Shown piece by piece: positions 1-64,000 of a DNA stretch of 64,000 nt. The notes below the pieces were generated by a model. The model had not been told where the DNA came from and did no database searches. It worked only from the letters and a program-made list of their open reading frames with translations. Each line of letters opens with the position of its first letter. The stretch's first letter is position 1. Source of the stretch: Amphiscolops sp. MND2022 (lineage: Eukaryota); NCBI GenBank assembly GCA_964187785.1, contig OZ076411.1, positions 37,386,001 to 37,450,000 on the forward strand. Direction: 5' to 3'. The position numbers and the translations under genes were made by a program.

Positions 1-1124
1 AAGTCAGTTTTGCGAAATTTTTTCTGAGCAAAATTCTTTTTAGTCAGGATAATTAAGCTAAAAGTAGCTATATTTTGTCATTGTTACGATGAGATTTTTC
101 CAAAAACATACAATGCACACGATGGCATTAAAGTGTATGAGTTTCTGATAAAGTAATCATTCATAGTAAAAAAAACTAGTATGGACGTCTTGAATAGAAT
201 TTTTTCTATACGCAATAAATCATATAAGTCAACTGAACAAATCTACATGTTTTGAAATTCATCGAAAAAGTCTATGTCAACATTCATGAGCAATTGCTAG
301 AAGAATGTCCTAAAAGCGTTTGTTTTTAATATACGCCAATATAGTTAAATAGTGCATTATTCTTTCACAAAGTATATTTTTGAAGAAGCTCCGCCAAAAA
401 TAATGAATTTCTCGTTACGTGCATATTAAATTATAGGACCTTTGGCTACTTTTCTCAAGTCTTGCTCTTCCCAATTTCGTTATTATCTGGCAAAAACAGG
501 TGCCGTAAATTTGGATACTTTTCAGTTTGGCAAGTTGTCTCAATATAATGAACGTGCGTAAAAAATTCAACGAACTCTCCCCTGTTAAAAAAGAATAATG
601 TTTCGCAAATTAATTTTTTATTGACGTATTTCTCTTCTCCAAGATTTTCTACTTTTCTTTGTGTCTATCAAATAAAAATCGATATTAAAAACTCCTCGTG
701 TATATTTTTAATTGAATAGCTATTGCGGCTGGGATGGAAATCATTGAAACCCAAAGCAGTGACAACTTTTGAATTAATTTTTAAAATTTGTTTTCTCCAC
801 AAGAAAATTTGAAATGTTCATGCCTAGCCTAGATTTGAGTGACAGGTCTGAAAAAGTAACTGAGAATCTTCCGCGTGAATACAAACACGGCGGCGGCAAT
901 TCTCACGAATGCTCAGAGGCTTACAACCTGAAGAGGTCTAAAAAGCATCTGCCAAGATAGTTGTAAAACAAATTTCATTATCCGGGGGCAAACCGGCAAA
1001 CCACTTGAATGTTTGCCATCTTAAGAAACGGTCACAAAAATCAATTGCCATTTCATCATTTTTATTGTTATCATAAACAGGCTTACAAGTAGTGCTGCTT
1101 CATGTAACGCTTTATATATTTCAG

Positions 1125-4100
1125 CTGTCCTTTTTACGACTAATCCAGCAAGGGAACCAGACACTGGAACAACTTCTCTGGGATCCAGACCCGATCTACA
1201 GACCGAAGGATGGGGCTTCTCTGTACTATCGTCTTCATCGGGTTGGGGTAGCCCGGGTGACGGTGTAAGTATGCTTAATGCTATCCCCCTTAAACCACCC
1301 CCTTCAATCCAGTCTTTCCGCTGTTCCTAGATGTTCCAGATTTTGCAGCCAAGCGCACATTTTGACACCCCACCTGTTTGCCTTGGAGTGATCATCGATT
1401 ATAAAATAGCTAAAGTGACAAGGCCATTGTTGTCTGCAATCATAAATTTCTCAATGTCTGAGATAAAAACTCATTTCAAAAGGAGCATCTTTGCCTTGAG
1501 GGTGAACTACGTGAAATGAGCTTGTCAATCAGTTGACATCACGTTCGAGTTATTGAGTTGCGTTGAAAAATATTCACTTTTTTGTTATTTTCTTTCATAC
1601 TTTGTTGGTTTTTACCAAGTTTAGAAACACGATAGCTAACAATAGACACTGAAATTGGAAAACTTATCGTAGGAAAGGAACTATGTTTTCATGTATTGTG
1701 GAAGCTGATACTTTCGTACCCAAAATTTGATCATGTTTTCAATTTTTCCCTAAATTCTTGCATTTGAATGATGATGCTGCGGGTGTAAACTTGATCGTCT
1801 CTTCTCAATATTGGATAAACAGGAATCGCTGAAGTTGTGTCAAAATGCCAAATGCTGTGAAAAACATGAATGTATAATGTCAGACAGTCGATGCATCAAT
1901 GCTACGGAATTGTTCTTCTATATTGTCCATGTTCCAACCAACACTTGGCGTTCATTTTCTAATTTTGCATGCACTTGGCTGTTTTTTAAAGAAGCATCTT
2001 TCCAATTGGGCTGAAGTCAGAATCGAAATTCAGAATTATGTGACATCTGAAATTGATGATATTCAAATGGAGAATTCAGACTTGGGAATAAAGCTTCCAG
2101 TGGTGACAGAAGCAAAAAGGTGAATGCAAATTGATGCTCGGTTGCGGAATGGAGGAATGATTTGCATAATAACCTATTCGGGATTTAATGCCTGATTTGA
2201 CACTTCGTTAACTGAATTGAATATTTTAAGCCTTAGAGTCAATACTGCGCAACCGAGCCCATTTAGTAAGTCATCATTTAGCAGCCGACTCTGGAACAGG
2301 TACAGGACTAAAATGTACTTTCGAGGCATAACAAGAAGACTCTTTTTAATTTGAAACCAGCTATAAAAATTATGAAAGAATCTTCGACAATTTTTAAATT
2401 GATGCCTGAAAGTTATATCGAAATAATATAAACCCCAAGTTCATTCACTATTTCTGCAATTCAACTTCCTGAAATATTAATACTGTTGAGCAGTGCTTTC
2501 AAAATCTAAGTCATTTTCCTAAGTTGAAATCTGGGAAACGATAGAAGTGTTATTAGCAGCGTTCGCATACCGATAGTGCCCTAAATGAAAGAGCGAAGGG
2601 AAGTGGAGCGACGTGCCACTACAGGTCCAGCGCCTGGGAAAATGTAGGCCAAGTCATACAACCAATGTTTTAATTTCAATTTGTTCAGATTTCAACTTGG
2701 AGGTTCTAACACAGGATGTTTTGACATGTTTTCGGAATATTTAGTCTCGCTATTGCAGTCACTATTTGCTACCGCTGTTTCNNNNNNNNNNNNNNNNNNN
2801 NNNNNNNNNNNNNNNNNNNNNNNNNNNNNNNNNNNNNNNNNNNNNNNNNNNNNNNNNNNNNNNNNNNNNNNNNNNNNNNNNNNNNNNNNNNNNNNNNNNN
2901 NNNNNNNNNNNNNNNNNNNNNNNNNNNNNNNNNNNNNNNNNNNNNNNNNNNNNNNNNNNNNNNNNNNNNNNNNNNNNNNNNACAATATTCGGAAGCAGAG
3001 GTGAAACAGCGGTAGCAAATAGTGACTGCAATAGCGAGACTAAATATTCCGAAAACATGTCAAAACATCCTGTGTTAGAACCTCCAAGTTGAAATCTGAA
3101 CAAATTGAAATTAAAACATTGGTTGTATGACTTGGCCTACATTTTCCCAGGCGCTGGACCTGTAGTGGCACGTCGCTCCACTTCCCTTCGCTCTTTCATT
3201 TAGGGCACTATCGGTATGCGAACGCTGCTAATAACACTTCTATCGTTTCCCAGATTTCGACTTAGGAAAATGACTTAGATTTTGAAAGCACTGCTCAACA
3301 GTATTAATATTTCAGGAAGTTGAATTGCAGAAATAGTGAATGAACTTGGGGTTTATATTATTTCGATATAATTTTCAGGCATCAATTTAAAAATTGTCGA
3401 AGATTCTTTCATAATTTTTATAGCTGGTTTCAAATTAAAAAGAGTCTTCTTGTTATGCCTCGAAAGTACATTTTGCTCGAAAGTACTAAACAATGTTATC
3501 ATTTCCCACGTTGAATGTCAGCTGACATTCAACGTGGGAAATGATAACATTGTTTAGTGTAACCAGCATTTTCATCGGATACTTTATTCTTTATGGAAAC
3601 ATAATACATTTCAACTGAAGTTATCTAAATGGTATCTTTCAAGAGATGACTCAAGAAAATCAAAAATTCGAGTTATAAGAAGGCTTGATAGGCTACTCGA
3701 AATACCTAGAGTAAATCATATTTATCTCCTTGAAAACACTCAAAATCGAGGCAATGCCGCAGCACGATGCTGATAATGATATTATTTAATTGAAATTAAG
3801 GAGATAAAAATTTCATGAATATAGCTGACTGGTGTGAAACGAGGCTAAAATGTCTGTCTTATCTCAAACTCTTTCTCAATTGTTTTTTGGAACTTTTACA
3901 AAGCAAAGTCTATTGTTTATTTCATCCACCACTAATCATCAACTTCTCAACATTTCGTCATCAATGATTCTCAGAAGCTTGAAAAGTGGCTCATTGATTT
4001 TGTCAATATGTTCATTCAGTTGAACGCTCGTTATCTACTTAACGCTTATTTCAGTAAAATTTCAGTAAAAAGAAAGTATTGAAATCATGGAAAAGTGGAA

Positions 4101-7100
4101 TATAGGTGGGATTCTTAAACATCTTTTGCAATAGGATAATTGCAAATATTTGTAGTTATTTATTAAACACAATCTTTCGAAAACAATAAATAATAGTGTT
4201 TGTATGAATAAAGTAATTGGGATCAAATTTAGCTGTAGCGATAGGCGACAGGCAAATCAAGTTCAGCGGCCGCTAGGCGTCATTCGAATTTAAGGTCATA
4301 ACCGGGAACGGCATAATTCAGCGCCATATCTAAGGCTCAAAAATAGCAAAAGGACTTCAAAGTGTCAATTATTCTCTTTTACAGTACCCGAAGAACCCAA
4401 AAGTTGGACCGAATTGGCGCGCCGGGGCCCGCTGGAAGGGGACATTTTTGGGGTTTTTTAACATCCATTCTGTTGCAAAATATCAAAAAATTGAAGGGAC
4501 CCTTTGGAGGAAAAAAGGATTTCCAAAAAAAGTCTCACAATGTCAAAAAAATTGAAAGGGGACCCTTTAGTCTCGCCCGGTATTGTTTGTTACGTTGAAA
4601 AAGGAACAACTTTTATATTTCAGTTCTTTGTGCCAAATGGCCCAATTTGAAACCTAAAAGTTTCGTAAAACTATGTTGAACTATTCTGGTCAGTTCGTGT
4701 GGATTGAAAAAAAAGTCACAGTATAGTCGCGTTTCACTTCATGAAGCGCCGACTAAAAATTGCCTCAAAGAGTTCAAGACTTCAAGAATACTCTCGACCA
4801 GTGATGTTACAGTTTAAATTTTTTGAAACATTTCTCACAGTTTCAACAATATGAACGATAGTTTAAACTTACGAATAAAAAACTCAGGCTTTAAAATTTT
4901 ATCGAAATTACAATAAAATCAAGCGGTTCTTCATTGAATCACTCGGAATTCATCGAAAGCCTGTTACGTTTGTTTTCTGACAAGATGGTAGCTCGTGTAA
5001 AGTTTGTTCACAAACAACAGTTGAATGGAGAATGCCCAACAACAATTCATAAAGTTTTTGATAGGTTTCATTGGGTTTTTTGAAAAAGTCAAAGGCACAC
5101 TTGGGATTCTATGGATATGTGCTTGGATCAAGTTTGTAGATTCACCAGAAACATTCACAATTTTCTTGAAAACGTGGCATTCTCGCTGCATTTTGAAGAG
5201 CAATCAGTGATCAACTTTATAAAATAATTTTGTAAATTTCTTAAATAATTTTTGTAATTTCAAGCCGAACAAACTTTTCTATTAAAGTTTTAGATGCAGT
5301 TTATTACAATTTGACTTAAATCTGATTGTAATCATTTTTGAAACGTTAAACACCTCTCGAACTGTCAGATTTAAAATATAAAGTGTTAAAACTATTTGAT
5401 TGAACTCAGCCAACAATGAAGTTCGCAGTTTTTTCCTTCAACCGTACTTTCGAGAGAGCTTGACATTTTTGAATCTAAAATGTCTATGCTTCATCAGATT
5501 ATCTGATTGTACTGTATGATTTAATTCATGTTTTCACACCATTTTTTCGCGCCAATGCTGAACAACCGCAACCAACGGCTGTGTGAACAAGTCCTGAACA
5601 TAAGTTGGAGCACGACTAAAAATTGACTGATTGGTTGAATTGATTCAATTAGTGGGCTTAGCTGACAAATTAGATAACTAAATTATCACTAATACTTTTG
5701 TTAAGAAGAGCCACGTTCATACAATTTTTTTCGATGTGACCTAATACGCGGTATGGCCTTGTTAGACGCTGCGAAAAAATTTTTTAATGATGTAAATTTC
5801 GTAAGGCGCCCCCCGTTCGTGCTGAGTTATTTTCGGCTATGCTGTAAAATATCACCTGTTTGATAATTTCTAAGTTTATACTTTTATGGGTTAAACATTA
5901 ACTCTGATTAAAAGCAGAAGATGCTCTATAATCACGATTTACAGACCATTTAACCGAAATTACTTGTACCTTTGGTCTGTACAAAGCCGACGAAATTTAC
6001 TTGAAAACGGGCAGAAATTGTGCCGTATGGAAAACTGCGCATGAAAATTCCATGCCACTGAATCTATTTTTAGGTGAAAGGCGAAGAGCTGGATAAACTG
6101 GTTGGGTATTAGCGAATATCTTTGATGCTAATTTTTCCAGACAATGAAATAAAGAATGCTTTTCATCAGAATAGGTGTCATTATACTCATTGGGCGTTAC
6201 TTGAGAAATGCATTTTTCATTAGTTTCAAACGAAAGAGGCATTGAATTCGTTGAAGTAGGTGTTTTTGCTCGTACTTTAAAAAATTTGGCGGTAAAGTGG
6301 CTTCCATCTTGATTGATCCCATGGGAATTCATGTCAATCAGTAGCTTTGCGCGTTCCTACAACAAATTAGGGTATTTCCTCGGAGAGTGCGCTTAAAGCT
6401 AACAGAAAGCGAATTTGTAATTAAGTTATCTGCCTTGAAGCCTCTCTGCTAAATTCCTTTTTATCTTTCAGTGGGATTTCAAGCAGGCAAGCAATAATGC
6501 AGACTCAAAGTATCTCGTGTGCGACACCAAAGCTGCTGCTGGAACTAAGAACTGGCTCAAATCGCCCTTCATTGAGACACGCACTAGAGGAAAACCCATT
6601 TCCAAAATCGAAGTCAAAATTATGTAAGTCTTCTCGACTCAGCTTCAACTTTTCAGCTGATGATGTCATCACTTCAGCTAATCTCACCTCATCCTTACCT
6701 CCAAACCTCGGAATTAGAGCACAAGAATGCACCATCTTCCTTGATTGTACATTAATCTACTTGAATTGTGAAATCAAAAGGAATTTCATGTTGATTCCAA
6801 AGCTACCTTTGATACGCACATATCTCTTTTTATGAGAAAACTTGAAGAGGCGATATCCGAATTTCATGGAAAAATAACAATTTCCTCAATTCAGGCGGAT
6901 ATGCAAATTTTTGATAACGGTTAAGTGATTAGATGCACAAGCCGCATTTGACCTTTTAGCCCAGTTGACATTTGCTTAGTTCTCTGAGTACTTCGATGAA
7001 ATTGAAAAAAAAATTATAAGCTAAAATTCTTTTACGCAACATTGTTGAAAATGATAAGTGAAAAAAGTATATTAATTTCGTAGTTGAAAAGACGTTTTCA

Positions 7101-10100
7101 CACTTATAAGGTGTTTTTACCGCTGTCTGAAGCTATAAAATATTGACCAAAGGCTATAAGGCATAATAATCAGGCGGATTCCGAACTAATTTTTCAATTC
7201 GAGTGTTTTTTGACAGGTATGCTCAGGTACCGTGCACAGACATTCCGGGCAGCAACCCATTGTGCTCAAACGACCTTCGCTTGAAATACCTCGAAACGAG
7301 CAGTGGACGAGGAGATAGTCGCCAGTCCGACATTCTAACTTACAAAACAACCACAAAGAAACTTGCTGCCGAAACCTATCTGGACAACATCGAAGATGAG
7401 AACGAAAACAAAATCCAATGCTATTTTGATCATATCAACGTTGACTCTAGCTCCAAAGGGCTGTTCTTGGCAATTGAAGACTCGGGTTCATGCTCGGTGG
7501 TCCGCTCTATTGAACTCAGGTTCTCGGTGTGTCCCGAAACAAGGAGTAACCTCGTCGTTTTTCCCGAGACAGTTGTCGGAGATTCCGATCAGGAGGTGTA
7601 CGGCCTTTGTGCCGATGCATCATCACGTGACACCCCGCCCAGAGCAATGTGCCGTTATTTCGGGCAATGGGAGCTCCACGGAGGTCTTTCTAAGGAGTGT
7701 GAATGTGACCCTGGGTTCCAACCTAATTCCAGCATGTCCTCATGCCAGCGTTAGTTTTTTATGTGTTATATTAATATTCTCAGAAAGAATCGTGTCGTGT
7801 CAGATACGATGAAAAATTTTTCGGTGAGTGCTAAGAGTCTTGGAAGAAGTTGAGGTAGAAATTTAAAAAAATAAAAGGATCATTCATTTTTGATCAGAAA
7901 GTAGTTTCAAAGATTAGTTTTATGCATAGTTGATTGTCAGTTTTGAAAGTATAGTAGTCTTGCATTGCCGTAATCTTGTAACTATACGCTTGTTTCTCGT
8001 GTTTCAGCTTGTGATCGAGGCACTTACAAGTCGGTAAGAAGTAACGATGCCTGCAGTTCTTGTCCTGCAAATAGCGACACTTTCGGGTTCTCTCACGATG
8101 CATGTCAGTGCAAACCAGGCTACTTCCGTGGAATAAATGACTCAGTGGACTCACCCTGTGAAAAATCACCTCCACCTCCCAGGTATCCCATCGAAAACTA
8201 TTTTATAAAAATAACAAAGCAGCATCGTATTTAATGAGACCAAAGATCATTTGGGAACATCAATTAAATTGAGATGCAAGCGTTTAGAACAACTTTTCTA
8301 ACTGCTTCATTTTGCCATTTTCAGAGCCCTTAGCTACAATCTTGAAAACACAGTCATACACCTCAACTGGAAAGCACCTTCGTTTCCAACTGCGTACCAA
8401 CGAGTGCACGTGTGTTACCGCATCCACTGCCAGAGATGTCCAGAGTCAGTGGTGGCTAAGATCCCAGACTGTCTCTTCGACAACAGCTACACAATCTACG
8501 ACCTGGACCCAGAGACTAGTTACGTCATAGATGTGTATACCATGAACTCTATCACGATGAACCAGTTGGAAAGAGCCAACGCAGAGTCCATACAAGTCAC
8601 CACCGGAAAATTGGGTGAGAAAACTACAAAAGTTGCTGAAGAAAAATTTTTTTTAAGAATCGTTCATCTTTTTTTTCGTGAGAATTTTTAAAATTTACTT
8701 CAGAAAATTTTTCGAACATTGAACTCGCCTTTAATTTACACCGTCAGCTACTGCACTGTATCGGAAAATGCGTGCGATTTGAAAATTTTCAATGTGTAGT
8801 CTTTAACCATTGGTCCTAATACATGGCCGTTTATTTGAAAAAGTGGTCAATCATGTTAGAGCTTAACACGTCTTCAAGACTCTTAACAACAGTTGGTAAC
8901 ACTTAACTCGGTGGACTAAAGCTTGGAACCAATCAACAAATGTGACAACACTTAGCGAGATCAAGCTCCTCATCATAAGCACATTAATGTCATCTTGAGA
9001 TGATCTCACCAAACGTATTTGAACTTTCTCATTCAAAACTAGATACTTCAAACTAGGAGCCTGCAGATCCGCTCTGAAATTTACAATTTTTGATGAAGTT
9101 TTTCTCAGCGGGTTCTCTTTGTTTTTTGTTCTGCGAACTTATTATTTTTCGAATCACTGAGTTTAGACAAAGAAACGTGTCAAAATATACTCCATGTTTT
9201 TAACACCTAGAAAATAAAGAAAAGAAAATTATCGATTTTATTAGAAAAATTATCATGAAATTTTCATTTTACAAAATGTACAAAGAACCGTGGAAACGCT
9301 GGTGCAAAAGCATAATTGTAGCCTTTAGGAGCATTGAAACGGGAAAATGGACCCTTGTTTATGCGAATCTATGTAATCATTAACGATCGATGATTATTTT
9401 TCAAACACCTGTTCCTTTGTGGTAGGTTTCATAATTTTGCTTTCACTCCGTCTTTTGCTAAATGATTAAATGATATTTAATGGATTTTTTAAAGGGAAAA
9501 TCAAAAAGGTGTACCTTTGGCGTGAAACGCTTGAGACATGCATCTTATTCATGGAGTATCATCAAATTTTGAGCTGAAAAACAAAATCTGGTCACGAAGT
9601 GCAAAACACTTAGTTTTCTCCTAAGAGTGAACCATTTCTGGTGAAACTAATTCCATCTTTTCCCATCATAACCATCAGCATCAGGGCCTCTCGGTCAAGC
9701 GTTGACACTTAACCGCAGATTTATGATCAGCTATGTGGTTAAATTTAAACATGAGTTTCACGATAATTCTATAATTTGTTCAGACCATTTTTTCAAAAGC
9801 TGAAGTAGACCATCTCGTAAAAAAACATTTGAAACTAAACAGGTTCTCACTCATCATTGAAGACATCGGTATGCCTTAAGAGTTTTTTTCACATTTGGCT
9901 ATCTTTTAAGACCCAAAAAACATTACAGAAAAATGAAATTATTCGAATTATTGAAAAAAAACGACATACTCATCATGTTTTAGCATTTAACAGTGTCACT
10001 AAAAGCTAGGTTAGAATAAATACTTTTCTATCAAAATTGCTCTCATTCTTGACATTCTACTTGTTTACTCGCTGATGCGTTTTTTCTTCGTTTTTGGCTA

Positions 10101-13100
10101 TTTAGACAACAGTGTTATAATGCTCACATTTTGTGCGTTCTGTACACCTTTTGCGATGTTATCTTTACTAAGTAAATGAAACAAGCTAGTAATTAATTAA
10201 TATACTCTCTTTGAAGTTTGGTTATTATGTAGGTGGACGCAACTCATGTGGAATGAAAATTTAAGCAGTTATCAAAAATTAATCAGCAAGATGATGCAGC
10301 CAGGTCTTCTCAATAAGCCAATTACATGGCCCATTTTTTAAAAAAAAACAAAGACCTCGGTCATTCACCATTCTTTGTTTTTTATTTTGACTTTGCTTAC
10401 AATTTCGCCTCATCTTCGGCAAAAATCTGATTTATGCTTGAATACCAGTTGAACTTCAATCAGAATCCGCGAACAGAATCTGTAATTAAAATTGTTTCAT
10501 CACAATCAGCGAAGGGCGGCGTACTTGTCCTAATATACAAAGAATTATTAATTTTAACAATTTGTTCTTTCATCTAACAAACTAATTGTGACCAGGTGAC
10601 CCGCCCAAGACACCGCCTTTTGACTTGATTAGCCAGTTTATGTTTGATTTATTATCTTAAAGTCATCGGATTGAAGTTCACGGCAAAAATTGGGGGGATA
10701 AATTAGTGGGGGAATTAACAGAAAAGATCCAAAAGTTGTAACTCGAAATTGTTAACAAACGAAAACATAGCTTGAAGTGGCTATAGCTAACACTGGATCT
10801 ATACATGATATATCATGTATAGATCCAGTGTTAGTGAACGTTGATCGGAAAACAAAATTCCAGTCCTATAGCTCCGAAAATGATATCAGCAACAAAGCTT
10901 TAGTATCTGGCATGCAATGCTGGATCTATGATTGGGTCGTTCTTTACTCTAGAAAATATTTTTTAATTGTAATTTTTGGACAAAAATGAATACAAATTTT
11001 GGTCATTTAAGTTACATGAAAAAATCGGATATTAGTTTTTCGTTTTTTTTTTCGCCACCAAAATTCCTTCAAAGCAGAAAAAAAATAATTTGCCAAAAAA
11101 GCGAGAATTTGGTCCATGTCTGCTCATTGAAAAATCGAAGTCTTGTGATAAGATTTGCTGAAAAATGCGAAAAGTACATTGAAAGGTTTTCTTGAAGATT
11201 GATTGATTGAAAGTACATTGATTGAAAGTACATTGAAAGGTTTTCTTGAAGAGATTGATAATCAATTTATTTGTTCCACTTTGAATCAAACGAGGCCAGA
11301 AAGTTCAACATGAGTTTGAAAATCTTCGAAAATTAACAAGAATTCTCGAAATTAACAGGATCGGCTTTTCAATTTAATTGACATCTAATACCACACATGT
11401 ATCTTTCATAGAAAAGCGTTGTTTTAGGCCCAGGGTGTGAAACGTTTTGCTAATATACCAAAATCTGATTGCACTTTCTTCGGGGTTTTCATATTTTGTG
11501 CTAAATATTAACATGAAGAAAAGATTTTCGAATGAAACAGTTTTTGCGAGCCTTTTGAATCAGCTCTTGTAGCTTGGATCAATGCAAAGTAACAAAGTTT
11601 AATTTTTGTGTGTTCTTATTTACGAAATCACCAGTTTTTGCCTGTTAATATAAAACCTTTTATCTCGGTTTACACATCTCGAATTACATAACTTAAATCC
11701 CGCTTTACACCCCAAATCCTATTTACTTGTCAGATGGGATAAAACACACAGCAGACAAACAAGAAAGTTGTTTTAAGAAGCGAATGTTTTGAGCTGAATT
11801 TAATGGAACAAAATTGGAGGATTTCCTTCAAAGATTGGACAATTTAGATAAGCGAAATTCGGCGGAAATGGATTGGAAAATTTTAGGGAGTCTTTGCTGA
11901 AGGGAGTCTCAGATTTATAATTTGATCGGCTTGATTGGTGACTGTAATAAAATTTGTTTACCACCTGGATCCCGGAGTAAACGCCGGGGATGTAATTGTG
12001 TGACGCAGGTGATATGATTGCAGGGGAGCGCAGGTTGCAACTCACTGTATTACTCCTGATGCTCTCGCTAGGGGCAGAAAAACATCAAAGATGCATTCAA
12101 ACTTTCCATGCTGCCATTCTTTATGACTGTTTGATTACAATGTACCCCCATAAACCTAAACGCTCCGTTGATTTCAGCTTCGGGACTCTTTTCAAACGCC
12201 ATTCTCCGTCGTAAAACATCATTCTTTCATTTTCGAAAACATACTTCTTTATGACAGACGAAAATATGGTTTTGCAGAATGAAAGTGAAATTTAATCAAA
12301 ATCATCTTTTGTGTGAAAACCGTTTGTGATGTCTCGAAAAACTTGTTAACGTTCAAACGTATGAGCATTGTCCGAAAATGAGATTAAATTTTTGTGATAT
12401 CTTCACAAATTGCCGAAAGGGAATATAACGTGACACTGGTGAATTTTTTCAGGCCTGTGAAAGAGAAGTATAGATGTTAATATAAATAACAATGACGCTA
12501 AAGGATTTTATACAAAAGGAATATCATGCCATGTCCACAATCAGAAAACACCAAGGAAATACTTTTTATCTCAAATCGTCCATATGGGCGATAACTTACA
12601 AATACTGAAAATTAAATAATTTCTGCTGGCAACTTCTCAAAACTCTATGAAAATCATGACGAATTCTAACAAGAAATTGTATTTACAATTTCAAATATCG
12701 CGGAATGTGTAGTTCTGTGGAGCAAGAGGAAGGAGCAGAAAAAATTCAAAAAATAGCGCTACAAAAATTGATACATTGAGTTCAAAATGCGAAATTCAGC
12801 TTTGACCTGATAAGTGTTTTCATGCTAATATCTTTGTTTTCTACCGAACTCGGAGAAAATCAGATTAGGGATAAAATCAAATTGCGGACGAAGGAATTTT
12901 GCGATGTGGTTTGTAAAAAATCCTGAGTAATGGAACAGAAAACGCTGGTAGAATAGTTATTTCCACTCTATACATTTTGCATATATCCTAATTGCAGCAC
13001 TTAAATTTTTATGCAAATGCTCGAGATTAATAATTGAGTTGATATCGATTATAACTATAGTGCTGAATTTATAAACAGTGCCAACAAGGAGCCACGAGGC

Positions 13101-16100
13101 CGCTATAAAAATTTGCGTTTTTATTTGGTGTAATTAACTTAGGCAGATGGGTACAGGAAATATGATGCGTGCAATGAAGGGTTCCCCTGTTTCGTGCTAA
13201 GATGGTCAGTGGTTTGTAAAGCATCAGGTTGCTTTGAGACTGGGCTTGAAGCTGATATTCTAATTACTTTCAAAGCCAAAATTAATCAACTGTGTATCAT
13301 TTCAGCGCGAGTGAAGGGGTTATCAGTTATGCGGACGAACCACAAGGGATTTCGATTGTCTTGGAAGTGCGATGCAATAAACAATCAACAGGGCCCCGAG
13401 GCTACAGGCGGGTCCCCCTCGACCCCACCTGAGACGCTGAAGCGGGCTAATCAATCGTCTGCAGGCAGCAGCTTGAAGCCTCTCTTCACCGGAGGAGATC
13501 AGCAACTGCAGCAGCCGCCGCCGCCGCCACTCAACAGCAACAACAAATTCCCCTCCAACAAAATTGTCTTCGAAATTAAGCTCATGTCTAAGGGACAACC
13601 CAGAATGCTCTACACCACGACTGCCACATCATTCGTCGTGCCAAGTACGCACCGCTTTTCCATATATGGTAATAAGGAGCAAGCTGGTTTCTATAAAAAG
13701 CGCCACTTGTGTCGTAAAACGCAAAGTTATATTGTTGCCCAACCCTGGAACAATACAGTTGCTTATACACAACCTCTCTCATGCATAAAAAGTGTTCAGA
13801 ATTTTTGGGCATAGTTCAAAAACGCAAGGTCATTATGATGAAATACTACCTTGATCTGATTTTCATGATAATACGTTTCTAGTGAACTCTTCTGTTGATA
13901 TATTTCTTAATCATGCTCTATAAAAGCTTTTTGTGACTGTTCCTTCAATCTTGTGAGGAACGTTGCGGATATTTAATTCATTGAGTGCGTTAATCAAGAT
14001 TCGATGAGTATAATTAGTCCTTATTATTTAAAAACGTCCGATAATGTATATATTGTTTACTTTTTCCACAGATGAAACGTCGGCGCTGGTATTCAGTCTA
14101 AAAGGATCCCATATGAAAGCATCTAAACAGGTGGATTTCAGACTCTTTCTTCTCAAATAAAAGCCGCTGATTTAATATTAATTTCAACAAATTTTTTGAA
14201 TTACTTTGATTTCTGATTTTTTGGCCGTCTCTTACGTCAACTTTAACATTGTTTTTCATCAACACTTGTCTTTACTTCAAGCAATCGTTAATTTGCGTAT
14301 GTTTTTCAAGCGTCTAACCTTCGTTTAGACTGGCGTACGTCTGGGGACACGAAAAAAGCATGCGGGTGTTTGTAAACATATGCCCCACCTAGGCGCCGTT
14401 TTCAATCTCTTGTCTTCTCAACAACGACAGGTGTCACTACCAAAGAATAGTTTCCATTGCTTGTTTGTCAATAATATTCTCTTCTTTAATTTAAAACGCT
14501 CAAAAAGCACAAATTGAGAATCAACAAAAAATAGTCTTCAAGATGACTTTGGCGCCCAAAATTCCCAAAAGCCGACTAATTTGAGATGCATGTTTGAGCA
14601 CCATCGAAAATCATGCGAACATAAAAGTTTTCATGCTTCGCAAGGTGACGCGGCAGACGTATCTTTGTTCGAAAAAAAAGGTATTGAGTAGCATTGTAAC
14701 TGCTTTAAAACTTCTCCGTTTTTAGACAGAAAAATCAACGCTGATTATTTTCAGGTTTGGAAGAAGGTTTCTGGAGTTTTCAAGTTTGCGTTGAAGGTGT
14801 CCGTGCCACGTGCAGCGAACAAATCACAACAGAAGTTTCGAGTAAGTGGTCCCCATTACTTTCTCTGTTCTTATTTTTACCTTTCTTCCATTGAAAACAG
14901 GGGATATTGCACCGTGGTGCGCAGCTGAACTTAGTTGAGAGAAAGGAATCGATTAATAAGAATACTTGCTTTTAACCGCCTTGCAGTTTCTGGGTATCAG
15001 TCAAGAGCACTCTGCAAGAACTGTTGCAGACAAATTAAAGACTTCGTTGGCTCTTAAAATTAAACACTTAGCCAACTTCCATATTTGGGGTTTCACGGTT
15101 CACCGTAAGCTCCCACTTCCTCATTTTTTGAAAAAGTCTCTTTCCATTGGTGATAAGGCTATAACCGGCCGCCTTTCATTGTTTTCCTGCAAGTTGAATT
15201 GAAAATTATTTCCCAAGGGAAGGAAATAGTACACTTTTATGATGTTATTTTTTGTCATATTATTGGTTTCGCTGTTTATATATTACAAATCAGGGTTTCA
15301 ATTGAACGCTTAGCTAATCAAAGAGCTCAGATGTTTGCATAATATGCAATAACCGAAAAAAGAACTATTCCAAGATTCAAGCATAACTAACCAACCCTGA
15401 TTCATATCTACTTCAATGTATAAAGATAACGTCAAGCAGGCTTAAATTGAAGTCTACCGGTCGACAAAAAGAAAATTTAGGGTTAAGTGAGGCTGAAATT
15501 TGACAAAATAACAACAAAGAATCTACACAAACACCGACAAAACCGGCACGTGTTCATTTTTGGTAATGGGAAAATTCGAATTTTTCGAACAATGAATCTC
15601 AGAGTTTTTTGAGTTATTTGAGTGATATAGCACATTCGAATTCACGCCGCGTTTGGTCTCTATATCCCTAAACTTTAGAAACCCAAAAGTTTTGAGACTT
15701 CTTGCTTCGGGAACCGAATTCTAAAGAAGTTTGTCCGTTTTTTCCAGGCAATGACTTGTATCAGTTAACATCTTTGGACTCCCGCCACTTCGCTGGGCTC
15801 ATTATCATAATCCTGACGATCATCGTGCTCATTGTGATCATTCTCATCCTCGCCATCTGGTGCATCAAACACAACATCAATGCCTCCAGGGGTCAAAAGG
15901 TCAAGTGGGCTCACCCTGCAGACCCTTACCACCAGTCGCCCTTCAACAACTTGGGGTACAAATCCTACAATACAAGTGAGTGTAATCTGGATTGTTTACA
16001 TAGCCTTTTCCCGCCAGCCAATCAGTCTATCAGTCTTAAACATAGGTTTCGATGGCGCGATTTATGAAATAAATAAAATTCAAGAGTCGAAAACTTTTTT

Positions 16101-19100
16101 AACTTGAAGAGTTCATACAGGTAATAGCAGGAATTCGTCTCAAACTTATTAGCACGTGTTTTAGTTGGTTGTGATCATCCAAAAAATCAAAGCTTAATTC
16201 CATTCAAGAATGGTTCAAAAGAAATATTTCGCGAATTTTTCTTTCTAAGAATTCGTCACCGGTGAAAACTTCTCAACTAACTGTCGTATAACAGAAAACA
16301 AAAAAAACAATAGAGTCAAAATATCAGACAGTCAAAATACCACTGATATTTTGTCCTCTGGTATTTTGTCCTGACGCCGTGAAACCAAACCACTCAGTGC
16401 GTGTAAATATGGAGTACCCATTTCAACCATTTTTAACCCCTGGAAATCTCCTCAATTTCACGGTTTTCTTTTCTTTTGACATTGCTCGTTCTTGACTAAC
16501 AAAAGATTTGGGATTCACTCCGCTACTTGTTATTGTGAAACCAAAATTGTTCTTGCAGTAATGAACAATGCTGGTATGTTTTTCACATTGACGTACTTTC
16601 TCCGTGTTGATCTAGGGTATTGTTCATTGTTCTGAGCGATGAAAACAATTATAAACAATACAATACATCTACTGTATGTTTCAGCTTATGCCATGCCTGC
16701 AACATTCTACACCGAGCAGAGGGGGTGGGGGGCAAGAGGAGGCTTGACTGATTACCCTGCGCAGATGCTGGAAGAATGGGAAGTTCAACAAATCCCATTG
16801 AACAGAATTGAATGGCTCAAAAATGACACACATTGTAGGTTTTTCATTTTTTTTCTCACAAACCCCCTCCCCATGTCTTGAATAATTAAACTGCACAACA
16901 ATTAAATAACTCTAAATTATCAGAGATAGACGTTAAGATTTTTTCAACTTCGGGTGTCACACAAAAAATGAGTAAATAAACAAGCTTTAATTTGTTTTTG
17001 CACGCAGTTTCTTTGGAAATAATGAACTTTGTCTTTAAATATTCATAATTTTTGCTCCATGGGAGTAAACTGTCTGTCCATAAGCATGTTGCTGTAGCCA
17101 CCCCAGACTAAGATATTACAAGATTCATTTAATTTATACAACTTATATTTGTACTTTTATGCAACCTCTAGAGGCCACTTTGTTAAAATTTCACTAACTT
17201 TTCAGACATTCAGTCTACAGACTTAATTGCCTCGAAACCTTTTAACTAAATCGAAATTTAATCTGCATCTTTTGGACTCCTCTTTGTAATTCCACTCGAA
17301 AAAAATGGGCTGCAAAATTGCAAGAAGACAATAAAAAAATTTTGAATTTTTATCTGCCTCGGAGCTGCAAACTTGGCTGTCTCGTGGAATTTTTGTGAAA
17401 ACATGAAGTCGAAAAAAAACGCATTCGAAACTTCACAGAATCATGAAAAAATTCTCCGCATATTAGATTAGGTTAAAAATGGTTCCAATTCCATTCCCGA
17501 TTTTCCTCCAAATTTCTGATGATTTTGAACCTATATCAAAGTGAATAAAATTTCAGGTGGAAAGTGTAAATTGCAACTTCTTAGACTCTTTGAAAAATAT
17601 CTCATCTGCCTATACCTGTGTGAACAAAAAATGACAGTGTGTCGTTGCATTAGTGATCCACAAGTGCTCTCGTCAGAGCTCACCTGTCGGGGTATAAGGC
17701 GCTCTAATACTGTGGTCAATCATTTTTCCATTTGGGGTATTGATTTTGGGCATCTCTCTAGACAGGTGTGCAACCTGGTTGCGTGGGGTCTTTTTTCACA
17801 CGCCCGAGATTTCTGATTAAGTGACAGAATGGGCTACAGCGGGGACAGCGGAGCCTGTCAATTCTGGGGGTGATCAATAATGGGGAAATTATATGCAGCA
17901 CTACTTCTCCATTGTTTATTATAATTTTTATCACTCCTCGTCTTTGCCTTTCAATGACAAAATAAGTCCGCTTAGCTACAAACAATAATACGTCGCGTGA
18001 TTGACAAGTGTTTCGTAAATATACACCTGAAAAGCCACCAAGATGGGAATTATTGTAACATTGAATTTCAAACATATGGAAAAGGAAAAGGGAGGTATGA
18101 ACAGTGGATGATTACACGCTTTTGTGTGTTTGTTCACGCAGCCAAGTCTAAGCTTATTTTGTCCATCATTTGTGTTTTTGTTCAGTTTTTGCGCAAACAG
18201 CATTTAAAAGTAAAAACTACTATAAGCTGGGTATAAACTGGTACTACTTTCGGATCCCAAATTCAGAGCGGAAAAATAACAGTCACCCAATATGTATTAT
18301 ATAACACCTGTACAACTGCATACATCGCCTATCCTGAAATGATTAATTTTCAAAAAGTGAGGTCTTTCATGCGCTTTTGTTTGTAAAACCAAACAATCGT
18401 AGATGAAAGTCTTTCCAATTACTTTTTTCTATTTGACACATTTGTTGATAAAAGAGTTCGGCGAAGCGATTCTGGTTGTGATGTATTATAAAAATTGTTT
18501 TTAAAAACAAGAAAACCTTTTTCTCGTTTTCCGTTTGAGCGAATCCTCATCCCTATCTTTGAAGCGACTGCTAACTTTTTATTGTCAATTTACGACTCAA
18601 GATCACTTTAGATACTCCGAGGCGTGTAATATGCTTCTAGTGTTCTCTACATTTCAAACGATGCAACTGCCTTTGACACTAGACAGCACAATTATTAAAG
18701 TGCACAACTTACTTGAGTGGGAAAAGTACTAAACAAAAATTGAGGTTCAAGAATTTAACTGACAGGCCTTTAACCGGGCAAGTTTCTTTATTGAACTTTT
18801 TAAAATAAGGCTGAAATTGGGTTAAGGTGATTTTTTTAACGCGGAACTAATTTCTTAAAATCTATTGAATTTAAACTCTATGTCGACCTATGAGCAAGTT
18901 TTATGTCTTAATGTCGGCATTCATTAGGGATTCAATTCATTAATTCACATTCGATTGAGTTGGTTTTTTAAGTGATTGGTTGAAAATCAATCTCGCATGA
19001 ATAACGATAGCTTCCTAATTGCTGTCATTCGTCACATACATTTAGTGTTTAACCAAATGTTACATGTTAGAGGAATAATACATGCAACCATTGATTCCCA

Positions 19101-22100
19101 ACTCATATAAATATCTAGAATCATTAATTTATTCATTCAAAATATGACAACTTGTAACTCGAATTATACAGGTTTCAAAAAATCACTATTGAATTCTGCT
19201 CCAAAAATATCAATATGTTGCATCAGTAATGCAGCATTACTTGGGGTATTTTTGTAAGCTTGTGTTTCCTGTAACCCTGTAAGTGGAAGTTTATTTTTCG
19301 AATCATCTGAAGAACTGAAAGGGTCACATTATGTTTAGCCAGTCCGAATGGTCTCCCTGACTTGTGTCCCGCACTGCTGAACGACCACATCTTCAACCAG
19401 TCATGTTTGATTCTGGTCAAAACTGCCGTTCCCAATAACTACCCCGACCTCGGAGTGGTGGCACACGAAGTGTCCACTTGCGCCCAGTTCCAACATCCCA
19501 ACGTCATATTCCTCTACGGCATTGCCCTCAGGGGTTGGTATGCCTAATGATGACGTCATTGATAGTCAAATACTGTACATTCGAGTAGAAAAATAGAAAA
19601 AATCGGTTTTTAGAATCAAAAATTGCATTTTTGAAATTTAGAATGGAAGAACATTTTTAAAATTGATAAAGTCATTGTTCATTTGCTTGAATAACGTTTC
19701 TTTGGGCGTATCATATCCAAAAAAGTCATGAGTAACTTGTATTTCTCTGCAATATAAAAACACGTAGTTTTGATTCGTTTTCAAATGAAAAACAATCTCC
19801 TGGTGTTAATATAATTCAAAACACTTCAGCGGCAAGACCAGAATGAAACTCCGTGGTAAAGTCATACAAATTGAGATGAAAGACTTTTGAACTTTGTATT
19901 TTTTTCTTACCATAACAAAGCAGAGGCGCCGACGCTGTCCTCTTGACTTGGGCAGGTGCGGACTAGAGCAGTTAACTAGAGCAGTGCGGACTATAGAGCA
20001 AATTTGCTCTTCTAGCGTCGAGGTGCAAACTTCTTTTCAAGTCGGATGCTGCGCGGCTTTGCTTTATTGGACAGCTCGGAGGTAGTTGAATGCAAGCGTT
20101 TTATTATTTATAGGTCCGGAAATGCTGATTTGTTTGGAATACACAGCCAAAGGTACGCTGGAAAGTGTCATTGCTCAGATGTGCTTGACTGGAGTGCAGA
20201 ACCGATACATAAAGGTGGCTCACCTCTTAAGGGGAATCGCCAGTGGCATGCAGTTCTTCTCAGATCTCGGATACGTGCACAAAGTACGTGAAATCATGCA
20301 GTTTTATGCCTCGAATGCTCTTGACGAGCTCTTTGAAAATCTTGAACTCTGTATTCGGTATTTCGGAAAACTTTAGAACTATCAAAGTTTCATCATTCGA
20401 ATGATCAACTATGAACAATTCAAGAATGAAATTATTTAACTGGCTCCAAAAGACATGCTAGTGGATTTCATTTTCAGCCATTTCGAACCCAGTATTGAAA
20501 AACGAATAGTAATTAGTTCAAACTTTGTTAAAATATGGATTTTTTCAATTTCTCTAATGAAATTGGCGCTTTTACTTTCTGAAAATGAAGCAAACTTCTC
20601 CAAACGAACAACAAGAGGAAGGGAAAACTATGGAAGTATTCACAATTTAAGTAATCTGTTGCTTTTTACAGGTGCTAAATGCAGAAAATGTGTACGTGAC
20701 GGAAGGCGATGTTTGCAAAATAGCTGGATTCGACACCAGAGCCGCCCTAGAAGCGGAAGAAGTAGAAAACAAAACCAGTGTGGTGAGTTTTATCCATCTT
20801 CCTCAAAACCTAAATTTATTTAAGGAAACACCTCCGAGACAAAAACGTATTTACCAGCTTTGTTCGATAACAACTCGAAAACTCGCTTTAAAAACCAAAA
20901 TCAGCACTGAACGGACTTGAATGAAAAATGGATCAAGCTCAATTCGAATAAAACCTTTTCAATTGTTTGGATATTAGAAGAACTTTCGAAAAAGTCTTCC
21001 CAACTTTTTGATGTTTGTTAATTGTGACAGTGAAGTTCTTGGGCATCCAAACAATATTCCGTTTCTTGTTTCAATGATTTCATGACATCATTTGTGAAAG
21101 CGCTCCACTTTAATATCAAGTATTTAGAAAATTTGGAGTTCGTCTATTCACGGATCTAAAGTATTTATTTACTTCAACTGGTGTCACTGCAGAAAGTTGG
21201 AAAGTTAGAGGTGATTTTTTGTTAGCAGTCTTCCTATTATTAGCGTTTCACCAAGTTCTCAATTCACGTTCCCCCGGTCATGTGGTTATTAGATAATAAA
21301 CGGTTCCCCCGGTCATGTGGTTATTAGATAATAAACGGTTTTTGACAGCAAATACTTTGAAGAACTTTTCAATAGAAGAGTGACAGCTTTTCATAATTGA
21401 GTTTATCTTGATCTAGAGTTTGAACCTCTATCTCTCTTCTTAACGTGAAATTATGTTGAGGAATTTCAAACGGATGCTTTCATCTTTTTATCATTATTCC
21501 CTCCCGCTATTAATCTTCTTTCAACGGTTCTCTCCCTTTTCTTAGGGACGAAAAACACTGCGAAAGAATTTTCTTTGTGCAATCGTCGCCATTGTTTTGA
21601 CTTAATTATTCACATTTTTCATCATATTTGCAAAGTACAAAGCACCATAAGTGCCGCATTTTTGCATCTTTCGACCATCTGCAATTGTTGCATAGCCGAG
21701 GCGTGAAAAAATTGGGACACCTGAACAAAATTAATGAACTGCATAAATATTCAACAATTCATTATCATGGAAATGCTAAACCACAAACGATAAATGATGG
21801 CCCGTAATTTTTGTCAATAGTTTCTGTTTTCTCTCCATTTCCCGTCTTGGCAGAGGAAAGAGTTTGTAGATAGCCACTAATTGCATTGTATTTGCACATA
21901 TCGAAAGTTCTCAGAAACAAATTATCTCCTGGAAGCGTTTTAATTGTGTGGCTACAGTACAATATTCAGGCGACGTTTGTTACAGTCACTTCCACATTTC
22001 AAATCATGTAAAAAATTGCTGAATTTTTCAAAAAATTATGCCAAGCTGCGATGTAGTCCAGATACTATTACATATCTAGCATGCCAGATCAATTGTAATG

Positions 22101-23945
22101 TGTATAACGGTTGTGCTAATTCAGCATTAGGCATAACAAGCCGGGAACGGCACGAGCCAGCGCCACTCCTAAGGCTCAAAAAGCGCAAAGTACGTCAAAT
22201 AGTTGAGAAACTTTTTTGAGAAAGCTCGCAAAATCTCAGAGTGCCGAAAATATTCCAAGGGAGACCCCTTTAGGCTTAAAAAGACTTTTCTATCTGAAAA
22301 TATTTAAAAACCAAAGCGAGAACCCTCATGTTGAAGAAAAAGACTTTCAAAAAAGTTGCACAGTGCCGAAAAACCCACATACAACTTTGAAATTCGAATA
22401 AAAATGAATGGGGCCCTCTGAACGCCGTTGGTCTTCTTTTGATATTAGGCTCATTATATAACTTGTTTTGGCCACTTCGAGCGGGTTGAAAAAAAAAGAA
22501 AAACCCTTCGAAAACCCACTTTATTAGTCGCGTTTCATTTCATGAAGAGTCGAAGAAATTCTTTTCAGACACCAAAATAAGAACAGTCTTTTCCTAAACA
22601 AGAGAGAGAGAGAGAGAGAGCAACACCCTGAAAGAAACTTAGATGCATCTGAACAGATCCGGATTAACCTCCATGAAAGAATAATAACCTCAGAATGTTT
22701 GAAATAATTTCGATATTTTTTGCAGATCTTTGATGCCCTGGTACCATGGCTGTCTCCGGAAGTGTGTGCTGGGTATGGCAACGTGGGGGCAAGACAATAT
22801 TCGCTCCTGTCTGACATCTGGTCTTTTGGGGTCCTCATGTGGGAATGCATCTCGGGAGAACGTCCTTTCTGGAATTGGACCCAGCAAGACGTGAGTAGTC
22901 CTCATACGGATATTCCCTAACCAATGCCATGGGAGCTTTCCTTTTCCACCATGAATATGTGGAAACTTTTAAACTGGATTGTGGAAATTTTGAAATGGAT
23001 TAATATTATATTATTTGAGGTGGTGTTTCAACTGATTTGAATAAATCAAGATATTCTGTTCGGTCCAGATTATCCGGTCAGTGACCTCTGGCTACCAGCT
23101 GCCGACCCCCAAAGACTGCCCCCAGAGTCTGAACCTAATCATGGCTACATGTGTGAATGGGGACCCCTCTCAGAGACAGTTCTTCGACAAGATCCTCACC
23201 AACCTCGAGAAGTTTATCAGCAATCCCACCAAGATGGAAGAGGCAGCCCTGAACTCTTCGTTCTTCAACCTCTATTCTTCGTAATTACTTCTAACGTAAC
23301 CACACTTGCTGTTTACAGCTGTATGGAAGCATTTGCTGACTCTTTAGCGTCGTTTTTATTCGGTGGTTTCGAACTAATGGAAAAAACGTTAACATAAACA
23401 ATTTGTGGTTTTTCAAGACTTCAATACCTCAAGTTTCTAACCGAATAGTAACAGGTTCAACAAAATAGCATTTTTGACATTTTTTAAATCAATTTTGGTG
23501 CTCATCTTACAAATTGTGCCATCAAGAGTCCGTAAATGTTCTTTCACGGCTGTATTTTAAACCAGACTTAGTTTTGGTATAAATTGATCTTTTTTGTAGG
23601 CTCGGTGAATGCAACTCCACAAAAGCCATGCTACCCGAAGGCAGATCCATGTTTACCACCAACACATCGGTGCAAGAGTGGCTGCAACATATAAAACTAG
23701 ACCATTGTGCACCCATGCTTCTGAAGGAGAACCGGAACTACCTGACGATAGGTGACGTTATGAGTATCGATTCCAAAACTCTCAAGTCCATGGGCATCAG
23801 TTCACAAGACCGGAAAGTGATGCTGAAAAGTCTGGAATCGATAGCTTTGGCTAGTGCCAGCGATGGGAACTTCCAAGCAGAAGGAAACAAAAACAATAAT
23901 GACAGCATTGTTGGGCTAACCAGTATAGCTCATAGCATTATTTAA
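1125..23945 (+). CDS. Eph: Eph-family receptor tyrosine kinase-like protein, predicted pseudokinase (15 exons in window, about 1096 aa; 5' signal-peptide exon not in window)
   Basis: GT-AG exons joined with consistent phases: 1125-1264, 6472-6623, 7217-7749, 8008-8182, 8325-8614, 13306-13644, 14755-14841, 15748-15975, 16685-16834, 19339-19533, 20114-20283, 20672-20782, 22726-22890, 23069-23280, 23600-23945 (stop). Motifs: LBD (W..YLVCD..KNWLKSPFI..KIEVK; KGLFLAIEDSGSC..CPET.SNLVVFPET), sushi/EGF (CECDPGF; CDRGTYK..CSSCPANS..CQCKPGYFR..PC), FN3 (LNWKAP..YRIHC..DLDPETSYVIDV), TM (FAGLIIIILTIIVLIVIILILAIWCI), kinase fold (QFQHPNVIFLYG; LRGIASGM; SDIWSFGVLMWE; GERPFW; GYQLPTPKDCP), SAM (SVQEWLQHIKL), C-terminus -HSII. 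Confidence 0.93.
2310..3474. repeat. 472-bp inverted repeat arms (2310-2781 and 3003-3474) flanking a 200-N assembly gap
   Basis: 3003-3474 is the reverse complement of 2310-2781, with two mismatches seen by eye. N run at 2782-2981. Confidence 0.9.
2782..2981. other. Assembly gap (200 N)
   Basis: Run of N in the sequence. Confidence 1.
3485..3558. repeat. Perfect 74-bp spacerless palindrome
   Basis: actaaacaatgttatcatttcccacgttgaatgtcag|ctgacattcaacgtgggaaatgataacattgtttagt; the two 37-nt arms are exact reverse complements. Confidence 0.95.
4298..4620 (-). mobile_element. Interspersed repeat family A copy (putative Helentron/DINE-1-like non-autonomous element), terminal motif eroded
   Basis: ccgggaacggcataattcagcgccatatctaaggctcaaaa..ggacttcaaagtgtc is shared with the copies at 22136, 26656 and, reverse-complemented, those ending at 26016 and 37153. 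Internal ggacccttt repeats. Confidence 0.65.
21269..21340. repeat. Perfect 35-bp tandem duplication in an Eph intron
   Basis: ttcccccggtcatgtggttattagataataaacgg x2. Confidence 0.95.
22136..22420 (-). mobile_element. Interspersed repeat family A copy
   Basis: ta|acaagccgggaacggcacgagccagcgccactcctaaggctcaaaa terminus. Inner boundary approximate. Confidence 0.65.
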
Positions 23946-25549
23946 TTCTAGCATCCGTTTATGTTACAACAACTTAAATAAATGTATACATGCGAAATTT
24001 GTTATCTTCCATCCAAATTATGGATACACTTTATACTACAATTCATTTTGTTCAGTGGCCAGAATTATTTTATAGCTTATAGTTTTATTTTCACTCATTT
24101 CAGTTGCCATGAATTCAAAGATAATTTTAAAAAATATGAAATTTTTTCATACCATATTGGAGGAACTATCTTAATTAGATAATGACTTTAGCAAACAAGT
24201 CACTAATTTCCATTTAGGCAAAGGTAAAACTTGTTCTTTGCGGTTTAGCGAGAGTGAATTTTTCGTCTTTATCTGTTTTTCTTCTACTGAAATAGATCCT
24301 TTTGCTGCGATAGTGGGAAGTGAAAATGTAAATAGCATTATGCGGACATGTGGATAATATTCCTTGTGGAAATCCAATTTTATGCTCAGGGATATGATGG
24401 ACCACGTCATAGCTTTGCCCCATATACAAACCTGCAACTTATATTAGAACTTACAACTTATAATTTGAATTGGTGTGGGGCGGAGAATGAAGATTGTAAT
24501 AATGTTGGATTAATGAATTGTGATATCACATTGCACTAAGTACCGATTAGTGCTTCCGAGCATACGAATACGGACGCAACCTATGCTACCCACAAAAATG
24601 TAGTCTTGAGTGTATATTTTACAATTAGACTAGTTGGAACGCAGGTGGAGGTAAAATCCATAAAAATTATAATGAGATAACATTGATTAGCTCAGGAAGA
24701 AGTCAATTTGAGATTACTTCAAACTTTTCCGTGTTAGCCTGTAAATTCATTTTCCACTAAAGTGCGCGTGCACATGGTTTTAGTTCAAGTCGTCTTTATG
24801 GGGATCTTTTGAATTAACGGCAATTTACTTGGTAAAATTTAATGACATCGCAGCGCCATTTATTGCAATAGGAAAAACTTGTTTGGCTTGATTTTAAAAA
24901 TCGCGATAATACTGGAGTAGATCGTAAAGATAATCAAACAACAACTAAAAAGCTTTATAATGTACATATTTTTGGATTATGGTTAATGGCGTACGTGTTT
25001 AAATTACTTGAATGTCAAACTAACCAATGCTACCTCAATTTGATTTCTGATATTTTGCGTTTTTAGAAAATTCCACTGAATACTCTATCTTTCTTTACTG
25101 TGCTATACTTTCTATTACGGAACCAGAAAAGGGCGTCAAAAAATTTGATTCTGTCCATGATTTAATTTTTAAAATTTTCTTGAGATATGGCCCAACCATT
25201 ACGAAGAATTTTAGAGTGGAATAATCTTCAAATAGCTCGATATTTGTGATACGATCGATCTCATTTTTCCTTTGCATAAATTACCAACACACGATTTCCA
25301 GTTGTGACGTTAAGAAACTTTTAAATTTTGTTAAACATCTTCCCTCAAAGTCCACCCTTTTCTTTGGTTTGTCGCATGAATCTCAAGAAGAGTTTCCTAA
25401 GAATCTATGTGAGACAAAGTTTTCGCTTGGCAGTTCTACCTCTTGCAAGGCTCAAACTTTCTTGCCTTTTTAGTCGGCACATTTTAGTAGAAAATGTGCC
25501 CGACTATTACAGTGGGTAGTTTTTTTTAGACACGAAAGGTCCACTTTTT

Positions 25550-26016
25550 TGTTCTTTTGTTCAACAACCTCAAAACTCAACAACTTCAAACCTCCACAAC
25601 TCCAACCTCAGAAGCGCGTCCAAAACGAAAAGAAAAAACAAAACAGACGTCCACAACCTCGAAAACACACTAAAGATCCCACTTTAGCCCCTCTTTTTTT
25701 CGGCACTATGCGACTTTTTTTAAAGTTTTTTGGATTGCACCAGAGGGTCCCCCTTCATTTCTTTCGATATTTTGCAACACAATGGATGTCAAAAAATCGC
25801 AAAGGGTCCCCCCTTTTACATTTTTTGGCACTGTGACACTGTTCAAAAATCTCATTGAAAAAATTTTTTTGGGAAATTTATTCATGTCTCCAAAGGGTCC
25901 CCCTTCATTTTTTTTTGATTTTTTGCAACCAGCTGGAGTTTCACAAAGCCCGAAGGGTCCCCCATTTAAATTTTGAGCCTTAGATATGGCGCCGACTTTG
26001 GCCGTTCTCGGCTTGT
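25550..26016 (+). mobile_element. Interspersed repeat family A copy
   Basis: Ends ttttgagccttagatatggcgccgactttggccgttctcggcttgt|ta. Internal aagggtccccc repeats. Left boundary approximate. Confidence 0.7.
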
Positions 26017-26655
26017 TACTTTCTGCCCATATTCCATATGGGAAAGGAAAATATTTGAATCAAACGGTTTTTTTACAAAATCCGCCATGTTCCAAATAAA
26101 ACGTTAGAGGGTTTATTTGAACAACAAAATTCAACTGGTGTAAATTTAGTTTCATGCGATTATCTTTGTAGAGATTTTTGGACTTTTTGGTTGACCCCGA
26201 ATGACCCAAAATTGACAGAAACGGCAAAATTTTTTCAATTTTTAGCGTTTTTATGCATTTTTGTCAAATTTTTGATAGACTTGGTGGTTTAGGATGTTGG
26301 AAACGTTTGACAAGGAACAAAATTTGTTGTCCAGATGGCCCAATTCGGAAACAATGCAGACGATTTTTTGAGAAAAAATGCCTCAAATTGTGAACAGACA
26401 AAAATTTCCAGTTTATTACGTTTTTATGCAATTTTTGTCAACTTTCGACAGCCTTGGTGGCTTAGATTGTTGAAATTGTTCTACGAAAAATTTTTTGTTG
26501 TCCAGGAGGCTTTTTGAAAGAGATAAATGCAGTTTTAAAGTAGGAAATTGTCTCAGATTGAATTTGAATTTGACAAATCGTCCAAACTTTCCAGTTTTTT
26601 CGTATTTTTATGCAACTTTATGAAGCTTTTGACAAACTTTGTGGTATAAATTGTA

Positions 26656-26830
26656 ACAAGCCGGGAACAGCATAAGTCGGTGCCATATTTAAGGCTCAAA
26701 AAACAAAAGGACTTCAAAGTGTCTAGTATTCTTTTACACTACCCAAAAAATCCAAAAGTTCAAGCGAATTGGCTCAAAGTGGTTCCGCTATCGCGGACCC
26801 CTGACGCTGTAATCCTTTCGGATTTTTTGA
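26656..26830 (-). mobile_element. Interspersed repeat family A copy (truncated)
   Basis: ta|acaagccgggaacagcataagtcggtgccatatttaaggctcaaaa..ggacttcaaagtgtc. Confidence 0.65.
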
Positions 26831-27866
26831 CATCCAAACTCTCAAAAACATAAGTTTCTAAAGTTTTCAACTAGTTGACAAAAATGTTTGTTTGAAAATT
26901 CTTCGATCTTTTTTGAAAAAGTTTGAAAATGCAAATTTCACAAACTTTTTCATTTTAAATTTCATAATTTCATGTTTTTGATATTTAGTTCCTTAGAATC
27001 AAAATTTTGGATTTTTTTAAAATTCGGAGACTCTCCATAAGTTCCCGAACCTACCGAATCGTTCTGATCGAGCACTTGTTTCGAATCAGAGCAGTATATT
27101 CGGTGTTTATGAGCACTGCGGTACATATAATAAAAGAGGCTTTAGTATTTATATTTAACAAATTGATGAATTTTACTTCGAATCAAAAAAGTTTTTCCGT
27201 TGAAATCGTATCAGCATCCTCACGAGATTTGAGGCAGATGACAGACTGAAAATTGTTCAGAAATGTTTTTTCAACTTTGTAAAAATCAAGGAAAAGTGCA
27301 AAATTGATGGAATTTCCACACAACTTATAATTTCTAACTTTTGTTCTCTTTTTCGCACAAATTTCAAACAAATATTTTTCAAAACCACAAATAATTCCAA
27401 AACCTCTTCTTACCTGACAATTTTCGCATTTGTCACAGTTTTGAAGATACTTGGCTTTGAAATTTGCAATTTCAAGCAATGGAGTTGGAATGTTTTAGAA
27501 ATTTCCTGTAGCAAATCCATTTCACTTTCATTTAGGCGGTTATAGCGTAGATTCACAGAAACTTGTTAATTCTCGGGGTACGTTCAGTTGATTCCGCATG
27601 GAAACCCAGCTTGGTAATGCATTTTTATTTGGTGCTTTTCCTAACAGAAAAATGAATTTCACAGTGGCTAGTTCGTTTTCGGTTCTTTTCGACAGACCAC
27701 AGACCTCACCCTATAAGTACCACTTCTTAGTTCAAACCTTATTCATTTTAGAGGACCCAGCGTCGTGGTTTCGCGTCCCTGCTTCAGCCGGAATTTGTTC
27801 CGTGCATTTGCGAAACCGGATAAAGATGATGGTGTCCCCTTTTGAAGTTTTTCGGTACTGTGAGAC

Positions 27867-28135
27867 TGTTATAGTATGAAGGTACGAATACAGAATTCAA
27901 CTAATTTGAAGAACTGATAATAACTCGGTGTAAAACGAGAGGAAACATTACTGTATTGTATGAAAACCATGTAGCGAACTGTGGTGACGTTCAATCTAGT
28001 GGTTAAAACTTTTATAGGTACTTAATAATAAATAAAGGTGTATATGTATTTCACTAAGTGTACAAATGTCATCTGTCGTTCAAATGTTAATTGAATGTTT
28101 CCAGAGTATTCTGTTTATGATTGAGCCCTGTCACA
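27867..28135 (-). repeat. 3' LTR of the old gypsy element (269 bp)
   Basis: tgttatag...gagccctgtcaca; homologous to 34590-35121; adjacent PPT. Confidence 0.85.
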
Positions 28136-31100
28136 CTCCTTCTTCTTTCTTGGCGTTCTGGCTTCATAAGTTTAACAAATTTATCTGTGGCTCTTTTCTT
28201 TCTGTTCTCCTCTTTGTTTTCTTAATCTTCGGCAGATGACGAACTTTGTACGATATCGGGTTTCTCTACTCCGCAGATCATCACTGGTTCTCCAACATAG
28301 TTTGGAGCCTTTCTCTCTCTCCGTGGTCGTTCCGACGTTGAACTGTTTGGTTCACTTTTGTCTTCAGGCTCTTGTTTGGTTTCCTTCTCCCACATTACTG
28401 ATGCTTTTATTTTTGCTGCTCTCATTTTCCTTTCGTCGCTTGATTCTTCTGCTGATTCTTTCCAGGTTTCTAGACTGAGGAATTCTTTTGGGAGAGTTTT
28501 GTTCCTTTTCTTGGTGTATGATGTCGTTTTGGTTTTTGCGCCTTCTTTTGATTTTGCGCTTCTGGTTGGTTATGGTGTGAACCAATGAGATTGGGCGTTC
28601 TGCTTGTTGTTGGCTTAACTTCTGGACAGTAACATGTTTGTATTTTTTTCGTCGTTAATAGTGGTTTTGGCCACGTCTCTTTTGCTGAACACTGTTGGTG
28701 GTTTCTTTTTGTTACTCAAAGGTTTTGTATGTTCGGTTTCGTTGATGAGATTTCCTCTATTTCTTTTGTATAGTACGTCCAGTTTTGTCCCGCGTGGCCG
28801 TTCTCGCACCAGCATTTCCGAGTCTTGATCCATGGGAATGTCAGACGCCTTCAATTGAAACTTTTGGTCGTTATCTGAAATATTGTAGTATTTTATGACT
28901 TGGGAGAAATGATGTTTTTTCTTGTAGTGAATTTTCTGTTATTTTGTAGTTCTGCCGGTCATTTGTTCTCTTTTCCCGGCGTAATTCGAAGGGTATATAG
29001 TAATTTTGATAGGCCGGAGTTATTTTTGTCTAGAACTATTCTCTTATTAACACGTAGTCTTTCATTTATCGCTAGGATTAGTCGTTCTACTTTTCCGTTC
29101 CGTCGATGATCTTCTATTGGGCATTGTATATGTTTTATCAGCTATTTAATGCATTTTTTAAAACAATTGTTGGCTTGTGAATGCTGTACCTGGATCGGGT
29201 GTAGTTTTTTTTGAATACCGTTGTCTGCTATGTATTGGTGTGAAAATTCAATTACTTTTTTGGTTGTTGGTGATCTAAGAAATTTTGCTTCTCGCTTACT
29301 CGTTTTACTATCGATTGAAACCATTCAGTAGTTTTTTGAACTTCTAGTCATTGTAAATGGTCCCGCAAAATCTATTGCTATCTCTTCGTTGGTTTTTGTC
29401 TGGTATTGGTAATTTGCCACATTTACGTTGTTTTAATACAGTTTTAATTGACTCACCGGCTTGTTGGCATTCGTTGCAGCTTTTGGCGAGTAAATTTATA
29501 TCCCGATGGACACGTGGCCTCCAAATATCGCTGATCTGGGGAACATTTGATCTCGTCCTAGGTGTCCCCAGCGTGAAGAGTTTTTAATTGGGGTTTGTAA
29601 TATTTTTGGAATTATAGGGCGGTCGTCAAGATAGAGCAAATCGTTTTCATCTAGCGATAATGCTTGGAAATCGTTCTCGGCACGAACTTTCTAAGATTTT
29701 TATTTTTGCTATTGTAGGGTTCTTTACAATTTTTATAATATTCGCTCTATTTGATTGGCTAATTCTATTTTGTTTCTACATTTGCTGGAAATTTGTGAAT
29801 TTTGGCTACCTTGAAAAATTTGTGTTGAATTGGTTTGTCCCATTTCACTGTGAGGCTGCGAATTCGATGGTGCGATTGATTGTTTACTCTTCTCAGGCAA
29901 TTGTGCGCTTTTGCTTCGCTTGTCACTTCTTTGCAGTTTCATCCAATGCCGTCCTCTGATTCGTCCAATCATTTCGGCTGGTAAATTGTTTTTCTTTGTT
30001 ATTCAAGTAAATTAACTGTGAACCACGTCTTCCACAAATCGGAGGCAGTTACGTTTTCTCCTTCAATTGGTGAAGGATGTCGTGACAAGTAGTCAGCGAT
30101 TCCCAGTGTTCGTCCTGGTGCGTGGTATAATTCAAAGTCAAAGGGGAGTAGTCTATCTACCCAGCGTGTTAGACGACTTGAATATGTTTTGTTATTTTAA
30201 TTTTCTTTTAACACTGTTGCCAGTGCCTTATGATCTGATACTATTTATAATTTTGTACCGCGTTGTGATAAAAAGTACCAAAATTGATATGGAGCGATTC
30301 ATTTGGTTTACTGCTCCCAAGTATGACCTTATTTCCTCTAAACTTTTTGGCTTTAATTTCTCTGTTATGGCTTTGATTTTCAAGTTTTTAGGTTTTATCA
30401 CAGTGTGGGATCATTCGTATCCTAACCATTCGATTTTATCTTGTGCGAACTTGCATTTTTCCCTTTTTAACCTTTTGCTCGCTTGGTTCAATTTTTCCAG
30501 TATTTGTTTTACCGCTTCAAAGTTTTTTTGTCTACCTTTTGCTACAAGTAAAATGTCGTCAAGGAAGACAAGTGTTGGGAATTTTGGCTAATTCATGGTC
30601 TATTGCCTTTTGGAATTCTGTAGGCATTAGGTTTAACCATAAAAACCTGTTATATATCTATATGTACCTGTGGTTTGTCCGGCAATTATTTGAAGGTTAC
30701 AGTGTTTTGCTGTACCTCCGTCCAATGGTACTTGGCCATACCATTAGAGTGCATAGGCAAGCTTAATTTGCTCAAAGCGCAATTTGTGCTTTCAATACCT
30801 CGGATTCCACGACCATACCTTTAACCGTGTAAAATTGGCAAATAACGTCATAAGTCCCGGATTCCACAAACAAGCATTCCACGGACAAGCAGCGGAATTT
30901 TCGTGTCCCGGATTCCACGACAAGCAGCAAAATAGCTTGCCTATGCACTGTAATGACGTGTATCGCTTGTCCAATGATGTGTACAATGCTTTACTTTCTA
31001 CTTTACTATCTAATTGTTCAGCTACTCAATCAACCAAGTGTTCCAAGTTAGGCATTTGGTAAATATCTTTCACTATTTCGTTATTGAGTGCACGGGCGTC

Positions 31101-34100
31101 CAAACCAGTTTTCACACTTTTTTCCTTTTTCACTGTAATAACTGCAGGTTGGATGAATTGTTTATCAGGTATTTCCTTTACTCTTTCAATGTGGCCTTCT
31201 TTTAACAATCTGTCTACTTCAGCTTGCACTGCTTCTTGCAGTTGTATTGGTACACGTCTTCTTCTCTGTTGCATTGTCTTAGCGTTTTTTTTTTAAATAA
31301 ATTCTAGTTTTATTTCATGTTTGTTTTGTTTTCCTTGCCATGCAAAGCATTTTTTGTATGTAATTTTATTCTATTTTTATTTATTCCTTCCTTTATCGTT
31401 TATATTTAATTTTTTCACTTTTTTTACTTCACTTGGTTTGTTTAAGTTATTTGATTTTGTGATTCTTTTCGTTATTTTGTTAATAACTTTGTTACCTTCT
31501 TTCTGATTGGATGAGACGAATCAGTAGTTGAAGGAGTTCAACCAATCCCGTCCAATTAGTGATTTGGTTCTGTGTGGTGCTACCAAAATTCTTGCTTTTT
31601 GTAGCTTGCTGTTGCACACCTCTAATTGGCAGAATATATATCCCAGTAATTTCAACTTCTTTTTGTTGAAGTCAACGTATTCTTCGTCTTTGGGCAGTTG
31701 TCGAATGAATAATGTTTTGCGTTGCGTAAATCTTTTATTGTCTTCGATTTCGAATAAGGTGACCGGCGATCCGGAGTTCACCATCTTTTTGAATTGATTT
31801 TCGTTTATTTTCCCCGTCATTGTATATTGTCCATTTTCGTCGCCTTCTATAGACAGGACAATTTTGTCTTCTACTATTGAGTCATTGAATCATCTTTTCG
31901 TTGTATTCTTTGTGCGGGTGGTTCTATTACTTTTCTGCTTTTGGAGAAAGTTCCTGCTTGCTTTGTTTGACAGCACTTTGCAAAATGTCCTTTCTTTCCG
32001 CACTTTGTACAGATTATTCCCATCGGTTTGCATTTTTTAAGTGTTGGGGGCTTAATACAGCTGGGCATCGGAAACAGTTTCACGCCTAAGTTGACATTGT
32101 TCACTTCACTTGGTTCCTGTTTTATTTTTGGTTTATCCAACTTTTCGAATGATTGCTGCTTTATTGCTCCTTCTTCGTATGAGATGGCAAATTGAATTGT
32201 TTCTTGCACGGTTGTCTTCGACTCTGTACAAAGTTTTTGCTGCACATCTTTGTTAGCCATATTTACAATAAATACATCTTTTACCAGGCTTTCCGTTATC
32301 CCTCAAAAGTTGCCTTTTGGTGCTAGACCATTCAGTTCGTTCCAGAACTGTCTCATCGTTTCTCCTTTTTTCTTGCTTTCTGCCTAAAAACTTGAAACGG
32401 TCAAGGGTTTTGTTTTTGGTTTCTCAAAGCATTCTCTACATCTTGGTATCAACTCTCTCAACGTTATTCTTGCGATGTTTAAGGTGGGAAATATGTCGCT
32501 GATAGTTTTTCTTGCTGCCATTCCTTGGGCCAAATATAGGACAGTTATCGTTTTTTTCCGCGGCAGTCCTTTCCTCCATGTCTCCTAGGAGACGTTTTTC
32601 TTTCGTCTCCGTTCTTTTCGTTAATTCCGTTATTGATATGTTTTTTGGCCATTAATGCCACTTCGAATAAATCTATCCATTTCTCCCATTCTAATTCGGG
32701 AGGTTTTGCAGCATCCGACCAATAAAGTGGTAGACCTGCTATTGCTGATGACATGCTTCGAGTTGGTTCGACTCGCAGTGCCATGTTGTAGTATGAGGGT
32801 ACGATTACAGAGTTCAACTTATTTGAAGAACTGATGATTACTCGGTGTAAAACGAGAGGAAACAATACCGTATGGTATGAAGACTATGTGGCAAACTGTG
32901 GTGACGTTCAATCTAGTGGTTAATACTTTTACAGGAACTTGGTATTTTCCGCCCACAAAAATGGGGGAGGAATATCATGATCTGTGATGCGTTGTTTTAC
33001 AAATTTTGCCAAAACTCCACTTTATCTCCACTGGTTTATCCAACTTTTCGAATGATTGCTGCTTTATTGCTCCTTCTTCGTATGAGATGGCAAATTGAAT
33101 TGTTTCTTGCACGGTTGTCTTCGACTCTGTACAAAGTTTTTGCTGCACATCTTTGTTAGCCATATTTACACTAAATACATCTTTTACCAGTCTTTCCGTT
33201 ATCCCTCAAAAGTTGCATTTTGGTGCTAGACCATTCAGTTCGTTCCAGAACTGTCTCATCGTTTCTCCTTTTTTCTTGCTTTCTGCTTAAAAAGTTGAAA
33301 CGGTCAAGGGTTTTGTTTTTGGTTTCTCAAAGCATTCTCTACATCTTGGTATCAACTCTCTCAACGTTATTCTTGCGATGTTTAAGGTGGGAAATATGTC
33401 GCTGATAGTTTTTCTTGCTGCCATTCCTTGGGCCAAATATAGGACAGTTATCGTTTTTTTCCGCGGCAGTCCTTTCCTCCATGTCTCCTAGGAGACGTTT
33501 TTCTTTCGTCTCCGTTCTTTTCGTTAATTCCGTTATTGATATGTTTTTTGGCCATTAATGCCACTTCGAATAAATCTATCCATTTCTCCCATTCTAATTC
33601 GGGAGGTTTTGCAGCATCCGACCAATAAAGTGGTAGACCTGCTATTGCTGATGACATGCTTCGAGTTGGTTCGACTCGCAGTGCCATGTTGTAGTATGAG
33701 GGTACGATTACAGAGTTCAACTTATTTGAAGAACTGATGATTACTCGGTGTAAAACGAGAGGAAACAATACCGTATGGTATGAAGACTATGTGGCAAACT
33801 GTGGTGACGTTCAATCTAGTGGTTAATACTTTTACAGGAACTTGGTATTTTCCGCCCACAAAAATGGGGGAGGAATATCATGATCTGTGATGCGTTGTTT
33901 TACAAATTTTGCCAAAACTCCACTTTATCTCCACTGGTTTATCCAACTTTTCGAATGATTGCTGCTTTATTGCTCCTTCTTCGTATGAGATGGCAAATTG
34001 AATTGTTTCTTGCACGGTTGTCTTCGACTCTGTACAAAGTTTTTGCTGCACATCTTTGTTAGCCATATTTACACTAAATACATCTTTTACCAGTCTTTCC

Positions 34101-34589
34101 GTTATCCCTCAAAAGTTGCATTTTGGTGCTAGACCATTCAGTTCGTTCCAGAACTGTCTCATCGTTTCTCCTTTTTTCTTGCTTTCTGCCTAAAAACTTG
34201 AAACGGTCAAGGGTTTTGTTTTTGGTTTCTCAAAGCATTCTCTACATCTTGGTATCAACTCTCTCAACGTTATTCTTGCGATGTTTAAGGTGGGAAATAT
34301 GTCGCTGATAGTTTTTCTTGCTGCCATTCCTTGGGCCAAATATAGGACAGTTATCGTTTTTTTCCGCGGCAGTCCTTTCCTCCATGTCTCCTAGGAGACG
34401 TTTTTCTTTCGTCTCCGTTCTTTTCGTTAATTCCGTTATTGATATGTTTTTTGGCCATTAATGCCACTTCGAATAAATCTATCCATTTCTCCCATTCTAA
34501 TTCGGGAGGTTTTGCAGCATCCGACCAATAAAGTGGTAGACCTGCTATTGCTGATGACATGCTTCGAGTTGGTTCGACTCGCAGTGCCA
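28136..34589 (-). pseudogene. Disrupted gag-pol of the old gypsy element
   Basis: Many short minus-strand ORF fragments carry gag, zinc-knuckle, protease and RT motifs (e.g. 31026-31274, 31521-31820, 31874-32260, 32545-32865). They are separated by stops and frameshifts. Confidence 0.8.
30786..31020. repeat. Small insertion with repeated ggattccacga motifs inside the old gypsy pol region
   Basis: Four variants of (cc)ggattccac(g)ac within 30800-30925, interrupting pol-like sequence. Boundaries approximate. Confidence 0.4.
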
Positions 34590-34838
34590 TGTTGTAGTAT
34601 GAGGGTACGATTACAGAGTTCAACTTATTTGAAGAACTGATGATTACTCGGTGTAAAACGAGAGGAAACAATACCGTATGGTATGAAGACTATGTGGCAA
34701 ACTGTGGTGACGTTCAATCTAGTGGTTAATACTTTTACAGGAACTTGGTATTTTCCGCCCACAAAAATGTGGGAGGAAAATCATGATCTGCGATGCGTTG
34801 TTTTACAAATTTTGCCAAAACTCCACTTTATCTCCACT
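32129..34838. repeat. Tandem triplication, 3 x 903 bp (gag 5' part + PBS + partial 5' LTR + 5' end of inserted Helentron-like element)
   Basis: Units start at 32129, 33032 and 33935 (tggtttatccaac). Identical ORFs at 32545, 33448 and 34351. Only a few SNPs between units. Confidence 0.95.
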
Positions 34839-35014
34839 CCACTTCGTTACTTGACTAATTTACTAAAAACTTCATATTAGTCATGTAACTAAAATAGTGC
34901 CATGGCACAGTTGGTAGTACGTGTGCCTGTCAAGCATGAGGTCATGGGTTCGAACCCGGACTGAAGCGTTACATTTTTAGCGGGAAATATCCCGGTGCTT
35001 AGCGGGCTACTTGT
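34747..35014 (+). mobile_element. Family B Helentron-associated (HINE/DINE-1-like) non-autonomous element carrying a tRNA-like segment
   Basis: 5' stem-loop attttccgcccaca-aaaa-tgtgggaggaaaat; 3' inverted subterminal gcgggaaata; hairpin cccg..cggg; terminal CTTGT. Inserted between T|T (aactt|...|taaat) with no TSD. Absent from the sister LTR. Confidence 0.7.
34897..34967 (+). pseudogene. tRNA-Asp(GTC)-like sequence with A box and B box, acceptor stem unpaired
   Basis: TGGCACAGTTGG (A box), gtgc-ctGTCaa-gcat anticodon arm, GGTTCGAACCC (B box). The 5' and 3' ends do not pair. Confidence 0.6.
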
Positions 35015-35121
35015 TAAATAAATGTAAATATGTATTTCAATAATTGTACGAACGTTATCTGTCACTGAAATTTCAATTAAATGTTTCTAGAGGCTTGTGT
35101 TTATGATTGAGCCCTGTCACA

Positions 35122-35290
35122 GAGACTTTTTTCAAAAATAAAAACTTCTCCGAACGGACCCCCCTCAAATTGTTCTGATGTTTTGCAACACACTGGAGAT
35201 TCAAAAAGCCCCAAAGGTCTCCCTTTTACATCTTTTGGCACTGAGAGTGTTTAATATTTCTCGTTTTTCTCAATATAAACCCACAAAACC
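35122..35290. repeat. Internal fragment of repeat family A
   Basis: ggacccccctcaaattg..gcaacacactggag..aaagccccaaaggtctcccttttacat resembles 25760-25970. Confidence 0.5.
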
Positions 35291-36949
35291 CACAAAACTC
35301 CTGCGATTCGGATGGTTGATTTAGACATTTTCTTGTAATTGGAGGATACTCATCCAGCCTCGTAATCTCCGAGAAGTTAAATCTAAAATCTTTGACTTGC
35401 CTTCAAAATTTCTTCTATGTTCAACCTGACTGCAATTTTTTTGAAATGTCCTCTTATGATTCTTCCACAGTCAGTTGTTTCAAATTGCTTACCTTTGTTT
35501 CTCCCGAGGAGAGTGGAACAAAATCTCTTAAGAAGTGAAACGAGGTCAAAAATATAGAAGTGGGTAACTTTGCATCTTCTAGTTTCGCTGAAACGGCGAA
35601 TAAAGCAGCTAAACGGAACTTTTACCACTGATGTTAAGGCGCCAGGATCACTGATACTCCTTTTTGGACCGTTTTGTTGCCAACGTATTTATGGCTTATT
35701 ACTGTCCAGCAGTATCAACCTTTAGCGGCATCAACGTATCGTCCGACTGAGCCTGCAAGCGTGTAGCGTCAGTCGCAAGTTATTTCCTCGAGGAACACAT
35801 GCAAAATGGCATCTCTCCTACTGCGGTAGCCATTGTGGCTGCCCCGATAACACAACTGGAATCACAACACACCATGCCACTAATAGTTTTGATTATCACC
35901 GCTGTCGTGGGGAATTATGTTTCATCCCGTGAAATGCCGTAACAATGAATGAGACGAATAAGACCCACCACTTCCAAAACAACTTTCAGACCTCGCAACA
36001 ATCTGTATCCCCTGCCCAGTCCTGAAACGTTTGAGCTTTCAGGCTTTTTGGTTATCCAAGTGCCGGTCCTCCAATCGCCCTGTCAATGAACAAGCCGTTA
36101 TTGCCGCCTTACAAGCGGTCGCCAACTACCCGACTCGGACTATTTGTTCAAGCTGTCTCATGACAGATACCTAGCCGCTACCGCGCTCAGGAGCACACAA
36201 AAAACACGAATTTGGCATACGTCGTCGAAGGGCATGCCTCGGCATGCCCACGGAATGTGGGCGTCGGAACGCTATGTGGTGTTATAATAAGGACATTGCG
36301 AGGACGTATGCGGATGGTAGGACTGATAAAGTGTTAGAGAAAGGGAAAGGTAAAAACTTAGAGATTAGAATTAGGAATCTTTTTCTATGATTTGGACTTT
36401 TTCTTTCATAAATATGTCTTCCAGTTCATAGGTTTTCATCAAAGACTGAATGCAATCGTTATCTGACTTGATGGAAGGTACTAACGTTAGGATAGAATCA
36501 CGAAACTAATCATCGAAAGCATTAATTTATAAACGAGAAGTAATTTTGTTGATAGTTTTTTGTGCTGATAGCCTTCCCAAGTCGACACAAGGGCAAATTA
36601 AAAGGCTATCACAAGATTCAGTTAACAGCTACATGTAAAATATGCAAAAAAATTGTGCAGCGTGGATCGTAGAAAGAGGATATGTGAGAATTGTGAACTG
36701 TTATTTGAATCATTTTGGGTGGTCCGTAAGGTGGCGTTAGAAGAATTTGAAGAGTTTTAAGGTACAATTATTGCCATCATATTTTTGTAACAATGCGTAT
36801 TTTTAGTCGGCGCTTTTCTTAAGAAATGAGTCCGACTATTACAGTCACTCGTTTTTTTTTAATTTAAGACAGACTCGAAGCGACGAACGTTAACGTTCAA
36901 CTAAAGGAAACTAAATACCAGGGAAACGCATGTGAATTATTCCAAAGGA

Positions 36950-37153
36950 TCCCCCCTTTGGTTTTTTACTTTTTAAACGTTACCTACAAGCCCGGACGGG
37001 ACTAAAGGGCCCCTCTTTCAATTTAGTTTCGGCACTGTGCGACATTTTCTGAAAGAAATTTTATTTTCGAAAATTTCAAGTTTTTTTTCAAAAAAATGTT
37101 TTGCCCTTTTTGAGCCTTAGATATTGCGCCGACTTGAGACGTTCCCGTCTTGT
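36950..37153 (+). mobile_element. Interspersed repeat family A copy (3' part)
   Basis: Ends ttttgagccttagatattgcgccgacttgagacgttcccgtcttgt|ta. Confidence 0.65.
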
Positions 37154-39677
37154 TAGGCTTCTGCTTTTTTAAGTGCTACAATTGTAACACATGCGAAGGG
37201 AATTATCACGGAAAACAGAAGAGCTGAGAGTTTCTGATCAACTACAGTGTTCATCTATATTCAAAACTTTGAAGAAAGTAATAGAAAGTAATTTGCGATG
37301 TTACCTTTTCGAGATAATGGGCTAAATGTTTTTGGAAAAATAGTAGTATTTGAGAAAAACGTGTGTCATACAACATCTTGAGCAGCCCGATTTCTTCCAA
37401 AACCACAATTTAGTGCTGAAACTCATACTACGCATTCTGTGCACATGGTGATTGACAAAAAAGAGTAAAAGTTTGATGAGATTACTTTTCACTGTAATCC
37501 CAGGCTTCGAAAATGTTTACTTCAGATGCGCAGTTTTGTTATAAATAACGTCTTTTCGCGGCTCATATGATATCGGAGCCACTGGTACCAGTCCCATTTG
37601 TGTTTTTGAGTATCATGGGCCCCACTGGTTACGTCAGAGTGAATATTTTTGCTTCAAAAGTTGAATTTGAATTATCGACCTGACAAAAAAGGGGTATTTT
37701 GGTCGAAAATTTTCTACGTTACGTTCAGAATGTGTGAAAAATGACTGAAGACCGCGTGAAACTTTTTAAAAATCTTTATATTACTATAAATGGTTCCTTC
37801 GACGCCAGTAGGCCCGTTCTTGAGTATTAGGGCTATATATGACAAGCTTCGATGGAAATATTTTTTCAAAAACGACCAATTTGTAATATAAAACTAAGTT
37901 ATGAAAACCTTGTGAAACACCTATGATCTCGAAAAAACTTTTGTTTCACATTTGAAGCAAACTATTGAGTGTTTGTATTGAGTAGTTCCTAACAGAAACC
38001 ATGGATACCAAGGTTTCTAATTTAAAGCAAATAATTTTTTTCTGAGGTGTTTTTGACATATAGGGCACTGATAGTATCGAAAAAAAATCAAAAATGTTGA
38101 ATTTTCAAAAAATATAAAAACTTAACCTCTTTTGTGTTCAGTGCATTGCCACAGTCACGACAAGAAGGTTCCGACCATGTTTAACGGTCAACGTCCAAAA
38201 ACTAATGCATTTCGAGTTATGAGCGACCTTGTTAAAATTTTGCTCATTTTACTTTACTAGATGATCAAAAATTTGGCAATAAATTTTTATCAGGTTTATA
38301 GAACGCTTAGCGTCAGCAGGAACTTCGTTTCGGTTTAGGATTCGAGTGCCGCATGGAAAATTTGAGCAACTTCCAATGGTTCAATTTAAAATAGCTTTTT
38401 ATTTCCAAAATCTCTATCGTTGAATTTTGCACTATGAGCTCCCGCAGGACCCTACCCGCGCTCGCAAATTTTTTTGTGGGGGGGGGGGAATCCGCCACCT
38501 GGATTTCGATCGTTGTTGCCACCTCGAACAGAATCTTCAATACCACCTTTGCAGTCCACCATCCACGGGCTGCTTCGATACTGCTAGTCAAAACACCAAA
38601 CTTCCACTTCGCTTCACAGTGGGGAAGAGGGACGACAGAAACGATCAACCTATCGGCGATACACAAACACCGTTGCTGACCACCTTCAGCAGTCCTATCA
38701 ATTGCCCTCACCCAGACATGAGGCAAAAACCACGACTGAATTCAGTCGTGACAGGGCCCCAAAGTCAATTAGAGTAGCTTACCAAATGGTGGCCTAGCTG
38801 CAAATGTCATTAATTGAAGCAATCCAACGATAAGGAACTGCACATTAAACAAAGAATGTGCCGCGGGCACAAGCCTGACATCTTTAGGTGCCAGAGAAGA
38901 AGCGCAGGTAAAGGACGCGCCAATGTTTCTGCCTCCAACTGAGGATTTTCCTGGTCCTTGGTGTCCGGAGACTTCAAGATGCTATGGAGGCTTGGGAGCC
39001 GCTGGTATAAACTCGCCCCATGGTTGAATGACTGAGAGAGAGCGTCGCCTCGAAATGTGGTGCAAGACATGCTGAAAACACGCTATATCTCTGTATTTTT
39101 TGCGCGTCAATGGCATTGCTTTAGGACCGCAAGCTTGAGCTCAACGTGCAGGAGCAACGCTACATGCTTAGCATACAACTATTTTCAACCACTGGAGACA
39201 AATCCACAGTATGAGCAGTATGCAGGCGTTGTTTTTTAGAAGCAGGCGAGAGTTGGGAGGAGAATTCCCGCTTCGCACGGAACCTCACGTCATTCATGAA
39301 ACTGGCAAAGGGTCGTCTGCACGCTACTCTGTGATGGTCGATTCTACCTCCAACTCGAATCTACCTATAGCCAAAGTGATGGCGGACGTGACACTGATAG
39401 TGATGCCTTTGCCGCGGTTACCAGAGATAGCCGAGATGCTGGTGGCCATGTTTTCATGTGGACAGTATCATTAATCCTGAACCGTGACGTAAACGTAGAT
39501 GCCAGGTGAATAGCAAGGATCTGGACGTGCCCGCTGTCTTTGTATCGCCTTCCAGAATCATCTACCAGTGTAAAAACCATAGACGGTGTTTCTGTTGGAT
39601 AGAAGAAATGTGTGAAGCCCCTGGAGTTGATTTCATCATTTTTGCCCTCAAACCTGGGTTGGTACGGAGGGTCTGCG

Positions 39678-40591
39678 AGTCATGTCATACTGGGGATATC
39701 TGGCGTCGGTAACCCGACTGCTGCAGCCGACCGGGATGACTGGCAATACCCAATTGACACTGGAGGATGCCGCATACTGGGGAACGTGACCGTTTGCAGC
39801 TTATGGAACTACTGGAAGCCACATTTGCGGGAAAAGAGAAGGCCCACAGACACAACTGACTTTAGCGCGAGCAGTCCCTTGTTCCTTTGCGTGAAGAACT
39901 TACAGAACTGATGGACCAGGTGGGCCGGTGTCCAGTCAGCCGCGAAGTGGAGCGAACTATTTCTCAAATTGGATTTGCCGCAAACATTGGACTACACCAG
40001 CTACCTTTGGAAGTGGGTGGTATGGTTGTCCGAGAGACCGTGGTCCGAGCAAAAAGGGCGCAGAACCGCTCTCTCTTATGATGGCTGGTATTCCACAATG
40101 CGCGAGGGCAGGATGAAGGACAATCCGCTGCATTAGTCATGTCATACTGGGGATATCTGGCGTCGGTAACCCGACTGCTGCAGCCGACCGGGATGACTGG
40201 CAATACCCAATTGACACTGGAGGATGCCGCATACTGGGGAACGTGACCGTTTGCAGCTTATGGAACTACTGGAAGCCACATTTGCGGGAAAAGAGAAGGC
40301 CCACAGACACAACTGACTTTAGCGCGAGCAGTCCCTTGTTCCTTTGCGTGAAGAACTTACAGAACTGATGGACCAGGTGGGCCGGTGTCCAGTCAGCCGC
40401 GAAGTGGAGCGAACTATTTCTCAAATTGGATTTGCCGCAAACATTGGACTACACCAGCTACCTTTGGAAGTGGGTGGTATGGTTGTCCGAGAGACCGTGG
40501 TCCGAGCAAAAAGGGCGCAGAACCGCTCTCTCTTATGATGGCTGGTATTCCACAATGCGCGAGGGCAGGATGAAGGACAATCCGCTGCATT
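39678..40591. repeat. Tandem duplication, 2 x 457 bp
   Basis: Units 39678-40134 and 40135-40591. Identical ORFs at 39887/40344 and 39928/40385. Confidence 0.95.
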
Positions 40592-40796
40592 GGTGGTTTA
40601 TCTGCAGTAGGGATGAGACTGAGGCTCGGCTGGTCCCGGATGGCCTACCCACCGAAACTGCTAGCCAAAGTAATGAATGCATTTGCCGATATGCGAGAGG
40701 TACTGGCTCTGATTTCGGTAGTGTGACCGCAAAAGTCCGCTGTTGGACCTCTGGCTATAGTGATTAAGTTTGCTGTTGTGGACATTCTGATGTATA

Positions 40797-41604
40797 CCCG
40801 GGTTTCCCGACCAGGACGATCATAATCTGACCATATTATGGCACCATACAAATCATACAAATTTCCTTACTATGATCTTGCCATGATCGGCCTGCAATCA
40901 TATATGGTCCAGAGTATGATAAGCCTGGAATCATAAGTTTTTGTTCCAAACGCGGGTTGACGTGACATGCAACCCAAAACAATATTCAAATATTGAGTGC
41001 AGCCAGCTTTATAGGCTGAGGGCAATGGAGCCACATTCGACCTTTGGTATCTGCGAACGATACATTGCAAGTCTGAACTCCGTTAAACTTTAAGCGGAGT
41101 TGAAGACAAACTATAGTCACTCAATTTGTTCTCAGCTACTGCTTAGTTAATAACTAACTCTTTTGTTATAGCAGTACTCACTTTGCAGTGTGATTTTCGA
41201 TTATTTCGAGAAATATTACCAATAATTCAGCAAAAACTGCCAAAAATTGATGATTGCTATCTTTTTTTCAATTTGGTGATTTTATTGGACTTTTGGTCGA
41301 GAAACATCTTGTAATTTCATCAGTGTATGCGTTAATTGACTACATTATCCTAATTTTCTTTTTATGTCTCCAGGCTCACCATACTCTGGGCCATAAAGGT
41401 TTATGGTTCCAGGCTGATCATAGACTGAACCATATATGGCCCAGAATATGGTCAGGCTGGAACCATAAACTTTGCTTTTTCAATGGAACATGGCGTATCA
41501 TAGACTGGACCATATATGTCCAGAGTATGGTCAGCCTGTATTCATACTGTGAGTATGATGGCAGAGTACGATTGACCTGTTTTTGTATGGGAGGGAAACC
41601 CGGG
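40797..41604. mobile_element. 808-bp non-autonomous DNA transposon (MITE) with 12-bp TIR CCCGGGTTTCCC, TA flanks and subterminal repeats (EnSpm/CMC-like)
   Basis: ta|cccgggtttccc ... gggaaacccggg|ta. Repeated ctgaccatat / atatggtccag motifs occur near both ends. No long ORF. Confidence 0.7.
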
Positions 41605-42726
41605 TAATTTTGTGGACATTCTCATGCAAAATTTTGTCTTTGCAGTACTTGCAAGAGGGCAACTACAAACTACGGTGGGATACAAACTCTGATCCAATTC
41701 CATTTATACGTTCCTGCGGGGTATAATACCAACGCCTTATGACTGAGTCCTAATCGATGTCACCCCTCTGGCTGTACCTATGCATATTCGACAATTTAGA
41801 CCGAGAAGCAACAAGAGGAGAACCTGCTGGGAGTCCTGCGCGCTCGAACAAAGAAGACGTAAGCGCTTCCCAGGGAATATGGACTAGTCACCCTTTCCGT
41901 TTCTTCTGGTCAATGGACCTTTTGCGTAAACCGCACAGTACGAGGGAAACCTACGTAGAGTTCTACTGATACTGAAAGGATGACGATGTCCGGAGATATG
42001 CCCACAAACGTAAAGGGCAGTGTCATTGAAATCGTGAGGTCCGATCTTATGCAGGTGTAGAAGATCAGCGTCTGGTCAACGGAATATAAAATCATGATTA
42101 TAACAAGCCGGGGTGTACCTGAAAACGTGTCGCTTAGGACGTGGTTGGTGCTAAGAAGCCTCGAACGAGACAACACAGTAAGGCGCCCTCGTTGATTATT
42201 TCACTGGACCAGCCTCTGACGAAGCAATGGATGCCTCCAGCGTAGTTGACGCCACGCTGTTCATAGCCACTGATCTAGCAAGCGTTGGCGGAATACATTC
42301 TCCCGACATCGCCTCCTTATGGACGCTAGTGCAACCGATTCAAGAGCTGGCATTAGAATTAACCATCGACGAGGCAAGTGCCCAACGCTTCAAAGGAGAG
42401 CGTCGTTGAGCAGCCCAAGTAGAGATGATGACCATTGTGAGGCTACTTCGACCAAGTCCCGCCACCTTCCCCAGACTGAAGATAGCCATTCACGCATTGT
42501 CGTGCCGTAGGTTGGAAACAGGTGAGCTTGCGAGCTTGCCTGAACAGTAAAAAACTATAAAAAGAAACGATCACAATGATTTCTGTGCATTACTATTTCT
42601 ACTCTAGTATACTGATTATCTCAAGCTATGTGCTGGTGTTAGTATAGTGCTCGTTTTGTTCATTGTTAGTGCGTAGTTTCAGTACTTGGCGTGGCAAAAG
42701 TGCGCATCTCCTACGTTGGATATATA

Positions 42727-43008
42727 ACAAGACGCCCGCTAAGCACCGGGATATTTTCCGCGACACTCTTATTGCAAAAAAGTATGGCGAAGGAGAGGAT
42801 CGAACCCACGATCTACTGGCTGGGAAACACGAAAAAATTTCAAGCACCAGCCCGGGTTCGAACCCACTACCTACTGGCTGGAAAAGCAATGAGTGAAGTG
42901 CACTTCACTCGATGGAGTGGAGATAAAGTGTAGTTTTGACAGAATTTGTAAAAAAAACGCGTCACAGATCATGATTTTCCTCCCCCATTTATGTGGGCGG
43001 AAAATAAC
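42727..43008 (-). mobile_element. Family B Helentron-associated element, second copy, carrying two tRNA-like 3' halves
   Basis: Same termini as 34747-35014: 5' tattttccgcccacat..gggggaggaaaat; perfect 10-bp subterminal IR gcggaaaata; 3' CTTGT; T|T site, no TSD. Interior (-) ttccagccagtag..GGTTCGAACCC and cccagccagtag..GGTTCGATCC..ttcgcca. Confidence 0.7.
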
Positions 43009-43099
43009 AATGAAAATTGAAAAGGAAGGAACAAAATGTTATTGTGGAATCAATTGTTTTCTTCGCTCCGCGAGCCGTGTTCTCTAGTCTTAACTGGCC

Positions 43100-43957
43100 C
43101 AGTGGTAGAACAAATTTTCAAGCATGGGACCATTGCTGAGTTTCAACCTCTCAACTGATTGCTTTCAACTGATAGGTCTAGCGTCAAGTGTCTTTGTGAA
43201 GGAGCTTACTGCCTGTCTTGTCCGTGACTGGCTCGCTGGAGATAAATCCGTTCCAAGCTCTTGAGCTGGTGGTTTTTTGAACTTATTCTTAAGGTTTGCT
43301 AGAAAATTTGCATCGTGCTTTGAGTAAGCAAAAGTGCAGTACCCTGAAAGGTGAAAAAAATACAAGGTTGAGATCTTGACATCGAAGCTTGACCGACAAA
43401 AGATGAATCAGTTACGAATCGTCTCCGTACTTGACAGGAAACATTTGTTGAAGCTGATTTTGGCTCACAGCCGAGAATGCTGGAATACCTGCGAGAAGTG
43501 TCAACGAACATTAAGAGAAGCCGCCGCGGGATTGAGCTAGCGAAAAGACGTGTGAAAAGAATCAAACTGTGATCAAAAATTGTGTGCCAGCGGCTGGCAA
43601 AAAACTTATTTTGCTTGTTGCAACTACACTGCCGATAGCCCAAAATGCTGTATGAGTGAGCGTTGCCCCTGCAGTGCCCGAAATGTTCCCCAGCTTGCGG
43701 GCTGGAAAGACTATCGCCGATAAACTTTTTATTTTCTTGTCTTATTGTCATTTTTTGTTGTTATTCCATGTTGTTCAGATTTGTATGCTCGGTAGCTGCT
43801 TTGATGGAAAGTTAGTTTTTATATGTTTTGTTGAAATTGATCGATGTTGCTGAATTGTTTTTACATTGGCTACTTCATCGGTGGTCCTCAGGACGTAAAT
43901 TTGCTGGATGCCCGTTATTCATAGCTGTTGAAAACCGGATTAAAATTGGAGAGCATC
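43100..43957 (-). mobile_element. Degenerate retroelement-like flank (possibly BEL/Pao gag-protease) interrupted by the young gypsy
   Basis: Coding-like decayed sequence (ORF 43299-43751, HSYSILGYRQCS weakly like the BEL protease motif). It continues across the GCATC TSD at 59144. Weak. Confidence 0.3.
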
Positions 43958-45058
43958 TGTCATGCCCGCCAAGCATGAAGAAATGAAATAAACTCTAAAA
44001 CATTAGTTCTTACATCAAACTCCCTAAAATACAGATCATCATGTAAATACATTGCAGTAATTTATTAGCTAAATATCACAGTTGGCTATACGACGACTGA
44101 AACTAGCAGTCATCAATACCAAATTTCGTTTATGTTATGGTGCATCGTTTAAAAGCTAAAACTGAAATATTCAATCATTTCCATATTTACGACTGAAACA
44201 ATCAGTCATCATCCACAGTGATAGTGCATCGTTTAACCGTTCTTTATCCATTTTTTATATTACATGTAAAGTATTACCAGAATATTCAATCATTTCGTTC
44301 ATTCATATTAGCAATTTGTACAATGTCCTGCAGTAATTATCCTCCAAACGATAATCGAATCAGTCACCATGATGATAAGAACACGCGGTAGTGAAGCCTC
44401 AGTTTAAAGAGCAATTGAGACAATTAAGTGCTAAAATGACTGGTGCTTGCGGTCATACTAAATCAAACACGAACAATTAAACGCCGATCATCACCCGTCA
44501 TGACTGGAACCACCAGTCGTCAAGTGCAATTAAATAGTAATTAGCAAGTCGAATGTTATTGGCTGAAAGAGAAAAGGTGCTAACACACCTTGATAGTGAC
44601 ACGGTCGGGTAAAACCGAACTCATTAACGAATTGTGACCATTGATATAACCGGTTGCTTACTACCTTGCTTACCAGTCATCAATAGTTGTTATAACATTA
44701 AAATACTTCAATTCAACTTAAAACTTCAGACTTTTCATGGTAATCACCAGATCTCAAAGTAGTCGAAATAGACAGATTGATACTGAGAACATGGATAGAA
44801 CTAGTGATAATGAAAGTGAAACCAGCTTCCCTGAACTCTTGTCTAGAGAACAAATGGTAGACCTTGACTCTGATGACGTTTTAACTAGACGTCAAAATAG
44901 TAGTAATTACGACATTGACCGAAGATTTAACGAGATAAATAGGCAAATCGGAGACCTTACAAACATAGTCCTCACGCTAACCAACCAGTTTGCCTCCGTT
45001 AATGGAGAAGGGAATAGACTGAATCCAGTAACTACTAGTACTGACAGTCGTTCCGACA
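43958..45058 (+). repeat. 5' LTR (1101 bp)
   Basis: tgtcatgccc...gttccgaca, followed by PBS. Confidence 0.96.
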
Positions 45059-46275
45059 TGGTGACAGGAGTCTCGAATCCACGACCATCAGGATCCCGAA
45101 CAACACCACCCAACGGGACACCAAGGAGTGACGAAAGCATGCCGCAAATAGCAGATGTGATGACGGAAATCCACCATCTCCGAAGTACAATGGGGGAAAC
45201 CTTGACGCACCCAAAAATTCTGCAGACCCAAGTACCCCTATTCAAGGGAAACCGAGACAAATACAATGAATTCGAGCATTTATTGCTCAACCACTTACGA
45301 CCACATGCCCACAAACTAACCGAAGAACAAAAACTCAACTACTTCCAGAGTCTTCTCAGGGATGATGCAATTGAGTTTTGGCAAACCCTAACAATCACAA
45401 CAGAAACGACACTGAGAGATATACTGACGGCATTCAAAAAAGAATACGCAAAGGAAGAACTCTCAGAAGTCTCGAAGTTCAAATTCGACCAACTACGATA
45501 CGATCCAGCTACTGAGTCATTCAGTACCTTCCTCGCCAATTACAAAAAGATTGCCAAACAAGCCTATGGCGAAAAAGCACAGGAAATCGTCCAGACTTTC
45601 CTATTTGCCAAATTACCCATCCAGCTCCAAAACGAACTGGCAATTGCAGGAAAACACAATGCCAGCATTGAAGACATCAAAACATTCGTCCAGAGAAGAT
45701 GTCAATATGCCCAGTTACTACCAAACCAACAACTGCTCCAACCGTTCAATCAGGCTATTCAGACGCAAGAAGTCCCGAACAAGTCAGTCACCCAGAAACG
45801 AAATGAAACTGATCGACCAACAATCAAAAGGAAATTCGACGGCAACTGCAGATACTGTGCGATATACGGACACAAATGGGCAGAATGCCGAAAACGACAG
45901 CGAGACGAGGCAGCAGGTAACAACAACTCCCAGGCACAGAAAAAGCCCGAACAACAGAACAACAACCACGCAGAAACACAACCGAAATACAACGCCAAAC
46001 TGGTCTGCCAAATCTGCGGATATACAGGCCATTCTGCAAAAGACTGTAGGCATAGAATACCTCAAACCTCTGCCTACGGAAGTGTGCCCTACAACAGGCA
46101 AATCACAACTGAAAACAGGGATTTCCGACGTGACTTTAGAAGAGCACACAACAGCCCTTACCCAGCAAATGAAATGAATGACGTTGCACCAGGGGACCAA
46201 CAACAACAAATCAGTGATGAATACTACCAACAGGACTTCATTGAACCATCATCTAGCCAGCCAAAAAACTTCTAA
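44737..46275 (+). CDS. gag: Gag polyprotein (512 aa) with two CCHC zinc knuckles; starts inside the LTR
   Basis: Open ORF; capsid-like region (FEHLLLNHL..KLNYFQSLLRDDAIEFW); CRYCAIYGHKWAEC and CQICGYTGHSAKDC. Confidence 0.93.
   Translation: MVITRSQSSRNRQIDTENMDRTSDNESETSFPELLSREQMVDLDSDDVLTRRQNSSNYDIDRRFNEINRQIGDLTNIVLTLTNQFASVNGEGNRLNPVTTSTDSRSDMVTGVSNPRPSGSRTTPPNGTPRSDESMPQIADVMTEIHHLRSTMGETLTHPKILQTQVPLFKGNRDKYNEFEHLLLNHLRPHAHKLTEEQKLNYFQSLLRDDAIEFWQTLTITTETTLRDILTAFKKEYAKEELSEVSKFKFDQLRYDPATESFSTFLANYKKIAKQAYGEKAQEIVQTFLFAKLPIQLQNELAIAGKHNASIEDIKTFVQRRCQYAQLLPNQQLLQPFNQAIQTQEVPNKSVTQKRNETDRPTIKRKFDGNCRYCAIYGHKWAECRKRQRDEAAGNNNSQAQKKPEQQNNNHAETQPKYNAKLVCQICGYTGHSAKDCRHRIPQTSAYGSVPYNRQITTENRDFRRDFRRAHNSPYPANEMNDVAPGDQQQQISDEYYQQDFIEPSSSQPKNF
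45059..45071 (+). promoter_or_regulatory. Primer-binding site
   Basis: TGGTGACAGGAGT directly after the LTR-terminal CA; TGG is complementary to tRNA CCA. Primer tRNA not identified. Confidence 0.75.
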
Positions 46276-49200
46276 AGCCACGTCATTCGACCGACCACTA
46301 CAATAACAAAGTGCGCAACACAAACAACTACTACTACACAAAAAACTACAAAAAATGGACAACTGATCTTCGGCAGGATCAGAAACCCATGACTTCAATT
46401 ACCCACGAGACAACCAACAACGAAGCGAACTCCCCATCCGAACCAACGGATGTGAAATTACAACCGACAGAAGACGGACAGCACTCTAACTTGACTACGA
46501 CGACTGACTGTACAAAGAAAACAACAAACCGAAAGAAGGACGTGGCGATCCAGGTGTTAACAGCAACACTTCAGTTAAACAAAAAGGACAAGATGTTATA
46601 CGTCCCATTGCAATTCAGAGCATACGAAAACCATGGACTCCTCGACACGGGAGCAATAAGAAGTGCCATGTCAGAAGACGAACTCAGACGAATCCTGTCT
46701 GCACACCCAGCTGCACTCCTTGAGGAATACCCAGCACCGGACTTCAAAGTCCAAATTGCCAATGGGAGTATCGTCCCAGTCCGGAAACAGGTATTGCTCC
46801 GCTTTTTCATCGGTGGTAAAGTATTCGAGGAAACCTTTATGATTTTACCAACCATGGGCAACATCTTGATCGGAATGTCCTTCTTCAAGAAATACTCAGT
46901 GACGCTTGACCTTGCCAATAACGTAGTCAAATTCCCAGACATTACCCTGCAACTTAAACCAGAAAGAGGACGATACAAAGTCCAGATGCTCGAACTACGT
47001 ACATCGCAAAAAATAGTGGTACAACCGGATCACCAAATCATGGTCCCTGTCATAGCAGAAAAGGACCTCGGGACAATCCAGGGCACTGTAGAAACCTTTC
47101 CAGCCTTTGAAAGAAAGACCCAACTACTAGTGTCCCCCGCCTTAACACAAATCACTGAGATGAAAAGCCATGTCCAGATCACCAACCTTACCTGCCACAC
47201 AATCACCCTTAACCCGAACACAACGGTGGCCACATTCAGAATAATGACCCCCAACCAGGCAAAGAACCTACAACCGATGTCAAACGAACAATTGACACTG
47301 ATCACCAAATACCCAGACGAAGCTGATAATGTACTAAACCAGCTGTTCCAAGAGCCTGGCACCGAAACCAACCGTCGATGGTACCCAACACCGGAGACCT
47401 GTGACGACCCGTCCAAGTTGAACCGCATTGAAAGACGGATATACGACGAAATCACTAAACTCCGTGAAGAAGAAAAACTGGACCCAACAGCAGACGATAA
47501 ACAACGCCAGGAGTTCCTTGCCAGCTTCAAATGGGAAAACTCAATCCTGGATGAGCACGAACGACAACAGATTGAGAACCTCCTTGTGAAGTATAACAAT
47601 GTGTTCGCCAGACACCGCCTTGACATAGGCATCAATACCGATTTCAAAATTAAACTTACCCCGAAGCATGACGAGCCAGTTTACGCACAGAGTTTGCCCA
47701 CACCCACAAATCTCAAAGACGACCTGCTCGTCGAACTAGCGCTGATGCAAGAGTACGGGATAATCACGACGTTGCCATACAGCAAGTATTCCTCACCAAT
47801 ATTTGCTCAACGCAAACCCAATGGGAAACTTCGCATTCTTGTAGACCTGCGCAGAATCAACCACCTTTTGAAAAATGATTACAACCAACATAATCATCCA
47901 GTCACCACCATCGCCGACGCCGCCCAGCACATGGCAGGGAAGAAGTATTTCTGCAAGCTGGACTGTTCGCAGGCGTACCACTGTTTGCAGATGGCGGACG
48001 AACAATCCATACAACTCTTGGCATTTAATTTTGGAAGTCGAACCTTTGCTTATCTACGACTGGCACAAGGACTCAATCGATCCCTATCAGCATTCAACAG
48101 CACGGTGCGAGAATACGTCGACGCACTGGTGAAAGCGGATAAATGTGCCCAATATGTCGACGACATTGGGATTGCTGCCCACACTGTAGATGAGCTACTG
48201 TCAAACATTGAAGCTGTGTTCCAACAAATCCAAAAAGCAGGACTGAAATTGTCGATGTCAAAATGTGCGTTTGGCCACCCACAGATCGACTTCCTCGGAA
48301 GAAGCATCACATCAAAGGGTGTTGCCCCACTCGAAGACAAGATAGACAACTTCCTCAAGAAGATCAAATTGCCCACATCAGTCAAATCCCTCCAAAGGTA
48401 CATCGGGTTCGTCCAGTTCTACAGGCAGTACATACCACGCCTAGCAGAAAAACTCACCCCACTGTACAAACTACTTCAAAAAGACGTCAAATTCCAGCTG
48501 ACCCAGCAGCAAAAGGACATTATCTTCGAGATTAATGAAAACCTTGCCAAAGCCGCGAAACTTTCGCTGCGTCTGCCGTTACCCGATAAACAGCTTGTTA
48601 TAATGTGTGACGCCAGCGAGCATGCGGCAGGATATGTCCTCCTGATAGAAGACTACACCGAAACTAACGACGGACCAATGAAGACGTACGCACCAGTATC
48701 ATTTGGATCCCAACGATTCACGGAGGGCCAAATGTCACTTACTATGTATGCAAAAGAATTCCTGGCAATGCATTTTGCATTCGACGAATTTGCACACATA
48801 CTCTGGGGTGTCAAGAAACCAACAATCGTAATGACGGACAATAAAGCACTAACCCGTTTCTTCCAGTCCAAACGAATTCCACCGAAGCTATGGAATTACT
48901 GCGATCAGACGCTTCAATTTGAATTCGTACTTGCCCATGTTCCCGGAACCGAGAATCCTGCTGCAGACTACCTGTCTCGTCTAGACATACGACCGGAGGA
49001 GAGAATCCACCTCAAACTCAACGACGAGATACCAGTCTTCCACGTCGAGATCGATCTGGCGTCACGAACACCGAAGCAGGACGAAGAAGAAGAAGAATAC
49101 ATACCTGATGACCAACAAATCACCACCACCAAACAAAATGAAGCCATCAACGCCATACTGGACCAGGTCCCCATATGCAGTGACGAATCGAGTGGACAGT

Positions 49201-51068
49201 TTCGCGAGAGGATTGAAACCATCCGTCATCAGATCACACCCATCATCACAGGGCAGCATGACGAGATGACGTTCACCCGATTCAGGCGAAAGCTTCATGA
49301 CAACGTGGTAAACCAGGTATGCCCCAATGGGGAGTTTCAAATCATCCAGGACCAAGCCGTAAACCTTGACATCCAACGCATGATTAGAATTTTGAACCAA
49401 AAGGAAACCCTTCCTAATCATGTGAACTTTGAAAGTCAGTTTTTCCAAAAACTAGTTAAAAACAAGAAAAGACTTGAAGTAGTGAACAACGTTTTGTACA
49501 GGAACTTTTTCGATGGTACAGGTAAAATTAAGTGTAAACAAATTGTCACCCCCTCTGAAACCATTCGGAAAATCATTCAATCCCTGCATGATGACCCTCT
49601 GCAAGGTCACCCTGGCTGTAACAAAATGCTCCACGAACTGCGTAAAAGGTACTACTCACCAAACCTCTCTGAACTGGTACTGCAATACGTCTCGAACTGC
49701 CAGGACTGCATCCGCTCAAAACCAATCCGGAAAGCTGAAATCACACCACCACTCCAACAAATATACGACCCCTGCAACGGACCAGAAGACATACTAGAAA
49801 TCGATTTAGTCGGTGAACTCCCACCTTCCAACGGATTCACACACATCCTCACTGCATGCGACTACTTTTCTAGGTACCTCTTCGCAATACCAATCCGTAA
49901 ACCGGACACGAAGTCGGTCGTCGAAGCACTCATGCAAATCTTCACGCAGCACTCGTATGTACCCAAAACAATCTTAACTGACAAAGGAACGACATTCACA
50001 TCTCAACTACTCACCGCTCTGATGGAGTCTGCCGGTATAAAAATCGAACACGCCTCTGTAAAGCACGCACAAACGATTGGGATGGTTGAACGTTCACACC
50101 AAAAACTAAAACAAATTCTCAAAATCAACGTCTCAGCCGATTCACCACAATGGCACAAATACGTAAACATGGCCGTGATGGCCCATAACACAACCTACCA
50201 CCAGGCTATCCGATGCACACCCACTGAAGTTTTCCACGGACGCATTCCGTTCAATGCTCTTGACGTCAAATTTGGCCATCCATTAACTGAACAACGCAAC
50301 ACCACTGACGTCACTGGAATACTAGATAACATGAACAAAAAATTCCAACAAACACATGACAACATAATCGAAGCCTTCCACAAATACAAGAATTACTACG
50401 ACCGAAAAGCGCAAGCTTCACCTCTGAAAGTAAATGATTTCACCTTTCTGCTAAACAAAAGACTGTCTCAACAATCTGACAAAATTCCTTTCAAGGAATT
50501 CAAGTGGGAAGGCCCGTACAAAGTGGTAAAAGTCTTGTCCAATTCAAATTACATTATACGTAAGATTGGAACTCTTCGCACCCAATGCGTCCACAGAATG
50601 AGGCTCCGCCCATTTACACCAAACGCACCAATTGAAGACATTCAAGACGATACATCACAATACTATGAGGATCCTGACGCCCTCAACGAGCAGGAGTTGT
50701 TCGACAACCACCTACCCGATCACGTCCACGAACAACCACAACAAGCAATACCTGAACAATCGGACTTCGAAGAACTACATGCTGACCATGGAATGATATA
50801 CTATGAACGCCATAGCCTAGAACCTGATCAAAACATTTCCATACCTGAAAGCCGAGCTGAAACACAAGAACCACAACCGGATAATGTTAGCATGAACAAT
50901 TCCGAACGCCAAACAAACGACTGCCCTCCAGCGACATCGCGAAACACCATGTCTCGATACGGGCTCAGACACAACCCAAAACCTACCACGTACCCCGATT
51001 TCCTAATGCACGAATTACATGGAACGCCTTCGCTTCAACAGCTGCTTCTGAAAAACAGAAACCTATAA
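46257..51068 (+). CDS. pol: Pol polyprotein (protease, RT, RNase H, integrase), in the -1 frame relative to gag
   Basis: Frame open from 46257 (ORF track start 46311). Motifs: LLDTGA protease; KLDCSQAY..YVDD RT; CDAS..YAKEFLA..TDNKAL RNase H; HDDPLQGH..CQDC, IDLVG, TDKG, VERSHQ integrase; GPY motif. Confidence 0.96.
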   Translation, partial: PAKKLLKPRHSTDHYNNKVRNTNNYYYTKNYKKWTTDLRQDQKPMTSITHETTNNEANSPSEPTDVKLQPTEDGQHSNLTTTTDCTKKTTNRKKDVAIQVLTATLQLNKKDKMLYVPLQFRAYENHGLLDTGAIRSAMSEDELRRILSAHPAALLEEYPAPDFKVQIANGSIVPVRKQVLLRFFIGGKVFEETFMILPTMGNILIGMSFFKKYSVTLDLANNVVKFPDITLQLKPERGRYKVQMLELRTSQKIVVQPDHQIMVPVIAEKDLGTIQGTVETFPAFERKTQLLVSPALTQITEMKSHVQITNLTCHTITLNPNTTVATFRIMTPNQAKNLQPMSNEQLTLITKYPDEADNVLNQLFQEPGTETNRRWYPTPETCDDPSKLNRIERRIYDEITKLREEEKLDPTADDKQRQEFLASFKWENSILDEHERQQIENLLVKYNNVFARHRLDIGINTDFKIKLTPKHDEPVYAQSLPTPTNLKDDLLVELALMQEYGIITTLPYSKYSSPIFAQRKPNGKLRILVDLRRINHLLKNDYNQHNHPVTTIADAAQHMAGKKYFCKLDCSQAYHCLQMADEQSIQLLAFNFGSRTFAYLRLAQGLNRSLSAFNSTVREYVDALVKADKCAQYVDDIGIAAHTVDELLSNIEAVFQQIQKAGLKLSMSKCAFGHPQIDFLGRSITSKGVAPLEDKIDNFLKKIKLPTSVKSLQRYIGFVQFYRQYIPRLAEKLTPLYKLLQKDVKFQLTQQQKDIIFEINENLAKAAKLSLRLPLPDKQLVIMCDASEHAAGYVLLIEDYTETNDGPMKTYAPVSFGSQRFTEGQMSLTMYAKEFLAMHFAFDEFAHILWGVKKPTIVMTDNKALTRFFQSKRIPPKLWNYCDQTLQFEFVLAHVPGTENPAADYLSRLDIRPEERIHLKLNDEIPVFHVEIDLASRTPKQDEEEEEYIPDDQQITTTKQNEAINAILDQVPICSDESSGQFRERIETIRHQITPIITGQHDEMTFTRFRRKLHDNVVNQVCPNGEFQIIQDQAVNLDIQRMIRILNQKETLPNHVNFESQFFQKLVKNKKRLEVVNNVLYRNFFDGTGKIKCKQIVTPSETIRKIIQSLHDDPLQGHPGCNKMLHELRKRYYSPNLSELVLQYVSNCQDCIRSKPIRKAEITPPLQQIYDPCNGPEDILEIDLVGELPPSNGFTHILTACDYFSRYLFAIPIRKPDTKSVVEALMQIFTQHSYVPKTILTDKGTTFTSQLLTALMESAGIKIEHASVKHAQTIGMVERSHQKLKQILKINVSADSPQWHKYVNMAVMAHNTTYHQAIRCTPTEVFHGRIPFNALDVKFGHPLTEQRNTTDVTGILDNMNKKFQQTHDNIIEAFHKYKNYYDRKAQASPLKVNDFTFLLNKRLSQQSDKIPFKEFKWEGPYKVVKVLSNSNYIIRKIGTLRTQCVHRMRLRPFTPNAPIEDIQDDTSQYYEDPDALNEQELFDNHLPDHVHEQPQQAIPEQSDFEELHADHGMIYYERHSLEPDQNISIPESRAETQEPQPDNVSMNNSERQTNDCPPATSRNTMSRYGLRHNPKPTTYPDFLMHELHGTPSLQQLLLKNRNL
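46263..46269 (+). promoter_or_regulatory. -1 ribosomal frameshift slippery heptamer A_AAA_AAC
   Basis: Correctly phased X_XXY_YYZ in the gag frame, two codons before the gag TAA and inside the gag/pol overlap. Confidence 0.75.
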
Positions 51069-52951
51069 AAACACCCACCCATAATCACACTTATTAAACC
51101 AATGACTGCTAACAACAGTCACCAACAGCCTTTCTATCTGACCGTAAAGGTAATTGTTTTACAATTACACCCTAGTACACCAAGTATCCAGCAAACAATA
51201 GTGAAAGCTCTGAACAACCTAGCAAACACTTCAATAAACGACCGTTCACTTCCGTCGTCGCTGTGTAAACTATCTAATCTATCAGCACCAATTGTTAGCG
51301 AAACAACCAAATAGTAAAGTAACGACTGCACAAGCCTATCATTCCAACACTCGCGGTCCGGAAGTACATGTAACGCGCAAAAGTGTGAACGATAATTTAT
51401 TCAATTCGCACCAAATTTACTACATCCACAACCGGAACTAAAGCAATTTGCTTAGCAAAATCTTGATGCATAACTAACGAAACGTGAACGAAAACAACGT
51501 TCCCTACAAACGCAACAAACTAACAATGATGATCTGCTGCCTGGCAAACGCTAGGACAACATAACCAATACCCCACCTATCTCGCTTTAGACTCATAGTT
51601 CTGGCTGTGTGGGTGCGTCGTCAAAAGCGTGCTTGTGTGGTTGGTCATACATACAGATGAAGGTTGCTCTTTAGCAACTGGATTCAGTGTTAGTTTTGTA
51701 TAAGTGGTTCCGACGGGAATTCACCTTTCCCAATGAACTGAACATTTAAACTGAAAACTAATCACCAGAAACTAACAGAACGCCGGTACGAACAAGAACT
51801 TACCAACTCCCGAAAACAATGATCGCCCGGCCCCTTACACGTAACCTAGGATGCGAAGGCTTTGCCTCTTTAGGGAAAAGAGTAAGGAGTACGCGGCCCC
51901 AAAAAGCTACTTAACGAGGAAACCTAAACATGTCCATCCTTCCCAGCCTAACAACTTGGTACCACTGCAGTTAACATAACGTAAGAACTCGCGATCTTGA
52001 CGACACACATCACGTGTGATGACGTCCCAGGACACACATCAACGATGATGACGTCGCAAACATAGACCGCTGCATGTAATAAATCGAAACACCAACATAC
52101 ATGTAAAGTAGTCCCTAGAACTTATAACACGTAACACTTACATGCATACCTAATAAGTCATGTATCAAGCCAAGGATCCACCCCTTGGGAATTCAGCCTT
52201 GGAAATGAGCGAGCTGCTCAGTCACGTACCTCGCGGCGCGGTGCTAAGGACCGAAAGCCACAGTCATCCTGTCTCGTTACCATTCTCGAGCATTCACGAA
52301 CAACGAAGAGGAGGACTTGACTTTCGAGTACCATGCACAGCACAGCTTGGCGCGTGAACAATTTTTATGTCGGTGGTTACCGCGGTGACCACCATAACCA
52401 TCATGAACTTGCTGGAAAAATTCACTTAAGACGACGCAACAAATAGAGCGAAACACCGCATGAAACTATAGTCAAGGTATGGGTAACCCCATACAACCAC
52501 CCAAGAACGATAGAGGTAGTTTAGCATCATGGACACATAGATACTCCAAAAACACGCGAAGAAGAAACCGTTTAAAACAACCCTAGATTTCACGCACTAC
52601 AGAAAAACAAATCGTTCCTAGACTACATTACACCAACGAAGAAAAAATGACGAGTACATGCAGTCAGACTGAACACTACAACATGCAAAAATTCATTTTT
52701 TTTCCCTACATGCAACAAACCGCTAATAACGCCCTAACTGCCCAGTACTACAGAAAAACAGAGAAAAGTTTTGGACGGCAGAAACCATCTAACTAAATTA
52801 CTACATCATGTAAGACCAACTCAGGCCATAATAAAACACAGCATAACATCAAAACACAATATCAATATGTAATCAACATGTAAAAAGTTCTGCAAACAAA
52901 TTAACAAGCCAAGTAGCAAAATCTGATTACTGCGACAAACCTGGAAGATAA

Positions 52952-55900
52952 CTAATACTCTTTGGAACGACTACCATCTTCCTCATCACTGCTCTCCTCT
53001 AACGTGAAAGAACGCCCGCCAGCCGACTCAGGTTCAGTTTCAACAGTAGCTAATGTACGTTTTCCTTTCTTGCCTGGTTTCCCTCCCGTTCTCTGACCAC
53101 GATTGCTTCCAGACGTCTTACAGGCAGATTTACGTTTTGAAGCTGAAGTACTCGGGCCCTCTGTTGGTAACACGACTTCAGCCTGCAACTTAGGCGCTTG
53201 CGACACAGAAAGCCTTGCTCGCCCAGGACTCCGATGAAGAGCAATTGGGCTCGAATCCATTGTGCGCAACTGATCACACACTATAGACCTATAATTGTCG
53301 ACAACAGGACGAGCTGGGAGACCACCAGTCGATTCCAGAACACCCAGGCAGCGATCCAGTAGTTCATCAATACCCCTCTTGACCAGCTGGTCCCAGGGAA
53401 TAGCCCTTGCTACATCGGACAGACGAGAAACCTGCATGTCAGTATTATTGCAGTGCCTGACAAATCCAATCATAGAGCGGCGTGAATGCCCACTAAACCC
53501 ACTTGACATCCAGCTCCGAACTATGTGAAGACTGGACAACATGATGCCATCACTAAGAGCAGTGTTTCCCACATCCTGGAAATTGGCGACATATGGGTCA
53601 TGAAGCATCCCCACAAACAGAATCTCCATTATGCCCTGGAATTCCTGGCACCGGTCCCACGAAGGGTATGACAACCACAAGGACACGGCGTCGTCAATGA
53701 CCGGCACCCCCGAGACACTGGACTCCCAACGGCGCTGAAAATAGGTGACCACTTCCCGATATTGTTGAATGACGATGGCCCCCTGGTCTCCACTGCAAAG
53801 ATCACCGAAGCTTAACACCGAGAGCGTACCCACGAGTATGTCCGTCAATCGATCCATGGACATCAGCTGAATCGCATGAGGATCCAACGGCAATAAGCTC
53901 AGATGCTTCACCCACCCCTGATCATAGTCGCAGATGCACATTTCACAGATAGCCCTCAGGAAATTTTGTACTTCTTTGTAGAAGAACGACTTTTGACTGA
54001 CAACGTCGAACCGGAAGTACTGACCAAACAACACTTCAAATCGGGCTTTGTTCACTGGCTCACTCTCTCCCAGTCGCATCTTCAGTACGGCAAGTACCTC
54101 GAAATCGGGTGGTATTGTTGCAGACTCGACCACTAGAGACAATAACTCCCGAAGGAAAGCAGCCAGCTCACGCTCAAACCATAGGTTCCGATCCCGCCCA
54201 GCAGAACACAAACGGGGACACTTGGCAACAACTGAAACATACAGATGATCCCTGACCAACATGTTGAAACACTCAACAACACACCCTACCAGCCCGAACG
54301 TCCTAACTCCCTCACAATCCACTCATCAACCACATAGCAGAAAGGAAAAATAACCATAGAGTGGATGTACTCGGACACAGAAATAAGCACAGCATTTATA
54401 CTGACCTGTCTCAGCGAGAAACTTCAACACTGCGAACCGCGGCCTGGACATGGCATCACTGAAGACCTGCGTCTCCATACTTGCAATATTGCGGGTCTCA
54501 GAAACTGTCTGCGAACGGTGACCACCAAAGTATGCCCCGAGATCGTCCCACCGATCCACAATTTCCGTGCACAGAACTGCTAACTCCCGGAAACATGCAG
54601 CACCACCACGAACGAACTAAAACAAAACAGCATAAAATTATATACAGTGCATGACTAAAAGCCTCCACACCCAAGCGTACCAGTCATCACAAACGAGGAA
54701 AACACATACACACCAGACCAACCCACCCCCAACCAGAATGACTAAATACTGCTTGAATTACCTCTCGAAGTCTGGGCATATTGTCGAAGGATGACTCTCC
54801 GATGACTGCAGAAAGCCGGAACCGAAAATATTCCAAAACGCAGAAGGGTTCAAGTCCACTCAAGTGCTGCAGGAAAGTACGGCGAAGCAAGTCCCTCAAC
54901 CAGACCACATCCAGACGACGAGTCACTACAGGCATGATCGGATGTGCAATGCTCGCCAATGCCCGCCCAAGACGCAGATTCTCGCCTACGCTAATCGCAC
55001 ATAAACCAGCATGCGACTCCACACAAGCCAGAACGGAGACAAGAATCCTCAGCAGGGTTTGTTCCCACTCAGCGCCACCAGGAATCGCAACCAGAACCAC
55101 AACCTTGATAGTCACAGAGGCGAAGATGTGACAGTCCACACGCTTCAATGGCCCATCAGTGCGGACATGTAAGCCAAACCGCACCCCAGAAGAGAGAAGA
55201 TCACTGACTTTCTCGACAACGAACGGATAGAGACCGTATAACACGAGACTCTGCAACAAAACGAAAACCATGTCACTCACCACATAGTAAAGCATATTTT
55301 GTTCAAAATAAGACAAACCCATTATCCAACTACGTACAAACACCACGAGACACAGGCATACCAGTAGCAACTTCAAACAAAAAAAAAAAAGACAAAATGA
55401 TAAAAAAGGTATTACCTGACATTTCGGGTAAGATAGCGCCCTCTCAGCGAACACCAGCTCTCCCCGCATACTGCTGACCCATGACTCCATGGCTCGGACC
55501 ACACTTGGAAACGTTTGAAGCTCGACGAAATTGCTTATGAAACAACAGAGCCAGAGGTACGAAGCACTAGACTCCGATAACTCGGGCTTAGCTCCTGCAG
55601 CCTCCTCCTCGCGCTCTATCGCAATTCTCTCCTCCACTGTCAGTTTCACATCAGATTCTAGGATGACAGGCGGCTCTGATACTCTCGCGGCGCGAATCCT
55701 CCTATCCTCCTCCAAGGACACAGGCCTGCAGGACTTGTCCAACAAAGGCATATTGGACATGATCCGAAAACGCTGCTCAAGCCGGGTGTGCTCACGTCCC
55801 TTCCAATGGTCCCACAAGTTGTGCAGACCACGTCCGGCAATACTGAGATCGACGCGGCACAGACGACATCTTGCATAACCATCGACCACCCGTTTGTTCC

Positions 55901-57216
55901 GGGGGAAACCAACGAAGGTCCCCACTACCCCAGACACAAAAAACGAAGGCTTGAGAGTCTTAACAGCACGCTTCCGACCTGCTAAAACACACAACACCAC
56001 ATGTAAAACTTCAAAAAAAAAAAAAAAACCTGCGTTTGTCACCAACTATTAGTAGTATGTTGTATATAATTAGTCCTACCCTACCACTAAAACCCCCCAC
56101 ATGATCTTTTGAGAGTTCTTACCAGGCTTTGATGTGGAGGCAACAGCACACGATGTCCCCCCAGAAGGCACAACACTTCTCTCACCAAACTCAGAGGGAA
56201 CACCCGACTCTGATGGCGCACGACGATCTTCTCCACCAAAGAGGCTTCCGGCCACAGAACGTGGGAGAGATGGCACATCATCACTCCGGGAAGCAACGGG
56301 AGCGTGACGCAGATCTTGTATTGCCTCTTTCAGCTTACTTAAGAACTCCTCCACAGCAAGGGCACCCACTGTCCCCAGTTGGCCGAGGCGGGACTCTACT
56401 GCAGCTTTCACCCAATGCTGTATCTCTTTCTCCACACGACGGAACAATTCAGCGAATTGCCCCTCGACGACCTCAGCTCTGATGTTTGCATCTGCAAAGT
56501 TATCCACAACTCACAGAACTTACCTTGGACTCAATGCCTGAAGACCCCTATCATCAATTTATTATAGAACAGCAAACCACACACGGCGTGCAATTGGTAC
56601 TTTGGACAAAAGCCCCCCCCCCTACGAATAACCTAGATTATAATGCTAACAACAAATAACTGGGTAACAGCTAATAGCCTTTGATACCAGAAAAATGTGA
56701 ATAAACCTACCCATATGAGATGACAGAAAGGCATCTAGACGATGAAGGATGGACGCCGAATCTATTCCTGGACTCCCAACAGTCCCAGCAGCAACCGAAG
56801 CACGATACCGACGTAAACAGTCGGTCACGTCTGACATGTTGACATCGGCTACAAGAACGCAATACCCTTAGTTACAAGATTATGACCAAACACTCCCTAA
56901 CACTACAGGCACTATCTTGGGCAGACGACAAACTGATGATATTACCGCTTACTCACACTAAAAGCAAAATACGAGAGCCACACTTACCGAATTCCTGGGA
57001 CAAGACGACGTCCAATAAATCGCCCAAACCAGCAATGTTTAATGATGATACGCGAGTTGCAAACTGGCAACATTGACTTGTCTCCAACATAAGATCGGGC
57101 AAATTCAGCCCGCCTCCACCTAGCTCAGCCCCCTGCATGGCCATCTGATCTTCAACTTCAGTAACCATCTCCTCCAATTCGGGCCCGAACGACTGATTTG
57201 CCTCATCTTCCAACAT
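52952..57216 (-). CDS. Antisense 7-exon accessory gene, about 1111 aa; zinc finger plus catalytically degenerate hAT-type transposase fold
   Basis: Exons 57216-56988, 56848-56711, 56491-56123, 55981-55416, 55250-54762, 54616-54406, 54285-52952 total 3336 nt = 1112 codons with no internal stop. Donors GTAAGT, GTAGGT, GTAAGA, GTAATA, GTAATT, GTCAGT; all acceptors YAG; introns 120-219 nt. The last acceptor (54286) is the least certain. Confidence 0.8.
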
Positions 57217-58028
57217 GCTGGCCCACAATATAATTAAACTCCAACGTTCCAAGGGAATAATAACAGGCACACAGGACACGACTGCAAAAGCTCATTCTTC
57301 CATTTCTTGTTGTTATAGACTGATCACCTATCTCAATACACAATGGATACCCAACCTCCCTATCAAACAGTTTTACCCGCGTACCACTGGATATTCAAGG
57401 AACCATATTTTGGATCTACCTCCGTCAAATTTCAAATGCTATTCACACGAAGCAGAAAAAAAGCAGTCGTGGTTCCTCACCAAAAAAGCCTAGTATCCTT
57501 CCCCATTCCCTCTTCATAAAAGTACAATCAACACCCGACAAAATACCAGACTTCCTGGGAAAAACCCATAGATAGCAATATTGATATTATTGTGGAAGAA
57601 TGAGCCAAACCAACGGTTGCCAAACGAAGGTGAATGATTTCAAGTTTGAACAGGCTCAAATTCTCTCCAAATATAACAACAATACTCAACTGACTTTCAC
57701 TATGGTAACGCAACAAATCAATCAACTGCCGATGATCGATGAAAAGTTGCTTAAACAAACATTCCACTATATGCGCACCACACGGATGACGTGGCTGACC
57801 GACAGTTACTATAAATAAACTCCAACTTCCGACTGCATATTATTTGCCTGCCTCGACTTGGCCATTCACGCTTCCGAATAGCTCTCAACCGCTTCATTTG
57901 CAACCCACGCGTTTTCCATCTACCTTGCATTGCCACTTCAGCCGCTGTTCAATTCTCAACTTAACCACCTGCTACCACTCACCTCAGTCATTCACCTTTC
58001 CTACTACCCCTACAGCTCACTCTCTCTC

Positions 58029-58042
58029 AAAAAGGGGGGGAA
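58029..58042 (+). promoter_or_regulatory. Polypurine tract
   Basis: AAAAAGGGGGGGAA immediately before the 3' LTR. Confidence 0.9.
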
Positions 58043-59143
58043 TGTCATGCCCGCCAAGCATGAAGAAATGAAATAAACTCTAAAACATTAGTTCTTACAT
58101 CAAACTCCCTAAAATACAGATCATCATGTAAATACATTGCAGTAATTTATTAGCTAAATATCACAGTTGGCTATACGACGACTGAAACTAGCAGTCATCA
58201 ATACCAAATTTCGTTTATGTTATGGTGCATCGTTTAAAAGCTAAAACTGAAATATTCAATCATTTCCATATTTACGACTGAAACAATCAGTCATCATCCA
58301 CAGTGATAGTGCATCGTTTAACCGTTCTTTATCCATTTTTTATATTACATGTAAAGTATTACCAGAATATTCAATCATTTCGTTCATTCATATTAGCAAT
58401 TTGTACAATGTCCTGCAGTAATTATCCTCCAAACGATAATCGAATCAGTCACCATGATGATAAGAACACGCGGTAGTGAAGCCTCAGTTTAAAGAGCAAT
58501 TGAGACAATTAAGTGCTAAAATGACTGGTGCTTGCGGTCATACTAAATCAAACACGAACAATTAAACGCCGATCATCACCCGTCATGACTGGAACCACCA
58601 GTCGTCAAGTGCAATTAAATAGTAATTAGCAAGTCGAATGTTATTGGCTGAAAGAGAAAAGGTGCTAACACACCTTGATAGTGACACGGTCGGGTAAAAC
58701 CGAACTCATTAACGAATTGTGACCATTGATATAACCGGTTGCTTACTACCTTGCTTACCAGTCATCAATAGTTGTTATAACATTAAAATACTTCAATTCA
58801 ACTTAAAACTTCAGACTTTTCATGGTAATCACCAGATCTCAAAGTAGTCGAAATAGACAGATTGATACTGAGAACATGGATAGAACTAGTGATAATGAAA
58901 GTGAAACCAGCTTCCCTGAACTCTTGTCTAGAGAACAAATGGTAGACCTTGACTCTGATGACGTTTTAACTAGACGTCAAAATAGTAGTAATTACGACAT
59001 TGACCGAAGATTTAACGAGATAAATAGGCAAATCGGAGACCTTACAAACATAGTCCTCACGCTAACCAACCAGTTTGCCTCCGTTAATGGAGAAGGGAAT
59101 AGACTGAATCCAGTAACTACTAGTACTGACAGTCGTTCCGACA
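58043..59143 (+). repeat. 3' LTR (1101 bp)
   Basis: Copy of 43958-45058, followed by TSD gcatc. Confidence 0.96.
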
Positions 59144-60099
59144 GCATCCTAGAAGACGGGGCCTTTCTCAGGAACCGCATCCTGCGGAGGCAATATCGGA
59201 CTGGTTTCCGTGCTAGTTCCTCCCCATTGTTATCTGCAAGCGTCCGACGCTTGTCGTTACGATTAGTTACTTTTTTGTAAAAACTTCGATTTCAAATGAT
59301 GGTTGAGCAGTAGGACAATGATATTGCAACGGAGGGCAATTGAGTATCTTTTCGAACGCAGGTGCGAGTGAAACGTTCGAGCTAAGACTTCGATTGTTGA
59401 TTGAAAATTATTCAATGGAATTATAGTTTTTTATTCGGCGAGGTTTGTTCGTTTTTCACAGACTATATCGTGAATGTTCGAAAACGCAAAAGACAAAATT
59501 TTTAAAACAAGAATCGAAGTCCGACTTAGTATGAAACATCCGAGTTTCAAATTTAGAGAATCAGAAACTTCCAGTTAAACTTTCTTGTCAATAGCTTTTT
59601 TGAAAATATCATCGAATGTTCTTTTCAATGTACATTCCTGAAGTACTAGGCAGAGTACTAGGCAGAGTCCATAGTGAATTTCATTTAAATATCCAGTTCC
59701 TCATTAATGTAAATGTACCAGTGAAGACTCCAAGCCCGGAATAACAGAGACATGCTCCTCTTTTTTTCAATGCAAATTGAATATCAGGATACTCGAACCT
59801 CATTTTATTGTCCATGAGAACACCTGAACAATTTTCCAACTTGTTGCAGGTCAAAAGTTAGATTCGGACTGATGCAATTCAGAAAGGTCCTTAGTTCTGT
59901 TTCTTTTAGCAATTACACTCCGATCATTCTGGACTATTTGGAGGGAAACGTTTATCAAAATTTTTTATAGGAATAATTTTTATACCCAGCAAACAGGAAT
60001 GGCCCAATGTTCCAGCATCATAGTTGAAAATCATTCTTGTAGGTAAAGAACAGAAGTAATCTGTGTATATAACCTTGTGACACTTTAAACTTTCACTTT

Positions 60100-63000
60100 T
60101 CAACCTTGTGATTGAATTTTTTCCATTGATCAATAAATATTAGTAACGGTCAGGCAAAAAGCCGTGAACGGCTTGCGTCAAAATTGCCAAAACTTGACAC
60201 GTCAAACTACTAACGTCAAGGAACAGCGTCAAAAGAGTATGGTCGATTTAGATTGAGTACCTTCGCTCGTAAATAATGTCGAACTATAATTACCAGAAAC
60301 TTCGTCATCAGAAATTTTGTCATTGATAATTACGTTCTATAAGACGTCGCATTTTATCTAATCTGTGAGGAAGCGTCTAATATTATTGTGCTTACTTATC
60401 CCAATAATTATCGTTAATTGTGCAATTATTGCTATCCTTGACTACTTTTAGTTATGATTCTGAAAAAAAAGGTTTCGCAAACAAAATTTTAACTGCTAAT
60501 ATAAAATCTTCCATTTCTACGCACATTCAACCAGTTCACCAGAAAAAAATGGAACGCATAAAAATTTTAGAGCTTAATAAAGGAGGATCATGCTCCTGTC
60601 GAAGACCTGTTTATGTAGTGAGAGCTCCATTTCAGATGATTGACAGAAAAACCAAAAGAATATCAGCACGTTGTTTACAAAGATTACGTTTTGGAAAAGA
60701 GAAAACTGTTATGCGTTCCGTACTTTTGATGGTCCTACGACGAAATTTCTTTGTCAAACAAATCGTTGGCTAAAATTGAGTAGTCGGTGTTCAGTTTCTC
60801 TGTAACTTCAATGCGAAAAATCCTGGGACGAGGTAAGTGAAGACAAAGATGTATCGTTTTTCAGCACAGGGGGTTTTGATGAAAAATGGTACAAAGTAAT
60901 GAATTCCAGTTGTACGGAATCGAAAGTTGATTGTCGCGCTGTTGTCTGCGACAAGTGATGCAACGTCGAATGAGTTGTCGAAACATCTTGCGGACTTTGA
61001 AATTCCCTAACTGTTTTATCGGATAAATTCGAGTCCACAGTGTCCATTAGTTTTGTGAATATGCTGTAAACATATTCTGATGGAAGGGCATGCAGCATCC
61101 ATGTTGACAGGAAATCCACTGCACAGAATAAAGAATAATAGTGACTTTGTCTAGTCGGCCACGCGATTGCAAGTATCCATGCTGGTCGATGAAGGGCTGA
61201 GTTGTGAAACCCTAGAGTTAGCGGACAGGCGTTTTTGCTAAGTTAGCTCTTTTAATTATGCGCTGGAAGAATGTTGCTGAAAAGTTTTGATGACATATTT
61301 GAAAGCTTCGATGATAATTTCCAAAATTAGAGGAGCATGGCGATTTCTGGGGTTGTCGGCAATGAGGAAACAGAAGGCAATAATCCCAAATGAAGAAGTT
61401 CCCATTACTCAAACTAGTAATTTCGAAGGGTGGTTTCTCTAGTTGGTCAGTGGGTTGGTGAGTAAAAGACACGTCAACTCGTTGAAACGAAGTATGTAGG
61501 AGGGATTATATTAATAATTGCGTGAGCGAAACAACGGTTCTCGAATCCATTGCGAGTTCACGTTCATTTGGCTGGCAGTATCTCCTCTTGTCCCATTTTC
61601 TATGGGGTTGACTGAAGCTGGAACGTATCTCCACTCGGAAGCGTCTCTTGAATCGAGGATGAAGTTTAGTCGATTGACAACGAAGATTTTGTGTCGTTGA
61701 TGATTGTTTTTATTTGAATGCAAAACAGTTGTACTATTGGTTCACATAAAAGTTTTGGTATGTGTATGTACAGTTTTTTGATGGTTTTTAAGGGATGCTG
61801 ATTGAAGTTCTATGTTCGGAATAGTGAATCGGCTTACGGGTGCGACTCTGGCTTCTCCAATTAGGAAATCTTTGCTGATGTGGTTGTTGTCAGGATCTTT
61901 TCGCATTCAGTGGATTTGGGTGGCGTTTTGACGAGCTTTTTAGTTGTAAAGCTGTCGGTTTAGTTCAATCTTCACAAAGGTATCAATTTCCCGCGATTGA
62001 AATTAGCTATGTGTTCTCCTGGAAAAGGTTTATCCCACTGTTGTCCACCGTTCCGGCAGCTGCAAGCAAAATCGTAAGCGAATCGTCAGAGGTTCTGTGA
62101 GTCCGGAAAAGCGATGAAGTAAACTTCAATAATCTTTGTTGAGTGGTTGCTTGTATGTCTTTGATAACTAGGTGAAGATCTGGTAGAAAGAAGATGTCTT
62201 TTTTTGTGTCCAGTGGTCCAAACACGCCTTGTGGCATCAATGAATTGCAGGGTCGGTACATGCAGCTCGCAACCCCGAGTTCAAACCTCTCGAAAAATTG
62301 CAGCTGTTTGATTTGCACTAAGTCACATTGAGTTTATCCCCTTGAGCAGTATCTGTGGCTTCTTTATCTGTTAGTGGGTAAATTGAGATGAAGATCGTCC
62401 ATATAAATGTTCCTCTGAATGGTTGCTGGCATATTCAGATGAAGGTCCGCATTGTATTTAGCACATTAATGAACAGCGTAACAAGCAACACATAATGAAT
62501 CGGTCGCGCCAAAAATGTGTCTGCTTCATAGTCGATCATTGCTCTTCGTTCCTCCACAAAAGCGTAGAAATGGTCTGTCACTGTGGTCCACGAGCACTTG
62601 GATGATCACATCCTCGATATTCTACAGATATCTCTACTCTGTGTAGTCGCAAGCGCGTTATTAGGCTTGTGAGGTTGCAAAGAAGGTCTAGTCCAGTAAG
62701 AACACTGCTATTGAGTGATTTCCTTTCGATATCGATACTGGCATTTGTCACTTGGCGAAATTTTCCAGAGTAGTGGATGTTGGTACCTGGATGGTGTGGA
62801 AGATTGAGGTTGTATAGTTTGGCGGCGCTTGAACGATGTAATCTTTGCAAGGTCGTCAAATTTTGTTTTCTGTGTAGTTTCAGTTTGAACTTTTTCAAAA
62901 CTTTGTTTGAGGCTGGCGATTGATATTCGGCAACAACTCACTGATTGTTCGGCAGATTGGATGTTTTATTTCCGGAAAAGTCCGATTTGGTAGCGAGCTA

Positions 63001-63900
63001 CAATTTTTGTTCCTGTTGACTCGAGAATCTTCCCGGCGCAGCGATAGTTGGCTTGAAAAACTTTCTTGGTTGACGAGACTCCTTCAAGGTCTTTGCGCAT
63101 CAAGTGTGAACTTGCTGACAAAATTCATCAACCATAGTTGGTGTCCAGAAAACGAGTGTCTCTGCTGACGTCGGTATCTGATGACTGCTGTTTCCTTATG
63201 TTATTGATGACTTGTGTCCATCCAAGAACAGTGTGCAATGCTTTTGATGTATCAGGTGGTCCGTGAATGAATTTACGGTTGCAAAACACAACGTTTGAGT
63301 CAACGGCGATCAAAAGTGAAACAGTATGGGATCGAAAGATTTAGTTCCTTGAATTCATCAGATGATACGTTGCCAAGCACTTGTTGATGATTAATTCTCG
63401 GCACTGGGTGCACTTCGGAAAGTGTTGACGATGGATCAAATGAGCGTTTTTAAAATATTCTTCGAAGGAAAGCTTCGTAGATCATTCTCAACTTCCGACA
63501 GTGGTGTTGATTAGCGGTTGAGAAAAGATTTTGAAAGTAGAGTGATTAGCTTTGGCAGAGACTCAAAACGAACAACTGTCTGTTTGGCTTCGTCGAATCT
63601 TTTTTGACTCTACCACTGATTCGCTGTTTTTTTGCAAAAATTGTTGTAGTTCATTTTCAGTTTCACCCACTTTCGAATTACAAGAGAGGAATCGCTTGAG
63701 GTTTGCCCTTTAGCAGCACTCAATTCAATGGCTTCATTACTATTTTCTCCATCATCATCAACATCGGCCACAGTTGCCCAATTTTTGCCTTTAGTTTTTA
63801 TTATAACCATCTTTTTACAATGTTTCCATTAGAGTGATTCAACAACACTTCAAAAGTGGTTGACAATTATTTTCAACACTGTTGGTGAATGTAAAAACTC
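60100..63900 (-). mobile_element. Decayed BEL/Pao LTR retrotransposon pol
   Basis: Fragments in BEL order on the minus strand: ALHTVLGW (63128-63313); SLNSSVLTGLDLLCNL..LITRLR (62578-62898); IYMDDL (62392-62409); RLLKFTSSLF (about 62110); KIFVVNRL..EWRYVPASVNPI..GTRG (61511-61723). Many stops; boundaries approximate. Confidence 0.8.
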
Positions 63901-64000
63901 GAAAAAGGTAATTTAAGGGTAAACCTAACTACTGTGCGCCTGAAAAATTACGTTATAAGATGGAAAATGGTCAAAACAAAGATAACTTGATATTTGTAAG

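What the first reader, a model, noticed from the sequence alone, without database searches (positions are those of the whole stretch)
16685..23280. Eph receptor with an intact architecture but a dead kinase: an invertebrate-type Eph pseudokinase
Seen in sequence: the Gly-rich loop reads NDTHSSPNGLPDLC (canonical IGxGEFGEVC); the catalytic loop reads YVHKVLNAENV (canonical YVHRDLAARNI, so the catalytic Asp and both Arg are lost); the Mg-binding DFG reads GFD; the activation segment has no Tyr. The beta3 Lys (ILVK), the alphaC Glu (AHE), WLSPE and SDIWSFG are kept, and all exons are stop-free, which argues for a selected pseudokinase rather than a pseudogene. Established: the recognised kinase-dead Ephs are vertebrate EphA10 and EphB6. 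Inference: this is an independent loss of catalysis, converging even on D-to-G at DFG as in EphA10, with signalling through scaffolding or a kinase-active partner.
Basis: partly seen in the sequence, partly recalled or inferred. Interest (0 to 1): 0.8.

Follow-up and report, generated by a model that had tools for sequence, protein, structure and literature searches.

The report
Acoel Eph receptor with dead kinase
This is an intact, strongly conserved gene for an Eph-type cell-contact receptor whose kinase domain has lost its catalytic residues, and it is one of at least a dozen such "dead-kinase" Eph genes in what appears to be an acoel worm genome, a loss that arose independently of the two known vertebrate cases.

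Summary
Exons at 16685-23280 encode an Eph-like kinase domain with these motifs:
- Gly-rich loop NDTHSSPNGLPDLC
- catalytic loop YVHK|VLNAEN
- GFD in place of DFG
- no activation-loop Tyr
- beta3 Lys and alphaC Glu kept

The gene is larger than reported. It has 15 AG/GT-bounded exons (1127-23945, + strand) giving a 1096-aa open frame: ephrin-binding domain, Cys-rich region, FN3, TM, pseudokinase, SAM. The signal-peptide exon is not in the window.

A colinear ortholog in a related species keeps every exon, every splice site and every dead motif. dN/dS is about 0.05-0.07 overall and 0.02 in the kinase domain, with dS of 1 or more. This is a selected pseudokinase, not a pseudogene.

New here: it is not a one-off.
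- Ten other loci read in this genome share HK|VL...N and/or K[IV]xGF[DE], wherever those exons could be read.
- The family signature occurs 12 times, against 2 in the reversed control.
- RefSeq "ephrin receptor-like" proteins of the acoels Symsagittifera roscoffensis and Convolutriloba macropyga share the motifs.

The loss therefore predates a family radiation. An ectodomain tree shows it is independent of vertebrate EphA10, which converged on HK and G-F.

I found no canonical active Eph, no clear ephrin and no RNA data; these points stay open. The scan flagged two other dead Ephs on other pieces of this genome.

The parts
1127..1264 (+). Exon X1: start of the mature ectodomain (VLFTT...GWG...), N-terminal edge of the ephrin-binding domain. 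The true exon starts 2 nt earlier, at 1125, in a split codon. The signal-peptide exon lies upstream, outside the window.
   Evidence: Acceptor tttcag and donor gtaagt; in frame with the next exon. Ortholog exon is 12 nt longer with the same splice sites. No signal-peptide exon found in 1-1124.
6472..6623 (+). Exon X2: ephrin-binding domain, first conserved Cys (YLVCD...NWL...IEVKI).
   Evidence: Weak tblastn hits to Ciona Eph residues 58-94. Splice sites and phase fit. Ortholog exon has the same length.
7217..7749 (+). Exon A: rest of the ephrin-binding domain plus the start of the Cys-rich domain.
   Evidence: Pfam Ephrin_lbd (28.2 bits, cut-off 27) and Ephrin_CRD (28 bits, cut-off 27). 403 library hits, the named ones being Eph receptors.
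8008..8182 (+). Exon B: Cys-rich / Ephrin_rec_like region.
   Evidence: Pfam PF07699, 23.7 bits against cut-off 23.1; tblastn to seven Ephs.
8325..8614 (+). Exon C: first fibronectin type III domain.
   Evidence: Pfam fn3, 31 bits.
13306..13644 (+). Exon D: first part of a divergent second FN3, with a fast-evolving low-complexity insert of about 55 residues.
   Evidence: No Pfam hit. The insert has dN/dS 0.6 and in-frame indels. Similar only to S. roscoffensis P0187 at the same position.
14755..14841 (+). Exon D2: end of the second FN3 (FWSFQVCVEG...).
   Evidence: 85% nucleotide identity to the ortholog; splice sites and phase fit.
15748..15975 (+). Exon E: transmembrane helix (15789-15866) and start of the juxtamembrane region.
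   Evidence: 26-residue hydrophobic run; 82% nucleotide identity to the ortholog.
16685..16834 (+). Exon F: juxtamembrane region with conserved Tyr in FYTE (16705-16716) and DYPAQ (16750-16764), and the first half of the degenerate Gly-rich loop.
   Evidence: Both tyrosines are kept in the ortholog.
19339..19533 (+). Exon G: N-lobe, with the rest of the dead Gly-rich loop, beta3 Lys (19419-19421) and alphaC Glu (19467-19469).
   Evidence: 98.8% amino-acid identity to the ortholog across the N-lobe (end of exon F plus exon G), dN/dS about 0.01. The alphaC-beta4 stretch aligns only to Eph kinases.
20114..20283 (+). Exon H: hinge to the catalytic loop, ending ...LGYVHK (Arg to Lys; the intron follows directly).
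   Evidence: Best PDB hits are EphA3/A5/A7. The same exon end is seen in all paralogs where it could be read.
20672..20782 (+). Exon I: VLNAEN (catalytic Asp replaced by Val, Asn kept), KIAGFD (the DFG Asp is Gly, with an acid two residues later) and an acidic, Tyr-free activation segment.
   Evidence: Identical in the ortholog except one Val/Ile. The family signature has 12 genomic matches against 2 in the control.
22726..22890 (+). Exon J: WLSPE, SDIWSFG, start of the C-lobe.
   Evidence: Pfam PK_Tyr_Ser-Thr, 39 bits; best PDB hits are EphA8/A5/B2.
23069..23280 (+). Exon K: end of the C-lobe (subdomain XI Arg kept) and linker.
   Evidence: Pfam PK_Tyr_Ser-Thr, 32 bits, profile positions 212-258 of 258.
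23600..23945 (+). Exon L: SAM domain (23670-23843), C-terminal ...AHSII and the TAA stop.
   Evidence: Pfam SAM_2 30.8 bits and SAM_1 28.5 bits. The tail is identical in the ortholog.

Best explanation
This is a functional, protein-coding Eph-family receptor whose tyrosine-kinase domain has become a pseudokinase. It belongs to an old, expanded clade of such receptors, found so far only in acoel worms. All members where these parts could be read share Arg-Asp to Lys-Val in the catalytic loop, with an intron right after HK. They also share DFG to GF(D/E), with an acidic, tyrosine-free activation segment.

Shown:
- intact Eph architecture
- loss of both catalytic aspartates and of the Gly-rich loop
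- very strong purifying selection, strongest on the dead kinase domain
- family-wide sharing of the lesions
- independence from vertebrate EphA10

Inferred:
- The ectodomain still mediates cell-contact recognition. It keeps the conserved Cys pattern and has dN/dS of about 0.08-0.1.
- The intracellular part works as a non-catalytic scaffold. The kinase fold is held in one conformation: His and Phe of the regulatory spine, beta3 Lys, alphaC Glu and the catalytic-loop Asn are all kept.
- This scaffold presents conserved juxtamembrane tyrosines, the SAM domain and a hydrophobic C-terminal tail to adaptors.
- Any phosphorylation is supplied in trans by other tyrosine kinases.
For: Architecture: Pfam Ephrin_lbd, Ephrin_CRD, Ephrin_rec_like, fn3, PK_Tyr_Ser-Thr and SAM on successive exons; Eph kinases are the best solved-structure matches.

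Gene model: 15 exons, all AG/GT, one 1096-aa frame.

Selection: the ortholog on ENA contig ERZ26859043:ctg80909 has all exons, the same splice sites and indels of +12, -3, +6 and -6 nt. Amino-acid identity is 86.5% overall and 95% in the kinase domain. dN/dS is 0.053-0.069 overall and 0.023-0.025 in the kinase domain, with dS of 1.0-1.5.

No alternative exon: no HRD- or DFG-bearing exon lies in the introns of either species.

Family: the same lesions appear at 10 other loci read here. The signature K[IV]xGF[DE]xRxxL[DE] has 12 matches against 2 in the control. The same motifs occur in S. roscoffensis XP_063712362.1 and XP_063722550.1 and in a C. macropyga protein.

Phylogeny: the acoel clade has 100/100 support and sits inside Eph with 98/99. 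The ectodomain tree separates it from vertebrate EphA10.

Canonical tyrosine kinases exist elsewhere in the genome, with 16 exact HRDLAARN sites, so trans-phosphorylation is possible.
Against: - There is no transcript evidence: no RNA run is indexed for this organism.
- The start codon and signal peptide were not found in the window.
- The second FN3 is not recognised by Pfam.
- Catalytic inactivity is inferred from sequence alone. The beta3 Lys, alphaC Glu, catalytic-loop Asn and a conserved acid at GF(D/E) could support nucleotide binding or an atypical mechanism.
- No ephrin ligand was detected above threshold.
- The scaffold partners are conjecture.
Confidence: 0.85

Rival explanations
1. 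It is an atypical but active kinase. The conserved acid two residues after the usual DFG position (GFD/GFE) binds the metal, and another residue acts as the base, as in kinases once wrongly called dead.
For: The beta3 Lys, alphaC Glu and catalytic-loop Asn are kept, and the acid in GF[DE] is conserved across the family. The domain is the most constrained part of the protein.
Against: No family member has an acidic residue at or near the HRD Asp position. Residues there vary: VLNAEN, VLRARN, VLCASN, VLFSGN, VLCCKN. The Gly-rich loop has a single Gly and two Pro. P0187 appears, by my reading of its sequence and not by the automatic alignment, to have Arg at the beta3 position. There is no activation-loop Tyr.
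Confidence: 0.08
2. It is a decaying or unexpressed gene copy (pseudogene) that only looks intact.
For: There is no RNA evidence. The 5' exon was not found. The ectodomain is very divergent, at most 32% identity to Ephs outside the clade.
Against: At dS of 1.0-1.5 the ortholog keeps 15 open exons and all splice sites, has only in-frame indels, and gives dN/dS of 0.05, or 0.02 in the kinase domain. By contrast, a conserved intronic block carries 1-2 nt indels and stops.
Confidence: 0.03
3. The dead motifs come from a wrong exon choice, and the real mRNA uses other exons with HRD and DFG.
For: The HK|VL junction (20283/20672) sits exactly at the catalytic Asp and has no cDNA support.
Against: tblastn with seven active Ephs finds no other kinase exon in the window. 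A motif scan of all + frames of the gene region finds no HRD- or DFG-type segment in either species. The same junction and motifs recur in the ortholog, in the paralogs where it could be read, and in independent RefSeq models.
Confidence: 0.02

Closest known systems
Vertebrate EphA10 (receptor tyrosine pseudokinase)
   Same: Full Eph architecture. The catalytic loop reads HK with the Asp lost (skate EphA10: YVHKMLAAHK), and the DFG Asp is replaced by Gly (skate GFR; human GFG, PMC8454701). The rest of the domain is conserved and thought to act as a scaffold.
   Different: EphA10 has also lost the beta3 Lys (PMC8454701). It is a single gene that arose within jawed vertebrates (PMC6993872) and its ectodomain groups with vertebrate EphA. 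The acoel gene keeps Lys and Glu, has a wrecked Gly-rich loop, carries an acid at +2 (GFD), and belongs to a family of at least 11-13 loci. The resemblance is convergent.
Mammalian EphB6
   Same: A kinase-dead Eph that still signals, with juxtamembrane tyrosines phosphorylated by other kinases (PMC8347583, PMC8454701).
   Different: Its lesions differ (DFG to RLG, beta3 Lys lost). It is inactive only in mammals (PMC6993872) and works alongside active EphB partners. No active Eph partner was found here.
RefSeq 'ephrin type-A receptor 4-like/5-like' of Symsagittifera roscoffensis (XP_063712362.1, XP_063722550.1) and 'ephrin type-B receptor 1-B-like' of Convolutriloba macropyga
   Same: Same clade (100/100) with the same HKVL...N and GF[DE]xR lesions, JM-pseudokinase-SAM layout and hydrophobic C-terminus. 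P0191 and P0228 are orthologs of the neighbouring paralog at C3:37.06-37.10 Mb.
   Different: They are paralogs of this gene, 37-39% identical in the kinase domain. They are automatic annotations; in the papers I could search, nobody has noted that they are pseudokinases.
Canonical invertebrate Ephs (Ciona Ephs, nematode VAB-1)
   Same: Domain order, Cys pattern of the ligand-binding domain, Eph-type C-lobe, SAM. From my own knowledge, VAB-1 has kinase-independent functions.
   Different: They all have GxGEFGEV, VAIK, HRDLAARN, DFG and an activation-loop Tyr. This gene is about 30% identical to them in the kinase domain.

Membership tests
Eph receptor family | N-terminal ephrin-binding (Ephrin_lbd) domain | tested here: met
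   PF01404 scores 28.2 bits (cut-off 27) on exon A, covering profile positions 73-176. The N-terminal part lies on exons X1/X2, with weak tblastn hits and the conserved YxVC and NWL motifs. Divergent: at most 32% identity to other Ephs.
Eph receptor family | Cys-rich region (Ephrin_CRD plus Ephrin_rec_like) | tested here: met
   PF25599 scores 28 bits against cut-off 27; PF07699 scores 23.7 bits against cut-off 23.1.
Eph receptor family | Two fibronectin type III domains | tested here: inconclusive
   The first FN3 is met (PF00041, 31 bits). The second has the right position and WSFQV-type strand motifs but no Pfam hit and a 55-residue insert. It is similar only to acoel P0187.
Eph receptor family | Single transmembrane helix followed by a juxtamembrane region with two tyrosines | tested here: met
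   There is a 26-residue hydrophobic run. Tyr in FYTE and DYPAQ is conserved in the ortholog. Their equivalence to the canonical JX1/JX2 tyrosines is inferred.
Eph receptor family | Eph-type tyrosine-kinase-fold domain | tested here: met
   For three kinase exons the best PDB matches are all Ephs. The clade sits inside Eph with 98/99 support against Abl, InsR and a sponge TK.
Eph receptor family | C-terminal SAM domain and PDZ-binding tail | tested here: met
   SAM_2 scores 30.8 bits and SAM_1 28.5 bits. The tail ...AHSII is hydrophobic and identical in the ortholog. PDZ binding itself was not tested.
Eph receptor family | Binds ephrin ligands | not testable with these tools
   No ephrin was found at E<=0.001. 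Nine loci give about 18-bit hits to the N-terminal half of PF00812.
Pseudokinase (sequence definition: lacks at least one of beta3 Lys, HRD Asp, DFG Asp) | HRD Asp absent | tested here: met
   YVHK|VLNAEN has Val at the Asp position. It is the same in the ortholog and across the family.
Pseudokinase (sequence definition: lacks at least one of beta3 Lys, HRD Asp, DFG Asp) | DFG Asp absent | tested here: met
   KIAGFD has Gly at the Asp position.
Pseudokinase (sequence definition: lacks at least one of beta3 Lys, HRD Asp, DFG Asp) | No phosphotransfer activity | not testable with these tools
   Needs a biochemical assay.
Vertebrate EphA10 orthology group | Groups with vertebrate class-A Ephs in phylogeny | tested here: not met
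   In the ectodomain tree, EphA10 groups with vertebrate EphA (99/99) and the acoel clade is separate (100/99). The kinase-domain attraction (95/94) weakens to 88/84 once the motif columns are removed.

The most novel reading that the evidence does not exclude
In acoels the whole Eph family may have gone catalytically dead. On this reading the genome has a dozen or more Eph-type receptors, all pseudokinases, and no kinase-active Eph, so Eph 'forward signalling' in a whole bilaterian lineage would run without intrinsic kinase activity.

All 11 loci that could be read carry the lesions where those exons are visible. No Eph ectodomain locus lies near a canonical HRDLAARN site, and GxGEFGEV is absent from the genome. 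The one structurally different candidate (C11:23.27-23.29 Mb) fails every canonical-motif test, but its sequence could not be read.
Probability: 0.35. Interest if true: 0.8.

Novelty: new variant of a known kind. Interest (0 to 1): 0.6.

Why it matters
Eph pseudokinases are currently known as two vertebrate genes. The main evolutionary survey (PMC6993872) did not sample Xenacoelomorpha. It states that kinase-dead Ephs trace back to jawed vertebrates and that all three catalytic motifs are present in every phylum.

This finding adds an independent, much more expanded dead-Eph clade in an early-branching bilaterian group. Its dead domain is under stronger constraint than the rest of the protein. 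It has also converged on the same two substitutions as EphA10 (HR to HK, D to G).

That makes it a natural replicate for asking what an Eph kinase fold does when it cannot catalyse. If no active Eph exists in acoels, it would also show that kinase-independent Eph signalling can carry the whole system.

Tried and rejected
- **Tunicate origin.** The best named ligand-binding-domain hits were Ciona Ephs. I rejected this because the mitochondrial contig has tRNAs on both strands and no tRNA-Gly(UCU), and the orthologs of a neighbouring paralog are acoel proteins.
- **Mollusc or nudibranch origin.** I guessed this from the size of the mitochondrial genome and dropped it for the same reason.
- **G000 being S. 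roscoffensis or C. macropyga.** Rejected: the C3a ortholog is only 38-82% identical per exon.
- **Word-indexed protein searches**. These gave almost nothing, partly because some full-length acoel proteins sit in clusters represented by short exon fragments. I could not list the family in the annotated acoel proteomes.
- **RNA evidence.** No RNA run is listed for this organism.
- **Reading the remaining Eph-like loci** (C11:23.27 Mb, C2:30.37 Mb, C6:16.90 Mb). I ran only motif-presence patterns and did not try to recover those sequences by other means.
- **Ephrin Pfam search.** Nothing above threshold. Exon splitting and divergence make this uninformative.
- **Signal-peptide exon.** Not found in 1-1124, nor in 3.2 kb upstream in the ortholog.
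- **Rfam on 1-26000.** No hits.


Full report
**Observation.** The + strand of the window carries stop-free segments that Pfam recognises, in order, as Ephrin_lbd plus Ephrin_CRD (7170-7751), Ephrin_rec_like (7974-8231), fn3 (8302-8688), PK_Tyr_Ser-Thr (20086-20373, 22708-22917, 23045-23281) and SAM (23583-23942). The kinase pieces find Eph kinases, and little else, at the top of the solved-structure list.

Joining the pieces at canonical AG/GT sites gives 15 exons and one open frame of 1096 residues ending in TAA at 23945.
- NDTH|SSPNGLPDLC across the 16834/19339 junction
- LILVK
- AHE
- YVHK|VLNAENV across the 20283/20672 junction
- GFD
- a Tyr-free, acidic activation segment
- WLSPE
- SDIWSFG

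The finding's coordinates cover only exons F to K. The gene starts at or before 1127, and the signal-peptide exon is not in the window.

**Is it a real, selected gene?** The ligand-binding exon has one close relative in the 1.8-billion-protein library. It is a 192-residue ORF, 79% identical, on a 100-kb contig of an ENA assembly. Walking along that contig recovered a colinear locus.

All 15 exons are there, with AG/GT at the same positions. Length differences are +12, -3, +6 and -6 nt, or zero, and the frame is open throughout. The dead motifs are identical.

- Synonymous divergence is about 1.0-1.5.
- dN/dS is 0.053 (NG86) to 0.069 (ML) for the whole protein.
- dN/dS is 0.023-0.025 for the kinase domain, which is 95% identical at the protein level. 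The N-lobe stretch carrying the ruined Gly-rich loop is 98.8% identical.
- Only the low-complexity insert in the second FN3 looks relaxed, at 0.6.

A conserved intronic block (21462-21902) has 1-2 nt indels and stops, as non-coding DNA should. No alternative HRD- or DFG-type exon exists in the gene region of either species. A pseudogene and a mis-joined model are therefore both very unlikely.

**It is one of a family.** The window's genome (1.07 Gb) has other Ephrin_lbd exons.

Wherever the relevant exons were visible, the loci show the same lesions and the same gene structure. An exon ends ...G(Y/F)xHK. The next begins VL....N and carries K(I/V)xGF(D/E)xR..LE.EE. Examples are VLRARN...KIAGFDHR, VLIAEN...KVAGFDMR, VLFSGN...KISGFDMR and VLCCKN...KITGFDQR.

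A back-translated signature, K[IV]xGF[DE]xRxxL[DE], matches 12 places in the genome against 2 for the reversed control. One further member has His in place of the Arg. Two earlier notes of this scan (s1-151931, s1-152066) had flagged dead Ephs on other pieces of this genome. I cannot say which loci they are.

**Whose genome?**
- The mitochondrial contig is 14,704 bp, reads TGA as Trp and fits the invertebrate code.
- It has about 22 tRNAs on both strands, so the host is a bilaterian and not a tunicate.
- Two short library hits turned out to share 90% clusters with RefSeq proteins of the acoel Symsagittifera roscoffensis (XP_063712362.1, XP_063722550.1).
- A search from one of them found a Convolutriloba macropyga protein.
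- XP_063722550.1 and the Convolutriloba protein are orthologs (38-82% identity per exon) of the paralog that lies about 290 kb upstream of this gene on the opposite strand.

The host is therefore an acoel, or a very close relative, but neither of those two species. All three named proteins read ...HKVL(I/C)(S/A)(E/S)N... and ...KI(A/G)GF(D/E)MR.... The lesions are therefore at least as old as the common ancestor of these acoels and older than the duplications within the family.

**Relation to the known dead Ephs.** In a kinase-domain tree the acoel sequences form one clade (100/100) on a long branch inside the Eph family. That family has 98/99 support against Abl, insulin receptor and a sponge TK.

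Skate EphA10 attaches to the acoel clade with 95/94 support, falling to 88/84 when the catalytic-loop and DFG columns are removed. An ectodomain tree shares none of those columns. It puts EphA10 with vertebrate EphA (99/99) and the acoel clade apart (100/99). The attraction is convergence.

The alignment shows how close that convergence is: EphA10 reads YVHK-M and GFR where the acoel family reads YVHK-V and GFD. The family differs from EphA10 and EphB6, which have lost the beta3 Lys (PMC8454701). This gene keeps Lys and the alphaC Glu, though by my reading of its sequence S. roscoffensis P0187 seems to have Arg there.

**Active partner and ligand.** I looked for a canonical Eph kinase in the genome.
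- HRDLAARN is encoded exactly at 16 places, none within megabases of an Eph ectodomain exon.
- The neighbouring DFG contexts at several of those sites look like other TK families (my reading).
- GxGEFGEV is encoded nowhere.
- No kinase exon exceeds 56% identity to a Ciona Eph over a full-length match.
- One locus differs in structure. C11 has a ligand-binding/Cys-rich exon at 23,269,485. About 24.5 kb downstream it has a kinase exon that runs uninterrupted from alphaE to the DFG position, 52% identical to Ciona.
- That locus matches none of HRDLAARN, [YF][VI]HRDLxxRN, CK[VI]xDFG or the GF[DE] signature. I could not read it.
- A site encoding HKDLAARN lies on the opposite strand next to the C4:82.24 Mb member.

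Whether any acoel Eph is catalytic stays open. The Pfam ephrin model gives nothing at E<=0.001, and nine loci give about 18 bits to its N-terminal half. With exon splitting and fast evolution, this says little.

**How it probably works.** Shown: the receptor has a complete, constrained ectodomain, one TM helix, and a kinase fold lacking both aspartates and the Gly-rich loop. It also has conserved juxtamembrane tyrosines, a SAM domain and a conserved hydrophobic tail.

Inferred from what is established for EphA10, EphB6 and other pseudokinases (PMC8454701, PMC8347583): it binds a ligand on a neighbouring cell and clusters. It then signals without catalysis, with the rigidly conserved pseudokinase domain acting as a docking or allosteric module.

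Several features argue for a folded, probably active-like conformation rather than a loose remnant. The His of HRD, the Phe of DFG, the Lys-Glu pair and the catalytic-loop Asn are retained, and the activation segment is fixed and acidic. Tyrosine phosphorylation, if it occurs, must come from other kinases, which the genome has. Reverse signalling into the ligand-bearing cell needs no kinase at all.

I put about 0.85 on "selected, catalytically inactive Eph receptor". I put much less on any particular partner.

**Novelty.** Eph pseudokinases are a known kind. The main survey of Eph evolution sampled no xenacoelomorph. It states that kinase-dead Ephs trace to Gnathostomata and that all phyla keep the three motifs, with only a passing remark about altered invertebrate isoforms.

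Full-text searches for acoel or Xenacoelomorpha together with Eph or ephrin found nothing on this. Relatives are in RefSeq, but only under automatic names. I rate it a new variant of a known kind: an independent, expanded, family-wide loss with a distinct motif set.

**Limits.**
- No transcript data and no 5' exon.
- Inactivity is inferred from sequence alone.
- The paralog sequences used in the trees are HSP composites with a few intron-derived residues at their edges.
- Taxon sampling in the trees is thin.
- The family census relies on motif and exon hits, not on full gene models.

Noticed in passing
window 6135-6471: The 336 nt directly upstream of exon X2 are 85.7% identical to the ortholog, reaching 88-98% in the last 190 nt. 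That equals the exon itself and is well above other alignable intron blocks (66-75%), although dS is 1 or more. It has single-base indels and no open frame, and Rfam finds nothing. It may be a conserved intronic regulatory or splicing element.
   Followed up: partly
window 44737-51068 (+), composition skew over about 44-58 kb: An LTR-retrotransposon-like pair of ORFs. One is a 512-aa gag-like ORF (DUF1759). The other is a 1585-aa pol with RVT_1, RNase H, integrase zinc-binding and core domains. The surrounding 14 kb has strong GC and AT skew. Two further ORFs of about 455 aa on the minus strand (52952-56045) have no Pfam hit.
   Followed up: partly
window 39678-40591: A perfect two-copy tandem repeat of a 457-bp unit (100% match), a few kb upstream of the retroelement.
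   Followed up: no
window 2782-2981: A 200-N assembly gap inside the 5.2-kb intron between exons X1 and X2. It was left as is.
   Followed up: no
G000 C4:82231891-82231914 (+), next to the family member at C4:82.237-82.242 Mb (-): A site encoding HKDLAARN, with Lys for Arg but the catalytic Asp kept, on the opposite strand beside a dead family member. It could be an intermediate or a different kinase. It could not be read.
   Followed up: no
G000 C11:23269485-23270141 and C11:23294040-23294183 (+): An Eph-like ligand-binding/Cys-rich exon and, about 24.5 kb downstream, a kinase exon with no intron at the HK position. It is 52% identical to Ciona Eph through the DFG position, yet fails both the canonical and the family motif patterns. 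It is the best candidate for a different kind of Eph in this genome.
   Followed up: partly
G000, many contigs (e.g. C2:51949895, C1107:235368, C9:965022, C813:688350, C12:30228932): Many apparently intronless tyrosine-kinase ORFs of 500-1000 aa, several sharing the identical catalytic-loop DNA (HRDIAARN). This looks like a recently amplified, possibly retroposed or element-borne TK family.
   Followed up: no
G000 C1929 (14,704 bp; L009 + L010): The mitochondrial contig has TGA as Trp, AGR best read as Ser in COX1, about 22 tRNAs on both strands, and an unusually divergent COX1.
   Followed up: partly

Follow-up and report, generated by a model that had tools for sequence, protein, structure and literature searches.

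The Ty3/Gypsy element and its antisense gene

The window, that is, the whole stretch of 64,000 nucleotides analysed, contains a Ty3/Gypsy element at positions 43958 to 59143. Its two LTRs (43958 to 45058 and 58043 to 59143, plus strand) are identical, 1101 nt long and bounded by TG...CA, with the 5-bp TSD GCATC preceding the first and following the second, and the element has a PBS and a PPT, the latter adjoining the 3' LTR upstream. The gag frame (44722 to 46275, plus strand) matched Retrotrans_gag and zf-CCHC, both under the Pfam cut-off, and the pol frame (46257 to 51068, plus strand) encodes protease, RT, RNase H and integrase; both frames are free of stops. The TG...CA LTRs, the short TSD, the PBS and PPT and the order of the pol domains are those of Ty3/Gypsy elements. 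The gag frame starts inside the 5' LTR and takes in the PBS (44722 to 45080), which is why the 3' LTR repeats the gag N terminus (ORF 58807 to 59280). Elsewhere in the window there are a 472-nt perfect inverted repeat, a 903-nt tandem array and a 457-nt duplication (2310 to 3474, 32129 to 35121 and 39678 to 40434, respectively).

An accessory gene (57216 to 52952, minus strand) lies in the interval from pol to the 3' LTR; its seven exons, joined in frame, give 3279 nt and a predicted product of 1092 aa. The peptides listed in the initial annotation were all found in minus-strand frames, but they represent only exons 4 to 7 of this longer gene. Exon 1 (56988 to 57216) opens with the first in-frame ATG and is acidic; exons 2 (56711 to 56848) and 3 (56123 to 56491) follow it. 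Exon 4 (55416 to 55978) encodes a BED finger and helices of a predicted hAT-type N-terminal dimerisation region, while exon 5 (54762 to 55250) encodes an RNase H-like core with the order b1-b2-b3-a-b4-a-b5. For its part, exon 6 (54406 to 54616) encodes a helix whose Trp is kept in 27 of 28 rows and which weakly matches the beginning of the hAT insertion domain. Exon 7 (52952 to 54231) is helical, a candidate hAT C-terminal domain, and carries a basic patch (53080 to 53057), an acidic tail and the stop; both kinds of patch had been described before and are indeed present.

The splicing model is a prediction from comparative evidence, namely the genomic copies of relatives. In the copies that could be tested among 20 relatives, the intron donors were GT in 16/16, 11/11, 15/16, 19/19, 20/20 and 18/18 cases, and the acceptors AG in 11/11, 11/12, 19/19, 20/20 and 18/19. 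The length of intron 4 varied from 164 to 176 nt across 18 near-identical copies, with differences that were not multiples of three. The acceptor of exon 7 lies at 54232/54231, where AG was found in 25 of 26 relatives; an acceptor at 54286 was rejected, given that AG was found there in 2 of 26 relatives and that in 15 of 26 the 54 nt separating the two positions contain a stop. The block GCVVECFN, formerly read as part of the protein, is therefore intronic. Transcription of the gene most likely starts at the element's 3' end and is followed by splicing, and the introns may survive because the packaged RNA, being the other strand, would not splice them. Eighteen copies of exon 7 (95 scored among 1133 candidates) showed 100% identity (rounded) with an open frame, and the subfamily is therefore young.

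Other ORFs were seen in this part of sister elements. In two sister Gypsy elements a different ORF lies there antisense to pol (L203:9009-9905, plus strand, and L212:1284-2354, minus strand); one of the two matches JmjC above the Pfam cut-off (E 6e-7) and has an HxD motif, and the other shows HxE and a later His by eye, with no Pfam JmjC match. This is possibly a captured chromatin dioxygenase. In the sister elements L203, L212, L214, L216 and L222, pol is followed, ahead of the 3' LTR, by sense ORFs of 640 to 890 aa that matched nothing in Pfam.

Probable relationship of the accessory protein to hAT transposases

The BED core, C-x2-C-x16-H-x5-H (55788 to 55868, minus strand), has the signature described in PMC7471704 and agrees with the N-terminal finger CX2CXnHX3-5(H/C) of hAT proteins, with zinc ligands retained in 45/49, 51/54, 49/57 and 47/57 rows of the family. 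No curated family scored above its cut-off with the accessory protein (zf-BED, E 0.12; best relative, 5.5e-4). The exon-4 profile matched hAT BED fingers in hhalign (E 2.2e-4 and 3e-4), bearing out the finger proposed in the initial annotation, and 5 of 16 full hAT proteins at a domain E of 1.3e-3 or less. A sequence-profile search of the PDB returned no match to the protein, and DUF4371 gave none in the genome or in the controls.

An AF2 model of exons 4 and 5 (pLDDT 79) showed an RNase H-like topology following the dimerisation helices, and in a Foldseek search of 350,542 chains with it Hermes occupied ranks 1, 3, 5, 7 and 9. The top Hermes match had an E of 1.4e-3 over 385 columns, a value above 1e-3 with other RNase H-like proteins close behind by a small margin; for 4d1q the rmsd was 4.4 over 127. 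In two VIA runs Hermes was absent among the 50 matches listed in each, a 55-aa intron read-through in the model having drawn helical matches. The RNase H-like fold expected of a hAT transposase was thus recovered in the model, with Hermes first. The homodimer prediction for exon 4 scored 0.00 and was uninformative as to a dimer. The exon-7 model, which included 18 intronic residues, was poor (pLDDT 41), and Foldseek returned nothing with it.

The order of the blocks was also that of hAT proteins. A four-exon profile aligned to six hAT templates with z values of 4.0 to 7.6 (40 block shuffles), and the true exon order ranked first of 24 in four of the templates and second in the other two, as against a z of 0.0 and rank 19 for a Gypsy pol control. 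When exon 4 was removed, z was 1.2 to 5.4, compared to 2.1 for the control. With blind sliding of blocks, the hAT RTK helix straddled the junction of exons 4 and 5, b1 to b3 fell in exon 5 and the helix after RW in exon 6. EIVDRW, which had been taken for the hAT RW motif, corresponds to that following helix and not to RW. The helical insertion domain and the C-terminal hAT domain were collinear with the templates in the four-exon comparison; exons 6 and 7 alone gave no significant hAT match, the score being reached by 17, 45 and 22 of 200 shuffles. The description of a full-length hAT transposase is consequently supported as to ancestry, by the BED profile, the fold and the exon order, but is less secure as to full length, exons 6 and 7 giving no significant match on their own.

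We consider a remote hAT origin of the protein likely. A BED finger fused to unrelated RNase H-like and helical domains, for instance from a ZBED-like protein of the host or another DDE protein, is very unlikely, since order and spacing are collinear with six hAT templates, Hermes comes first in Foldseek and the block matches run across a splice junction. The accessory protein shares the BED finger with x5 between its two His, the RNase H-like core and the block order with hAT transposases (Hermes; the CGRTK/HVPTRWLS group P0202-P0217; the host copy L172/L174), whereas it differs from them in some 50 extra residues after the BED finger, an N-terminal extension of about 245 aa and the lack of the first Asp (in the favoured register), CxxH, RW and ERxFS. 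The degraded host hAT at L172, L174, L181 and L182 belongs to the CGRTK group; two copies are identical over 1014 and 778 nt, and no TIR was identified.

Unlike a hAT transposon, the gene has no TIRs or 8-bp TSD (0 candidates in the window, as had been noted from the start) and moves as part of the Gypsy element. A nested hAT insertion was ruled out on these grounds and because position and introns are conserved across two clades that are about 25% identical.

The claim that the catalytic residues were removed proved too simple. On b1, the favoured position of the first Asp (probably Arg in the window copy, 55163 to 55161, minus strand) is D/E in 1 of 59 rows, in agreement with its loss, but with the register moved two residues further along, D/E appears in 23 of 58 rows and the window copy keeps an Asp. 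The second site, after b4, is Gly in the window copy (54986 to 54984, minus strand), and to that extent the second Asp is lost; in the family, however, the column is acidic in 46 of 67 rows (E in 33, D in 13). CxxH after b5 is absent, as stated earlier, neither C nor H being conserved at these positions across the family. The ERxFS motif is likewise absent, although one of two registers puts a Glu at the catalytic position in 14 of 27 rows; this register is not significant (105 of 500 shuffles), and neither is the other, which is without the Glu. Since there is no invariant acidic triad, and since, whichever register is taken, the window copy is without at least CxxH and the second Asp, catalysis is unlikely and the protein is likely catalytically inactive.

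Distribution of the gene and selection upon it

The accessory gene is confined to one Gypsy clade, which is highly amplified in the genome. In the trees of integrase and RT (the latter a quick one, and the former without row s_T02), 23 of 23 accessory-bearing rows fell on one side of a branch with 100/100 support, and on the other side were 10 to 11 sister Gypsy elements, with the gene in 0 of 11. Among 30 accessory-bearing places (15 to 30 kb each, window included), 24 had pol on the opposite strand and 6 were without pol. Exon-4 identity among subfamilies ranged from 90% down to 64%, and the layout of exons 4 to 7, likewise antisense to pol, recurs in a second clade at about 25% identity. 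Homologues at 25 to 35% identity found their nearest match in this genome at just 30 to 34%, and therefore indicate other genomes. No longer homologues of exon 7 were found when searched for, a metagenome scan yielded 110 pattern matches with 0 confirmed, and the ESM Atlas gave no usable match.

The six pol-less loci (20 to 30 kb) are L128-L129, L033/L189, L034/L190, L130-L131/L193, L115-L116 and L191/L035. L128-L129 has an LTR-gene-LTR arrangement with 98% repeats, and L033/L189 and L130-L193 contain 24 to 31 sites of the palindrome class 1a described below, some in tandem arrays, which recall the amplification of VANC targets. Near one pol-less relative, a 642-aa ORF with a weak BRCT match (L189:2609-4534, minus strand) probably belongs to another transposon.

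Purifying selection acts on the gene, and most strongly on its BED finger. With pairs of saturated dS dropped, most of them deep, and the remaining pairs not independent, the median dN/dS was 0.02 for the BED part (8 pairs) and 0.13 to 0.25 for most other exons, compared to 0.03 to 0.07 for gag, RT and integrase. In agreement with the initial proposal, a class I element thus stably carries a gene of likely class II derivation, as seen in purifying selection, the hAT profile and fold and the lack of TIR and TSD. In L039 the synonymous distance in the accessory gene was about five- to tenfold above that in pol, and L038 and L031 switched partners between the pol and accessory trees (L054 omitted for exon 5, L054 and L055 for exon 4), a pattern consistent with module exchange. 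Taken together, the gene is real and selected, and probably hAT-derived and disarmed.

LTR palindromes and the proposed role of the protein

Each LTR of the window element contains four copies of a 23-bp palindrome, designated class 1a, at 44092 to 44114, 44188, 44435 and 44499 in the 5' LTR and at 58177 to 58199, 58273, 58520 and 58584 in the 3' LTR. A near-copy lies directly past the pol stop (51101 to 51123), with others at 49208, 51237 and 52246. The core dyad matched 10 times in the window against 1.24 expected, always inside the element, and in the whole genome there were 238 exact palindromes, as opposed to 3 for the control. Among the first 50 of these 238 sites listed, many were paired about 14 kb apart, and the arms were fixed while the 7-nt spacers were many and different, as would be expected of a protein site.

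Three groups of LTRs share the outer bases and the 15-nt spacing, whereas the inner four bases differ. The outer dyad peaked at the 15-nt spacing with 9, 34 and 21 occurrences, compared to at most 4, 9 and 14 at other spacings. In 20 LTR stretches the three patterns, which were derived from the same LTRs in which they were counted (post hoc), were almost exclusive to their own group, with one cross match; there were 3 to 5 sites per LTR in 5/5 for class 1a, 0 to 4 in 5/6 for class 1b and 2 to 8 in 9/9 for class 2. Seven sister LTRs had none of the three patterns, a zero that is weak because those LTRs are short (331 to 504 nt). The locus S078 departs from the grouping, with 7 class-1a matches, 6 of them inside a tandem array. 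Outside any recognised element, six class-1a-like sites were also observed in a tandem array of short period (L185-L186, joined positions 16741 to 17307).

The inner bases of the palindrome change with two recognition residues of the BED finger, a covariation across three groups only, which are related to one another. Four and five residues ahead of the first zinc His, the respective groups have HN or QN, SS and TT. Counted from that His, these two residues correspond to S66/N67 of Hermes, which, according to the available text of PMC10368747, contact bases, two BED domains binding a quasi-palindrome in a 2:1 complex. L038, which has a group-b integrase (100/99), nevertheless combines a QN finger with class-1a sites; linkage alone could explain this case, because LTR and gene are neighbours.

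On this basis, the product of the antisense gene would enter the nucleus and, as we think probable, bind the LTR palindromes as a dimer. We lean, by a modest measure, towards a protein that descends from hAT, is catalytically inactive, binds the palindromes of its own LTRs through two BED fingers and regulates LTR transcription in a family-specific manner, most likely as an activator or anti-silencer. By analogy with VANC and TnpA, the bound protein would promote or protect LTR transcription; a positive effect, as opposed to repression, is put forward tentatively when all outcomes are considered. The broader proposition, that a Gypsy lineage captured and disarmed a hAT transposase as its own transcription factor or anti-silencer, with LTR operators co-evolving with the two recognition-helix residues, is plausible at somewhat less than even confidence. 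Of the four roles suggested in the initial annotation, LTR regulation gains support from the LTR palindromes, whereas integration targeting and interference with host hAT elements gained none.

The same sequence evidence would serve a repressor or insulator acting on copy number or tuning the element's own antisense promoter in the 3' LTR, and further sites follow pol and lie on the 3' side of the accessory gene; the available text of PMC11963269 cites antisense proteins of retroviruses as regulators. Such a role is unlikely, because the anti-silencers VANC (PMC5735166) and TnpA (10.64898/2026.08.24.746577), as far as these sources are available, show just such family-specific motifs, diverging together with the protein, and because the accessory-bearing clade is highly amplified. 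We give slightly less credence still to a role in the replication cycle, in which the protein would hold LTR cDNA ends and aid nuclear import or tether integration, the palindromes being loading sites. It is true that the hAT transpososome is assembled through BED fingers that bind subterminal repeats (PMC10368747, in the text available), that the tail is basic and that an acidic residue is retained at the end of b4 in most of the family (46/67 rows), but the sites lie 135 to 580 nt inside the LTR and not at its tips, the element has an ordinary integrase and a 5-bp TSD, and an antisense product is not made with Gag-Pol.

The palindromes might instead be sites of a host factor, with the accessory BED finger binding elsewhere, at host promoters or hAT ends, and the covariation reflecting shared ancestry and linkage. 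The small number of groups is compatible with this, as are the group-b LTRs L050, L054 and L055, which have 5 to 6 outer dyads and 0 strict class-1b sites, and L131, where class-1a sites accompany a GI finger interrupted by a stop. We regard it as improbable: one host factor is not expected to vary the inner bases between subfamilies of one genome, and the 217 kb surrounding host hATs contained just 1 class-1a match and the rest of the window 0.

The regulatory role favoured here has partial counterparts in several systems, described below from the available text of the works cited. The plant Tat/Retand antisense ORFs (Grande gene23, RIRE2, TRP28/PF04195) also lie antisense between pol and the 3' LTR; they are kept in most copies and are nuclear or predicted to bind DNA (PMC7264820, PMC11963269), and are said to be of unknown origin, to resemble no other TE and to have no target motif (PMC7264820). 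Unlike them, the accessory gene has six introns and a likely traceable class II origin, and PF04195 found no match in it. VANC of VANDAL and TnpA of Spm are sequence-specific anti-silencers whose family-specific motifs diverge with the protein (PMC5735166, 10.64898/2026.08.24.746577), and TnpA derives from a transposase (10.64898/2026.08.24.746577). Like these, the accessory gene is element-encoded, with candidate family-specific motifs clustered in the non-coding DNA of its element, but VANC and TnpA belong to plant class II elements that regulate class II elements, whereas the accessory gene resides in a class I element and its activity is predicted. The word 'retrotransposon' occurs 0 times in the available text of 10.64898/2026.08.24.746577.

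The domesticated hAT factors ZBED1/DREF combine a BED finger with a hAT body, have palindromic targets and need self-association for binding (PMC7471704, in the portion available); the accessory protein resembles them in its BED finger, hAT-like body and predicted palindromic targets. ZBED1/DREF, however, are host genes, while the accessory gene is multi-copy and carried by a retrotransposon. The Gypsy-encoded plant mobile domain (PMD-A) and the ORF3 captures of bdelloid LTR elements also involve accessory domains common to different element classes, but are not transposase-derived, and no cognate LTR motif is described for them in the available text (PMC5418596, PMC5408684). No LTR element with a hAT-derived gene was found in the literature outside subscription journals, Repbase-type annotations and supplements.

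Gypsy elements with antisense accessory genes have been described before, and the available text of PMC7264820 treats the origin and targets of such genes as open; the present gene is proposed to have both a class II origin and, in the LTR, a cognate site. If the proposal is true, the route from transposase to transcription factor (10.64898/2026.08.24.746577, as far as available) would extend across element classes. There would then be a VANC-like system outside plants, in which a class II enzyme was domesticated by a class I element as a self-contained circuit in an animal-type genome, and the three natural pairs of BED finger and site could help to read BED specificity.
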